A stretch of DNA of 52,319 bases. It comes from a virus (lineage: Duplodnaviria > Caudoviricetes). A model generated the notes under the pieces. That model did no database searches. It was given only the letters and a program-made list of their open reading frames with translations, and was not told the origin of the DNA. Position numbers and translations under genes: made by a program. Location of the stretch: positions 1 through 52,319 of IMG/VR virus record IMGVR_UViG_3300007539_000027. One strand, given 5' to 3'. Shown here piece after piece: positions 1-52,319 of the stretch (positions are counted from its first letter, which is position 1; the number at the start of each line of letters is the position of its first letter).

Positions 1-293
1 AGATCCTTCATCTTCTTATGAAGATCCTGTAGTTTCTCAGTCATGTCTGCAACGTGCTTCATTGCCGCTACAGCGACTTCATATGCTCTAGGGTGTCCAC
101 TCTCCTGAGCGACCTCTAAGGCACCTCTGACCGCCTCCTGACCCTGATCTATGAGGGTGTATAACTCACCCCTGGTATATTCATAGTCTTTCTGGCGATC
201 GTCATCAGTTTTCTCAACCTTTACTGGTGGTTTATCTACCACAGGTTCAGCACTGATATTGAGGATCTCCTCCATGTTCTCTTCTAGGCTCAT
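1..293 (-). CDS. gp16: Terminase small subunit (T4 gp16-like), runs off the window edge
   Basis: Not in ORF track; translated by hand from ATG at 293 (ATGA overlap with gp15 stop): MSLEENMEEILNISAE...DYEYTRGELYTLIDQGQEAVRGALEVAQESGHPRAYEV; HPRAYEV motif and position after gp15 are typical of cyanophage gp16. Confidence 0.9.
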   Translation of the reverse strand, partial: MSLEENMEEILNISAEPVVDKPPVKVEKTDDDRQKDYEYTRGELYTLIDQGQEAVRGALEVAQESGHPRAYEVAVAAMKHVADMTEKLQDLHKKMKD

Positions 294-1090
294 AAGAATT
301 CAATTCCTTCATTAAATCCAAAGTCATCTCCAGCATCAACCAGGGCATCATCATTGACATCAATGACACCATCTGAGTTGATATCTGTAACTGCTTTTGG
401 TGTGTATGTTCTTGTAATCGCTCTACGGTTGACAGATGTATCTCCAAGCGTCTCATGAATGATTGCTTTCTTAATAACATCTGAGGTGTTGTATGGACCG
501 TAGAGATATGTTTTCATTGTGAAGTTGAGAGTATAGACAATATATCTACGTTCGTAAAAACTATCATCCCACTCGTCTTCATAACTAATACCATTCAATA
601 CAATAGCAACATCTCTCTTCTCATTCATGTCTGGGATCATGTTGAGAGTGATGCTGAAAGATGGTTGGAAGTATGGTAAAATTTGCTCTGTAATTTGTAG
701 TGCATCATCCTGAGACTTTGCAATAACTCCCAATTGGAAACTTAAATTATAAGGAACAGGAACATATTGAACTCTGACTTCATCACCATTACCATCAATG
801 ATAGTTCTGTATTTTTGAATTGGTGATGTCTTACGGGTAGGATCGTAATCAATGCTCGTCATCTCAAAATAGAGACGTGGTAGAGTAATTGCTACTTTCC
901 TGTTCGTGTTGTTTTCTTCTAGACGAACAAGGAATTTCTGTTTAGGACCATATGCTAGGGGAACTTTCTGCTCCTCTAAAACAGTACCATCACTAGGATC
1001 TGTGCTCTTTAGTGTGATGTTATTAAACATCGTACCAAAAGCAACAATGTTCTTACGAACAATCTGATTGTAAAAATGTGATCCTAACAT
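290..1090 (-). CDS. gp15: Tail sheath stabilizer / tail completion protein (T4 gp15-like)
   Basis: FYNQIVRKNIVAFGTMFNNI, KVPLAYGPKQKFL, TLPRLYFEM, QITEQILPYFQP motifs; gp13-14-15-16 synteny. Confidence 0.93.
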   Translation of the reverse strand: MLGSHFYNQIVRKNIVAFGTMFNNITLKSTDPSDGTVLEEQKVPLAYGPKQKFLVRLEENNTNRKVAITLPRLYFEMTSIDYDPTRKTSPIQKYRTIIDGNGDEVRVQYVPVPYNLSFQLGVIAKSQDDALQITEQILPYFQPSFSITLNMIPDMNEKRDVAIVLNGISYEDEWDDSFYERRYIVYTLNFTMKTYLYGPYNTSDVIKKAIIHETLGDTSVNRRAITRTYTPKAVTDINSDGVIDVNDDALVDAGDDFGFNEGIEFL

Positions 1091-2214
1091 TAGATGCTAC
1101 CTGTAAAATTACCAAACTCACCAAATGGATTAGTCTCAGACCAATCCACAATGTTATCAGCATCATCTTCGATCTGTCTATTCTGATCGTAGTTGCTGTT
1201 CACATTATTTAGAGTGTCAAATGTCTCTGGAGACCACTTAGCACCAGAAGTTAGACCAGTAATTACTTCAGCAGTAGTGAAGGTTCCTGTTCTGTTGATG
1301 ACTTGGAGAGATCTGGTTGTGCTATCCCAGGACTTGACTTCTGCTCTGTTATCTTTAGGTGAGTAGTCAATAGTAACAGTAGGAGCAGTTGTATACCCAG
1401 TGCCCCCACTAGTAATAGTGATGCCATTAACAATACCAGTCGAACTAACTGTTGCAGTTGCTGTTGCACCTGTACCACCTCCTCCAGAAATAGTTACCGA
1501 TGGTGGTGTTGCTTGCTTGTAGTGCGATCCACCGTCAGTAATAGTTATGCTGGTAACAGCATCTCCTGTAATAGTAGATGTTGCTTTTGCTAGGAACTCG
1601 TCACCAACAATCTCCTCACCTACAGTAAAGTCTCCTGTTCCACCAGGATCCATAAAGAGTTTGATGGCATTGTCGAATAGTTGTTCCACTGCATCGATCT
1701 CTGCAACACCAGTATCAAAGTCGTCCTGACCGAATTCATAGATTTCAGCGGTAATGGCATAGAATTGGATCTTGCCAAACTGGAAGAATGGTTCTTCCTT
1801 ACCGACAAATTTGATCTCGTAAATATCTGTTGTAAGTGGGAAGTATAGAAGATCTCCTTCATTGGGTCTACTATCCAATGTCAGGGTGGGATTATACTGT
1901 GCTACAGCTTCATCCCATCTTCTACTAGAAACACGGAAGATAATTTCGTCTGTAATCCTTAGACCGAACTTGGAGATGAACTCTGAGTTGTCACCAAAAC
2001 CCGTGACGTTCTGCAACAGCATTTCAATCTGGAATTGTTCCTGATACTTCGAGTATCTAACTTCTTCCAGAGTGCTGTCTTGTAGAACTATCCTAGGGAT
2101 ATAGTATACGTCTGAACCAAACAATTTGATTTGCTCATCCACAAGATCCTGAATGAGACCTTGTTCGCCACTGTAACCTTGGTAGTAAGTTGGAAAGTAG
2201 GGACTGGTAGGCAT
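1090..2214 (-). CDS. gp14: Neck protein (T4 gp14-like) with inserted Gly/Thr-rich beta repeats
   Basis: EQGLIQDLVDEQIKLFGSDVYYIPR, SKFGL, RPNEGDLLYFP, EEPFFQFGK, C-terminal ETNPFG; synteny. Confidence 0.92.
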   Translation of the reverse strand: MPTSPYFPTYYQGYSGEQGLIQDLVDEQIKLFGSDVYYIPRIVLQDSTLEEVRYSKYQEQFQIEMLLQNVTGFGDNSEFISKFGLRITDEIIFRVSSRRWDEAVAQYNPTLTLDSRPNEGDLLYFPLTTDIYEIKFVGKEEPFFQFGKIQFYAITAEIYEFGQDDFDTGVAEIDAVEQLFDNAIKLFMDPGGTGDFTVGEEIVGDEFLAKATSTITGDAVTSITITDGGSHYKQATPPSVTISGGGGTGATATATVSSTGIVNGITITSGGTGYTTAPTVTIDYSPKDNRAEVKSWDSTTRSLQVINRTGTFTTAEVITGLTSGAKWSPETFDTLNNVNSNYDQNRQIEDDADNIVDWSETNPFGEFGNFTGSI

Positions 2215-2215
2215 C

Positions 2216-3016
2216 TTATCCGATCATATCCATTGGTGGGATTGCATACTTGCTGAGAACTTCGCTTTCGATTTTCTCAATTTCTGCTAGTGCGTCTGTG
2301 TAGATCTCTCTGCCGTTGAGAGTAACACCGCCAGGTAACTGGACGTTGTTATATTTGATCAAGTTCATACCCCACATCTTTTTCATGAGTGCGGTAGCAT
2401 ACTTCTTGACAAACATATCATTGTACATCTCAGTAGCATCTGTAGGATCGATAAGACGATGACACTCAATCAGGATGTTAGATCCTTCTTTGAGGAAGTC
2501 TTTATCAAGATCCATATAGAGACGATCACGACGCATGGTGTATCTGAACTGCTGGAATGATCCATTATTCAGGACCATATCCAGTGTCTCTAGATACTGC
2601 TTGTTTATAAAGTAGTTGAGGATATCAAGTGATCCGAATGCATAGAGATCATTCAGGAACAATTGATACTCAACGCCAAATAGATTAGAACGGATTGAAT
2701 TACTGACTAGACCAAATACTCTAGTGATACCGACTACGTGGTCTGGAACTGGAATATAATTAGTTGTCTCTTTCCAGTCGGTTGTACCACTAGTTGTTGT
2801 TACACTAGCAGCAAACCTTGTCTTATCGTCAGCAGTGATTTCATGGAATAGATATGCACGCTCCATACCATTGTAACAGTTCTCTTGGAAGAACTGAATG
2901 GTATCGTCAATAACATTGTTTACCTGTTCGTCGTCAATATTAACTTGGAGGACAGGCTCACCAAGCTGTCTCTTACAATATGTGATGAGTTCAGCTCTTG
3001 AATTTGGAGATGCCAT
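2216..3016 (-). CDS. gp13: Neck protein (T4 gp13-like); probable start ATG 3016
   Basis: ELITYCKRQLGEPVLQVN, KKYATALMKKMWGMNLIKYNNVQLPGGVTLNG motifs; synteny. Confidence 0.93.
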   Translation of the reverse strand: MASPNSRAELITYCKRQLGEPVLQVNIDDEQVNNVIDDTIQFFQENCYNGMERAYLFHEITADDKTRFAASVTTTSGTTDWKETTNYIPVPDHVVGITRVFGLVSNSIRSNLFGVEYQLFLNDLYAFGSLDILNYFINKQYLETLDMVLNNGSFQQFRYTMRRDRLYMDLDKDFLKEGSNILIECHRLIDPTDATEMYNDMFVKKYATALMKKMWGMNLIKYNNVQLPGGVTLNGREIYTDALAEIEKIESEVLSKYAIPPMDMIG

Positions 3017-3023
3017 TACACAC

Positions 3024-3061
3024 AAAAAATCCCTTCTTACCTATTTAGGAAGAAGGGATTT
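3024..3061 (-). terminator. Rho-independent terminator with a late-promoter-like motif in its loop
   Basis: 12-bp inverted repeat AAATCCCTTCTT (3027-3038) / AAGAAGGGATTT (3050-3061), T6 tract on the minus strand, just after the 64-aa ORF. Confidence 0.75.
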
Positions 3062-3070
3062 AGTATTTAT
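3042..3070 (-). promoter_or_regulatory. Two T4-type late promoter motifs upstream of gp13
   Basis: Minus-strand CTAAATA at 3042-3048 and ATAAATA at 3064-3070; T4 gp55 consensus is TATAAATA. Confidence 0.6.
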
Positions 3071-3261
3071 TCTTCTGAGGTTACTGGTTCTGCTTCTGGT
3101 GCTGCACCTTCGCCTTCTAGAAGTCCGAGAGTTTCGAGACCACCTTGGAGTTTAATTCTGTATTCTTTTGCTTTAGTTAGGTTTGTTTCCAGTTCGCTGA
3201 TTTGTTTATCAGTTTCAGCAATCTGATCTTCGAAGTTCTTTTTTAGTGTTGCGGGATCCAT
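3067..3261 (-). CDS. Small coiled-coil hypothetical protein (64 aa)
   Basis: Heptad-like FEDQIAETDKQISELETNLTKAKEYRIKLQG; upstream late promoter motif and downstream terminator. Confidence 0.75.
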   Translation of the reverse strand: MDPATLKKNFEDQIAETDKQISELETNLTKAKEYRIKLQGGLETLGLLEGEGAAPEAEPVTSEE

Positions 3262-3289
3262 AGTTATCAGTGCAAATGATATGTGATTA

Positions 3290-3296
3290 TATTTAT
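3290..3296 (-). promoter_or_regulatory. Late promoter motif
   Basis: Minus-strand ATAAATA about 30 nt upstream of the 64-aa ORF start. Confidence 0.55.
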
Positions 3297-4009
3297 TATC
3301 TCAAGAAAGCGTTGAATGTCAATCTATTGGTGTGCCAACCCTCCTTAGAAAAATAAGGACTATGCCACAATGCACCTTCATAGAATATAATGCTGTTGAA
3401 TTCATGTGGTTCAATGTGATATCTTTCCCACTCTTTTAATTTTACGTTAGCAGGATCGAAGGAAGTCATTGCTTGCACTTTGTTTGCAATTCTTTCTGTT
3501 CTGTAATTCCTTTCGGCAGTTACATACTCTTCCCCAGTTTCTTTAATGCGCCAGAATGCAGTTCCATTTGGTATCTCGTGATCATAGTCATCATCTTCAT
3601 TGAATGACAATACAGAAGCATATCTAACGTAGTCTGAGTGTGGATACAAACTCATAAACCTTACTTTATCCTGAGGATCATACATTTGCAAAGTAAAATT
3701 GCTTTGCTCTGGATGTCTCAGTAGATCATCACTAGCAGTGAAGTAATGCTTACAGGCAAATCTCACAGGAGAATACAATTGATTTCTATAGTTTCCAATC
3801 TGGTGAAGATATCCAGGTAGATTGGTAACTTGTCCTTTTGTGGTGTCAACATAGTCTACAGACTTAGCAAACAACTTAAGTTGTTCTGGGTTTACAAACC
3901 AATTCTTAATAATGACAAGTTTGTTCTTAAAATTGCCAATATGTTTTTCTTCAACCTCCCAGTGTTGAGGGTGGTTTACCTCAAATAATTGAGGATCAAT
4001 TACTTTCAT
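3296..4009 (-). CDS. 2OG-Fe(II) oxygenase-like protein (DUF6445-like)
   Basis: HxD (PHSD), GTAFWR, FNSIIFYEGALWHSP distal His, terminal RLTFNAF Arg; start ATG 4009 or GTG 4012. Confidence 0.72.
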   Translation of the reverse strand: MKVIDPQLFEVNHPQHWEVEEKHIGNFKNKLVIIKNWFVNPEQLKLFAKSVDYVDTTKGQVTNLPGYLHQIGNYRNQLYSPVRFACKHYFTASDDLLRHPEQSNFTLQMYDPQDKVRFMSLYPHSDYVRYASVLSFNEDDDYDHEIPNGTAFWRIKETGEEYVTAERNYRTERIANKVQAMTSFDPANVKLKEWERYHIEPHEFNSIIFYEGALWHSPYFSKEGWHTNRLTFNAFLR

Positions 4010-4712
4010 CACAAACTCCTATCTTAATTCTGTATGGTCCTGTAGTAACAATGTCGGGACAAGCATTCATAGCTAGCGTAATTCTTTCTTCGCTATAGTC
4101 ATTCTTTACCTGATTGAACCCATGGTATAAACCAGATTGCCAAATAAGTAAAGTTCCTTCTTGTGCATTAGTTGCAATAGTTGGAACTGTGTATGGTGTA
4201 TGATTTTCTGTGTTAATAGAAAATGCTGGATGTGTACCATTGGGTCTGAATGGATTGCAAAATTGTAAGGGAGTATGTTCCTCTTTAAAATTTACAAAAT
4301 AATTACAAGCAAGAATACAATTACCATGGAAGTGTTGGTCTAACCAATTTCCTTTTCGTGTAACGTTAATCCAACTATTTGTAATTAACATCTCATTATA
4401 TTCTGCTTTACCAAAGGTGTCAACAAAGAAAGAGTTTAAACATGTTTTGGTAAACAACTCAAAGTCTCTAATAGCTTCTTGAAATTCTGGTTCTTTTACA
4501 TTTCTAAAAATGTCTTGATCATATGAATTAAAGAAGTGTTGGATGCCACCTTGATCTTCTGGCATCTCATACTTAGTGTCACTATATTTTTGGATAATTT
4601 CGTATACTACCTTTTTCCATTCTTTATGGTGTGGATATTCGTAGAGACCTATTGGTACTACGAATAGATCCATAATTTGAGACTTGATTTTTTCCGCTGA
4701 TTTAATCTTCAT
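3996..4712 (-). CDS. Putative 2OG-Fe(II) oxygenase (TIGR02466-like); probable start ATG 4712
   Basis: SWINVTRKGNWLDQHFHGNC (HxH), EGTLLIWQSGLYHG, ERITLAMN. Confidence 0.8.
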   Translation of the reverse strand: MKIKSAEKIKSQIMDLFVVPIGLYEYPHHKEWKKVVYEIIQKYSDTKYEMPEDQGGIQHFFNSYDQDIFRNVKEPEFQEAIRDFELFTKTCLNSFFVDTFGKAEYNEMLITNSWINVTRKGNWLDQHFHGNCILACNYFVNFKEEHTPLQFCNPFRPNGTHPAFSINTENHTPYTVPTIATNAQEGTLLIWQSGLYHGFNQVKNDYSEERITLAMNACPDIVTTGPYRIKIGVCDESN

Positions 4713-6432
4713 TTGTTTTTTCAAGAACCATGATATAAACACCATTCCACCAATGGTGTGGATTTTCAATGACACCGCTTAGAAGTTTACGTTCGAAGTA
4801 AACATCCAACTTGTTCTCTGATACAAACTGAATAGCACTTTCGACAACACCATCAAAGTTAGCATCATCAATAACTAGAATAAACTTGTCTGCCAAGAAA
4901 GGAAGTACATGATTTAGATTATTGAGTTGCTCAACATAATCATGGTTAGCATCATAGAAAATGACATTGGGTTTCTTACCTTCAAAATCTTCTTCTTTAA
5001 GATCCTTAATCGATGTGCCAATGAACGTGGTTTCTCCATTCTCATACTTATCAAAGTTAACTTTGAATTCTTCTAGAGGATTGCCACATTCTGTCCAGTA
5101 CACATTTTTAGTCATTGGTTGACAGTTTGGTTCTGAAAAATTATCTACACCAAAACAAGGGATATTATTATCCATGATAGCAGCAAAGAATGTACTGCCC
5201 ATGTAAGTGCCTAGTTCTAGATAGACAGAATTATCATAAGAACAAAGATTATTAAGAAGGTGTCTTACTCTAGGAGAACTCAAACCTCGTGCAGAATATA
5301 CCTCTGGTCTAAACTTAGATTTATTTTTCAGAGCATCATCAATCGCATCCATAGAACGCTGAGTATACTCTTCAATGTTATCTGTTTCTCCTTTTTTCTT
5401 GAGGGAAGAATCTACTACTGCTTCACAATAGTGACAATCCCAACAATCAAACTTACATGTTTTGATCTTTTCTCTCCAGAGATTGATGGGAGCATCTTTG
5501 ACCTCTAGGTCATCCATATAATCGTCAAACTCTGGGAACAAAAGATCTTCTTTTCTTGCCCAACGTTCAATGATATCCATGCTTTCTTTCAAACGCATAG
5601 AGTTTTCTCTGCCATGCATTTTGAAAACATCAATACCTAGATCAAGAAACTCTTCCCAATCTTCACGCCACGGTGGCAAGTTTGCAGACTTTAGAGCAGA
5701 AGCATTATCTTCAATGTCCCACTTAGAACAAGAATTTGTACTAATGGGATCCATGAAGTATTGTGGTGCCTGATTTCCTCTGGTGTTATTGAAATGGTAG
5801 TGCTCATCCATCATAGAGCAACCACCCCAACATCCTTCATTTGCAAGGATAGATAGCTCTACTGGTTTACCAATCTCGGCACAGTATTCTTTTGCTCTCT
5901 TGATCTCCAGAAGCGCATTTCTATCTCGCATCAGATCTCTATCCAGATTGATGTAATGGAACCCCGCCTTAGCGAGAGATACAATCTCATTTGCTTTGGT
6001 TACGTTTCTGAGAATTGTGTTCTTGATTTTCAGTTCTGGGAATTCTTTTTGCAAGATGCCAGTAGCAACCCAACTGGTGTGTGGAATTGTAGCAATCTTC
6101 ACTCCCATTTCATAGACAGCACGGAAGTTGTGTACGAACAAATCCAGTGTCTCTAGGTCAGGGCGAACGTAAATGTTATTGAACGTTGCTGACAGAGGCA
6201 ACTCTGCTTCTCTGGCGATTACAATTGCATTGTAGAGTAGTTGCCTGGTGTCTCCATTGAAAACGTCACCCATTGCATCTTGCTCAAATGGGGGCATTCT
6301 ACAGGTAAAATACAGGTCTTTAACAAAACCTCTATATTTCATCAACCAAGGAATGACAACAGAATCTACAAAGATTTTATCAAGCTTGGGATTTATTGGG
6401 AGACTGAATACGGAGTTTTTCACTTGTGACAT
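4702..6432 (-). CDS. Fusion of a U32-family (Fe-S, 'peptidase U32') domain and a class I SAM-dependent methyltransferase (Methyltransf_24-like)
   Basis: N-part: YINLDRDLMRD, ELSILANEGCWGGC, SCSKW, LGIDVFKMHGRE, plus CKFDCWDCHYC; C-part: YLELGTYMGST, GVDNF, IFYDANHDY, LVIDDANF. Confidence 0.75.
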   Translation of the reverse strand: MSQVKNSVFSLPINPKLDKIFVDSVVIPWLMKYRGFVKDLYFTCRMPPFEQDAMGDVFNGDTRQLLYNAIVIAREAELPLSATFNNIYVRPDLETLDLFVHNFRAVYEMGVKIATIPHTSWVATGILQKEFPELKIKNTILRNVTKANEIVSLAKAGFHYINLDRDLMRDRNALLEIKRAKEYCAEIGKPVELSILANEGCWGGCSMMDEHYHFNNTRGNQAPQYFMDPISTNSCSKWDIEDNASALKSANLPPWREDWEEFLDLGIDVFKMHGRENSMRLKESMDIIERWARKEDLLFPEFDDYMDDLEVKDAPINLWREKIKTCKFDCWDCHYCEAVVDSSLKKKGETDNIEEYTQRSMDAIDDALKNKSKFRPEVYSARGLSSPRVRHLLNNLCSYDNSVYLELGTYMGSTFFAAIMDNNIPCFGVDNFSEPNCQPMTKNVYWTECGNPLEEFKVNFDKYENGETTFIGTSIKDLKEEDFEGKKPNVIFYDANHDYVEQLNNLNHVLPFLADKFILVIDDANFDGVVESAIQFVSENKLDVYFERKLLSGVIENPHHWWNGVYIMVLEKTNED

Positions 6433-7204
6433 TTTTTACCTCAGGAAGTTTTAATGGTTCGTTTGATAGTTGTTCTCCTAGAAGAGTTGGAAGTGCGACA
6501 TCATCATATGCTCCTTCCATAATTTTTCTCACTTCAGGAAGCATACGTTGCTGCATTTTTTCAATGCCTGCAGTCAATAGTGTAGCATGTTCCACAGCAC
6601 CACGGATAGCAGAAATCTGATCTTCCTTGGGCATGTTAAGAATGGAATCTAGATTACCACTACCTAGTCTTCCAATAGCATGTACATCAACAGCAGCTTG
6701 TTTTGCCATTCTAGCAATCCAATACTGCCTGTCTTCATGTTCCTGGGTCAGTCGATAGTATTCCATATCGACACCTTCATCCATATGTTCACGAACGATG
6801 TCACAAAACTCAGAGATTTCTCTTTCTACTGTGACAAATTTTCTTTCGTAAACAGTGAGATCATAATTTTTTCTTTCCAGTTCAATCTCTAGTCTTTCAA
6901 TCTCCAGGTCATCTGGATTTTCGAGAGACTTTTCAAGCTTCAGAGATCTTTCTAGTCTTTTCTTATCATTCAAGCACAGTTTGTATTTGTAATGAAGTTC
7001 GACATCAACTTGATGTCTTGTTTCCAGTTCAAGCAACGCCTGTTGAACTTTTTTGTACGGCGTTACTTGGGATCCAACAACAAACGTGTTATTCTGATAG
7101 CGTGTTTGTCCTTGCTGCAGGTGAATAGCAGCTTGGATAATTTGATCGTTTGAAATATTATCTTTGGTTAGTGCTACTAGTTCACTAGAATCCGAAGGTT
7201 CCAT
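6380..7204 (-). CDS. Hypothetical helical/coiled-coil protein (274 aa)
   Basis: Long ORF overlapping both neighbours; charged heptads; QTRYQNNTFVVGSQVTPYKKVQQALLELETR. Confidence 0.75.
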   Translation of the reverse strand: MEPSDSSELVALTKDNISNDQIIQAAIHLQQGQTRYQNNTFVVGSQVTPYKKVQQALLELETRHQVDVELHYKYKLCLNDKKRLERSLKLEKSLENPDDLEIERLEIELERKNYDLTVYERKFVTVEREISEFCDIVREHMDEGVDMEYYRLTQEHEDRQYWIARMAKQAAVDVHAIGRLGSGNLDSILNMPKEDQISAIRGAVEHATLLTAGIEKMQQRMLPEVRKIMEGAYDDVALPTLLGEQLSNEPLKLPEVKNVTSEKLRIQSPNKSQA

Positions 7205-8129
7205 ACTTTACTTCATCCCCAATGCGGTTGTAATTAGAATCACAACGCCCCATTTTCTCTGCTTGAATGAATGGCATTCCAACGTTCAAGTAATCCTCAT
7301 AGAGGATGTTCATATCCCACATGTTATCACAATGTTTGAATTGAGATTTAATAGCGTGATACTTACCGAGCAATGCGGCGTATTCCAATACATATTTATC
7401 ATGGTTCTTGATGACCTTTTTCGCAAGAACCGTCTTATCAATACCTCTAGTTACTGCTAGAATATTGAGAAATGGTGTAGACGCATCGGGATTTTTTAGT
7501 AGTTCTTTTGCTTCGGGAACTTGATACGCCCAAGATTCTTGTTCTACATCATGGCAGTTTTTGAAGTTCTTGAAACGAAGTTCAAATTCTCTTTCGATGA
7601 CTAGAATTGCCATCTTCTTCATGAAGATCAAAGCATTATCGATCTTCGATTGGGTCATGGGGTTTTTTACTTTTTGATACTTGATTTCCCCATCATCATT
7701 CATGTATCCTTCGTAGTCCTTTGAGTAAGACCTAATTTCACCTTGATAGTTGATACCATCATGTAGTTCTTTTGGAGTAAATTCGATATATCTTTTTAGT
7801 CCAGACTTAAGAGTATCGAATACATCTCTCTTCATTCTGACTACAGAAATGTTGAAGAAAGTAAAAACATTAATGAAAGTTGTTTCGTGCTGCTTCAATT
7901 CCATAGCACGAAGGTCTTCTTGACAAAGACCCATGAGGACATCGCCCTTTTGTACTTCTTTTCTATCTTTAATATATTTTTTAACTTCTAACTCAAGAGG
8001 ATGTTGTGGTTTATACTCTGGAATAACCAGATCACCATCCGTAATCATTTGAGTTGGAATTTTTGTTGGAATACTCTCTTTCCATGCAAGATCCCAAGGC
8101 TTCTCGTCGATAAGAATTTTCTTTTTCAT
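7185..8129 (-). CDS. Hypothetical protein with tail-fibre assembly chaperone-like C-terminal half; probable start ATG 8129
   Basis: TGATG overlap with upstream stop; EQESWAYQVPEA...TPFLNILAVTRGIDKTVLAKKV...YAALLGK resembles phage fibre-assembly proteins. Confidence 0.55.
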   Translation of the reverse strand: MKKKILIDEKPWDLAWKESIPTKIPTQMITDGDLVIPEYKPQHPLELEVKKYIKDRKEVQKGDVLMGLCQEDLRAMELKQHETTFINVFTFFNISVVRMKRDVFDTLKSGLKRYIEFTPKELHDGINYQGEIRSYSKDYEGYMNDDGEIKYQKVKNPMTQSKIDNALIFMKKMAILVIEREFELRFKNFKNCHDVEQESWAYQVPEAKELLKNPDASTPFLNILAVTRGIDKTVLAKKVIKNHDKYVLEYAALLGKYHAIKSQFKHCDNMWDMNILYEDYLNVGMPFIQAEKMGRCDSNYNRIGDEVKYGTFGF

Positions 8130-9523
8130 CACTGATATCTGGTAGAGGTTACAGTAAATGCGCCAGTGTGACAAGTACCAGAGGATTGACCCTGGTGTCC
8201 TTTAGGTTCTGTTTTAAATCCACACATAACAAAACTATCGTTTGAATGGAAGATCTTAAATGTTCTGTTGTTTTGACGAGCGTTACCAGAACCACCAGAA
8301 CCAGAATAGTTACCTACACAATAACCCCAGTCCTGTCCCATTTCCATGTTTTCTTCACCAGAAGCAACATCAGTCTGATTAAAGTTAGAAATTCTACTTC
8401 CAGTATTATGGGTAAACTTCATCCACTGCTGAGTTACGTTGCCACCATTTCCGTGGTAACCAACGTTCCACTTAGTAGATAGCGATTTTTTCCAACCATC
8501 ACCACCGATATTCGTTGTGGACCAGTTACCAGTAGATTCTGTAGCAAATTCAATGTATCTTGAGTTACTTGTGTCACCATAAGAATAACCTCTGTTTTCA
8601 CCCTCAGTAGCAGATGCGTGGTTGTTACCATGACCTCCGCTAACTCTTGACATAATCTCAGACATAAAGTTTAGTCTATTCCAAGACTGAGAACCTAGGT
8701 CACCACCACCAGTAACGTATCCTCTTTGTGTGGTCTGACCAGATACTGCACCAGGGTCATCGCACGATGCATAAAGGTCCCAGGTAGCACCAATGCTATC
8801 AGGTGTGGTAGAATAGTTATCAGTGTGGTTGTAGTCAGGAGATGAACCAGCAGTTCTGCCTGTTCCCGTGTGCAAGTTAATAGAAGAGGTGTGTGGGGAG
8901 TTACTACCCCAACCGTTGTTACCACCATAAACATAACCGTTGTAGTCACTAAAGTTACCATCAACGTATGTTGCTGCTCTGTCTAGTTGGTCACCACGAC
9001 AAATAGTAACGTCTGTTGCGTGGAATGTTTGGTTGACAGTTCTCCATGGGTTAGCACCACGATATCCTCCACACAAGAAACCATGAGTGAAGATACTTCT
9101 GTATTTAAATTCGGAACCAATCGTAATGTTATAAGTGTTGCCACCACTGTCAATCCATTGTCCTTGACCAGAGAATGGTAGATATCCACTGGAAGGAGTA
9201 GATGGGTTTTGTAGGTTAGTGTTAAAACTTGGTGCGTTATCTCCAGTAGTAGCACCACCAGCAGGCATTGATGAAGTGCCGCTAGGGTTACCACCTACAA
9301 ATGCAGCAGTGGGTGATGCCCAGTATGCTGTTTGTCCATCAGAGAACAACTGTGATCCAGCAGTCTCTATTGATTGTTCTGGAAGCGAAGCGAATGGCTG
9401 ACCATTTCTAAGCAGACTACCAGTGAAATTAATATCACCAGTAATATTGGCACCGACCTCAATGTCGATTGATCCAGCACCAGCTATATTGGTAATGTTA
9501 TCTACCCTAATTTTGGACGCCAT
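8129..9523 (-). CDS. Virion structural / fibre-tip protein with probable beta-propeller C-terminal domain
   Basis: N-term MASKIRVDNITN; Gly/Ser/Asn-rich; repeated blade-like units THGFLCGG, YNGYVYGG, RGYVTGG, RGYSYG, VGYHGNG, WGYCVG. Confidence 0.6.
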   Translation of the reverse strand: MASKIRVDNITNIAGAGSIDIEVGANITGDINFTGSLLRNGQPFASLPEQSIETAGSQLFSDGQTAYWASPTAAFVGGNPSGTSSMPAGGATTGDNAPSFNTNLQNPSTPSSGYLPFSGQGQWIDSGGNTYNITIGSEFKYRSIFTHGFLCGGYRGANPWRTVNQTFHATDVTICRGDQLDRAATYVDGNFSDYNGYVYGGNNGWGSNSPHTSSINLHTGTGRTAGSSPDYNHTDNYSTTPDSIGATWDLYASCDDPGAVSGQTTQRGYVTGGGDLGSQSWNRLNFMSEIMSRVSGGHGNNHASATEGENRGYSYGDTSNSRYIEFATESTGNWSTTNIGGDGWKKSLSTKWNVGYHGNGGNVTQQWMKFTHNTGSRISNFNQTDVASGEENMEMGQDWGYCVGNYSGSGGSGNARQNNRTFKIFHSNDSFVMCGFKTEPKGHQGQSSGTCHTGAFTVTSTRYQ

Positions 9524-9544
9524 TCTGCTACCAGCTTTACACTA

Positions 9545-9889
9545 TTAATTATTTAGACGGTCAACAACCTCTTTATACTCGGTCAACAACTCCAAATACT
9601 GATCTTCTGTCAGCGACGTTCCTTCTTTCAATCCTGCTGCAACGAACTCTTTGTCAATAATATGACTTTCGATACTTGCTTTTAAGATAGATTCGGATCT
9701 AAGATCTGTTCCTGCTTGTTTTGCAGTTTTAACAGCACTTGGTTGTTCGTAGTCAACAATAATTCTACCTTCATCAATAACTAATTGTTCTACATGAAGT
9801 ACATTATATTCTTGAGCACCAACAGGAGCATATTCTAAAACTGGTGTAGTGATGATAGCATTATCATCGATCCATGCGTATAATTTCAT
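9545..9889 (-). CDS. Small hypothetical protein, possible fibre assembly chaperone; probable start ATG 9889
   Basis: TAATG overlap with upstream stop; acidic 114-aa protein directly after a fibre-like gene. Confidence 0.5.
   Translation of the reverse strand: MKLYAWIDDNAIITTPVLEYAPVGAQEYNVLHVEQLVIDEGRIIVDYEQPSAVKTAKQAGTDLRSESILKASIESHIIDKEFVAAGLKEGTSLTEDQYLELLTEYKEVVDRLNN
9550..9556 (-). promoter_or_regulatory. Late promoter motif
   Basis: Minus-strand CTAAATA about 27 nt upstream of ATG 9523. Confidence 0.55.
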
Positions 9890-10626
9890 TATGCTACTCT
9901 CCTTACCCAAAAACGTTTGTTGTCACCGTTGAATGCGTGATATCCAATCCAATCCCAGTTTCTACTGTTGTTAGTCCACTTGTTATAACCAATAACAAGA
10001 GATGAAGTATCACTACCAACATAGTACATGTATTTATTTGTAGGACCAGTGGTAAACCAAACTTTACCAGCAGGGTCAGCACCAGATCCTCCAAAGAAGT
10101 GGTCAAAGTAAAAATGACTTAGAGTTTGGTCAGCTCTGTTAAAGTTTGCAGAACCATCTGTTGCTCTATAGTGTGCTCTAAATTCGCTACCATAGGTAGA
10201 ACCATTTGGGTAGAGATACAAGTCAACGTTGGAAGCACCACCTGAAGATGTATACCACATCTCATACACAGCATTAGGCACGAGACCAGTTCTCATGTAC
10301 ATATCGTTGTTACTACTATAATAGTAGTGAACATCATTAAAGTTCTCAAGTAGAAGTAGGGGTTCACTAGAACCAGGGTCACCACGTTCAATAATATTTT
10401 GACCGCCGCCCTTGCCAATCTCTGCCCAAGTACCATTATAGTAGAAGTCTACCCATCCTTCATCGTTAATACCTACAGTACCCTCCTGTGGATTTGAAGG
10501 TCTATTGGAACTAGTCCAATGATTGACCTTCAATCTTCCTGGTGTGGTATCTAGTGTATTGCCACTGTAGAGATGGATATCATCATCTGCAAGACCTCTC
10601 AGTTCTTGCACACGTAAAATACTCAT
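9889..10626 (-). CDS. Virion structural / fibre-tip protein (245 aa)
   Basis: N-term MSILRVQELRG and WTSSNRPSNPQEGTVGIN...FYYNGTW joint motif typical of cyanophage fibre proteins; aromatic-rich C-terminal domain. Confidence 0.6.
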   Translation of the reverse strand: MSILRVQELRGLADDDIHLYSGNTLDTTPGRLKVNHWTSSNRPSNPQEGTVGINDEGWVDFYYNGTWAEIGKGGGQNIIERGDPGSSEPLLLLENFNDVHYYYSSNNDMYMRTGLVPNAVYEMWYTSSGGASNVDLYLYPNGSTYGSEFRAHYRATDGSANFNRADQTLSHFYFDHFFGGSGADPAGKVWFTTGPTNKYMYYVGSDTSSLVIGYNKWTNNSRNWDWIGYHAFNGDNKRFWVRRVA

Positions 10627-10652
10627 TGTGATAAAAGTCTCTGTGTATGATA

Positions 10653-10659
10653 TATTTAG
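10653..10659 (-). promoter_or_regulatory. Late promoter motif overlapping fibre stop codon
   Basis: Minus-strand CTAAATA about 27 nt upstream of ATG 10626. Confidence 0.55.
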
Positions 10660-13600
10660 ATGATCACGAAGGTGCTGGAATTTCCGACCGTTACGGTTAC
10701 CCCGTTAGCAATTTCTAGATCACCACACGCAAATGCGTTAGTGTTTGCTGGAACTGTGATACTCTCATTGAGAGAGTTTGGATTACTCTTGATAACACCG
10801 TAAGTATCCAACCATTGAGCAGCACCGTTAGCACGTAGTTTTCCAGTGACATTGATATCACCAGTGACTTCTAGTTCGTATTGTGGGTCAGCGCCATTGA
10901 TACCGACCTTAGATAGTCTGTAAATGTCAGTGCCATTAGTTGCTTCAGTCCATCTAGAAGTTACGAACTCTGCGTTGTTCTGGAATAGTTGACCATTGAA
11001 GTTAACGTCACCCTGAACATTGAGTTGATAGTTTCTAGTGATGTTTGCACCATCAGTTGTATCAACACCAGAGAAAGCAGAAGTGTTGATTGCAACTCTA
11101 TTGGTAGTACCCTTGATTGCAAGAGCTGGTGTTGCTTGATAAGTAGCAGCACCAGAACCGTCAGTTGCGTTGATCGCAAATACGTCATCTGCAATAACTT
11201 GGTTGGTGAGACGGAAGTTAGATAGATGACCACCAGAGTAAGATCCACCAGTTGCACCTTGTAGATATAGATAAGCTCCAGTGTTAGTGGTGCCTCTATT
11301 AACTGCCATGTACTCGGTGGCATGTACTTCGTCAGCATGGAGTTTATCCCATCTTACTGTTGAAGTTCCTAGTTCACCATAACCATCTTGCTTAGGAATT
11401 AACTGACCAGTTCCTTTAACGATCAGTACAGTGTTAGCAGTTGCTGCTGGAGCTTCTGCAACAAAGTAGAACGATGCTTGATCACTACCACTGATATCCT
11501 TCTTATACGCAATTCTACCGTCTGCGCTTTCAGCACGGAAGTCAAGAGCAGCAAATGTATTTGCGTCGCTGTTGGTATTTTGAATTAGAGCACCAGCAGA
11601 AGTTCCTGCTGCCATTCCAATTACGTCAGCAGCAACATCAGTTTCTGTAGAAGCATAACTTACATGCAGTGGGCGTTTTGCATTTGCTTGTGAAGTTCCA
11701 ATACCAACTCTGTCGTTGGTGTAGTCAACAGTAAATACGTTACCGTCAACATTGAGGTTGCGAGCAAATGCAACTTCTCTCTGAACTGTTAGTGTACCCT
11801 CAACATAGAGGTTTGAAGTTGGGTCAGTTGGACCACCAGAGTTAAGGATGTTCAGCGTTCCAGTCATGCTGTCGCCAGCTTTCAGAACGTTGAGTGATGC
11901 AGCACCAATTACTTGACCAGGAATACCATTGCCATCAGCAACTAGTGTGATATCATGTGCTTCAAAACTTCCAGTTGCATCACGCATAACAGCGTTTCTG
12001 ATGCTTGGGTTTCCTAGTGCATCATAGACGGTTGCACCATTAGCAGAAGTGAATACTGTGTTTCCTTCATGCCATGCAGGACTATTATTAACAGTAAATG
12101 AATTATTACTACCTACAATAATGTTTAGAGAACCACTGCCATCAGCAGCAGTACCACCAGAAGCAACAATTGCAGAGTTGTAGTTAGGAGCAAACTGCTG
12201 AGAAGAACTGAAGTAGATACCAGGAGATGTACCTGTATTAGCAGCAATTCTTCTACCAAGTCTTAGGTTTGCTGTACCAGAATCAACTTCAAGAGATGCA
12301 GCAGCATATGTATTGCTATCCGCAAGAGCATAGTCAGTCCATGCAGCATACTTAGTAACTGCATTAGAAGATGCAAGACCTAGTTGATATGAACCAGCAA
12401 ATCCACCAGTCAATAGAACTGCGGTTATAATTGTAAAATTGTTGGATGCATCTTGTGTGTCCTGTTGTGGATCTCTGTTGGTAATGTACATTGTGCCCAA
12501 TGCCTGAGCACCAGTAACATCGTAGATGTTGACCTGCTTACCACTATCAAAGATACCTCCATATTGAGAATCGTTTAGCAGAACACCATCAAATAGAATT
12601 TGATATGCTTTCTTACCAGATAGTAGAGAGTTACCAGATTGTGCTAGTGGTTCTTTAATTTCAATCTTAGTATCAAATGCCTTCTCTGACATGAAAGAAG
12701 GAAGTCTGCTATCAAAGAACTCACCTTCGTTAGTGTGAACAGCATTTCTATACCAAGCAGCAGTCTTATTCTTAAGTCTATAAGCGTCTGGTCCTTCAGG
12801 TCTTCCTGAGGAAGCGTCGTTACCAGATGTCCAAACTTTATTCCAATCACCAAACTGCGATACACCAAAACCAGTACCACGAAGGTAAATATTGGCTCTT
12901 TCATCATTACCAGTATCTGGGAGTGCAAGTTGCTTAATACCACCATATGAAGTATCAAGGTCAATACCGCCAGGTCTGATAGTTAGAAGTGCGTGCTTAC
13001 CAGAGTTACCTGTAGTAGCGTTCTGCAGTCCTACCTCAGGCCATTCTTGATATAGATTAGTAACGTTGTTGAACTTGTTCTCTACTGTCAAACCTGCGCT
13101 ATACAGGTTAGGAGCAGAGTTCGTTACGTCACCGCTAGTATCAGAAGTAATTAGTTTTGCCGATGTAGCAGTGCCTTCAATATCAATCTTATATTCTCCA
13201 CTTAGTCTATTCTTAGGAAGAGTACCTTTGATTTGGTTACTGGAATCTTGGTAGAATTCACCATCTCTTCCAGCAGATCCTAGGAATTCTGCAATCAGAC
13301 CAGATCCAGCACCAGTCTTGAGCGTGACGGATCCGTTTCCGTCTGCTCCGACAATAAACTGTGCCTTCTTAAGTCTTACAACACCAACTGTTCCATACTC
13401 ATCAATAGAACCTGTAGATCCTTCTCCACCTGCTCTAGCAACGTCAATAGAGACGTTTGCAAACTGCTTGGAAACAGTGGATCTTTTTGCTACAAGTTGA
13501 AGATTATTACCATTGCCAATTTCTGGTGGATCTTGCGAGATTGTAAAGTCTGTATCATAACCAGTACCAGGAGAAGTAACAGTTACTTTAGTAACTACGC

Positions 13601-16600
13601 CATTATCAACTCTGATGTTTGCCTTCAGACCTGTACCATTACCACCATCTAGTCCAACGTCAAAGAATACGTTGTTACCACCAAGATCAGAAGCATATCC
13701 ACTACCACCATTAAGAATGATAACCTGATCAATAAATTCAGATCTTTGTAGAGATGCGTCAAAAATTAGTGGAGAAGAACCTCTACTGAATTCTAGGAGA
13801 GTTCCTGCAGGAATAGCAGCAGTTAGTGGTTGATCAATTGTAATCGTTGTTGTTTGATCATCGGTAGATACACTATCAATAGATGTTCCTTGTTGTATAC
13901 CATTACCAGTGGCAAGAGTATGACCAACCAACATGTCACCATTATCATCAAATACAAGTGTGGTTGCGTTGATAGCAGCATTTGTTGCAAGAGCATAGAA
14001 GTATCTGGTTTCTGCACCCTTGATAGATTGTACTGTTTCTGCATAAGACTGGTCACCTCTTAGGAAGGTGAAGGAGTTTGCAGCAGTATCATTGTTTGCC
14101 AATCTTGCTGTAGAAATAATACCAGAAACAATCTGATCAGCAGAGAAGCTTGTAGATGCAAGAGATACCCAGTTGTTAATATCGGAAGCAGATGTGTTAA
14201 TAACACGATCAACATTAACCTCAACTGGTACAGTATCACTACTGTTAATAGCATCAGTTTCAAGCATCTTGATGTTATTAACAATGTCACCATACAGTCT
14301 GCTTTCAATGTTGGCATCTGCTTGTGCAGAAACACCGTTTGCACCTAGACCACCAGAGAAGGTAACCGTAGGAGCAGTGGTGTATCCGACACCACCTTTA
14401 TAACCGTTAGCAGTAATGATGGTGACAGAAACAACTTGACCACCTGCAATTTGTGCAGTGGCTTGTGCTCCAACAGCACCTGCTTGTGGACTACCACCAG
14501 AGATGTTAACTGTTGGTGGAGTGATGTAACCAGAACCAGCGTCAGTAACAACAATCTGATAGACAACACCTTGTCTATATTCAGTTGCTTGCAAACGACC
14601 ACCAGATACATCACCGATGAATACGTCACCGAGTGTAAACTGGATAGTAGGATCAACACCAAATCCTAGGAATAGACTGTCATTATCATTATTAAGAATG
14701 AACGAACCACTAATATCTTGTTGGATAGCAATGTCACCAGCAAGCGCACCTTCAAGTGCTAGTCTTTCCGTTTGATCGGCAACAGTATAGACATTGAATG
14801 GTCTTAGAGCAGGGATCTGGTCAATATTAATCTTACCACTATCGGTAAGTTCTACCAGTGCTCTAGGAACTGGGTTGGTAGAATATGGTTTGTTGAGGTA
14901 TGGACCCAGGTTGTTGATAATAAAGTTTCTAACTGCTGCCTGAGTTGGTAGTTTAGAGTTACTTGCGTTAGCACCACCAAGACTTTCAGATGCGTCGAAA
15001 CCAGTAACAATGACATCACCACCTCTGAGTTTCAAGAATTCAACTTCCGAGATGGTAACCGTACCAGTGAAGGTGATATTACCAGTTCTGTTTTCAATCT
15101 GAGCAAATGTACCAACCTTAAAGTCACCAAGTTCATCAGTACCTGAGCAGTAAACACGACCATAATTCTGTGATACCTGCTCAAATGCTTCAATCTTAGT
15201 ACCACCGTTTTCTGGTAGTGCATTGTAAGTAGTACCAGAACCTGCAAATTCCCAAGTGTGGGAAGAAGAGTTAACAATAGATGGTCTGTGTAGACGTACT
15301 TTTAGAGTTGTGCCATATGTTGCTTGATGATAGTTGACCAGTGCTAGGTGATCAATTTCTTGACCAGTCAATTCATCAACAAATCTTGCAGAACCAGCAC
15401 CAGATCCATCAGATAGAGTAACTTTTGCACCGAAGTTAGGACCTTCAGTTACAGAGACTGGATCAATATAGTCAATGAAGTATTCAATATCTGGATCATA
15501 TGTGCGATATCCGTCAAGTTTGACGATGTAGTGCTCAAGTGGAGATCTGCCAAGTTTAGTAATGCTGAATTCTGTTCTACCAGTAACAGATTCTGTTACC
15601 GTGTCAACGGTTGCTCTAACGTAACTCGCACCTTCACCAAATCCTTGGTCAAATTCATATGCCTCGTCTCTATATCCTGATGCTCTTAGAGCGTAGACAC
15701 CAAAGTTTGTAGCGGAGTTAGTGATAGATGCATAACCACCACTTTCAGCAAGAACGCCATCCTCGCAGAAGATAACGAAGACGGAAACCAACTGGGTGTA
15801 ACCATCATTGATAACTTTATATCCAGTACCACCCTGTGAGACAATAGTGAATGCAGATGCAACCATGGACTTACCCTGGTTGGGGAATTCTGCAGTTCCA
15901 TCAGCATTTAGACCAGCAAATGGACAGTTAGGTTGCTTGACCTTAGAACCGTCAATCAGAGCACCACTACCACCCAAGAAGGAGATAATAGAAGAGTTCT
16001 GAGTATATGGAGACGCTTCAATGATTGGGAAATCATCAACAACCGATCTAATAGTTGCGATATTACCAGCAGCATCTTCAATATAGAATTCTGGTTTTTG
16101 TTCGATGCTGGATGTATCATATAGTATTCCATAAGTTCTGGAAGTAGATCCAGCGGCGACTGTCTCATCTAGAATATCTTCTAGAAGATCCATTGCAGTT
16201 GTGATCGAAGACGCTACGTTATCACACAAAGGTGTGGTGTTGTAGAGAAGAATGTTCCAATCTTCTTTCTGTGGAATTGGAGAAGTTGTAGTTACAGGAT
16301 CGTAGATAACATATGTTTTATCTGTTAGAGCAGATACAAACGTATGTGCATCACCAGAGGCAGTTCCTGCATTTCCCACATTACATGTGATTTGGATTGG
16401 ACCAGAACCACTAACATTAGTAATTGGATAACTATCACCCCAGTTAGAATCAAATCTATCAGGACTTGCGTGTTGACCACCTTGGCAAGAGAATGTGATT
16501 GCTCCTTCAGCAAATGCAATTCTGTCGCTGGTAGTTGGAATACCATTAGCAGGTGCAGCAATTGTGACAGTAACATCACCTGTTGCTGGATTGTATGTTG

Positions 16601-19600
16601 CAGTTGTGGGAGTTGCTGCTTCTACAGTTCCATCAGTCCAGTTGCGGATTGCTTGAATTACAAGATTTTTGGTCTGCTGGAAAGCATAGATGGTTTCATC
16701 TCTTTGTGCTTCGGGGATACCAGTTAGAGAAGTACCAGTAAAGTAGAATTCTGCAGCATTGACAATACCAGCGTTGCCACCAAGACATAGATCTCGGATC
16801 AAACCAGATAGGACATGGTTGATATCTCTACGGCACTTTCTCTCGTTAACGTCACTGAGACCAAGAGAAGGATACTGAGTTTTGGTGTTGAGGTATGCTT
16901 GATCAGCAATAAGATCTCTGTTAGCAGCAATAAGATATGCTGCATCTAGATAAGTTCCAGATGTGTTGTTTGTAATAACATCAACAAAGAGATATGCTAG
17001 AGTATCGATAGCAGATGCTACGTTTGCACAAGCAGGAGTTGCTGTGTCATCAATGATAGTTGGGTCAACATATGGAATGAGACTGGTATACTCAGCAGCA
17101 TATAGTGGTTGTGTTAGAGATCCATCTCCAACTCTCCACTTTCTCATAGCAAAGATCATTAGTTCACGTACATATTCAAATGCACGGACAGTCTGGATTA
17201 CTTCATTGTCAACAAAGCCAACTTGTGCTCCAGTGATGTATCTCTTGGCAGCTCTGATAGTGTGAATATTGCTACCAAATTCCAAGTCCTGTAGAATAGC
17301 GTTGATAAAGTGACCGATGTCTCTACGGCACTTCTCATCACTAACAGGAATACTGAAACTTGGATAAACCTTCTGTCCAAGAGAACAACTTAGAAGTAGG
17401 TTCTCGATCTTGACGGTTTCATCTTCTGCAATAGAAACAATTTGATCAAGAGTTACAGTTGCTTCTCCAGTAGTGAAATTATCCCAAACAAAATTATCTA
17501 CATTATATGCAGTACCACCTACGGTTACAGTACCACCGCTAATATAAGTATGGGAATAAGTGCTACCACCAAGGAAAATCTTAAAGGTTGTATTTAAACC
17601 TACGTTAGTTACATCGTAAACGGAGTAGTAGAACTTAGCAAATTCTGCATTTACTTTTCCTAGAACTTCATCGGCAATGTAGTCGATGTTGTTTCTAATT
17701 TGTAGGCAAGCATCTTGGAACCTTCTTGCAACAGGAGGTGTTGCCTCAAATTTGTTTGGAGAGTTAAGTAGAGAGAACGTTACCGAATGTGATGCATAAG
17801 AAACCTTAGCATTTGATCCAGGTTGGAAGTTATCATTTCCATTAAGTCCTAGTGATGCAGAGACTTTCTTGGGAAGAACAAATCTTCTGGAACGACCGTC
17901 TGCATCTTCTATAACCTTGTAAATTCTTTGATATCCATTTAAGAAAGAAAGGTCTGGAGAATTAGTTGGCATTCCTTCGATGAAAATTTCATCGCCTTCT
18001 TTGAAATCGTGAATACCAGTAAATCCTAGAAGTTGGTTTGTATAGAATACAACACCACCAACATCATCATCGCCACCAAATCCACCAGTAAATGTTCCTT
18101 GTTGAGTAAAATCTAGACGAACGATAGAGAGTTTTGTAGTGGTATCTGTATCGTCAAATACAACCTCACCTTCTGGACGTGTAGAACGGATCTGTTGTGA
18201 GTTAAACAGATATGTTGTTCTAATATGTGTTAGTTCAACTGTACCAAGAGTTACCACACCTTGATCGTGGACTGGAGCACCAGTTGCGGGAGATGTACCT
18301 GCTTGTGTAACTTGATACGTATGTTCTGGTGTCCATACGTATGAATTAAGTGGATAAAATGTACTGTTTGCATACAGGGGAATATGATCTCCCGTAACAG
18401 GATCTAGACCACCATATCTAAAACGATCGGTTTGAGTAAAATTACCTGCTTGTACAATGAATTTTGCTTTACCAGCAACAGCAAAGTCTGGTTCGTTAGT
18501 GTCGGTTTCATCAAATGTAACCGCTTCAATAATACCTTGAGATGCACCGACAGAACCACGAACAATCTGACCAGCAGTCAATTGTGCGGGATAACTAGTA
18601 CCAATTGCAATACCAGTGTTTCCTGTGAAGGTAGTTTCAAATTTTTGTACAGCAAAATATTGCTGACCAATTGGCCAACTAAATCCAAAATCACCATTAG
18701 TAGTCATGTCATATGTGACACGCTGCTTGTCATCAAAGACCATCGCATAGTCCCATGTATGCGCTGATCTTCCAGTAGTCTGGTTGATATAATCTCTATA
18801 AGTAACACCAATAACGTAGTTCTTATCGCCAAATTTAAAGATGTGCTTATCTGGATTTTCTGGTCTGATAATTACCAGACGGAGGTTATCACCAACGATG
18901 GATGCATCTGGTGGAATAGAAATAGGGTTATCTTCAACATAATCACCACCAGAAATGATAATAGATTCCTTAACTCCAGGAGTTGCCCATGCTAGTTGAC
19001 ATGCTCTCTTAATGGTTCTAACAGGAGCAACAGCCGAGCGACCGTCGTTAGCATCGTTACCAATCTGTTGAGAAACATAAATTCTACCACCAACGTCGTT
19101 TGTTGCTAGGTTAAGGACGTACTCTGTAGTAGCGATCTTATCAGATCTATCTCCTAGTTGGGGTGTGATAGAACGTGGGAATACACCACCTTCATCACCA
19201 GTCTCATTGTAGAGGTAACCATTGGGGTCTACAATTCTAAAACCAATGTGTTTAAAGTTAACAGTACCATTCAGTTCAATTCCATCAGTGTGGATGGGAA
19301 GTGATGAAGAAGTAGTACCATTATTTAGTGCTTCATAGATATTGTTACCAGCATAACGGTAATCACCTTTTGCTAGAGTGGTTGGGTTAGATGTTAGTTC
19401 AATACCCGTATTGTTCATGTAAGTCTTGAACTGCGGACCACGCAATTCAAGGTCAGGCGTGATAAAATTATCAACGTCCATGTTGAGAATTCTCGCCGTA
19501 TCAGAAATGATAGACGTGGACGTTCTAATAGCACCATTAATGTCAAGTTCATAATCAATGGTGTCAAGAATTGCTTCTGCAGTAGCACCACCACCATTAC

Positions 19601-19976
19601 CACCAGTAATTGTTACAGTAGGTGGAGTTGTATATCCACTACCACTATCGTTAACGAGAATACCGCTAACTTGACCATTGAAAATACTAGCACTTGCAAA
19701 TGCTTGATCTCCAGTTGGATCATCTGGTGGTCCAATTGTTACAGTTGGCAGCAAAGAGTATCCAGAACCACCGTTTGTTACCGTAATACTTTCAACTCTG
19801 TTGCCACTTCTATTAATACCAACACGGGGAAGATTTGTTGTTGGATCGATTTGAGCACGAATGATCTCTACTTCCTGAGATCCGCTTCCAGATCTAAGAG
19901 TAACTTCATTTTTTCCTAAAATACTAGTCTTATTGCCAGTAATTTTTTCCCTGTCGGAATTAATCTGAAAGCTCAT
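10656..19976 (-). CDS. Giant tail fibre / virion structural protein (3106 aa)
   Basis: Gly/Thr/Ser-rich; GGSGY beta repeats; DRSDKIATTEYV, RVGIGT, KVGING fibre motifs; beta-helix-like start IYVS..GNDANDG..PVRTIKRA. Confidence 0.85.
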   Translation of the reverse strand: MSFQINSDREKITGNKTSILGKNEVTLRSGSGSQEVEIIRAQIDPTTNLPRVGINRSGNRVESITVTNGGSGYSLLPTVTIGPPDDPTGDQAFASASIFNGQVSGILVNDSGSGYTTPPTVTITGGNGGGATAEAILDTIDYELDINGAIRTSTSIISDTARILNMDVDNFITPDLELRGPQFKTYMNNTGIELTSNPTTLAKGDYRYAGNNIYEALNNGTTSSSLPIHTDGIELNGTVNFKHIGFRIVDPNGYLYNETGDEGGVFPRSITPQLGDRSDKIATTEYVLNLATNDVGGRIYVSQQIGNDANDGRSAVAPVRTIKRACQLAWATPGVKESIIISGGDYVEDNPISIPPDASIVGDNLRLVIIRPENPDKHIFKFGDKNYVIGVTYRDYINQTTGRSAHTWDYAMVFDDKQRVTYDMTTNGDFGFSWPIGQQYFAVQKFETTFTGNTGIAIGTSYPAQLTAGQIVRGSVGASQGIIEAVTFDETDTNEPDFAVAGKAKFIVQAGNFTQTDRFRYGGLDPVTGDHIPLYANSTFYPLNSYVWTPEHTYQVTQAGTSPATGAPVHDQGVVTLGTVELTHIRTTYLFNSQQIRSTRPEGEVVFDDTDTTTKLSIVRLDFTQQGTFTGGFGGDDDVGGVVFYTNQLLGFTGIHDFKEGDEIFIEGMPTNSPDLSFLNGYQRIYKVIEDADGRSRRFVLPKKVSASLGLNGNDNFQPGSNAKVSYASHSVTFSLLNSPNKFEATPPVARRFQDACLQIRNNIDYIADEVLGKVNAEFAKFYYSVYDVTNVGLNTTFKIFLGGSTYSHTYISGGTVTVGGTAYNVDNFVWDNFTTGEATVTLDQIVSIAEDETVKIENLLLSCSLGQKVYPSFSIPVSDEKCRRDIGHFINAILQDLEFGSNIHTIRAAKRYITGAQVGFVDNEVIQTVRAFEYVRELMIFAMRKWRVGDGSLTQPLYAAEYTSLIPYVDPTIIDDTATPACANVASAIDTLAYLFVDVITNNTSGTYLDAAYLIAANRDLIADQAYLNTKTQYPSLGLSDVNERKCRRDINHVLSGLIRDLCLGGNAGIVNAAEFYFTGTSLTGIPEAQRDETIYAFQQTKNLVIQAIRNWTDGTVEAATPTTATYNPATGDVTVTIAAPANGIPTTSDRIAFAEGAITFSCQGGQHASPDRFDSNWGDSYPITNVSGSGPIQITCNVGNAGTASGDAHTFVSALTDKTYVIYDPVTTTSPIPQKEDWNILLYNTTPLCDNVASSITTAMDLLEDILDETVAAGSTSRTYGILYDTSSIEQKPEFYIEDAAGNIATIRSVVDDFPIIEASPYTQNSSIISFLGGSGALIDGSKVKQPNCPFAGLNADGTAEFPNQGKSMVASAFTIVSQGGTGYKVINDGYTQLVSVFVIFCEDGVLAESGGYASITNSATNFGVYALRASGYRDEAYEFDQGFGEGASYVRATVDTVTESVTGRTEFSITKLGRSPLEHYIVKLDGYRTYDPDIEYFIDYIDPVSVTEGPNFGAKVTLSDGSGAGSARFVDELTGQEIDHLALVNYHQATYGTTLKVRLHRPSIVNSSSHTWEFAGSGTTYNALPENGGTKIEAFEQVSQNYGRVYCSGTDELGDFKVGTFAQIENRTGNITFTGTVTISEVEFLKLRGGDVIVTGFDASESLGGANASNSKLPTQAAVRNFIINNLGPYLNKPYSTNPVPRALVELTDSGKINIDQIPALRPFNVYTVADQTERLALEGALAGDIAIQQDISGSFILNNDNDSLFLGFGVDPTIQFTLGDVFIGDVSGGRLQATEYRQGVVYQIVVTDAGSGYITPPTVNISGGSPQAGAVGAQATAQIAGGQVVSVTIITANGYKGGVGYTTAPTVTFSGGLGANGVSAQADANIESRLYGDIVNNIKMLETDAINSSDTVPVEVNVDRVINTSASDINNWVSLASTSFSADQIVSGIISTARLANNDTAANSFTFLRGDQSYAETVQSIKGAETRYFYALATNAAINATTLVFDDNGDMLVGHTLATGNGIQQGTSIDSVSTDDQTTTITIDQPLTAAIPAGTLLEFSRGSSPLIFDASLQRSEFIDQVIILNGGSGYASDLGGNNVFFDVGLDGGNGTGLKANIRVDNGVVTKVTVTSPGTGYDTDFTISQDPPEIGNGNNLQLVAKRSTVSKQFANVSIDVARAGGEGSTGSIDEYGTVGVVRLKKAQFIVGADGNGSVTLKTGAGSGLIAEFLGSAGRDGEFYQDSSNQIKGTLPKNRLSGEYKIDIEGTATSAKLITSDTSGDVTNSAPNLYSAGLTVENKFNNVTNLYQEWPEVGLQNATTGNSGKHALLTIRPGGIDLDTSYGGIKQLALPDTGNDERANIYLRGTGFGVSQFGDWNKVWTSGNDASSGRPEGPDAYRLKNKTAAWYRNAVHTNEGEFFDSRLPSFMSEKAFDTKIEIKEPLAQSGNSLLSGKKAYQILFDGVLLNDSQYGGIFDSGKQVNIYDVTGAQALGTMYITNRDPQQDTQDASNNFTIITAVLLTGGFAGSYQLGLASSNAVTKYAAWTDYALADSNTYAAASLEVDSGTANLRLGRRIAANTGTSPGIYFSSSQQFAPNYNSAIVASGGTAADGSGSLNIIVGSNNSFTVNNSPAWHEGNTVFTSANGATVYDALGNPSIRNAVMRDATGSFEAHDITLVADGNGIPGQVIGAASLNVLKAGDSMTGTLNILNSGGPTDPTSNLYVEGTLTVQREVAFARNLNVDGNVFTVDYTNDRVGIGTSQANAKRPLHVSYASTETDVAADVIGMAAGTSAGALIQNTNSDANTFAALDFRAESADGRIAYKKDISGSDQASFYFVAEAPAATANTVLIVKGTGQLIPKQDGYGELGTSTVRWDKLHADEVHATEYMAVNRGTTNTGAYLYLQGATGGSYSGGHLSNFRLTNQVIADDVFAINATDGSGAATYQATPALAIKGTTNRVAINTSAFSGVDTTDGANITRNYQLNVQGDVNFNGQLFQNNAEFVTSRWTEATNGTDIYRLSKVGINGADPQYELEVTGDINVTGKLRANGAAQWLDTYGVIKSNPNSLNESITVPANTNAFACGDLEIANGVTVTVGNSSTFVII

Positions 19977-20010
19977 TTCTTACAGCCTGATCATGCCTTG
20001 TATTCCTATC

Positions 20011-20017
20011 TATTTAG
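20011..20017 (-). promoter_or_regulatory. Late promoter motif
   Basis: Minus-strand CTAAATA in the intergenic gap upstream of the 3106-aa gene. Confidence 0.65.
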
Positions 20018-20020
20018 CAC

Positions 20021-20527
20021 TCAGGTCCAATCGATACTGACGACTTGGACGTATGCAAACCATTTAACAATAGGACCTACACCAGATTTGCTAGCACTAT
20101 AACTAAATCTGTAAGCAGCACCAGTAGTATAAGGAACCACTGTCCACGCTTCTCCAGTAGGAACGCTATCCTTAATGATAGTTTCCATGGTTGACAATTC
20201 TTGTATAAGTCCTACTGAATTGCAAGTGATTGCACTCTCTAATTTTTTAGTTAAAAAACCAGCACCAGTTGAGTTCACACCAGCGATATAAGTGTTAATG
20301 AAGTTCAAAGAATTTTGTCTAAGAATAATAGATTCTGCTGTGGTGTTTAGAGATAGAATAAGTGTATCTGTACCAGTAAGAACATAGTTAGTCGTTCTTG
20401 CGTTATCGAAGTTTGAATTTTTTACTTCGAGTGAGTTGACGTTGCGAAGATTTCTCTCGAAGTCAACAACAGATGTCTGATCGACAGACAATCCACCTAG
20501 GGATTCAAAAGATTTTAAGTTTGCCAT
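20021..20527 (-). CDS. Virion structural protein (168 aa)
   Basis: Beta-rich ORF between two fibre genes, 1-nt gap to upstream gene. Confidence 0.65.
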   Translation of the reverse strand: MANLKSFESLGGLSVDQTSVVDFERNLRNVNSLEVKNSNFDNARTTNYVLTGTDTLILSLNTTAESIILRQNSLNFINTYIAGVNSTGAGFLTKKLESAITCNSVGLIQELSTMETIIKDSVPTGEAWTVVPYTTGAAYRFSYSASKSGVGPIVKWFAYVQVVSIDWT

Positions 20528-20528
20528 T

Positions 20529-23500
20529 TTACTTCTTAATTGTGCGGGAGACTACTGTAATATTTACATTCTGTGCGTTTGTAACATTAGACGATAGTGT
20601 GAAATTAAATCTCACATTTCCCTGAACGTTGAAGTCAAGGGTATAATCAACAAGAGAATTAGCAGTTTGAACTGTGCCAATCTCTGTAAAGTAAATATCA
20701 GTTCCGTCATCGATAACAGACAATTCAATAAATTCTTTCGCGCCAGAAGATGTGTTGTGGACAATTACTTCTACTCTAGAAGATCTATCAAGTAGTGGAT
20801 CGTAAAGAACTGCAGCACCACTATTTGTTGTTCCCTTGATAAGAGGAGTTACTGCTGTGGTGATCCTGTAGTTTGAAATTTCAATTGCAGATAGGTCTTT
20901 ATCAAAGATTTTCACACCATCAAATACGCCAGTGCCAAAACCAGTGTTGAGGTAAACATCACCCTGATCATCTAGTCTCAATACAGGATCTACATTCAAT
21001 CCAGTAGAAAGAGCAAGATCAAGATATTGTTTTGATGTGCTCAGTACAGTTCTGTCTGTATTAGTGTTATCAATAGTTGTGGAGTTTTGTGCTAATGTAA
21101 ATGTGTTAGCAGTAACTTCAAGACTATTATCAAACGGTGTTGTGATGGTATTGATACCAGTAAATCTCAATTCTGTAGTTGTTAGTTCTACAGTCTTAAT
21201 GTTGTCGTTATAGAAGTATAGAATATTTTCATTAGCACCAGGAGATGTTTCTGGGATAATGTAAGTGTTTTGGTCAACGTCTTTGACGCCACCTAGGGAT
21301 CCCCATTGAGCACCGTTGAAACCTTCAAAGTTTTGGTTAGTTGTGTTGTAACGAATAGAACCTGTTTCTGCAGATCCTTTGTCATTTTCACTACCAACAG
21401 GAATTACAAGAGATGTAACAGCATCACACTTAATCTTATTACCAGTATTTGGCTTTAGTAGAAGATCACTAATTTGTGTAGAAATTACATTTGTTTGTAG
21501 CTTGAGATCACCGTTAATTGATAGTGGTACAGTGTCTGTAGTATTACCAATTTTGAGTTCTGCAATCTCAGAGAACAGTAGATCTTTTACTGCTGTTTCA
21601 TGCCACTGTAGAGTAGCAGAACCATTGACAAATGGGTTACCAGAAGTATCACTTGGTTCGCTACCAGAAGTAGCAGTAGTACCACCAATTGTAACTAGGT
21701 AAATATCAGAACGATACTTGAGATACTGACCTGCAATTACAGGAGCATTTGCGACCCAATTAGTATATGCAGGAGCAGTTGTGCTTAGAGATCTGATTGC
21801 GTCTGCATTCAAGAACTCCAACCAATCTTTAGTTACTCTTAGACTGAGAACCGCATCATTATAGAACCACAGTTTGTTATCATTAGCACCTGTGGTTTCT
21901 TCTGCCAAAATGTAAGTGTTGCCATCAATATCTCTAACACCACCAAGAGAAGACCATGCACTAGATGCAGACGAGTAACCTTCGTATTGATTTGTTTCAG
22001 TGTTAAATCTAATCAAACCATCAACCAACTGTGAAAGAGGTGGTCTGTCAGCAGTTACACCAGCAGGAATACCAAATGCAGTGGTTGTGTTGACCATCGC
22101 TTTTCTACCACCAACTGGTTTTAGAACGAGGTCAAGATTGGCAAGAGATCTAACTTCGTTATTAACAATCTCAAGTTGATCGTTTACATTAACGGCAGTG
22201 ATTGATTTCAGTGTTCCCTGTGAAGTTAGATCACCATTAGTATTGTCAACAGTTAGTGTTGGTGTTTGACTTGGTTCTCCAATGTTTAGGAGAGAATGGA
22301 AACTATATGTTGTAGCGGTTGTTACAATATCTGTACCAGTAATGGTTGCAATATCAAGCGCAGTGCCATCAATATCAGGTGCGGTTAGTGTTCCAGTGAT
22401 ATCAGCATCTAGAGAAGTGATGCTAGCAGCAGCGGTAAATGTTTCTGCAGCAAAATCTCCAGAAATAATACTACCTTTGATGATATCTGAACTATCAACA
22501 GCATCAACAGTTAGTAAGAAACCAGATCCAAATACCCTTGGATTGTTTGGATCCATGGTGATGGTTTTTGCAACACCAAATAGTTTGCCAGCTTCGGTTT
22601 CAGCACCATCTCCAATGTCATAGTAGTATAGAGTTGGAGTGTCGGAAGTTACCTTGATTGTTATATCAGTAGCAGTTCTGGTTACGCCTTCGGTATACTC
22701 GGCACCTGTGAATGCCAGGATAGATGCACCAGCACCATTTGGAAGTGTATCTAGTGTAATCTGAGATGGACCATCAACACTAGCAATCTTTGTTCCAGTA
22801 GTAACACTACCAGCACCAGAGGAAGTTACTAGCATTCCTGGTAGCAGTCCAATTGTACTACTCAATGCAACAACTAGAGAAGTCTCTGATAGAGTTACTG
22901 CATATCCAGAGAAAGAAGATGGTGCTTTGTCACCACCTTCAAATCTAGATAGTCCAAAATTATAAGAACCGTTAGATGAATCTGAAATATCAAACTTATA
23001 CGTGTTTCCAACAAAGAAACTTAGATCTGGTGTAATTACGCCATCAATAAAGATTTTAGTTTCATTACCTACTGGAGATGCGGTATTGATAACATAAGAA
23101 GGAGAAGTAGCTCCATTAATGATAACAGTAGATCCATCACTGAAATCAGTATCAGCACCAGAATCTAGATCATAAACAACAAGAGATTGAATATTTCCAC
23201 CAGATACATTTTTTGCTGCAACGTAATAAGTGGTAAATGTGGTAACACCCTGAATAGTGAATTCAATATCATCAGCAGGAGAAGTACCGCCAACTAGATT
23301 ACCAGCAACAGTAACTGTGTCTCCATCTGTATATCCAAAACCACCGTTGTCAACAAAAGCAGATGGAGCACCATCTCCTCCTCTGAATACGGTTAGAGTA
23401 AGACCAGTACCAGTGCTACCAGATGCAGCAACTCCAGTATATGTTGCGTTTGCCTCAGCAAGAATACTAGTACCAGAACTAAATCCAACGTTACCAACAC

Positions 23501-25667
23501 CACCATCTCTTTGCTTGATAGTATCTCCAACAGAAATAGCACCATCTGCTACATTTGTTGTAAATGTTAGTGTCTGAATTGGATACCACTTGACAACTCT
23601 ATCAATTGGTTGAATTAGATTGGTTGCAACAGCAGTTAGAGTATCACCAACAGAGTAACCATTACCACCGTCAGTGATTGTTACGTCACCAACAGTTCCT
23701 AGTGCTGTAATCTGGAAACTAAATGATGTAGTTCCAAGTCCAAAAGTTGGAGCAAAAGTTAGAGTTGCAGAACCAGGAGATGTTGGTGGTGAGCTAAGTG
23801 TAATTACAGGTGGACTTGCTAGTCCATCAATTGCCTGTACTGTTGTACCAGGAGAAAGAACACCAGAACCTGCTGTTTGTGTAACACCATCACCAACAGC
23901 AATACCAAGAACAGAAGTAACATTAATCTGTTGTGTGTTTGGTGATGTAAATGTCAAACTTGCTGCACCAGAGGCGTCAGCAGGGAAAGACATGGTTAGA
24001 GTAGTTCCACTGTCAATACTTTGAATTACAGCACCCTGTGCAACAAATCCAACGTCACCTTGACCGTTGAAAATATTCATACCAACAGCAAGATTGCTAG
24101 TATCAGCAACCGTAATCTGGGATACACCAGCAGTCAGAGTTGTGGTTACACCAGTGATAGTACCAGGAAGGACGGTTGTAATACCACTAACACCCTGTGG
24201 AAGACCTAAAGTATCACCTACTTGATAACCAGATCCAAAAGTAGTTAAATCAAAATCGGAAATAACACCAGGATCAGATGTGACAGTAAATTCAAATCCA
24301 GAACCAACGCCACCAATATTAGCGTTACTTACGGATAGAACTTCTCCCGATACGTAATTTTGACCTTGCTGATTAACAAACGCAGCAGTAACACTACTGA
24401 CATAAGATACTGCGGTAATATTAACTACAACTCCAGTTGTATTACCGATTTGTACAGGAATAAATTGAATTTGGTCGCCAGCGTTATATCCAGTACCAGC
24501 ATTAGTAATAGTAACTGATGATACGTTTCCGCTAGCATCAACATCAACAGTTGCTGTTGCACCTCTACCAGAAGTTGTTTCTGCACCAGTGATAACCGCA
24601 TTAGTTGCCTGTCCCATACCTCCATGGTTTACGCAACCATAACCAACAGCGTTAGGTGCGTCTGGATGGACAACTAGATCATAAAATGCTCCAGCAGTAC
24701 CCTCGGATCCGAATACTACTTGGGTGAATTGATCGGGAAGTTGGTTTAGTGGATCACCTGCACCATGGAAGAACATGGGGTGACTAATAACACTAGGATC
24801 CGATACATCAAATCTGTATGTGTTTCCTCTTTCAAATGTAAATGTGGGTCTAGTAACACCATCAATTACATATTCGTATGGAATTGCGCCTCCATCTCCA
24901 TTTACGGTAACAATATAGGTTTGACGTGGAACGTTGTAGACATCTACAGAAGGATAAGAACCTTGACTTCCACCAGTACCAGAATTATTAATGCTTAAAG
25001 TTAGAGATGTATCACCAGTTACTGTTAGGTCGAGAGTTGCTCCTGTACCAGATCCAGAACTGGTTGTTGGGATATCTAGGTATGCTCCAGGTGGATAACC
25101 ACTACCAGCATTAGTAATACCACCCTCTAGTTCTTCAACGACAAATTCACAAGATGCACCAGTGCCACTGCCACCAATCAAGTCAATACCTGTAAATTGA
25201 CCTGGGTTATAGTTTGCACCATTGTTTAGAATATTGCCAGCAAATCCTTCAACGATTAGTGTTGCAATACCACCGTCACCAGTACCACCAACCAAAGGTG
25301 TTAGTTCATATGTACCTTCATCATATCCACTACCAGTGCTGGTAATAGTAACACCATCAGTAAGGAGAATTTTCTTTTGAAAGACAAAATCTTTATATGT
25401 CTTCGTATTAATATCATTGAAGTCGATTAGTTTCTTGGTGTTAGAAACAAATCCAAGTGTATTATTGTCTGCTTTGTATAAACCGAGTTGACTGTCGCTT
25501 ACAAAAGCAAGAGATGGTGCAGATCTAGTACCGTCACCTAGTTTAATATTACCTGCTGAGAGATCTGATCCACCAGCAGAGATACTAAAAAGTTGAGTTC
25601 CTATCTCATTAATCTTGACCCTTTGTTGTTCAAAGGTGTCAGTACGTGCTACATTAATTGCTGGCAT
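20529..25667 (-). CDS. Large tail fibre / baseplate-associated structural protein (1712 aa)
   Basis: N-term INVARTDTFEQQRVKINEI; DGTRSAPSLAF; many GSGY repeats; duplicated IR[FY]NT...WxSLGGV[RK]D module; cupredoxin-like inserts. Confidence 0.8.
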   Translation of the reverse strand: MPAINVARTDTFEQQRVKINEIGTQLFSISAGGSDLSAGNIKLGDGTRSAPSLAFVSDSQLGLYKADNNTLGFVSNTKKLIDFNDINTKTYKDFVFQKKILLTDGVTITSTGSGYDEGTYELTPLVGGTGDGGIATLIVEGFAGNILNNGANYNPGQFTGIDLIGGSGTGASCEFVVEELEGGITNAGSGYPPGAYLDIPTTSSGSGTGATLDLTVTGDTSLTLSINNSGTGGSQGSYPSVDVYNVPRQTYIVTVNGDGGAIPYEYVIDGVTRPTFTFERGNTYRFDVSDPSVISHPMFFHGAGDPLNQLPDQFTQVVFGSEGTAGAFYDLVVHPDAPNAVGYGCVNHGGMGQATNAVITGAETTSGRGATATVDVDASGNVSSVTITNAGTGYNAGDQIQFIPVQIGNTTGVVVNITAVSYVSSVTAAFVNQQGQNYVSGEVLSVSNANIGGVGSGFEFTVTSDPGVISDFDLTTFGSGYQVGDTLGLPQGVSGITTVLPGTITGVTTTLTAGVSQITVADTSNLAVGMNIFNGQGDVGFVAQGAVIQSIDSGTTLTMSFPADASGAASLTFTSPNTQQINVTSVLGIAVGDGVTQTAGSGVLSPGTTVQAIDGLASPPVITLSSPPTSPGSATLTFAPTFGLGTTSFSFQITALGTVGDVTITDGGNGYSVGDTLTAVATNLIQPIDRVVKWYPIQTLTFTTNVADGAISVGDTIKQRDGGVGNVGFSSGTSILAEANATYTGVAASGSTGTGLTLTVFRGGDGAPSAFVDNGGFGYTDGDTVTVAGNLVGGTSPADDIEFTIQGVTTFTTYYVAAKNVSGGNIQSLVVYDLDSGADTDFSDGSTVIINGATSPSYVINTASPVGNETKIFIDGVITPDLSFFVGNTYKFDISDSSNGSYNFGLSRFEGGDKAPSSFSGYAVTLSETSLVVALSSTIGLLPGMLVTSSGAGSVTTGTKIASVDGPSQITLDTLPNGAGASILAFTGAEYTEGVTRTATDITIKVTSDTPTLYYYDIGDGAETEAGKLFGVAKTITMDPNNPRVFGSGFLLTVDAVDSSDIIKGSIISGDFAAETFTAAASITSLDADITGTLTAPDIDGTALDIATITGTDIVTTATTYSFHSLLNIGEPSQTPTLTVDNTNGDLTSQGTLKSITAVNVNDQLEIVNNEVRSLANLDLVLKPVGGRKAMVNTTTAFGIPAGVTADRPPLSQLVDGLIRFNTETNQYEGYSSASSAWSSLGGVRDIDGNTYILAEETTGANDNKLWFYNDAVLSLRVTKDWLEFLNADAIRSLSTTAPAYTNWVANAPVIAGQYLKYRSDIYLVTIGGTTATSGSEPSDTSGNPFVNGSATLQWHETAVKDLLFSEIAELKIGNTTDTVPLSINGDLKLQTNVISTQISDLLLKPNTGNKIKCDAVTSLVIPVGSENDKGSAETGSIRYNTTNQNFEGFNGAQWGSLGGVKDVDQNTYIIPETSPGANENILYFYNDNIKTVELTTTELRFTGINTITTPFDNSLEVTANTFTLAQNSTTIDNTNTDRTVLSTSKQYLDLALSTGLNVDPVLRLDDQGDVYLNTGFGTGVFDGVKIFDKDLSAIEISNYRITTAVTPLIKGTTNSGAAVLYDPLLDRSSRVEVIVHNTSSGAKEFIELSVIDDGTDIYFTEIGTVQTANSLVDYTLDFNVQGNVRFNFTLSSNVTNAQNVNITVVSRTIKK

Positions 25668-25860
25668 TTTTGATTACTTCTCGCAGTAGGGATTTAATCT
25701 CAGAGAGTTCATTCTTCAACATATTTATGTCATCTAACGCGGAACTTAGCTGCTTGGATTTACGCCTAGCAGCTATAGCAGAATCGTCTCGATTGATGAT
25801 GGCACCTGTGTTTTGGTCTCGTACAAGACCATCGTGACCTTCAACCTTGAGGAAATCCAT
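25654..25860 (-). CDS. Small conserved T4-like hypothetical protein (68 aa)
   Basis: KVEGHDGLVRDQNTGAIIN followed by coiled coil; lies directly after the VrlC-like gene. Confidence 0.75.
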   Translation of the reverse strand: MDFLKVEGHDGLVRDQNTGAIINRDDSAIAARRKSKQLSSALDDINMLKNELSEIKSLLREVIKNASN

Positions 25861-25869
25861 ACGCGGAAA

Positions 25870-28800
25870 TTAGAAAGAAGCAACAGCGCGAATGTCTTGA
25901 ATTTTAGGAGCGAATGCAGGATCCACAGTATTCATGACAATCTTGACAGCAAACGAAGAGAATTCGGGTAGAGAATCTACACTGTATTGCAATTCTTGGT
26001 AAGAAGATTGTTTCTCAACAGCACTGGAAATACTGTTCTCGCTGCTAGCAATTTCAAAAACACTTGGGGAACCATCGCCATTGAAATACTCCCACTCAAT
26101 ATCTTCAAAGTTTTCCTGACTAGAAGACTTCTTAATCTTATAGAGAACTTTTACATTAGTGATGTCCTTGACATTAGCAGTTAGTCTTACATCAATAGAT
26201 GTAGCTGGGTTGCTAATTCCAATCTCTTTGGTAACATACTTAGCAATAGAAGAACTATTCTTAGATGTATCCTCTGCAACAAAGTCAATACCATTGGTAT
26301 ATGTAATAGTTCCAATTTCCAGATAATTATCTTCCTCATCAGGTTGTGTTGGATATTTAATAATATCTCCTACACGGAAGATATCTGCAGACTGCTCATT
26401 TGTAGTAGCATTTCTGGTGAATGCAGCATTATCAATAATTCTAGAAGTGAAATCGTCGTTGATTGGTTGAACATCTGTTCTTAGTGTCAACTCTTGAGAC
26501 TTGTTATTCCACAAGACTGCTTTACCTGTAATAACATTATCATAAGTTTGTGCAAGTACGTTTGGATTACGTGCTACAATAGTAGCGCCATCCGCAATGT
26601 CAAAGAACAATTCTGTTGGATTAGAATCCACAGTAACTCCAGTCAAAGATAATTGATTTCCTAGTTCTACAGTTTCTCCTTTTTGGAAGAATTGAGCGGT
26701 TTTTACTCTAACATAAACAACAGAACCATTCACTCTTGCAACAATACCAGTTGCTTTAGTTGTAACACCTTTGATGATTTGATTTTCTTGAATTTCAGTT
26801 CCTCCGTTGCCTGCCAATTGGAATTGATATACAGGGAAGAACTTAATAATTTGATCTTTTCTACCATATCTACCTTCCTGACCAGAAGCATTTTCTACTC
26901 TACTGGAAGATGTCTTAACAGACGCACTGGAAAGATCTACAAGAGGTGATAGATGAGACTTAGTAGACGAGAGAACCATCTTGTAAGTCAAAGAACTAGA
27001 CAGATTATTGAGGGTTTCGTTAATCTGAGAAGCAATCATCTTCTGGTTAGTGAAGAAGTGTGGTTCATTCAGGAACGTCTTCTCGTAATCAGACTGGGAA
27101 TATGAGACATAGTTTGTTGTTCTAGAATCTACAGGAATAACGTTGGTTGTTCTTACTGTATTTTCTAGTTTAGTTCCTGTAAACGATAGGTAATTAACCT
27201 GTGGATATAGAACTTCAAACTTTCTGTTGTGGGTTGCATACGCTTGTACTCCACCACCAACAGAACTACTAGAAGCTCTGGTAGCAGAAGTAATATTGTA
27301 ACTATCCACACCAGCATTGCTAACTGCAAATAGTTCGCTATTTAGAATATCCGCTGTAATACCACCAGTTTCTAGAACAGATCTGAAGAAAACGTAGGAC
27401 TTGCCGCTATCTTCAAATCCATGATCTCTATGAGAAATTTTTAGAACTCTGTTATTATTCTTAAAGAGTAGGGAAGTAGCATTAGTATTAGCACTAGCAC
27501 TAGTTTCAATTGGGTTTTCTTGCAAGAGTTCGTAACCTAGATTTTCGTTCTTAAGTTCTAGAGTTGCAGGTCTGCTAATATCAAACTCTGCACGGTATAG
27601 AGTAAACTTAAGATCTTCAAAGATATCCTCAGTCCAACTCTCTGTATTCTGAGACTTATAAACAGATCCTAGAGAAGGTTGTGTTGTAATAACAGTGCTG
27701 GTAGAAACATCAGTTTCTCCAAGTTTCGATGTCCACATTTGATAATCAGTAGAATCTGTTTCTACAACCAGAGCATACTCTGTATCATTCTGTAGATATA
27801 CAGGATGCTCAAACGCAAAGTATGTTGGTGTGGTAGATTCTGTTGTTCCTTCTTGGTCAGTTGCAACACCCATTCTAACTGCAGGTGTATCAATTTCGAT
27901 GAAAGTTTGAATGGTGCATCCGCCAGCGCCATTGCCAACACCCTTAACAACAACAGAAGGTGCTTCGGTATATCCAAAACCATTTAGAGAAACTTCTGCG
28001 TTGTAAACTTTACCACCAGAAACATCAATTCTTGCGGTAGCAGTAGAACCACCAGGAAGTTGTGGACTTTCGATTGTTAGGATTGCGCTATCATAGTTTA
28101 GACCAGGATTTGTAACTCTCAAGGCAGAAACTTTTCCACTGTCTTTTGCAATGGTAAGTTTGAGTTGTGTTCCATTGAGGTTATTAGCTTGTGTTACTGA
28201 AGGAATACTTAGATCTTCATTCTGAACAAAAGATTTGCCATTGTGGTTGCTAAGAACTACAGTGTAAACCTGTTCATTAGTTAGACTATACTTACCAGAT
28301 GCAGTTGCGACTAGCTCTACATTGTTTTTATCAAAGATCTTTAGAATAGGACCAGATGCAGCAGAAGAATTGCCTGTTACAACGTCTCCTTTGTAAACAG
28401 AGACATCGCCGTTAGCATAACACTTCAAGAATGTATTTGGTGGCAAAACTTTTTCAGAACCAGGAACAACATTCTTGCCTGGTTTCTCTGCATCTACATT
28501 AGTAATATAAGTCTTAATTGGTACATTTGTACTCTTCTTACTGAAGAAGAGATCTACACCAGTGACAAAACACCCACCATCTAGATTTTCAACTTTAAAG
28601 GTCTGTGCTAGTGGATTGGGTCTTACAGGATTGTCAGTATTGCTCTCGATCAACTGAACACCTTCATTCGATTTGAAGTAAGATGGTTTTGTCGATACAA
28701 TGCTGCCTGGGTTCTCGGGTAGAATACCAGTAGCATAATACTTGACTTCAGTATAACTATCTACTTCTGCTTTAGGTGCATTGGTAGAACTAGAAGTAAA

Positions 28801-31800
28801 TCTGAAAGTTAGAGTTCCCGAAGTAATTGATACTTCATCTGCAGAACTATCATAATCAACAGTATCAACATCTCCAGTCCAAGTTGCATTCTCTAGTGGT
28901 GGTTTTCCTGCAGGGAGAATGATTAGACCAGATGCATTACCATATTCATCAGTTGTAATTGTTCCATTAAATGCAGATAGAGAGTTACCAGCAATACCAG
29001 TAAATCTCAAGTCTGGATTGACCCAACGAGAAACATCTCTTCCTTCTAGGAAAACATACATTCTCGTGTTTGGTTTCATTCTTCTAATCACATACTTAAC
29101 TGCCGTAGATCTAGCAAAGAATGATAGTGAATTAGAAACAATATTTCCTCTTACGGTCTTAGACTTGACACCTTTACCAACCTCATTGTTTTGAGGACTA
29201 ATATTAGAAGAACTAGATACCGATGCCATTTCGACAGTAGCACCAGATTGTTGAGTGTTAACTTCTCCAAGAGAATTGATAGAAGTGAATGCTGGTGATG
29301 CACCAACCCAGTTTACAACAAACGAATTATGAATACTCGCAAATGCTTCTTTAATGTCTTCTTTTGCCAAGAAGATATTGAAAAGACTTGTATTTGTATC
29401 TACGACTAGTGGTTCTTCAGTCTGATCGTACCATTGATCAATTGATGGAGACAGTTCACCATCACCAACATATTGTAGAACAACAAATGGATTTGGATTA
29501 ACTTTGGTGGAAGCAAAACTGTTACCAAGAAGAGATAGATTTGTATATGGTAGAGTTATAATATCTCCAGTTTTCTTATATCCAGAAACAGATCTTTGAT
29601 CTTCACGAACATTTACTTCTTTTAGTTTGATGTTATCTTCTTTAGATTGAGGACGTAGAACAGACTGTTGAGGATCGATAGCACAACGATGATCCAGTGA
29701 AGTTAGATTTCCTCTATGTGTTTCAAAGTTATCGACAAAGAAACCAGACTTAAATCTATCCAGACCTACACTATCTTTAACTTGCATGTTCAGAGCTTGT
29801 TGCTCTAGGATGCTAAGAGTGGTATAATACTCAAGGCGTTCAATACGCTTCTCTAGTTTACCGATGTCACGCATTGTGTAACGACGGTTATCAACTGGAG
29901 TAATTCTCACATCTTTGCTGGTTCTAGTATATGCTGGAATGTATGCATAGAAGAGAGCAACAGCGTCCTCAATGGGATCTGGTTTGGTTGGGTTCAGTGA
30001 AGAGTTGCCTTCCTTAACAAGGAACTCACCTTTCTTATTAAGGAAGATGCCATCAATACGATCTAGGTATTGGACTTGACTGAAAGAGAATGTATACTCT
30101 AGATTTTTATCGGGAGCAGGACTACTGGAAATAACTGCACCAGCACCAGCAAAAGATCCTTCAGTGACTTCTAGAATTGACTTGTCGAGATAACCTGGGA
30201 TGATAGCATTAGCATCAACTTTTGGACGGAAGTCAATTACATTCTTGAGTTCGATATTTCCTAGTACAGGAGAATTAAAGGATGGAATTTCATCCTCAGG
30301 AACACCTGCCTCATGTAAATAACTATCGATGGTGACAAAATCACCCTGAGAATGTACAAAATAGTCAAATGCAATAACTAGTTGTCCACCTGCTGCCTCA
30401 AATCCTGGTTTGAGAACTAGTCTAGAAACGTCATATACTGTGTCTCTTTGACCATCATCAAATGTATAACGTGAAGTAACGTCTGTACCAGATACTAGGT
30501 TACCAGCTGTATCAACTTCAGGTGGTTGAGATGGTGTACCCTCATAAACATATCTTAGTTTGAATACATCAGAGTAAGAAACTAGTTCGATGACTTCACT
30601 GTCATAGTCATTACCTCTCAAAGGAATAACACGGTCACCAGATGCAGTAACAATAATTCTCTTATTTCTAATAGCAGTCTTAAGTCTTGGTTTCGCATTA
30701 GAAACTTCCAAGGTTGCAGTCAACTTAAGTTTAGGGAACGTTCCATTGCTAGGAATAGTTCCAAAATATCCACTAGGAATTTCTAGACTGATAGAACCAG
30801 AAGTTAGACCACTTGCAGTATCAGTAGAAGAAGCAATTGATACCGAATCTGCTGGAATGTATACAATATCACCTTTTACAATATCAGGTGCATCACCTGG
30901 GTCTAGAACTGTGATAAGGTAGTTTTCTTCTGTGAATGCTGTAAATCTTTGTGTACCAAATGGTAGTTGAGCAGCAAAAGTGATGACACCATCACCAGAT
31001 GCAGCAGTTGTGACAAAATCTCTACGGAAGTAATACTTAATCTTAGTATCATCTCCACCAACAGAAATTTGTTCTACTTGTTTACTGCCAGTTGGGAATA
31101 GCAGTGTACCAGAAGTTGTGTTAGTTGCTTTCGGACGCAAACGCACAATACTTGTGTTGGTTACATCTCCAGGAAGTGCAGTGTCTAGATAAATTCTAGT
31201 CTTAGATGCACCTCCAGCTTGAGTTGCATATTGTACAATAGCACGAACCAAATTGTTATCAGCATCAGAGAACTGAATAAGATCTCCTTGCTGAACCAAA
31301 GCAGAAGCATCAGCACTAAAACTGGTGGATTCTACATACATTGTTCCTTTCTTACCAAAGAAAGTAAAGTCGGTTACAGATGTAATAGAAGAGTAAGTCT
31401 GATCATCAACTACTAGATCAGCACTAAAACTATTAGTTCCACCAGAACCATAAGTTCCAGCAACAGATTTAATATTTTGTGGAGTGAAGGTAGTTACTGC
31501 ATTTCTTACTAGGACAGGACGAACAATAGCAACTCCACCACTATCTGCAGTTCCAATAGCTGTAACTACTGGTGGTTGAACAAACTCAAGATTACGTGCA
31601 AATGCTTGGTTAGCAATTTCAATTTTAGTAACCTTACCACCAAAAACAGTTACTGTAAACTTGGAGCTATCGTAAGTAACACCATTGAGTTGAACTTTTG
31701 CATCAGTTGCCGTGTAACCACTTCCTCTCTTTGTTACAACAAAATGGGACAGTGTATTGTTTTTAGCAATTCTTACTGTATTGCCATCTTCATCTCTGAC

Positions 31801-33963
31801 AGTTTCACCAGACTTAAAGTTGCCTGTAAGTGTCTTGACAAATAGTAACCTTCCTGTAGAATAAACACCAGAAGCAGGACCTTCTACAACACCGTATGCG
31901 CCACTTTCTAGACCAAATACATATTTACCTTCATCAAACCCAGAAGGAACGGTTTCTAGAAGAATTCTGGTAAAGAACTGAGGATCAAAATAAGACAATC
32001 CAAAGATACTGTTGTAACTAGCAGTACCACCTGCAAGACGACCTCTAGATAGAACGATGTCACTATCAGAGTTAAAACCCTCGCCACGCTTTTGTAGGAA
32101 GAAGTTGTTTGGTTTTACCTTACCAATTACAGGTGTAATGCAATCACTATAGTCCCTGATCTCTCCCCAGTATACGGTATCAGCATTGGCAGATTCTGCA
32201 TCTGCTTCAGTGAGATACAGTTTTGTTAGTTTCTCTGCATCACCATCATTATGCTCAATCAGTAGTTCTTCTAGATCTTTCTTGTTTCCAAACAAAGTCA
32301 ACTCAAGAAACTGAGCATTTTCGTTTGTGTCGAGTTCTGGTCTGTTGATGGTAGCAAAAGAAAGAGTTTTTGCAACTCCAATATCAGTTGCAGTTCCTTC
32401 TGCACTTCTTGCTTTTACATAGTAAACATTAGCATATGTTGTTTCAAAATTAGCGTCAGTGATAGCACCTAGAGTTGGTTGACCATTAGTTCCAGTAATC
32501 CTAAGAGTAACTGTCTTGATAGCATCATTTGCTGTAAATGTCAGACCACGCCTTGCAATAGTTTGTCTATGATCTGTAGATCCTTCCGTTCCATTAGTTC
32601 CAATCGATCCATCTGAGAATGATCCATATAGGAAGATATCTGGGTACGCTGTAAGATCCGAACCTTCCTTATTAAGAGGAACGCTACCATACACATTAGT
32701 AACAGACAGAGTAGGTAGACCTCTGGACTTCAGCGTTACGTTATCAGAAGATGTGCTTTCCCTTGCTTTATTGATCTCAAGATACTTAGTCTCTTTGTTG
32801 ACGATCTCGTATCCTTTGATGTATGCTTTACCAGGACCAATGCTAGCAACCATCTTTCTGGAAGCTTCTCCAGCATCATATCCATTGTAACGACCAAACT
32901 CATCAGCACCGTAAATGCCTCTGTTGCCATCTTTTTGTGCCCATTCGCGCATGTCGATGTCGAAGTTATCGACAACGTAGTCACCACTCTCATCAAATGT
33001 TCTGCGAGCAAGAGTTTGCTCTAGAACACTAAAGTCTGTTGGACTAACTTTTCTTTGTACAATACCTCTCTTAACTGTGAGAAGTTGAATAAAATTCTTA
33101 TCAGTAATCGCATCCAGAGCAAACTCTCTAATTTCTAGACCAATTCTTAGTCTGTGTGCTCCAGGTGCAGTGTAATTAGAAGAACCAATAGCATTATCAT
33201 ATAGAGACGCATCTGCTTCTGGTGTTACAATATCCTCTTTAATTGTAAATCCTACTTTCGCGGATGGTTTATCGTAATACTCTTCAATGACAAGAAGTTG
33301 CTCATCATTACGGACAAAATAACCGTTAACAAAATAGATACCTTCTTGTACTTTAACAGCAGAACCAAATCCCATTGCAGGACTTTCTAGAGAAGTGACT
33401 TCTCCAGTATCTGGATTGGTTATCTGAATACTAGTTGGCAGAACACTACCATCAGTACCAACAACTAGAAGTGGTGTGTTGACACCATCAACAACCTCTA
33501 GAGTTTCGCCTTGACGGAAAGTAGGTTCAGTGTTAGAATTACCACTGTTAATGTAACTAACGAATAGAGTATCTGCTGTGCTCTCTGTCGCTAGTTTTGT
33601 TGACAAAACAGTGCCAACAACACCAGAAGTTAGACCTAGAAGTTGTTGTCCAACAAGTTGTGAAATGTCATATTTCTTATAGACAATTTCATTTCCTTCT
33701 GAAATAGCAACCTCAGAAACAGAAGACAACTTAACATAGTCTAGTTTTGTATTAAGACCTACCTCACCAGGAATTACCTGTTCTCCCTGCTTGAAAGCAT
33801 ATCTACCAAAACTCTCAATTTGGTTTTGGAGAATGGATTGAACTTGGGTTAATTCCCTACCTTGAATAGAGTATCCAGGACGGAATAGAATCTTATAGAA
33901 ATTCTTACTCGCGTCAAAGTCCTCATAATAAGGATTTACATTTAGGTTAGTCTTCTGTGGCAT
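25870..33963 (-). CDS. VrlC-like (DUF4815-type) virion structural protein (2697 aa)
   Basis: NLNVNPYYEDFD..KNFYKILFRPGYSIQGRELTQVQSILQNQ, APGAHRL, LARRTFDESGDY, RRYTMRDIGKLEKRI, PLAQTF; follows gp8. Confidence 0.85.
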   Translation of the reverse strand: MPQKTNLNVNPYYEDFDASKNFYKILFRPGYSIQGRELTQVQSILQNQIESFGRYAFKQGEQVIPGEVGLNTKLDYVKLSSVSEVAISEGNEIVYKKYDISQLVGQQLLGLTSGVVGTVLSTKLATESTADTLFVSYINSGNSNTEPTFRQGETLEVVDGVNTPLLVVGTDGSVLPTSIQITNPDTGEVTSLESPAMGFGSAVKVQEGIYFVNGYFVRNDEQLLVIEEYYDKPSAKVGFTIKEDIVTPEADASLYDNAIGSSNYTAPGAHRLRIGLEIREFALDAITDKNFIQLLTVKRGIVQRKVSPTDFSVLEQTLARRTFDESGDYVVDNFDIDMREWAQKDGNRGIYGADEFGRYNGYDAGEASRKMVASIGPGKAYIKGYEIVNKETKYLEINKARESTSSDNVTLKSRGLPTLSVTNVYGSVPLNKEGSDLTAYPDIFLYGSFSDGSIGTNGTEGSTDHRQTIARRGLTFTANDAIKTVTLRITGTNGQPTLGAITDANFETTYANVYYVKARSAEGTATDIGVAKTLSFATINRPELDTNENAQFLELTLFGNKKDLEELLIEHNDGDAEKLTKLYLTEADAESANADTVYWGEIRDYSDCITPVIGKVKPNNFFLQKRGEGFNSDSDIVLSRGRLAGGTASYNSIFGLSYFDPQFFTRILLETVPSGFDEGKYVFGLESGAYGVVEGPASGVYSTGRLLFVKTLTGNFKSGETVRDEDGNTVRIAKNNTLSHFVVTKRGSGYTATDAKVQLNGVTYDSSKFTVTVFGGKVTKIEIANQAFARNLEFVQPPVVTAIGTADSGGVAIVRPVLVRNAVTTFTPQNIKSVAGTYGSGGTNSFSADLVVDDQTYSSITSVTDFTFFGKKGTMYVESTSFSADASALVQQGDLIQFSDADNNLVRAIVQYATQAGGASKTRIYLDTALPGDVTNTSIVRLRPKATNTTSGTLLFPTGSKQVEQISVGGDDTKIKYYFRRDFVTTAASGDGVITFAAQLPFGTQRFTAFTEENYLITVLDPGDAPDIVKGDIVYIPADSVSIASSTDTASGLTSGSISLEIPSGYFGTIPSNGTFPKLKLTATLEVSNAKPRLKTAIRNKRIIVTASGDRVIPLRGNDYDSEVIELVSYSDVFKLRYVYEGTPSQPPEVDTAGNLVSGTDVTSRYTFDDGQRDTVYDVSRLVLKPGFEAAGGQLVIAFDYFVHSQGDFVTIDSYLHEAGVPEDEIPSFNSPVLGNIELKNVIDFRPKVDANAIIPGYLDKSILEVTEGSFAGAGAVISSSPAPDKNLEYTFSFSQVQYLDRIDGIFLNKKGEFLVKEGNSSLNPTKPDPIEDAVALFYAYIPAYTRTSKDVRITPVDNRRYTMRDIGKLEKRIERLEYYTTLSILEQQALNMQVKDSVGLDRFKSGFFVDNFETHRGNLTSLDHRCAIDPQQSVLRPQSKEDNIKLKEVNVREDQRSVSGYKKTGDIITLPYTNLSLLGNSFASTKVNPNPFVVLQYVGDGELSPSIDQWYDQTEEPLVVDTNTSLFNIFLAKEDIKEAFASIHNSFVVNWVGASPAFTSINSLGEVNTQQSGATVEMASVSSSSNISPQNNEVGKGVKSKTVRGNIVSNSLSFFARSTAVKYVIRRMKPNTRMYVFLEGRDVSRWVNPDLRFTGIAGNSLSAFNGTITTDEYGNASGLIILPAGKPPLENATWTGDVDTVDYDSSADEVSITSGTLTFRFTSSSTNAPKAEVDSYTEVKYYATGILPENPGSIVSTKPSYFKSNEGVQLIESNTDNPVRPNPLAQTFKVENLDGGCFVTGVDLFFSKKSTNVPIKTYITNVDAEKPGKNVVPGSEKVLPPNTFLKCYANGDVSVYKGDVVTGNSSAASGPILKIFDKNNVELVATASGKYSLTNEQVYTVVLSNHNGKSFVQNEDLSIPSVTQANNLNGTQLKLTIAKDSGKVSALRVTNPGLNYDSAILTIESPQLPGGSTATARIDVSGGKVYNAEVSLNGFGYTEAPSVVVKGVGNGAGGCTIQTFIEIDTPAVRMGVATDQEGTTESTTPTYFAFEHPVYLQNDTEYALVVETDSTDYQMWTSKLGETDVSTSTVITTQPSLGSVYKSQNTESWTEDIFEDLKFTLYRAEFDISRPATLELKNENLGYELLQENPIETSASANTNATSLLFKNNNRVLKISHRDHGFEDSGKSYVFFRSVLETGGITADILNSELFAVSNAGVDSYNITSATRASSSSVGGGVQAYATHNRKFEVLYPQVNYLSFTGTKLENTVRTTNVIPVDSRTTNYVSYSQSDYEKTFLNEPHFFTNQKMIASQINETLNNLSSSLTYKMVLSSTKSHLSPLVDLSSASVKTSSSRVENASGQEGRYGRKDQIIKFFPVYQFQLAGNGGTEIQENQIIKGVTTKATGIVARVNGSVVYVRVKTAQFFQKGETVELGNQLSLTGVTVDSNPTELFFDIADGATIVARNPNVLAQTYDNVITGKAVLWNNKSQELTLRTDVQPINDDFTSRIIDNAAFTRNATTNEQSADIFRVGDIIKYPTQPDEEDNYLEIGTITYTNGIDFVAEDTSKNSSSIAKYVTKEIGISNPATSIDVRLTANVKDITNVKVLYKIKKSSSQENFEDIEWEYFNGDGSPSVFEIASSENSISSAVEKQSSYQELQYSVDSLPEFSSFAVKIVMNTVDPAFAPKIQDIRAVASF

Positions 33964-33998
33964 TGTTTTCCGCCAAATCGCTAGTATCTAGTCTCTAG

Positions 33999-34005
33999 TA
34001 TTTAG
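33999..34005 (-). promoter_or_regulatory. Late promoter motif
   Basis: Minus-strand CTAAATA about 36 nt upstream of ATG 33963, just past the gp8 terminator. Confidence 0.65.
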
Positions 34006-34012
34006 TAGAGAT

Positions 34013-34040
34013 AAAAAAAATCCCCCCATCTCTGGGGGGA
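34013..34040 (-). terminator. Rho-independent terminator after gp8
   Basis: Minus strand TCCCCCCA-GAGA-TGGGGGGA followed by T8. Confidence 0.9.
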
Positions 34041-34058
34041 CTTAATCTCTCTTTCACA

Positions 34059-35915
34059 TCAGAATTCGATTACTAGTTTGATGTCTTCAATCTGGTCAGG
34101 AGCACGGGTGATTAGACGACGGTTCTCAACGTAGATAACCTCGCCAGAGTTGTTCAGAATTTCAGAAGGTGCAATACCATTTGTGAAATCGGAACCTCCA
34201 CCACTACCAGTGAAGTTAGCAATGCTTGCAGAAGCAGAAGAAGATTCTCCAGTGACTGCACCAGATGCTTGATTAAAGTCTCTGACTACACCCTGATCGG
34301 TGTGTGCATCAGTTGTTTGGATGTACTTGAGAATACCATTGGTTGTCGAACCACTATCAAGTGTCCAAGAAACTACTGTACCCTTTGCAGTGCCACCAGG
34401 AACGGTCTGAACGATGGTCTCGTCAACAGAGAAGTCTGCAGAACCACCAGATAGAGTGACCTTAAGTGCCTTTAGACCAGATAGAGTATCTTCAATTGCA
34501 ACGTTGCCAGGACCATCAGTAAGAAGTGGGTCGGCAATGATGCCAATACGACGGAAGTCATTGTCTACTGGGAAGTCACCACCACCCTCAGCATAGGTTA
34601 GGCGAATGTTGGTCATTACGCGCTTACCGTTCAGTTCCTCTTCCATGTCGGAACCATGACCACCTGCAGGTGGCAGGATAACCTCAATAGCACCAGCTCC
34701 TTCCCATGTTCCAGGGGTTGTTACGGGGTTGGTTAGAACACCATTCGTGTTTGTACCGAAGAGGTTGCCATTGGATAGTAGAACGTTACCATAAGTGTAA
34801 CCAGATCCACGCTCTACCATTCTAGCAGAGTTAATAATACCGCCACCAATAGTGCTGATTTCTACGATAGCACCAGATCCATCACCCTTGACTTCAGTAA
34901 AGAAGGTTTGGGAAGCAGGAAGAAGAGCACCAGGATCTTCAATGATACATGCATCAATAGCACCATTAACTGCTAGAGATTCGGTAGCAACACGAGAAGC
35001 ATTAGCAGGAAGAACGATTGGCATGAAGTCAGAAGAAAGGAACTTCAGAACATCATCGGTTGGGATGGTGTACATGTACTTCCAAACATAGTTCTGACCA
35101 GCAGTGTTTGTGGTCTCGGTGTAAAGACCAGTTGAAGCATCGTAGTTTGCTCCACCTACGACTGGTTCTTCTAGAGCATCGGGAACTACGGGGGATGCGC
35201 CAGTCTTCTCTCCGTTGAAGATGCACTTGAATACTTCGTACTGAGAGTTCATTACGTAGAACTTAGCATCGGCAATGCTGGTAGCACCAGTAACACCTGC
35301 TTTACCTACTTGACCGCCACCACCAGGGGTAGCAGAGTAATCAGGCTTCCACATGTCAAACTTAGGGTTGACATTGGTATCCCAGTTGTAACGTCTGATA
35401 ACTGTTCTTGCAAAAGCATCAGAAATACGCTTAGCAGCAATTAGTTCATCATATAGGTTTCTCTTCTCTCTTTGGTTGTCTAGAGGTAGGGGAGGAACGT
35501 TTTCGTCAGCATAACGATAGACACCTGCTTTAGCAGTAGCGTCTGTAACGTCGGAACCAGATCCAGCAGTTCCATCTCCACCAGTGCGGACTGCTAGAGA
35601 AGCACCAGCACTAGGAGCGGAATTAATACCATTGCTGCCAAATACGTCGGTCAGGATCAGGGCACTATCATAAACTGCAGCAATAGTAGCACGGAAGGTT
35701 CCAGGGTATGTACCCTCATAAACTTCATCGCCTACCGAGAATGTACCAGTTCCTCTGGAATAAGTTTCTAGGTATGCCTTCCATGGTTGCGGACGACCTA
35801 CAAAGAAATACATCTTAGTACGATTTGGATCAGTCGCGGAAGATCCCTCTGTCAGGGATTCTAGGAATTGTTTCGCGTTAAAAATACGAAACTTATCAGA
35901 AATAATAGCAGCCAT
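34059..35915 (-). CDS. gp8: Baseplate wedge subunit (T4 gp8-like)
   Basis: MAAIISDKFRIFNAKQF, FYVMNSQYEVFKC, YVWKYMYTIP, DFRRIGII, IYVENRRLITRAPDQIEDIKLVIEF. Confidence 0.9.
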   Translation of the reverse strand: MAAIISDKFRIFNAKQFLESLTEGSSATDPNRTKMYFFVGRPQPWKAYLETYSRGTGTFSVGDEVYEGTYPGTFRATIAAVYDSALILTDVFGSNGINSAPSAGASLAVRTGGDGTAGSGSDVTDATAKAGVYRYADENVPPLPLDNQREKRNLYDELIAAKRISDAFARTVIRRYNWDTNVNPKFDMWKPDYSATPGGGGQVGKAGVTGATSIADAKFYVMNSQYEVFKCIFNGEKTGASPVVPDALEEPVVGGANYDASTGLYTETTNTAGQNYVWKYMYTIPTDDVLKFLSSDFMPIVLPANASRVATESLAVNGAIDACIIEDPGALLPASQTFFTEVKGDGSGAIVEISTIGGGIINSARMVERGSGYTYGNVLLSNGNLFGTNTNGVLTNPVTTPGTWEGAGAIEVILPPAGGHGSDMEEELNGKRVMTNIRLTYAEGGGDFPVDNDFRRIGIIADPLLTDGPGNVAIEDTLSGLKALKVTLSGGSADFSVDETIVQTVPGGTAKGTVVSWTLDSGSTTNGILKYIQTTDAHTDQGVVRDFNQASGAVTGESSSASASIANFTGSGGGSDFTNGIAPSEILNNSGEVIYVENRRLITRAPDQIEDIKLVIEF

Positions 35916-35951
35916 GGGTTTCTTTATCCGACGTTATGTTTGTGCCTGAGT

Positions 35952-35976
35952 TATTTATATTTATAGCAATATTTAG
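35952..35976 (-). promoter_or_regulatory. Cluster of late promoters upstream of gp8
   Basis: Two overlapping perfect TATAAATA (35952-35959, 35958-35965) plus CTAAATA (35970-35976) on the minus strand. Confidence 0.8.
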
Positions 35977-38900
35977 ATGATTGTGAACGGGATGACATCA
36001 TCACCATTTGCAACCGCATCTGGTCCTCTAAACAGTGTACAACCAGTGAATGCAGCTGGTTGTTTACCAGTATATTGGATAACGGATCCGCTACTGGTGA
36101 ACAAATACCCTTCAGATGGGAAGTGTGTGGTATCCTGTACAATTAGTGTAGATGGAACTGTTCCCGTAGTAATCGTTGTTGTAACTGGGTTCTGGATAGA
36201 AGGTGGAGCATAGTTGAAGTAGAGACCAGATTGTGTATAACTAGAATTTCCTCTTTCTGCAAAGTCAGAAATCCTCAATGTTGGGAAGTAAAAATCAATA
36301 TCCGAAAGTGTATATCCAGATACATTTGCAAATCCAGGATCGAAGATGCCGTCAAACATACTGATTGTGTGACCAGCATTTGTTCTGGTATAATTACCAA
36401 CATACTCTGAAGTTGCGCGGAACAAACTGTTGAATATTTCAACTTCAGTTGTGTCTCTCTTAACTACAGTATATTGACCATCAACATCAATAAGGTCAAC
36501 AGCATTGCCATTTCTCTGAATTAGAGGATCTGATAGGAAAGCAGTCTCTTGATAACCATCAATCACACCTCCTGGTGGAGGAGTAATTAGCATTTCAGGT
36601 GTTACAACATTGATGGAGAAGTCTGCAGGGGCAGCAACCTGTCTCTGTACTTTTCTTTCAAATCCACCTGCTGCAGCAGATGCACTAACCATAGTGACAT
36701 CGCTTTCGCTTTCGATTGTAACAATACCAACGGATGCAACAGATACAACCTCTGGAATTTGTCTCAGGAACGTTCCTGCTGCCCAGAACTGTGCGGTTGT
36801 TCCCTTTCTTCCTCTAGTTACGTTGAGGAAACGATCATTGATCTTACGGGCGTACTCAACCATCTCATTACCAATGAGAAGTTGACCCATTGCCTTGAAC
36901 TTAGCAGTATCAGCAATGTAAACAACGTTATCAGTAGGATCGAGGTCAACCTGTAGATATGCACCAACCTCAAAGAAGTTGACGTTACTGATTGCAGTGT
37001 TAGGAATTTCAATTTGTTCAATCTGAGTGATTACTCTACTTACAGTAGAAACAGAGTTGAAAGTCTGTACAGACTGTACTCCAGAAGTTACTTCAGTAGC
37101 ATCATAGAATACATCAATAACTTGTACTTCATCAGCAGAAGTTCCTGTTTCACTGAAGATTTGTATATAATCTCTCTTAGGATCAAGAGTTCCACCAATA
37201 GAGAATACTTCGATTTCATCTGGAGTTAGTTGTCTATTGATTGTGATATTGGCATCAGTGATTGCACCAAATGTAACACTAGAGATACTATCGATAGCAT
37301 TGATACCAGCATCACTAATAGTATCAATGGTGGAAACACCATTCATACCAAATCCAGTAATATTGGTATTAATACCGATATTGACTAGAGATACACCGAT
37401 ATCTCTTTCTTGGAGAATATCAAATCTTCTAGAAACAACAACTAGTGGTGCTTCAGTGTAACCAGAACCGCCATCAATCAGGTCAACGCTAAGAACTTGA
37501 CCTCTTAGAGGTTCAACTAGAACATGTGCTTTAGCGCCACCACCCTGTCCATTTCCAGGAATGAATTTAAGAACTGGTGGTGTAAAATAACCATATGCAG
37601 TTGGTTGTGTGATAGGATCAAAACTACGTTGGTTCCATGTCAAAGAAACAACAACACCATTCTCTACATTAGCAATTACACTAAGACCTTCACCACGAGT
37701 AACACCTGTGTAACTTTCAATGTTTACAGCACCATAGATTTCATTGCTAAGTGGAGTATTGTCTCTGCCTTCTTTGGAAGTTGCTTGTTCTGGAAGTTGT
37801 TTAATGCTTCTAAATTCATTCTCACCTTCTACACGGATCTTATCACCATTGGATAGATAAACGAATGGATTTCTGTAAGATTTTCTAAGAACAGTTCCAA
37901 ACCACTTAGCGTTGTCATCTCTTAGAAGTTTTCTTCCAGCATCATCAGTTTCATATACAATAGATGCATTGCTAAATGCGCTAGAAGGAATAGTGTAAGT
38001 TCTATCATATGCACCTGCCACAGCAAATACAATATCAAGGGATGTATCAACTACTGCGTTTTGCGTTTTAAGGTCCCAAGTAACATCTGTACCATCAAAA
38101 TAGTAATTGGACACTTCACCAATCATAGTCTTAAGACCAGTTGGTTGAATTTGCCATACTTGGATTGGGAAACCAATCTTATCACCCATCCACTGATACT
38201 TGGTATAATTGTCTAGTACAGATGTATCAATATCATTAATCGTGAACACACCTCTAGCATAGTATGTGTCTGGAGAATAATCATATAGGTTTAGGATCTG
38301 ACCAACATCTCTACCATATAGGTAGCGCATATCAATCTTAACTTCCTTCTGAATAGGAACAGTGAAATAGATATTCGGACCAGCAACTGAATAACTATAT
38401 CCTTCTCTTTGAAGAACACCATCTAGGAAGACATATAGATTGTCTTTTGCATCAATAGATTGTACTTTATAATCTTCTACATCTAGAATTAGGAAAGGAC
38501 CAGACTTAACGCCATCAACTAGTTGATAGTCAACAGTAAGTCTCTTATAGTTACCAACACCGATCATGGAGATTTTCTCCATTGCAGTTGGTTCACCAAT
38601 TGTCTTGGCACCCAGATCTTGATCCCAAATAGGTGCTACATCAAATTTAATTTTATTAGGAATTACAGATCTGTCAATAAAGTATGCGTCTTCTCCAGGA
38701 TAGTCTTCTGTATATTTTGGTCTCTGTAGTACAGCGTTAAGTGTTACAAATAGATCTTCATCTTCTTGTGTGTTTACAGGATCATTGTTATCCCAATATA
38801 GTTCAAACTCTTTTGTCTCACCATCAATAAAATCTGGTAATGCTTGAGTTACCGATTGTTGTGCTAGAATAGAGGAGATATTTGCAGACAGAGAATCTAC

Positions 38901-41900
38901 AGAAGAAATTACATCATCACACTCTTGTGCAAGTAGAAGAGGATCTTCAATAATATTGTAATTGGAATATGTAAGAGTTCTGGACCAGTTACCTGCTCTG
39001 TTTGGATTTTGAGGTGTAATAGTTACTAGACCTCTTCCCTCGGACAAGATGGTATCAACAATACCATAGTATGTGTCTAGTGCGCTTTCTACTTCAGCAC
39101 AATATGGAACTTGACTATCTACAAGAATTGTATTATCAACTACAGGAGTAATTGAGGTGTATGTTCCAGCAGCAAGAGTGTTTCTCATTGCTAAGATCAT
39201 AAGATCCTTTGCATATTCAAACGCTGCAAGACTTTCAGTCAACTCATTGTTGATAGAGAGTAGATTTTCGGAATATGGATACTTTGCTTTCTCGTAGTAG
39301 AGTTGTCCAAACTCTACAACTTTTTGGTTACCACCAAACTTAAGATGATAAACAAAAGCATCAACCAAGAAACCTAGATCACGCTCACACTTAGCACCTT
39401 TTGCATTCCAATTAACACCAGGATAATTTGCTTGCGCCCATCCGATAGTTTCTTCTTGGATATATGCTTTGTTTGCTGCGATTAGATTACCAGCATCATA
39501 GAATGTTCCGTTGTTGATACCACTGAGTGAGAATGTTGCTTGGTCTGTACCAGAGAACGAAATTGGAGCAGTAACCGTAATGCCAGGTGGAACACTGTAA
39601 GTATTACCAGGAGCAACTACACCAGTAGAAGTGGCAAAAGAACCAGTAGTTGCTGTGCCACTTAGTAAAGTGGTTCCTTGAGGAGCACCACCGCCACCAC
39701 CAGAGTTTGCCAACGCTGCTCTATTAACAGTTACTTGAGTGTCACTGTCGATAGATACAATCTTAGTATCAGCATGGAATGCTCTACCAGAACTGACATA
39801 CATGCCAACAGCAACGTTTGCAGTATCGGTTAGAGTGATAACAGAAGATCCTTGAATGTAGTTTACACCAATGTCAGTCCAATCCCAGTTTCTAATAGCA
39901 AGTTTTGCTAATCTAGAAGCATAATCAAAGATTGCTGTGCTTTCTGTTCTATTGTTTTGAATATACAGGAACTCATCGTCGGTATTGAAAATTTCAACAT
40001 AGTTGATTGTTTTTACATTACCACCAAATCTGACATCATGATCGTATGCTTCTACAATAGATCTAATGTTTCTTTCATAATCATCTTGTTTGGTGCTCCA
40101 ATCTAGATTTGGATATGTTGCTTTTGCCCAACCAATAGTTTCTTCAATAATAAATTCTGTATTTCTTTCAATTTGATTTGCAGCATCAATCCATCTACCA
40201 TTACGCTGGAAGATGTTTCTTACTTTTCTGAAGTGAATATCGTTATATTCGTTTCTCTTAAATGCAACATACTTACCGTAGAATGTTACTCCCTTATACT
40301 CGGTAACATCACTCTGGGCATTGCCAGTTTGTTTTTGGTTTGGACCCAGAGGTGGCTGACTAAAGATAATACGATCACCAGAAATAGTATAGGATATTCC
40401 TGGTTCTTGTAGAACACCATCTAAACTTATAATAAGGTTATATGCTGTGTATGGATATACGTTTACATTGTCCAAATCTTTAATTTGGAAACTTGTAGTT
40501 CCTTGCAGTCTACCGTCACTATCATAGTAACCATCAAAAGGTGCCGCCAGTTTAACTGGGAATGCACGCATTTCGTTGAAATTGAATTCACTGGTAGCAG
40601 CAGAACCAACCGCTTTCTTAATTCTTTGATTTTCAATCTTCTGAATAGACTGAGTAACAACTCTATGAGTGCTTTCAACAGTAATCTTATTCTTTTCTGG
40701 ATCCCAGAGTTGAATGACAGAGAAGTGGGAAGACTTTGGCATCTCTTCTGGCATTTCTGTGCCAGCTGTTACTTCAATGTCTACCTGACCAAATAGTTTG
40801 AAACCAGCAGGGTGTGTAGTAGATTTGATTAGTTCACGCCACTGATCAATTGGTGTCTTAGATTTGACAACGTAAGAATAATCTTGGTAGAAATTACTGT
40901 CAGTAATTCTTTGATTAGAATTACCAAGTCTACCTTTATCAGATTTATAATAACCAGAGTTATCATAAAATGCTTTTATATTATCAGTAAATGTTGATAC
41001 AAATACTTGACTAATAGTTGCGGTGATTGCAGGTCTTGGTAGAGATACAATCTGTTGGTTTTGTCTGAAAGTTCCTTGAATATTTCCAACTTTCAACAGG
41101 TTTGTATTTGATCTCCACTCTACAACTTCTGCTCTTGCAACTTCAGTGCCATTAATACGCTGTACAATAACTTCTCCCTTCAAGAAGTCTTCGGTAATAT
41201 TTGTAAGGTAGAATGTTGTACTTGAAGAGAAAGTAGATGAAACAGTCTTATCTAGATGATATGCTGCACCGTTATTAACGATAGAGACACTTCTAGGAAC
41301 ACCAATGTTGGTGCTAGTAGCATATAGTTCTGTATCTCCTTCGATAATTTCAATTTCTGGTTTGTAAGTATAACCTCTTCCAGGATTTACAAGTTTAATG
41401 TTATAGATCTCACCGTTTACTACAGTTATAGAGAATTGTGCTCCAGCTCCATCGCCATCAACAATAACAACCTTTGGGTTAACATAATTCGATCCTCTAG
41501 AAGTAACTTCAACATCAAGAATGTTTTGCGTCGCAATATCAAACAAAACATTTCCAGTTGCTTTAAAACTTGGAGATGGATCAACACCAGTGATTACAGG
41601 GACTTTCTTATAATTCAGTCCAAGGTTTGTGATGAGGAAAGAATTAATTTCCCCAACAGCAAACTGACCAGTAGTAGTATAAGTGATAGATCCAGAACCA
41701 TCAAATAGAGGAACTGAAGTAACCGAATATACAAAACGATTACTAGTAACATAAGTTACTTTCTTTGTTCCTTGTAGTGGATCTGTAATAATTTTAAGAT
41801 ATGCACCATCAGACGTTACTACATTCTTTCTATCATAGTAATAGAAATTAGTAAAATCTGTTCCTGTTTTTGTGCTATAATTATTAGATGCTATTCTGCT

Positions 41901-44900
41901 ACCAAAACCAAACTTGACTTCTGTAAAAGAACCTGGGTTTCCTGGTTGAATAAATGATGCAGTCTTCTCTACTGTCTCAAGGTTGAAACTTCTACTTGGA
42001 GACAAATCAAAGTAAGTCCCAGTTAGAGACGAATGAGACGTGTCAAACACATACTTGTAAAACTCCTGAATATCAATATTTGGATTGGGAGTAAATGTAG
42101 TATTGTCTTCTGAGAATTCAAACTTGTATGCTGTTTCTCCTGCACTAAAAATTTTAACCTGTCTGGCAGGAGTAGAGTTATCAAAGAAAGAAGAACTTTG
42201 TCCTACTTGTGCTGCATTTGATAGTAGAGTTGCATAGTCATAAACAATCTCAATTTTTTGAGTGTCTCTATCGTAAGATTGAATATATCCAGAATTGTTT
42301 CCAGTGAAGATTTGGAAGTTAGGATTAAAATTATACGTTGGTTTGTATAGGGATACTGCTTGACCATCATAGTGATCAACTGCTTTAGTTCCTTCTCTAG
42401 CGGTAAGCACAGTAAGTGTACTACCACTAACATTAGTGATTTCTAAAACTTCTTCGCCAACCTTGATAAGGTCACCGCTTGCATATCTTAGGGGATCATC
42501 AACAATCAATGCATTGGATCCTGCACCAAAACCAACATGGTCAACATATAGAACAAGACGTTGATTGCCCAAAGATCCACCAGATCTTACTAGACTTTCA
42601 TCATCAACGCCAAGATAGTCTGCTTTACTGTAACCAGAACCTTTTGCTTGAATAGTAACGCTAGAAACTAGTCCAGAGGTAGAAACTACGATGTTGGCAG
42701 TTGCACCTGTACCAGTTCCACCAGTAAGAGGTACATTATTATATGTGCCTGCAGTGTAATCAGAACCACTGTTCAATAGTTGGAACCTACCAACTCCAGT
42801 ATCATTGATAGTAGTATTTGCTACAGGAGTTTGTAGAACTGCTTCTTGATATAGTCTCTTTCTAAGATAATATGTCTTCGTCTTTGTTGTATCGTCTGGA
42901 TTGATACTAATAGTAACATCGTCACCAATACCCAGACCATGTGGTGCATCTGTTTCAATCAAAGCAACACTCTGATCAACAATAAATGGTTCTAGACCAT
43001 CACTCAAAGAGGTAAGTCTTACAAGTCTAGTTCCAGTGGTATCAAAGGTGCTTTCGGATTGAATGAAGTAATCGTCATCAATTCTCCAGTCACTAGTAGT
43101 GGGTGTAGCATATCCTTCCTCTTCTCCTAGATCAACCACTTTAATAGTAACAACATTTTGCTTGTTTGTTCCCTCTAGAACAATACCTTTAGCAATTGGG
43201 TTGTCTACACCATTCGTTAGCAGAAGTTCGTTTCCTTCTCCATAAGAACTATTTTGATCCAGTAGAATAGAGAAGGTTTTGATATCAGCAGAGAATGTTC
43301 CAGTCGTGTCAAACGTACCATTAACATCCTTAAGAACAATTAAGTTATCATTAGCAACTGTACCGACAATTTGACCAGACGCACCAGAAGATGGTTGTCT
43401 CAGGAAATCATCAGCAAACAAATATGCAGTTTGAATAGTTGTTAGTTGTACTACCTTTGTCTCTTTGCTTTGCAGGTAGTTTACACCTTTACCTTTGACG
43501 CTAGAGACTAGTGCCTCTACCTCAGATCCTTCAGTTCCCGAATTGTCAAAATATGCTTTTGAGTTTACCGAGAAATTGCCAGAAGAACGATATACATCAA
43601 TTCCTTCTACATTGCCAGAAGAAACATCAGAAATAAACCCGATAAATCCATCACCATTCCTAGTAATACCAGGAACAGAAAATCTCTTTGCGGTTTTTGG
43701 AATATCGTTTTGATTTATGTTAGAATTGTAATTGCTGTCTACTGGTAGAGAGTAGAAGCTATCACCTAGAATGTATGGATATTTCGGTACTTGATTGCTA
43801 TCAATAGTAATGAAATAAGCATAAGTTCCTTGCGGAAATTCTGGGGTAACACAAATTCTTCCATTGTTCTTGTCTAGTGAACCACTCTTGTGGGTATAAG
43901 TGTAGTCATTGACAAATGTGCCCAGTGGAAATCTGTTTATAGCAGGACCACCAGAGCGAGATCCATTGAGAGAATAACTAGAAGTCATCCTAACAATAGG
44001 AGACTGGGGATCTAGTGGGTTCTCGTGTCCAAACGGACCATAGATTGGATTGCCATCATAAGCAAAACCTATGATAGGTGAGTGAGTTTTAGTTGCTGGT
44101 TCTGTTCCAGCACTGTTAAGATTATCACTAAGACCAACTCTTAGTGTTTTAGGGTTAGCAAGATAACCATATCCATACTTAAGAACAGGATCATAGTTTT
44201 CAAATACATAACCATTCTCAGTGTCAACATCTGTTCCAAGTTTGGTGTATCTGTTGTAGTTCCATTCTTTTAGTTGAGGAATACCAACTGCACCAGTACC
44301 AGCGGGAATGATGTCTACAATGACACTTTCTTGGGTGTAGAAATTGCCTTCATCAATTTTCTCAAAACCAATGATCTTTCCATCGCCACCAACGATTGCA
44401 TTGTAACTAGCAAATCTACCACGACCAGCATTATCTCTAATTCTTACTAGAGGAGGTGAGGAATAATATTCACCAGGATTGTCAATTTGTAGACTAGTTA
44501 CCTTACCACCAGTAACAACAGCACGAACTACTGCTTCTCTACCAGAAGTAATGGTAATTTCTGGAGTTGTTGGGAAGATGTCATCAGTATCTACAATAAC
44601 ACTCTCAACAACCTGACCAGAAAGAATTGCTCTTGCTTTACCAGGAACTTGGTCAATCAATACATATGGTGGTGCATCATATCCTCTGCCCTGTGCATTA
44701 ATAGTAATCTTCTCTAGTTTGCCATAGTAAACGCTTTCAGTATCTTTGTAACTGTATCCTCTAACACCATTCAGAAAAATGCAAGTATCTGCTTTTGGTG
44801 TTTTGTATTCTTCAGTAGTTACTGTTGCTCTTTTACGGATTAATCGTAGGATGTTTTGATCCAGTACATCTACGGTTACTTTAGAACCATCTAAAATATT

Positions 44901-46352
44901 ATGTGATGGATAACCAGAAGATGTGATATAATAGTATTGGTCATCTTCATGAATAGAAGTTACATTAGTTGTAACTTGATCTAGTCCTGCTTGGACTGAT
45001 GGTAAAGTGGAAGCAGATACTGCTTGACCTTGATCTAAGATCCAGCGGGTATCATTTGTGCCAACTTTAACAATCTTAGGATCAGATGTAGTAAATCCAG
45101 GAGAAGATACTTCAATCTTATCACCAACACTGGAATATGGATGACTATCACTTGGATTTGCAGTGTAGATAACACCAAACGATAGGAGTGTTACTCCAGA
45201 ACCAGAAATAGTAACTGGTTTATATACAGGAGTATCTAGAGGAATAGGTTGAGCACCAGATACCTGTCTTTGATTAATGATAAACTGTGTTGCGTTCTTT
45301 TCTTTGAACGTAATCGTCTCATTGCCAACAAAAACAGATCCTTCATTACTCCAACCACGAGTTGAGAATACGTTAATTCTATCCCCCGAGGATGCAGTTC
45401 CTGCAAGGGATCTCGTCAGTCTAGTTTTGGTAGATACAGCAAATTCACCATTTACCGTCTCTGGAGCAAGAATAATCTTATAGATGGTTTCTCCATCTCT
45501 CTTGCCATCAGTTTGTACATTGTCTACAGTAGCAGATGCATATCCATATTCATCTGTTGCTTCTTGTACAATAACTTTTCCAATCAAAGTTTTTGGATCA
45601 CCACTAAGTGCAGTACACTTAATAGCAAAAGTATTAATCCAATCAGCATTAGAAGACTTGTATGTAAAGTCTCTTGGTTTGTATACCTCAGGTTTGTCAT
45701 TTACATCCTGAGTTACAATAGTATTAAAGATAAACTTGATAGAACTTGTTGTTCCTTTTGCCTTATAGAACTTCTGAATGTTCTTGATAAGGGTTCTTTT
45801 ATCGATTTCACCTCTGAGATACTTCTCGGGGAATGAACCAAGGTACTGGTTCTCAAAGTTCTTAACTAGTGCATACAAGAATAGGTTACTTACATTGTAA
45901 ACCTTTTGTCCTGAAGAGTGCGCTGCGGCATCTGTACTAATAAAATTGCTTGCCTCATATAGGTCACCAAGAGATGTGTTGCCACTAATACCTCTAGAGC
46001 ATTCTTGGAATTCGGTGTCTGTCCTGCTAGCATAGAAGATGATCTCATCGCCAATGCGGATGTATCCGTTCTTCTTTGGGAAGGATTGTGCATCTGTTAC
46101 AGTGATTGTAGTATCGCTGCTGGTAATGTCTGCTGTTAGACTATCATGCTGCTTGAGAATGTTTTTCTCGTAGTAATCGATATCAGCATACTTCTGAATG
46201 TTGTTAATAACATCCAAAGTGCCACCTTGTACTTCCTGTGCTTCATAATACTTCTGAACGAACTTACTAAACTGTTCGTATTCATCAGAAATAAAAGCAG
46301 GAAGCTGCGATTCGATCAGAGTGGAAATTCTCTTAGTCTTTACAGCGGGCAT
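35973..46352 (-). CDS. gp7: Baseplate wedge initiator (gp7-like), greatly expanded (3459 aa)
   Basis: ISTLIESQLPAFI, LIKNIQKFYKAKGT, DSNFYQDYSYVVKS...WRELIKSTTHPAGFKLFG; position between gp6 and gp8. Confidence 0.82.
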   Translation of the reverse strand: MPAVKTKRISTLIESQLPAFISDEYEQFSKFVQKYYEAQEVQGGTLDVINNIQKYADIDYYEKNILKQHDSLTADITSSDTTITVTDAQSFPKKNGYIRIGDEIIFYASRTDTEFQECSRGISGNTSLGDLYEASNFISTDAAAHSSGQKVYNVSNLFLYALVKNFENQYLGSFPEKYLRGEIDKRTLIKNIQKFYKAKGTTSSIKFIFNTIVTQDVNDKPEVYKPRDFTYKSSNADWINTFAIKCTALSGDPKTLIGKVIVQEATDEYGYASATVDNVQTDGKRDGETIYKIILAPETVNGEFAVSTKTRLTRSLAGTASSGDRINVFSTRGWSNEGSVFVGNETITFKEKNATQFIINQRQVSGAQPIPLDTPVYKPVTISGSGVTLLSFGVIYTANPSDSHPYSSVGDKIEVSSPGFTTSDPKIVKVGTNDTRWILDQGQAVSASTLPSVQAGLDQVTTNVTSIHEDDQYYYITSSGYPSHNILDGSKVTVDVLDQNILRLIRKRATVTTEEYKTPKADTCIFLNGVRGYSYKDTESVYYGKLEKITINAQGRGYDAPPYVLIDQVPGKARAILSGQVVESVIVDTDDIFPTTPEITITSGREAVVRAVVTGGKVTSLQIDNPGEYYSSPPLVRIRDNAGRGRFASYNAIVGGDGKIIGFEKIDEGNFYTQESVIVDIIPAGTGAVGIPQLKEWNYNRYTKLGTDVDTENGYVFENYDPVLKYGYGYLANPKTLRVGLSDNLNSAGTEPATKTHSPIIGFAYDGNPIYGPFGHENPLDPQSPIVRMTSSYSLNGSRSGGPAINRFPLGTFVNDYTYTHKSGSLDKNNGRICVTPEFPQGTYAYFITIDSNQVPKYPYILGDSFYSLPVDSNYNSNINQNDIPKTAKRFSVPGITRNGDGFIGFISDVSSGNVEGIDVYRSSGNFSVNSKAYFDNSGTEGSEVEALVSSVKGKGVNYLQSKETKVVQLTTIQTAYLFADDFLRQPSSGASGQIVGTVANDNLIVLKDVNGTFDTTGTFSADIKTFSILLDQNSSYGEGNELLLTNGVDNPIAKGIVLEGTNKQNVVTIKVVDLGEEEGYATPTTSDWRIDDDYFIQSESTFDTTGTRLVRLTSLSDGLEPFIVDQSVALIETDAPHGLGIGDDVTISINPDDTTKTKTYYLRKRLYQEAVLQTPVANTTINDTGVGRFQLLNSGSDYTAGTYNNVPLTGGTGTGATANIVVSTSGLVSSVTIQAKGSGYSKADYLGVDDESLVRSGGSLGNQRLVLYVDHVGFGAGSNALIVDDPLRYASGDLIKVGEEVLEITNVSGSTLTVLTAREGTKAVDHYDGQAVSLYKPTYNFNPNFQIFTGNNSGYIQSYDRDTQKIEIVYDYATLLSNAAQVGQSSSFFDNSTPARQVKIFSAGETAYKFEFSEDNTTFTPNPNIDIQEFYKYVFDTSHSSLTGTYFDLSPSRSFNLETVEKTASFIQPGNPGSFTEVKFGFGSRIASNNYSTKTGTDFTNFYYYDRKNVVTSDGAYLKIITDPLQGTKKVTYVTSNRFVYSVTSVPLFDGSGSITYTTTGQFAVGEINSFLITNLGLNYKKVPVITGVDPSPSFKATGNVLFDIATQNILDVEVTSRGSNYVNPKVVIVDGDGAGAQFSITVVNGEIYNIKLVNPGRGYTYKPEIEIIEGDTELYATSTNIGVPRSVSIVNNGAAYHLDKTVSSTFSSSTTFYLTNITEDFLKGEVIVQRINGTEVARAEVVEWRSNTNLLKVGNIQGTFRQNQQIVSLPRPAITATISQVFVSTFTDNIKAFYDNSGYYKSDKGRLGNSNQRITDSNFYQDYSYVVKSKTPIDQWRELIKSTTHPAGFKLFGQVDIEVTAGTEMPEEMPKSSHFSVIQLWDPEKNKITVESTHRVVTQSIQKIENQRIKKAVGSAATSEFNFNEMRAFPVKLAAPFDGYYDSDGRLQGTTSFQIKDLDNVNVYPYTAYNLIISLDGVLQEPGISYTISGDRIIFSQPPLGPNQKQTGNAQSDVTEYKGVTFYGKYVAFKRNEYNDIHFRKVRNIFQRNGRWIDAANQIERNTEFIIEETIGWAKATYPNLDWSTKQDDYERNIRSIVEAYDHDVRFGGNVKTINYVEIFNTDDEFLYIQNNRTESTAIFDYASRLAKLAIRNWDWTDIGVNYIQGSSVITLTDTANVAVGMYVSSGRAFHADTKIVSIDSDTQVTVNRAALANSGGGGGAPQGTTLLSGTATTGSFATSTGVVAPGNTYSVPPGITVTAPISFSGTDQATFSLSGINNGTFYDAGNLIAANKAYIQEETIGWAQANYPGVNWNAKGAKCERDLGFLVDAFVYHLKFGGNQKVVEFGQLYYEKAKYPYSENLLSINNELTESLAAFEYAKDLMILAMRNTLAAGTYTSITPVVDNTILVDSQVPYCAEVESALDTYYGIVDTILSEGRGLVTITPQNPNRAGNWSRTLTYSNYNIIEDPLLLAQECDDVISSVDSLSANISSILAQQSVTQALPDFIDGETKEFELYWDNNDPVNTQEDEDLFVTLNAVLQRPKYTEDYPGEDAYFIDRSVIPNKIKFDVAPIWDQDLGAKTIGEPTAMEKISMIGVGNYKRLTVDYQLVDGVKSGPFLILDVEDYKVQSIDAKDNLYVFLDGVLQREGYSYSVAGPNIYFTVPIQKEVKIDMRYLYGRDVGQILNLYDYSPDTYYARGVFTINDIDTSVLDNYTKYQWMGDKIGFPIQVWQIQPTGLKTMIGEVSNYYFDGTDVTWDLKTQNAVVDTSLDIVFAVAGAYDRTYTIPSSAFSNASIVYETDDAGRKLLRDDNAKWFGTVLRKSYRNPFVYLSNGDKIRVEGENEFRSIKQLPEQATSKEGRDNTPLSNEIYGAVNIESYTGVTRGEGLSVIANVENGVVVSLTWNQRSFDPITQPTAYGYFTPPVLKFIPGNGQGGGAKAHVLVEPLRGQVLSVDLIDGGSGYTEAPLVVVSRRFDILQERDIGVSLVNIGINTNITGFGMNGVSTIDTISDAGINAIDSISSVTFGAITDANITINRQLTPDEIEVFSIGGTLDPKRDYIQIFSETGTSADEVQVIDVFYDATEVTSGVQSVQTFNSVSTVSRVITQIEQIEIPNTAISNVNFFEVGAYLQVDLDPTDNVVYIADTAKFKAMGQLLIGNEMVEYARKINDRFLNVTRGRKGTTAQFWAAGTFLRQIPEVVSVASVGIVTIESESDVTMVSASAAAGGFERKVQRQVAAPADFSINVVTPEMLITPPPGGVIDGYQETAFLSDPLIQRNGNAVDLIDVDGQYTVVKRDTTEVEIFNSLFRATSEYVGNYTRTNAGHTISMFDGIFDPGFANVSGYTLSDIDFYFPTLRISDFAERGNSSYTQSGLYFNYAPPSIQNPVTTTITTGTVPSTLIVQDTTHFPSEGYLFTSSGSVIQYTGKQPAAFTGCTLFRGPDAVANGDDVIPFTII

Positions 46353-46356
46353 TTAC

Positions 46357-48150
46357 TTACTCTTTGTATGCAGTGAACGAGGAATTCGCAACGTCAACGT
46401 CAAGATAGACCTCACGGACTGCCTTGATATCATTAGAAAGTGGTTTTACTCTTACCGAAATACGATTGTCAAAGAAACTGCCCTTGATAATAGTCAGGGC
46501 ATACATTTTCAGTTCACCTTTTGCATAATCAATATCGCCAACTTCGCTGTCGAGGACAACTTTTTCACCAGTTACGCTATCTAGTCTATATAGGACGATT
46601 TTACCATCCTTGTCCTCCAGATAAACATCAAAATTAGGGTATTCAGTAACCCTAAAACCAGTAGACGAAAGAACAGGGTCGTCGCAGTCAACGTCGAACG
46701 CATTTTGGAAACAAATTTCATAATAGAAAGTAGAATTGAGTTGAGGATAAAAGTCTTTCCTCATTGTAACAGATGTTAAGTTAGAGTTGATAGCACGGTC
46801 TGTGTCATCAATTACAGCAATTGCTTTACTGTATCTAAACTTACCATTGAACTTCTCAGTATCACTTGTATCAAGATAAGACTGCATCGCACCAATCACT
46901 TTGTCTCTGATCTGAGCAGGTGTCTCATCAGTCTTGTTTCTATCATAGTAGATCTTACTGTTCAACTCAACAAACAGAATTGATGGGTCAATAATCCTTG
47001 GTTCGACAGATGCAACAGTATACTTCTCTAGTTGTTCGACAATTTCTGCTTTTGTTAGAGAAGATAGGTAACTTGCATCCTTTGGTTTCAATGCAATAAA
47101 AACTTTACCGTATTCTGGTGGATCTTGATCTTCACCACCAAAGATAATGATATCACTAGTTGCTGGATAGATCTGACGAACGATTGCTTCATAGTCACCA
47201 GAGGTCACTGCACGGTCCTGTGTGCCGTATGCCTTCGGTGCAGTGTATTTGATGCTAGCAGTGCTTTCAATCTCTTCACCGCCTGCAGAGGCGATTGTAG
47301 AGGTGATAGAGACGTTAGTATTAGGTGTCTGACCATTGTTGTTCTCTAGAACACCAGAGAAGATGAATGCTCTTACACCATTGCTGTCTGGACCAGATGT
47401 GGTGATGTACGATACTTCAATACGAGCACCGTTCTCTAGTTTCCTTCCTAGAACACCGTCACCCATAAGAATTTCATATCTTTCATCCTCAATCTCATCA
47501 AGGAAGAATACTTTAGATGTGCTATCTACACCAAGAATATTTTCTGCTAGTAGATATGGTTCATTGAAACTACCACCAGTAGGATATACTTTTACTCTGA
47601 TGGTGTTTGTGTCAATGTTACGGTTGTCAAGAATAAACCTTTGCGACTTGAGTGCCGTATTGACAGTAAATGTATTTGTGAGATATGTTCCCTCTCTTAC
47701 AGGAACATCTGTGAAAGTGGCGACACCATTTGCTACTTGTGCTTTTGCATCATCAGTAACAACATACTGATATAGTGTCTCATCATAGTTTGCTACAAAT
47801 CCTGTGCCTGCTCTTAGATTGAGTTCAGTATCAGTTGTAGGATTAACATAAGTTGCCGTAAAAGAGACATATGCAGTAGGAGCAGTAGCACTCTTGGGTC
47901 TGTACCCTAGTTGCTTCGCAATCGCTACTACGTTGTCCCTCAAGGTGGCGCTATCAATGAATAGTTCATTGACCACCATATTGGTGTTAAAGGCAGTATA
48001 ATACGTGTTATACGCCAGTGTGTCGATTAGAACGGATAATGCACTACCTTCAAAATCGTAGTCAGTAAAATCCGACTGTGCTCTCAAGTAGTCCTTGAGT
48101 TGCGCTTTGATTTGTTCAAAGTCTAAATTGGCAACCTGAGTATAAGGCAT
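46357..48150 (-). CDS. gp6: Baseplate wedge subunit (T4 gp6-like)
   Basis: LDFEQIKAQLKDYLRAQSDFTDYDFEGS, LAYNTYY, QDRAVTSGDYE, PPEYGKVFI. Confidence 0.93.
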   Translation of the reverse strand: MPYTQVANLDFEQIKAQLKDYLRAQSDFTDYDFEGSALSVLIDTLAYNTYYTAFNTNMVVNELFIDSATLRDNVVAIAKQLGYRPKSATAPTAYVSFTATYVNPTTDTELNLRAGTGFVANYDETLYQYVVTDDAKAQVANGVATFTDVPVREGTYLTNTFTVNTALKSQRFILDNRNIDTNTIRVKVYPTGGSFNEPYLLAENILGVDSTSKVFFLDEIEDERYEILMGDGVLGRKLENGARIEVSYITTSGPDSNGVRAFIFSGVLENNNGQTPNTNVSITSTIASAGGEEIESTASIKYTAPKAYGTQDRAVTSGDYEAIVRQIYPATSDIIIFGGEDQDPPEYGKVFIALKPKDASYLSSLTKAEIVEQLEKYTVASVEPRIIDPSILFVELNSKIYYDRNKTDETPAQIRDKVIGAMQSYLDTSDTEKFNGKFRYSKAIAVIDDTDRAINSNLTSVTMRKDFYPQLNSTFYYEICFQNAFDVDCDDPVLSSTGFRVTEYPNFDVYLEDKDGKIVLYRLDSVTGEKVVLDSEVGDIDYAKGELKMYALTIIKGSFFDNRISVRVKPLSNDIKAVREVYLDVDVANSSFTAYKE

Positions 48151-48542
48151 TATCGTGTACGCTCTAGAAATAGATCAACCGTAATTGCATTGTCATCCCT
48201 TCCAACAAGAGTAAAAGACAATTCGACTTCATAACCATTGTTTTCATAATCAGGGAAACAGAAGATGTTATCAACCTTTACCCTAGGTTCATACTTGTTG
48301 ATTACCTCAGCAACAACCGACTTGATTTGAGCACTAGTAGCATAATCAAGTGGTTCAAATAGCATACGACGAAGATTAGATCCCAACTCAGGTTGAAATG
48401 GACGCTCACCTTTATTTGTCAACAGCAAATTAGAAATAGACTGCACAACTGCAGCCTTATCCTTCACCTGCACCAAGTCATTTGATACAGGATGCTTCTT
48501 AAAAGTAACACTCAAATCTTTGAATGTCGGGAAGGTAGGCAT
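48150..48542 (-). CDS. gp25: Baseplate wedge subunit (T4 gp25-like)
   Basis: AVVQSISNLLLTNKGERPFQPELGS...LFEP...YEPRV. Confidence 0.93.
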   Translation of the reverse strand: MPTFPTFKDLSVTFKKHPVSNDLVQVKDKAAVVQSISNLLLTNKGERPFQPELGSNLRRMLFEPLDYATSAQIKSVVAEVINKYEPRVKVDNIFCFPDYENNGYEVELSFTLVGRDDNAITVDLFLERTR

Positions 48543-48566
48543 CTAGACACAGCAATAGGCTGAATC

Positions 48567-48573
48567 TATTTAT
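48567..48573 (-). promoter_or_regulatory. Late promoter motif
   Basis: Minus-strand ATAAATA about 25 nt upstream of gp25 ATG. Confidence 0.6.
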
Positions 48574-48789
48574 TCACTGATGCCAACGCTCTACAAAGTC
48601 ATCAAATCCACCAGCACCACCACAAGGGCGCTCTAGACGATCTTCGGGTAGTGGATATAGTTCTTCCCTTTTCTTTGCTTCACGTTGCTTTCTAGCAAGA
48701 TCTAGATAACGATCAGCATCGGTTTCAGTAATAAGGGTCATCCCTTCATCAATAAAGTTTTGTCCTTTATCAACTCTGCTGTTGCCCAT
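48574..48789 (-). CDS. Hypothetical protein (71 aa)
   Basis: ORF filling the gap before gp25, overlapping the upstream gene end. Confidence 0.65.
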   Translation of the reverse strand: MGNSRVDKGQNFIDEGMTLITETDADRYLDLARKQREAKKREELYPLPEDRLERPCGGAGGFDDFVERWHQ

Positions 48790-49435
48790 TTTCTTTCTCC
48801 TTTGGTGTTTCCCAGAAATAATCGTCTGTGTCTCCTAAACGCCCCCAGTCTGTCCCTGCTTCGACTTGGTATTCTATGGTGGATACCTTGAAGTCTGGCA
48901 TTAAAGGGTCTTGTGGGGTGATAGAGAGGTCATAGAAACGCATCCTGTTATTGGGATACAATCCAAACTGACCATTCTCTAATGCAACACAATTATGTGA
49001 CTTGTGCTCTTGTGGCACCTCACTCACATTATTATCTATCACGTCAATATTAGCATGATAGTTATCTAACGTAAACAAGTAAGTTCCCTTAACAAAACCA
49101 TGGTTTCTTGTATACACTTCACAATCCATAGAGGATACAAATCCCTTATTGATTGCAACTACTCCATAGTCCATACAATTCCAAAATTGTAGGTTCTCTA
49201 GAGACATATCTGGCGTCGGTGTTTTCGGCGCTCTCGTGAATGCAGATATCGGAAGTTTATCATACATCGCACCATACTCAGGTAAATACGTCTCAAAATA
49301 AAAAGCACGCCCAGGTATCGACTTTGCCGATACCCAGACGCCCTCTACAAACTCCCCATGACCATCTACATGATCTCGGAGATATTCGCGCCTTACCCAT
49401 ACTTTCTCAGCAGGAAGATTGCAAATTAAATTCAT
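48770..49435 (-). CDS. Conserved phage hypothetical protein; probable start ATG 49435
   Basis: ATGA overlap with upstream stop; WVRREYL, KSIPGRAFYFE, YDKLPISAF, LQFWNC, EHKSHN..L.NGQFGLYPNNR. Confidence 0.75.
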   Translation of the reverse strand: MNLICNLPAEKVWVRREYLRDHVDGHGEFVEGVWVSAKSIPGRAFYFETYLPEYGAMYDKLPISAFTRAPKTPTPDMSLENLQFWNCMDYGVVAINKGFVSSMDCEVYTRNHGFVKGTYLFTLDNYHANIDVIDNNVSEVPQEHKSHNCVALENGQFGLYPNNRMRFYDLSITPQDPLMPDFKVSTIEYQVEAGTDWGRLGDTDDYFWETPKEKENGQQQS

Positions 49436-49986
49436 AACAACTCTGTCCAACCTGTAATAATCATTTTCTCATTCTCTGGATCTACTCTAGATTTATGAGT
49501 AAACATCCACTCTGCTGGCCAGATTAACGTTTTGCCTCTCTCCGCAGGAATATTCAAATCCTGATAAAGAAACTGGGTTCCCCCATCTGGATTATCAGTG
49601 AGATATGTCATCCATACAAGATGGCGATATACTGCACCCTTCCTACCAGTGCGTTCAAAGTGCCACGTCTTATATCCTCCCCCTGGTTCATAATGTTGAA
49701 TATTAAACTTGGGTGATATACGACTAGGCATTGATGACTTACGGTACGTCTTGTGATACTTCTCAATAAGACTATCTAAACAATTCAGATAATCTTTGAT
49801 ACGATTATCAAAGTCAGCATAAGAGGTATGCACAGTCATATCCATTGACTGCTTCACTGCATCGTTAGTTCTTGGAGCATCTCTGTCGCCCCCTATAACG
49901 CCTGGTTTTGCACTATAGTTATCGTTGTGGTAGAAGAAGTCCACAACGCCGTCACAGACGCTTAGAGGGACCTCTCCTGCCATCAT
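49432..49986 (-). CDS. 2OG-Fe(II) oxygenase (prolyl-hydroxylase-like); probable start ATG 49986
   Basis: NIQHYEPGGGYKTWHFE (HxE), LVWMTYL, GGTQF, GKTLIWPAEWMFTH, KMIITGW. Confidence 0.85.
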   Translation of the reverse strand: MMAGEVPLSVCDGVVDFFYHNDNYSAKPGVIGGDRDAPRTNDAVKQSMDMTVHTSYADFDNRIKDYLNCLDSLIEKYHKTYRKSSMPSRISPKFNIQHYEPGGGYKTWHFERTGRKGAVYRHLVWMTYLTDNPDGGTQFLYQDLNIPAERGKTLIWPAEWMFTHKSRVDPENEKMIITGWTELL

Positions 49987-49990
49987 AAAC

Positions 49991-50137
49991 TCACTTACCT
50001 TGTCCACGATAACGCTTCTTTGCTTTGTTACGACTGGTTGCCGAATACAACGTGTTCTTTGAACTCCCTTGACGGGTCTTCTTGGGCTTGCTCTCAATAA
50101 TCTTCTTACCGCTTAGTCCAACTTTTGCTCTTGCCAT
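49991..50137 (-). CDS. Small very basic protein (48 aa), not in ORF track
   Basis: Hand translation MARAKVGLSGKKIIESKPKKTRQGSSKNTLYSATSRNKAKKRYRGQGK; fits between neighbours with 4-5 nt gaps. Confidence 0.8.
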   Translation of the reverse strand: MARAKVGLSGKKIIESKPKKTRQGSSKNTLYSATSRNKAKKRYRGQGK

Positions 50138-50142
50138 ATTTT

Positions 50143-50547
50143 TTATGTAAGTGTTCCAATAATTATTGTAGGATATTCTGACCCACCTGTCAAGGGTCTC
50201 GGATTAGGTGCCGCACCAGGCGCTTGTATGCCGTCTCCAATGACAGTGACTAACATACCCTCAAAGAATACGCCACGCTCCTCTGCGTTGATTATACCGT
50301 CCACTGAGACCCTAGGAAGAACTGGGGGTACGGGAGGAACTATTGGGTTTGTAGGAGATCCTGGGACGTTGCTATAAGGTATCACAGTCCTATCAATGAT
50401 ATTTACTGTGCTATTGTTTGACTTGATTGTGGTACACACCTTCATCGTAGGTCCTACAGCTGTCGCAGGATACGTTGCAGTAGGGTTAATTGAAGTTGTG
50501 TCAACAACACTCGCAGGCGCTATTTGTCCAATTCCAGGTACAGTCAT
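50143..50547 (-). CDS. PAAR-like spike-tip protein (divergent)
   Basis: Pro/Val/Thr-rich; GVFFEGMLVTVIGDGI and terminal TIIIG resemble PAAR repeats; located before baseplate genes. Confidence 0.5.
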   Translation of the reverse strand: MTVPGIGQIAPASVVDTTSINPTATYPATAVGPTMKVCTTIKSNNSTVNIIDRTVIPYSNVPGSPTNPIVPPVPPVLPRVSVDGIINAEERGVFFEGMLVTVIGDGIQAPGAAPNPRPLTGGSEYPTIIIGTLT

Positions 50548-50556
50548 TGTTAGTTA

Positions 50557-50784
50557 TTACCCAAACCTTGCAATGTTTGCTACATCTCTCTTTAACCCTT
50601 CTACATTGTTGTGTAGATAGTCTAAAGTATTACTTAGTGGTTCGTGCTGATCAAGGGTCGGTCTCTTGTACAGCAGCGAAGGGTGCTCCACTTGGGACAT
50701 CCGCTCCTCCAGGTGCTTCAATCTCTCCTGCAGCTCCAAGATCTTGTTCTCCAACTCTAGATTGCGCTTCAGTAACTCTTCCAT
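50557..50784 (-). CDS. Small coiled-coil hypothetical protein (75 aa)
   Basis: Heptad pattern; GAGGAG Shine-Dalgarno shortly upstream. Confidence 0.7.
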   Translation of the reverse strand: MEELLKRNLELENKILELQERLKHLEERMSQVEHPSLLYKRPTLDQHEPLSNTLDYLHNNVEGLKRDVANIARFG

Positions 50785-50899
50785 CGTTTTGATCTCCTCT
50801 CATGAATGCATTGGATGCTCTACTCTCAAACTCATCGCAAAATGCATCAAAGTTATTCAAAATAGCATCGTAGTTTTCAAAGTCAACTTTTTGGGGCAT
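50651..50899 (-). CDS. Acidic hypothetical protein (82 aa), overlapping next gene by 134 nt
   Basis: First ORF after the late promoter motif at 50942-50948; YDAILNNFDAFCDEFE. Confidence 0.55.
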   Translation of the reverse strand: MPQKVDFENYDAILNNFDAFCDEFESRASNAFMRGDQNDGRVTEAQSRVGEQDLGAAGEIEAPGGADVPSGAPFAAVQETDP

Positions 50900-50941
50900 T
50901 TTTTTCTGGGCAAATTTTTTTATATACGACCTTTCGAAGAA

Positions 50942-50948
50942 TATTTAT
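50942..50948 (-). promoter_or_regulatory. Late promoter motif at start of structural region
   Basis: Minus-strand ATAAATA downstream of the early-region terminator. Confidence 0.55.
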
Positions 50949-51021
50949 CGGTCGTCTGGATACTTTTGTAGGTTAGGAAGGACCCGCACTTTTGGAAACC
51001 GCTTGGCGCTTGGGGGTCACA

Positions 51022-51046
51022 TAAAAAAGGGGCACAATACTGCCCC
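51022..51046 (-). terminator. Rho-independent terminator ending the early-type gene block
   Basis: Minus strand GGGGCA-GTATTG-TGCCCC followed by T6. Confidence 0.8.
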
Positions 51047-51069
51047 CCTGTCCCCAGACTGTGATATGC

Positions 51070-51333
51070 TCAGAGGTCTGCCATCATGTCGTTCATCTCG
51101 TCTGCATCAATGGCAGGATCTGCCCATGCCACACCGTCGCCAGTCTTGACGAGGTGGCGACCGATCTGCCCGTCAGTCATGCAGCGCACGAACTTCTCCC
51201 AGGGGGTCTCCCAGTCTGCACAATACTCGACACACGCCTTAGCGGTGTTGTACAGAAACTCATCGTTCCCCATCCACAGGGCAGCGTTCCAGGTCTCGTA
51301 GTTTGCCCAACCGTTGAATGTGGTGCTGGTCAT
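51070..51333 (-). CDS. Small early-type hypothetical protein (87 aa); probable start ATG 51333
   Basis: NGWANYETWNAALWMGNDE motif common in small phage proteins; AC-rich leader. Confidence 0.75.
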   Translation of the reverse strand: MTSTTFNGWANYETWNAALWMGNDEFLYNTAKACVEYCADWETPWEKFVRCMTDGQIGRHLVKTGDGVAWADPAIDADEMNDMMADL

Positions 51334-51377
51334 GTCGTTGTGTTTGTGTGTTGTGTGTATCCTAGTCGGTCTGTGCC

Positions 51378-51551
51378 TCAGTGGCGGTCGCTGATGTTCC
51401 AGATCCCCCACTGTCCACTCTCAGGGGCAGGGGTCAGGATCTCAGTGCCTGCTGCCACGTCTGCCTTAGCGGCGGCGGATCGTGCCATCATGGCGTTATG
51501 CTGGCGGGTGTAGTCTGCCATGATGGCGGCGAGGTCAGGTGTTTTGTTCAT
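51378..51551 (-). CDS. Small early-type hypothetical protein (57 aa), not in ORF track
   Basis: Hand translation MNKTPDLAAIMADYTRQHNAMMARSAAAKADVAAGTEILTPAPESGQWGIWNISDRH; TAGAAT 6 nt upstream of ATG. Confidence 0.6.
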   Translation of the reverse strand: MNKTPDLAAIMADYTRQHNAMMARSAAAKADVAAGTEILTPAPESGQWGIWNISDRH

Positions 51552-51555
51552 GCTG

Positions 51556-51618
51556 TTATTCTACAGGGTCAGGGGCGGACAATCTGGGCAACAGTGGACA
51601 GTGCGTCTGCTGTCACAT
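51556..51618 (-). promoter_or_regulatory. Sigma70-like early promoter with upstream dyad
   Basis: Minus strand GTGACAG-N8-CTGTCCAC then TAGAAT -10 box; no canonically spaced -35. Confidence 0.5.
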
Positions 51619-51681
51619 TCCTAGCGGGTTCGCTTGTGTAGAAGAGGACAGACAGCACCACGAGGCAGGTTGCTTTAAAGA

Positions 51682-51903
51682 TCACTTGCAAACTCCAAAG
51701 ACGAGATCAGCGATGGCGTTGGTGTTGGTATCGGTGCGACACCAGCGGATGGGTTCACCAGAGGGAGGGCACATCCATATCATGCACTCCTCTCCCCACA
51801 GTTGACCGATCCTGAAAGCGTGGTTCATGTCGGTCGCCCAGTCGCACCCGTTAGGATCGAACTTGCCCCATGCTGTGGGTTGAACTGCGATGGCGTTGGT
51901 CAT
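51682..51903 (-). CDS. Small early-type hypothetical protein (73 aa, Trp/Cys-rich)
   Basis: ORF preceded by TATAAT promoter and AC-rich leader. Confidence 0.65.
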   Translation of the reverse strand: MTNAIAVQPTAWGKFDPNGCDWATDMNHAFRIGQLWGEECMIWMCPPSGEPIRWCRTDTNTNAIADLVFGVCK

Positions 51904-51925
51904 TTGCTCTTGGTGGTTGTTCTCT

Positions 51926-51987
51926 TAATTATACAGGCAAGGCGGGTCACCGCAACGACCGATGTTCGGATTGTTGACTGTCCACTG
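51926..51987 (-). promoter_or_regulatory. Sigma70-like early promoter
   Basis: Minus strand TTGCGG-N16-TATAAT preceded by GTGGACAG...GAACATC motif. Confidence 0.65.
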
Positions 51988-52065
51988 TGAGGCAGATACG
52001 GCAAGGAATAGTGAGACAATGGAAACGATCCCAGACACTAGTACAATTGAACGCTTTGACATGTA

Positions 52066-52254
52066 TCAATCCTCCAGCAATTCTGGATAGTATTCTTTCA
52101 CCTCTTCAATCAACTCATCTACAGTGTACTTGTCCAAATTCTCATCGAATTGATCATACAAAATACGCATCATGTCTTTGATGTCCATACCATCCAAGAT
52201 GGTGTTGATATAGTTCGCTTGCAGTTCATCGCGGTCAATGATGTTGTCAGTCAT
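52066..52254 (-). CDS. Small acidic early-type hypothetical protein (62 aa)
   Basis: ILDGMDIKDM...ELIEEVKEYYPELL; AC-rich leader like neighbours. Confidence 0.7.
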   Translation of the reverse strand: MTDNIIDRDELQANYINTILDGMDIKDMMRILYDQFDENLDKYTVDELIEEVKEYYPELLED

Positions 52255-52319
52255 GATGATTGTGTGATGATGGTGTTACGAAAGACCCGCTCAAGAGAGC
52301 AGCAGTTGATGAGACAGAG

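Follow-up and report, generated by a model that had tools for sequence, protein, structure and literature searches.

Peptidase U32 Fe-S hydroxylases (PF01136: UbiU/UbiV, TrhP, RlhA; fold of Mk0906, 5d88) work independently of O2 and are built on a TIM-type barrel, and their four-Cys motif, CX6CX15CX3/4C, binds a [4Fe-4S] cluster according to the available part of PMC6747719. Prephenate-dependent hydroxylation is another trait of this family. The characterised U32-type enzymes covered in the available parts of PMC6747719 and PMC6599085 all act on RNA or quinones, and none of them acts on proteins. In B. subtilis, the trmR-trhP2-trhP1 genes for mo5U34 synthesis supply both a U32-type hydroxylase and a class I O-methyltransferase (PMC6599085, available part). 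Radical SAM/SPASM maturation sets (anSME, DynA-type RiPP) follow another arrangement, in which the substrate protein is encoded beside the tailoring enzymes. In phages, tail-fibre tip genes form pairs with downstream assembly-chaperone genes, as in T4 gp37/gp38 and the Tfa-type pairs.

The locus described here has features of each of these systems. It lies in a DNA stretch of 52,319 nucleotides from a marine virus of cyanobacteria (IMGVR_UViG_3300007539_000027, Caudoviricetes; the window in what follows). As in the T4 and Tfa-type pairs, small genes stand directly after a fibre-tip gene in their own late unit. The fourth gene encodes a predicted TIM-type barrel, the fold common to the U32 enzymes, and joins it to an O-methyltransferase-like domain in one polypeptide, where B. 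subtilis has separate proteins. With the radical SAM/SPASM sets, the locus may share the logic of encoding a substrate protein next to its tailoring enzymes.

Layout of the Gene Block

Six tightly packed genes occupy positions 3296-9523 on the minus strand, followed by a 64-aa ORF at 3067-3261 on the same strand. All the ORFs that had been listed earlier as six overlapping genes were recovered at these positions, and every junction overlapped. From the 464-aa to the 238-aa gene, the successive overlaps were 1 nt (TGATG), 20 nt, 53 nt, at least 11 nt, and 14-17 nt. The features of the block are as follows:

9550..9556, minus strand: CTAAATA, late-promoter-like motif, 27 nt 5' of the ATG of the 464-aa gene
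8129..9523, minus strand: 464-aa fibre-type protein (phrog_1417, E 3e-107)
7185..8129, minus strand: 314-aa helical protein (phrog_1604, E 8e-70; ATG at 8129)
6380..7204, minus strand: 274-aa coiled-coil protein (phrog_1409, E 1e-72)
4702-6432, minus strand: 576-aa enzyme, whole gene, barrel fused to methyltransferase
5398..6432, minus strand: predicted Cys-rich TIM-type barrel, aa 1-345, from the structure model; CX3CX2CX2C (aa 326-336) at its end
4702..5310, minus strand: class I O-methyltransferase-like domain, aa 375-576, from PF13578 and the predicted fold
3996..4712, minus strand: 2OG-Fe(II) oxygenase, add-on (PF13759, E 1.4e-11; phrog_81, E 1e-34)
3296..4012, minus strand: DUF6445 protein, 238 aa, HxD...H...R pattern, frequent add-on (PF20043, E 7e-15; phrog_1644)
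3290..3296, minus strand: ATAAATA, second late-promoter-like motif, 29 nt 5' of the 64-aa ORF
3067..3261, minus strand: 64-aa coiled-coil ORF (phrog_580, E 2e-18)
3022..3070, minus strand: intrinsic-terminator-like hairpin and U run closing the unit before gp13, from folding energy against shuffles

The block had been placed behind one late promoter motif at 9550. The motif was present there but it was not the sole one, as ATAAATA at 3290-3296 precedes the 64-aa ORF. We take CTAAATA and ATAAATA to be cyanophage late-promoter forms. CTAAATA occurred 9 times in the window against a shuffle mean of 9.8, which is not above chance, and all 9 copies of CTAAATA and all 9 of ATAAATA lay on the coding strand, several of them just 5' of gene starts.

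The 64-aa ORF and the terminator reported before were both found. The hairpin 3' of this ORF had a folding energy of -19.5 kcal/mol (z -5.56; 0 of 200 shuffles folded as well) and is followed by the U run, while a simple terminator scan did not pick up 3022..3070. The membership of the ORF in the cassette is doubtful, as it has its own promoter-like motif and elsewhere lies beside gp13, kilobases from the enzyme gene. In some loci, among them L020 and L060, it comes after the DUF6445 gene, and in the group L066-L082 it is mostly directly 5' of gp13, as far as 3.4 kb away from the enzyme gene; L074 is the exception in this group, with the ORF directly after the enzyme gene.

Conservation of the Core Genes and Late Expression of Their P-HM2 Homologues

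To describe the conserved part of the cassette, its genes were compared across IMG/VR loci carrying the 576-aa enzyme gene. The genes of the 464-aa propeller protein and of both helper proteins (314/329 and 274 aa) accompanied the enzyme gene in 44 of the 44 loci with more than 4.6 kb of DNA 5' of it. Grouped by enzyme identity, the loci formed 27 clusters at 95% and 14 at 80%, and since they come from related phages they represent far fewer than 44 independent events. The gene of the 274-aa protein was the constant neighbour of the enzyme gene, being found in 73 of 73 loci with at least 900 nt upstream. On the other side, 43 of 69 loci had a DUF6445 gene within 900 nt 3' of the enzyme gene, while 12 of 69 had a 2OG-Fe(II) oxygenase gene directly 3' of it, so both are optional add-ons. 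The cassette is thus a fixed core of four genes and not one fixed six-gene unit; the co-occurrence expected of the module held for the core and did not extend to the DUF6445 and 2OG-Fe(II) oxygenase genes.

Among cultured phages, P-HM2, Syn19, S-CAM4 and P-SSM4 carry the cassette. The P-HM2 homologues of the four core genes are PHM2_098-101, of which PHM2_098 is classed as Late (E) and PHM2_099, 100 and 101 as Late (D) (PMC5082946, supplement file 6). These published data bear out late expression for the homologues of all four core genes.

The set also occurs in distant phages. In L050 it lies beside two tryptophan-halogenase-type genes and two 2OG oxygenase genes, and in L054 among collagen-like fibres. 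In the Ralstonia jumbo phage RP12, a collagen-like fibre gene occurs with a 292-aa propeller, a 158-aa ORF, a protein of phrog_1409 and a barrel that lacks the methyltransferase. RP12, L050 and L054 have an extra gene for a DUF401/CitMHS-like membrane protein; Pfam and PHROG annotation showed no such transporter-type gene in the cassette of this window.

The two add-on genes were also characterised. The oxygenase ORF is 259 aa when read from GTG 4775 (3996-4775), and the PHROG match begins at residue 22, where there is an ATG (4712). This protein belongs to 2OG-FeII_Oxy_5 (PF13759, 45.1 bits against a cut-off of 27), while TIGR02466 scored below its cut-off. In the DUF6445 protein, a candidate member of the 2OG-Fe(II) oxygenase superfamily, the HxD...H triad and the Arg (H125, D127, H217 and R230) were conserved in 31 sequences. 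An hhalign comparison with the 259-aa family aligned only the C-terminal His/Arg stretch, at a probability of 0.2%, and a search against PDB sequences gave no match.

The Propeller Fibre Protein and Its Helpers

The 464-aa protein has the fibre motif INFTGSLLRNG at aa 31-41, a low-confidence linker, and a predicted six-bladed Kelch-type beta-propeller at about aa 140-457 (pLDDT about 70-88 over aa 140-457). The model of aa 142-457 matched the KLHL17 Kelch domain (6hrl) with Z 28.2 and an rmsd of 2.7 over 275 aligned residues, followed by 2vpj (Z 27.4) and 6fmp (Z 27.1). The Pfam Kelch profiles did not detect it, and no Pfam family matched at E ≤10. The fibre motif matched aa 3041-3051 of a 3106-aa fibre (15 aa, 67% identity, E 0.018). 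In L064, L075 and L076, giant fibre ORFs (frames of more than 2,800 aa, open at the locus start) have the propeller as their C-terminal end, which supports the fibre link proposed earlier; proteins of 646-684 aa end in it in L066, L068 and L071. The Kelch propeller is likely to be a receptor-binding tip.

The helical protein has an alternative start at TTG 8174, which would give 329 aa (7185-8174), and its conserved part is the C-terminal ~170 aa. Its gene stands directly after the tip gene, in the position of a fibre assembly factor, and the protein had been called a chaperone on the earlier reading. No Pfam or NCBIfam family, and hence no chaperone family, was matched; the only matches were PHROGs of unknown function, and a weak Atlas lead, PF27318, covered 21% of one cluster (score 0.90). 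The position after the tip gene is therefore what the name rests on. The 274-aa protein shares its PHROG with ORF140 of RP12 (E 9e-69), which is encoded directly 5' of the barrel gene, and its invariant residues include W162, R165, K168, Q169, G183 and N184. Unlike the T4 gp37/gp38 and Tfa-type pairs, this set always includes an enzyme, and its helpers match no chaperone family.

The Barrel of the 576-aa Enzyme

In an alignment of 20 sequences, down to 45% identity, seven cysteines of the barrel were invariant: C201, C205, C235, C326, C330, C333 and C336. Their spacing is C201-x3-C205-x29-C235 and C326-x3-C330-x2-C333-x2-C336, so that the barrel has CX3CX29C plus a C-terminal CX3CX2CX2C instead of the U32 motif. 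A search for the U32 four-Cys motif in the barrel ended with its rejection, as only the CX3C half aligned.

The best fold match was the U32 protein Mk0906 (5d88), with Z 14.6 and an rmsd of 4.8 over 213 of 247 residues. Other TIM barrels followed closely (MTHFR Z 13.4 and 13.2, SfnG 12.9, pyruvate kinase 12.8), and 5d88 was only about 1 Z above MTHFR. When the barrel was aligned by hhalign with six true U32 proteins, 190 columns were in register at E 0.0028 and a probability of 10.9%; the segment N-E-G-C-x3-C fell on cysteines three and four of the U32 motif, and KMHGRE was matched to the KIEGR stretch of U32.

Profile searches gave no such likeness. PF01136 matched nothing at E ≤10 in the 576-aa enzyme and nothing in six frames of the window. 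Remote homologues numbered 656 as representatives at 50% identity, from phages and anaerobic bacteria; 150 were listed, and PF01136 was found in 0 of the 30 scanned. In five genomes with cellular barrel relatives, PF01136 found six other genes and missed the barrel relatives. The barrel half matched no Pfam or NCBIfam family, and its family has no model in either. The earlier label "U32" therefore did not stand, as it had no Pfam support. The claim of three enzymes predicted to hydroxylate or methylate was broadly borne out, with Methyltransf_24, 2OG-FeII_Oxy_5 and DUF6445 domains found. The structural and alignment data weakly suggest that the barrel may be a very distant, unannotated relative of U32.

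The Methyltransferase Half and the Possible Chemistry of the Enzyme

PF13578 (Methyltransf_24) matched aa 405-523 with 30.8 bits against a cut-off of 26.3. The best folds were MeT1 (6g7d, Z 16.5), an O-methyltransferase (8c9v, Z 15.8) and TrmR (5zw3, Z 15.5), with N- and C-methyltransferases within 1-2 Z of the best O-methyltransferase folds. In the same 20 sequences, E406, G408, G412, D430, D494, D522, D523 and N525 were invariant. These residues may correspond to the COMT-type motifs, in which a Gly-rich stretch binds SAM and Asp/Asp/Asn residues hold the metal.

It might be argued that the 576-aa protein serves mainly in the assembly or structure of the propeller fibre, as an enzyme scaffold put to a new use and making no covalent modification. 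It always occurs with the fibre-tip gene and two proteins encoded where fibre chaperones usually are, and no product of the enzyme is known. However, neither the seven cysteines nor the methyltransferase motif residues vary in sequences down to 45% identity, the Cys motifs persist in cellular relatives that have no fibre gene, and RP12 retains only the barrel. These observations indicate conserved chemistry and argue against the scaffold reading, which we consider improbable.

The TrmR match, within 1 Z of the best one, raises a second alternative. According to the available part of PMC6599085, trmR-trhP2-trhP1 is the only characterised pair of U32 hydroxylase and O-methyltransferase, and a hydroxylase-trmR fusion exists in some eukaryotes. 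The enzyme could thus be a phage version of TrhP plus TrmR, by which a pyrimidine in tRNA or rRNA would be hydroxylated and O-methylated (ho5U to mo5U, or ho5C), tuning late translation, and the fibre location would be an accident of cassette insertion. This is very improbable in our view. In contrast to the B. subtilis genes, the late phage gene is tied to fibre genes, with strict linkage to the propeller and helical proteins over the 14 clusters and RP12; Pfam detected neither an RNA-binding domain in the enzyme nor relatedness to either B. subtilis protein, and there is no tRNA gene in the window. In addition, the five searched genomes with a cellular barrel relative also have a true U32 gene elsewhere, and the genes around the cellular barrels do not form RNA-modification operons.

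Cellular Relatives of the Barrel

The gene contexts of cellular barrel relatives are new in this analysis. In 11 of 11 cellular loci (L088-L098) the barrel occurred without fibre genes, and the relatives keep the barrel Cys motifs. Barrel genes in L090, L091 and L095 had radical SAM/SPASM neighbours, nearest to anSME, DynA and TIGR04083 and scoring below every NCBIfam cut-off. In L095 the barrel gene adjoins a DUF6445 gene, of the same family as the phage 238-aa gene. In L090, two barrel genes flank the radical SAM gene, and these paired paralogues recall the UbiU-UbiV heterodimer described in the available part of PMC6747719. An HlyB-type type I secretion set lies near the barrel in L092, and in L097 and L098 a sulfotransferase, an ATP-grasp gene, PAPS-synthesis genes and a giant GLUG-repeat protein were found. 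L093 (Hydrogenimonas) has type III CRISPR genes adjoining the barrel and no peptide-maturation genes in view, and L088 has a family 5 solute-binding protein and a Methyltransf_2 enzyme. The annotated neighbours were mostly protein- or peptide-processing genes. Since cellular barrels stand beside radical SAM/SPASM maturases, DUF6445, type I exporter or sulfotransferase genes, their contexts point to a protein or peptide substrate. Unlike the radical SAM/SPASM sets, the phage cassette has no radical SAM gene, and no leader or core peptide was identified in it.

Some of these data fit a small-molecule substrate as well, namely the DUF401/CitMHS-like protein, the halogenases of L050 and the neighbours of L088. 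The barrel would then hydroxylate a small aromatic molecule, the methyltransferase would methylate it, and relatives would halogenate it; the product would be a cofactor, ligand or signal bound by the propeller or acting in the infected cell, and the fibre linkage would mean that the genes are co-regulated or that the fibre uses the product. The nearest folds include small-molecule and sugar O-methyltransferases (MeT1, SpnH with Z 14.8, and the CCoAOMT type with about 14), the two halogenase genes of L050 are of the tryptophan-halogenase family, and UbiU plus UbiV hydroxylate quinone rings (PMC6747719, available part). On the other hand, the constant partners are non-enzymatic proteins and not further pathway enzymes, the transporter-like gene is absent from the cassette of this window, and in several cellular loci the barrel lies in a maturation set for proteins or peptides. 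We regard a small-molecule substrate as rather unlikely.

Proposed Function

Gene order, co-occurrence, late transcription in P-HM2, predicted folds and invariant catalytic-type residues together lead us to propose, tentatively and at a little less than even confidence, that the region is a late-expressed, fibre-linked protein-tailoring module; both the chemistry and the choice of a module protein as substrate are inferred. A short fibre protein with a Kelch propeller end would be produced along with a two-domain enzyme and two helical proteins that belong to no known family. The Cys-rich barrel of this enzyme would add a hydroxyl to a side chain, most likely an aromatic one, in the propeller tip or in one helical partner from the same block, and the fused O-methyltransferase would then methylate the new hydroxyl. 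The DUF6445 protein and the 2OG-Fe(II) oxygenase may be optional extra hydroxylases in this phage. In the literature examined, we found no modified residue and no virion mass spectrometry for a cassette-bearing phage; the virion proteomes of Sullivan 2010 (Table S8, as read) are those of S-SM1, S-PM2 and Syn9, all without T4-GC 351-354. Other points against the proposal are the RNA and quinone substrates of characterised U32-type enzymes, the weakness of the U32 link, the data that suit a small molecule equally well, the CRISPR setting of L093, and the sub-threshold scores of the radical SAM neighbours.

A wider version of this proposal is that phages tailor their own receptor-binding apparatus. 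An Fe-S barrel of an unnamed, distantly U32-like family would hydroxylate an aromatic residue of the propeller tip or its partner, the O-methyltransferase would cap the hydroxyl, and the halogenases and 2OG oxygenases of relatives would decorate it further, while in Campylobacterales and Smithella the same family would act in this way on peptides and proteins that are secreted or lie at the surface. We consider this version unlikely as a whole. If true, a U32-type hydroxylase would for the first time have a protein substrate, and a phage fibre would for the first time be seen to have its side chains tailored by an enzyme. If the fibre protein is modified, a large unannotated enzyme family would gain a function, and host recognition by abundant ocean cyanophages would depend on chemistry that is unreadable from the fibre sequence, with consequences for predicting host range and for interpreting how fibres evolve.

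Gene Order and Expression of the Cassette

The window belongs to a T4-like cyanomyophage, and its features that bear on the cassette are the following:

290-3025: genes of gp15, gp14, and gp13
3067-9523, minus strand: the cassette
4395-4423, minus strand: perfect sigma-70 consensus (TTGACA, 17 nt, TATAAT; 12/12) within the 259-aa oxygenase gene
9545-10626, minus strand: two small genes (121 aa and 245 aa) between the giant fibre gene and the cassette
10656-19976: gene of a 3106-aa fibre
48773-50097, minus strand, among baseplate genes: a 226-aa protein without Pfam family that matches phrog_3704 ('ferredoxin'; E 6e-115), and a 2OG-FeII_Oxy_3 oxygenase
Remainder: giant structural and baseplate genes

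The closest named relatives of the 576-aa enzyme were found in the Synechococcus phages S-CAM4 and ACG-2014j (74% identity), and 126 phage records, 123 of cyanophages and 3 of Ralstonia phages, encode relatives of it. No near-identical DNA to the region was detected by megablast among 50,697 phage records, from which the records of the window's own genome were possibly excluded. The 245-aa protein begins with a fibre-like N-terminus and shares 30-38% identity with the protein at the position of an S-CAM4 gene annotated as virion structural protein; relatives of the 121-aa and 245-aa genes were confined to the closest loci.

The earlier note had placed seven ORFs in the cassette, and all of them were recovered at the same coordinates on the minus strand, with an overlap at every junction of the six larger genes. 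The terminator said to close the unit was also present, as a hairpin that folds at -19.5 kcal/mol (z -5.56) and is followed by a U run. As for the single late promoter motif claimed at 9550, the heptamer CTAAATA does stand 27 nt upstream of the first (464-aa) gene, but a second such motif precedes the 64-aa ORF. CTAAATA was not over-represented in the window (9 found, 9.8 expected), and all 9 copies of it, like all 9 copies of ATAAATA, lie on the coding strand. We take these heptamers to be late promoters; the paper that was searched for them does not name them. The exact T4 late-promoter consensus TATAAATA has just two copies in the window, both distant from the cassette.

The homologues of the core genes in phage P-HM2 are PHM2_098-101. 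In the data of Thompson et al. (2016; PMC5082946, supplement file 6), both columns assign Late (E) to PHM2_098 and Late (D) to PHM2_099, 100, and 101, which agrees with the late expression proposed earlier, the timing being that of one relative. The sigma-70 consensus at 4395-4423 stands ~380 nt upstream of the DUF6445 gene and, going by its sequence, could allow a separate, earlier expression of the last genes of the block.

Four Genes Form the Fixed Core

Every stop-to-stop frame of the loci was scanned with HMMs derived from our own alignments. More than 4.6 kb of DNA upstream of the enzyme gene was available in 44 of the 80 IMG/VR loci, and the propeller, 314-aa, and 274-aa families were all present in every one of them (44/44). 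The core order was that of the window in 38 of these loci, while the two helpers were swapped in 6. The 44 loci correspond to 27 clusters at 95% and 14 at 80% enzyme identity, and, as they come from related phages, they do not count as 44 independent events. The 274-aa family adjoined the enzyme gene in 73/73 loci with at least 900 nt upstream.

Downstream of the enzyme gene the content was variable. Among the 69 loci with enough downstream DNA, DUF6445 lay within 900 nt in 43, and a relative of the 259-aa oxygenase followed directly in 12; in phage P-SSM4, the next gene is denV. These results indicated that the unit consists of four fixed genes plus variable oxygenases. The six-gene cassette described before is thus retained for its four core genes, but not for DUF6445 and the second oxygenase. 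The 64-aa ORF, which had been counted in the cassette, follows DUF6445 in some loci, but in most of the L066-L082 group of phage loci it immediately precedes gp13, as much as 3.4 kb away from the enzyme gene.

The Propeller Protein and Its Partners Are Probably Linked to Fibres

The 464-aa protein has no Pfam family. Its model shows a six-bladed Kelch propeller (pLDDT ~70-88 over aa 140-457), with KLHL17 as the best fold match (Z 28.2, rmsd 2.7, 275 residues aligned). Its N-terminal motif INFTGSLLRNG recurs close to the C-terminus of the 3106-aa fibre. Furthermore, the propeller terminates proteins of 646-684 aa in three phage loci (L066, L068, and L071), and in three others (L064, L075, and L076) giant ORFs that are open at the locus start have it at their C-terminal end. 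The 464-aa protein is read as a putative fibre tip. The 314/329-aa and 274-aa proteins are helical members of PHROGs of unknown function and matched no Pfam and no NCBIfam family. In the ESM Atlas, no usable match came up for the 274-aa protein, and the 314-aa protein had just a weak lead. A YebC match of the 274-aa protein (19 bits against an NCBIfam cut-off of 209) was taken as chance.

The module was also found in distant phages. In the Ralstonia jumbo phage RP12, a collagen-like fibre gene is followed by a 292-aa ORF, a 158-aa ORF, a phrog_1409 protein (E 9e-69), a barrel without methyltransferase, and a DUF401/CitMHS-like membrane protein. The 292-aa ORF matched the propeller profile by hhalign (E 0.0012), and in BFVD an RP12 protein of 292 aa matched our propeller model (E 3.7e-12, TM 0.72). 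The distant IMG/VR locus L050 carries two added tryptophan-halogenase-family genes directly after the enzyme gene (L050:11685-14830; PF04820, E 6e-96 and 1e-25), and behind these two 2OG oxygenases and then a DUF401-like membrane protein. In another phage locus, L054, the module lies among collagen-like fibres.

The Barrel Loosely Resembles U32 Proteins but Is Filed Outside the Family

In the model of the 576-aa enzyme (mean pLDDT 78), aa 1-~300 form a TIM-type barrel and aa 375-576 a Rossmann methyltransferase, joined by a helical linker; confidence is low in the Cys-bearing loop 201-250. The methyltransferase half scored above the Pfam Methyltransf_24 cut-off, and its nearest folds are the O-methyltransferases MeT1 (Z 16.5), 8c9v (Z 15.8), and TrmR (Z 15.5). 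The enzyme could act on RNA, as TrmR and the U32 hydroxylase TrhP do, a reading that we consider highly improbable. No PDB entry fell below E 1 in sequence and profile searches with the enzyme, where three rows at E 1.4-1.9 were taken as chance, and Foldseek on the whole model returned two-domain look-alikes (PRMT5, pyruvate kinase) and methyltransferases, which were uninformative on the barrel. The shorter proteins recovered with the barrel half were mainly contig-end fragments, plus a few of ~305 aa, and in none of them did a Pfam family cover the barrel. NCBIfam assigned no family to the eight barrel proteins examined, nor to the four core proteins. A ~20-codon extension beyond the enzyme stop in two phage loci (L068:9977-11740 and L071:9983-11755) was rejected; the true end is the stop at residue 568 or 571, and recoding is unneeded.

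The enzyme had been labelled a U32-methyltransferase. The best fold match of the barrel was indeed the U32 protein Mk0906 (5d88; Z 14.6, 213 residues aligned), but MTHFR followed closely at Z 13.4. Profile-profile comparison with six true U32 proteins, taken from genomes that also hold cellular barrel relatives, gave E 0.0028 and a probability of 10.9% with 190 columns in register; the N-E-G-C-x3-C motif of the barrel fell on the last two cysteines of the U32 proteins, and its KMHGRE on their KIEGR. In contrast, the U32 family model PF01136 had no match in the 576-aa protein, even at E up to 10, and none in the six-frame translation of the window or in the 30 remote homologues scanned (150 listed, 656 found). 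It was also without a match at the loci of the cellular barrel relatives, while the true U32 genes of the same five genomes were found elsewhere. Moreover, the U32 cysteine motif is given as CX6CX15CX3/4C (PMC6747719), and the barrel instead has CX3CX29C plus a C-terminal CX3CX2CX2C. Because these PF01136 negatives and the replaced cysteine motif stand against a loose likeness of fold and profile, the barrel was filed outside the U32 family, as an unnamed Fe-S-type barrel family that may act like a U32 hydroxylase, and the earlier label was dropped. All seven barrel cysteines are invariant. A non-catalytic role in assembly appears distinctly improbable.

Most Annotated Cellular Relatives Occur Beside Probable Protein or Peptide Processing Genes

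A scan of one genome per species yielded 14 loci (L085-L098). In three of them (L085-L087) the phage module is complete, and these resemble phage DNA that ended up in metagenome bins. The other 11 (L088-L098), from six Campylobacterales, three Smithella/Syntrophaceae, one Cloacimonadota bin, and one unclassified bacterial bin, all encode the barrel alone (~350 aa), without methyltransferase or fibre partner. Neighbours were annotated by Pfam for nine of these loci, and L094 and L096 were compared by ORF sizes; the sizes and order in L094 match L092.

Neighbours of the barrel gene at cellular loci annotated by Pfam
L088: family 5 solute-binding protein and Methyltransf_2 O-methyltransferase
L089: dCTP-deaminase-like gene
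L090: second barrel paralogue (39% identity to enzyme aa 78-343) and radical SAM/SPASM enzyme
L091: a pair of radical SAM enzymes, a SPASM domain being present in one
L092: outer-membrane factor, HlyB-type type I secretion ABC protein (892 bits, cut-off 725), HlyD, M23 peptidase
L093: type III CRISPR csm genes
L095: TPR protein, 300-aa Cys protein, DUF6445 protein, radical SAM/SPASM enzyme
L097, L098: giant GLUG-repeat protein, sulfotransferase, ATP-grasp enzyme, 258-aa Cys protein, TauE, CysD-/CysNC-type genes

For the radical SAM enzymes, the nearest families were anaerobic sulfatase maturase, DynA, and one that modifies peptides, and no score reached its curated cut-off. The DUF6445 protein of L095 (E 2e-22) shares 26% identity with the 238-aa protein of the window, so that cellular contexts tie DUF6445 to the barrel outside phages. 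Four hhalign tests of the 274-aa protein or the barrel against unknown neighbours of the cellular barrel genes gave probabilities of at most 0.2%.

Most of these contexts point to the processing of proteins or peptides that leave the cell, and a protein substrate is therefore, by analogy, the more likely reading for the phage enzyme. L088, L089, and L093 fall outside this picture. A small aromatic molecule as the substrate is rather unlikely in our estimate.

Several proteins beside the cellular barrels had features of their own. The 258/259-aa protein adjoining the barrel in the Smithella/Syntrophaceae MAGs of L098 (11181-11957) and L097 (8744-9517) has no Pfam and no NCBIfam family and carries N-A-G-C-x3-C-x4-C, which resembles the N-E-G-C-x3-C of the barrel; it may be a second, shorter barrel paralogue, by analogy with the UbiU/UbiV pair. 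In the Campylobacterales MAGs, ~295-aa proteins just upstream of the barrel (L091:9108-9983 and L095:1722-2621; 28% mutual identity) end in CSMCE-x-Y-x2-C, one with a weak SPASM-domain match (E 2.4e-4). In the Hydrogenimonas MAG (L093:4261-11059), a 355-aa barrel relative stands directly behind a csm row (Cas6, Cas10, Csm2, and RAMP proteins) on the same strand, and may be a CRISPR accessory gene or mere chance.

Relation to Previous Work and Proposed Function

In the tables of Sullivan et al. (2010; PMC3037559), the core genes are T4-GC 351-354, one 'similar to sericin 1 precursor' and three hypotheticals, present in P-SSM4, P-HM2, and a few other columns. The virion proteomes in Table S8 of that paper, which we read by their unique gene clusters as those of S-SM1, S-PM2, and Syn9, are silent on the module either way, since none of these three phages carries T4-GC 351-354 there. 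In the Syn19 evolution experiment, the five mutated positions listed for the first population lie outside the cassette homologues (PMC6224464, Supplementary Table 5), which was uninformative. A full-text search with four of the module's locus tags found no paper naming them, nor did keyword searches find one on the module, judged by title and abstract among the matches listed. This analysis added the negative tests of U32 membership in genomes where true U32 genes occur, a profile-profile test, the cysteine-motif comparison, dereplicated co-occurrence counts, and the cellular contexts.

The anatomy, linkage, predicted folds, and residue conservation of the module, and its timing in one relative, were shown; the reaction and the substrate are what we infer. 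The scheme as a whole, late protein tailoring by hydroxylation and then O-methylation, is plausible, although we stop short of calling it probable. A late transcript would supply the enzyme together with a propeller-tipped fibre protein and the two helical partners of that protein. The barrel would hydroxylate a side chain, probably an aromatic one, of one of the module proteins, and the fused O-methyltransferase would methylate the new hydroxyl, while DUF6445 and the 2OG oxygenase would contribute optional added hydroxylations.
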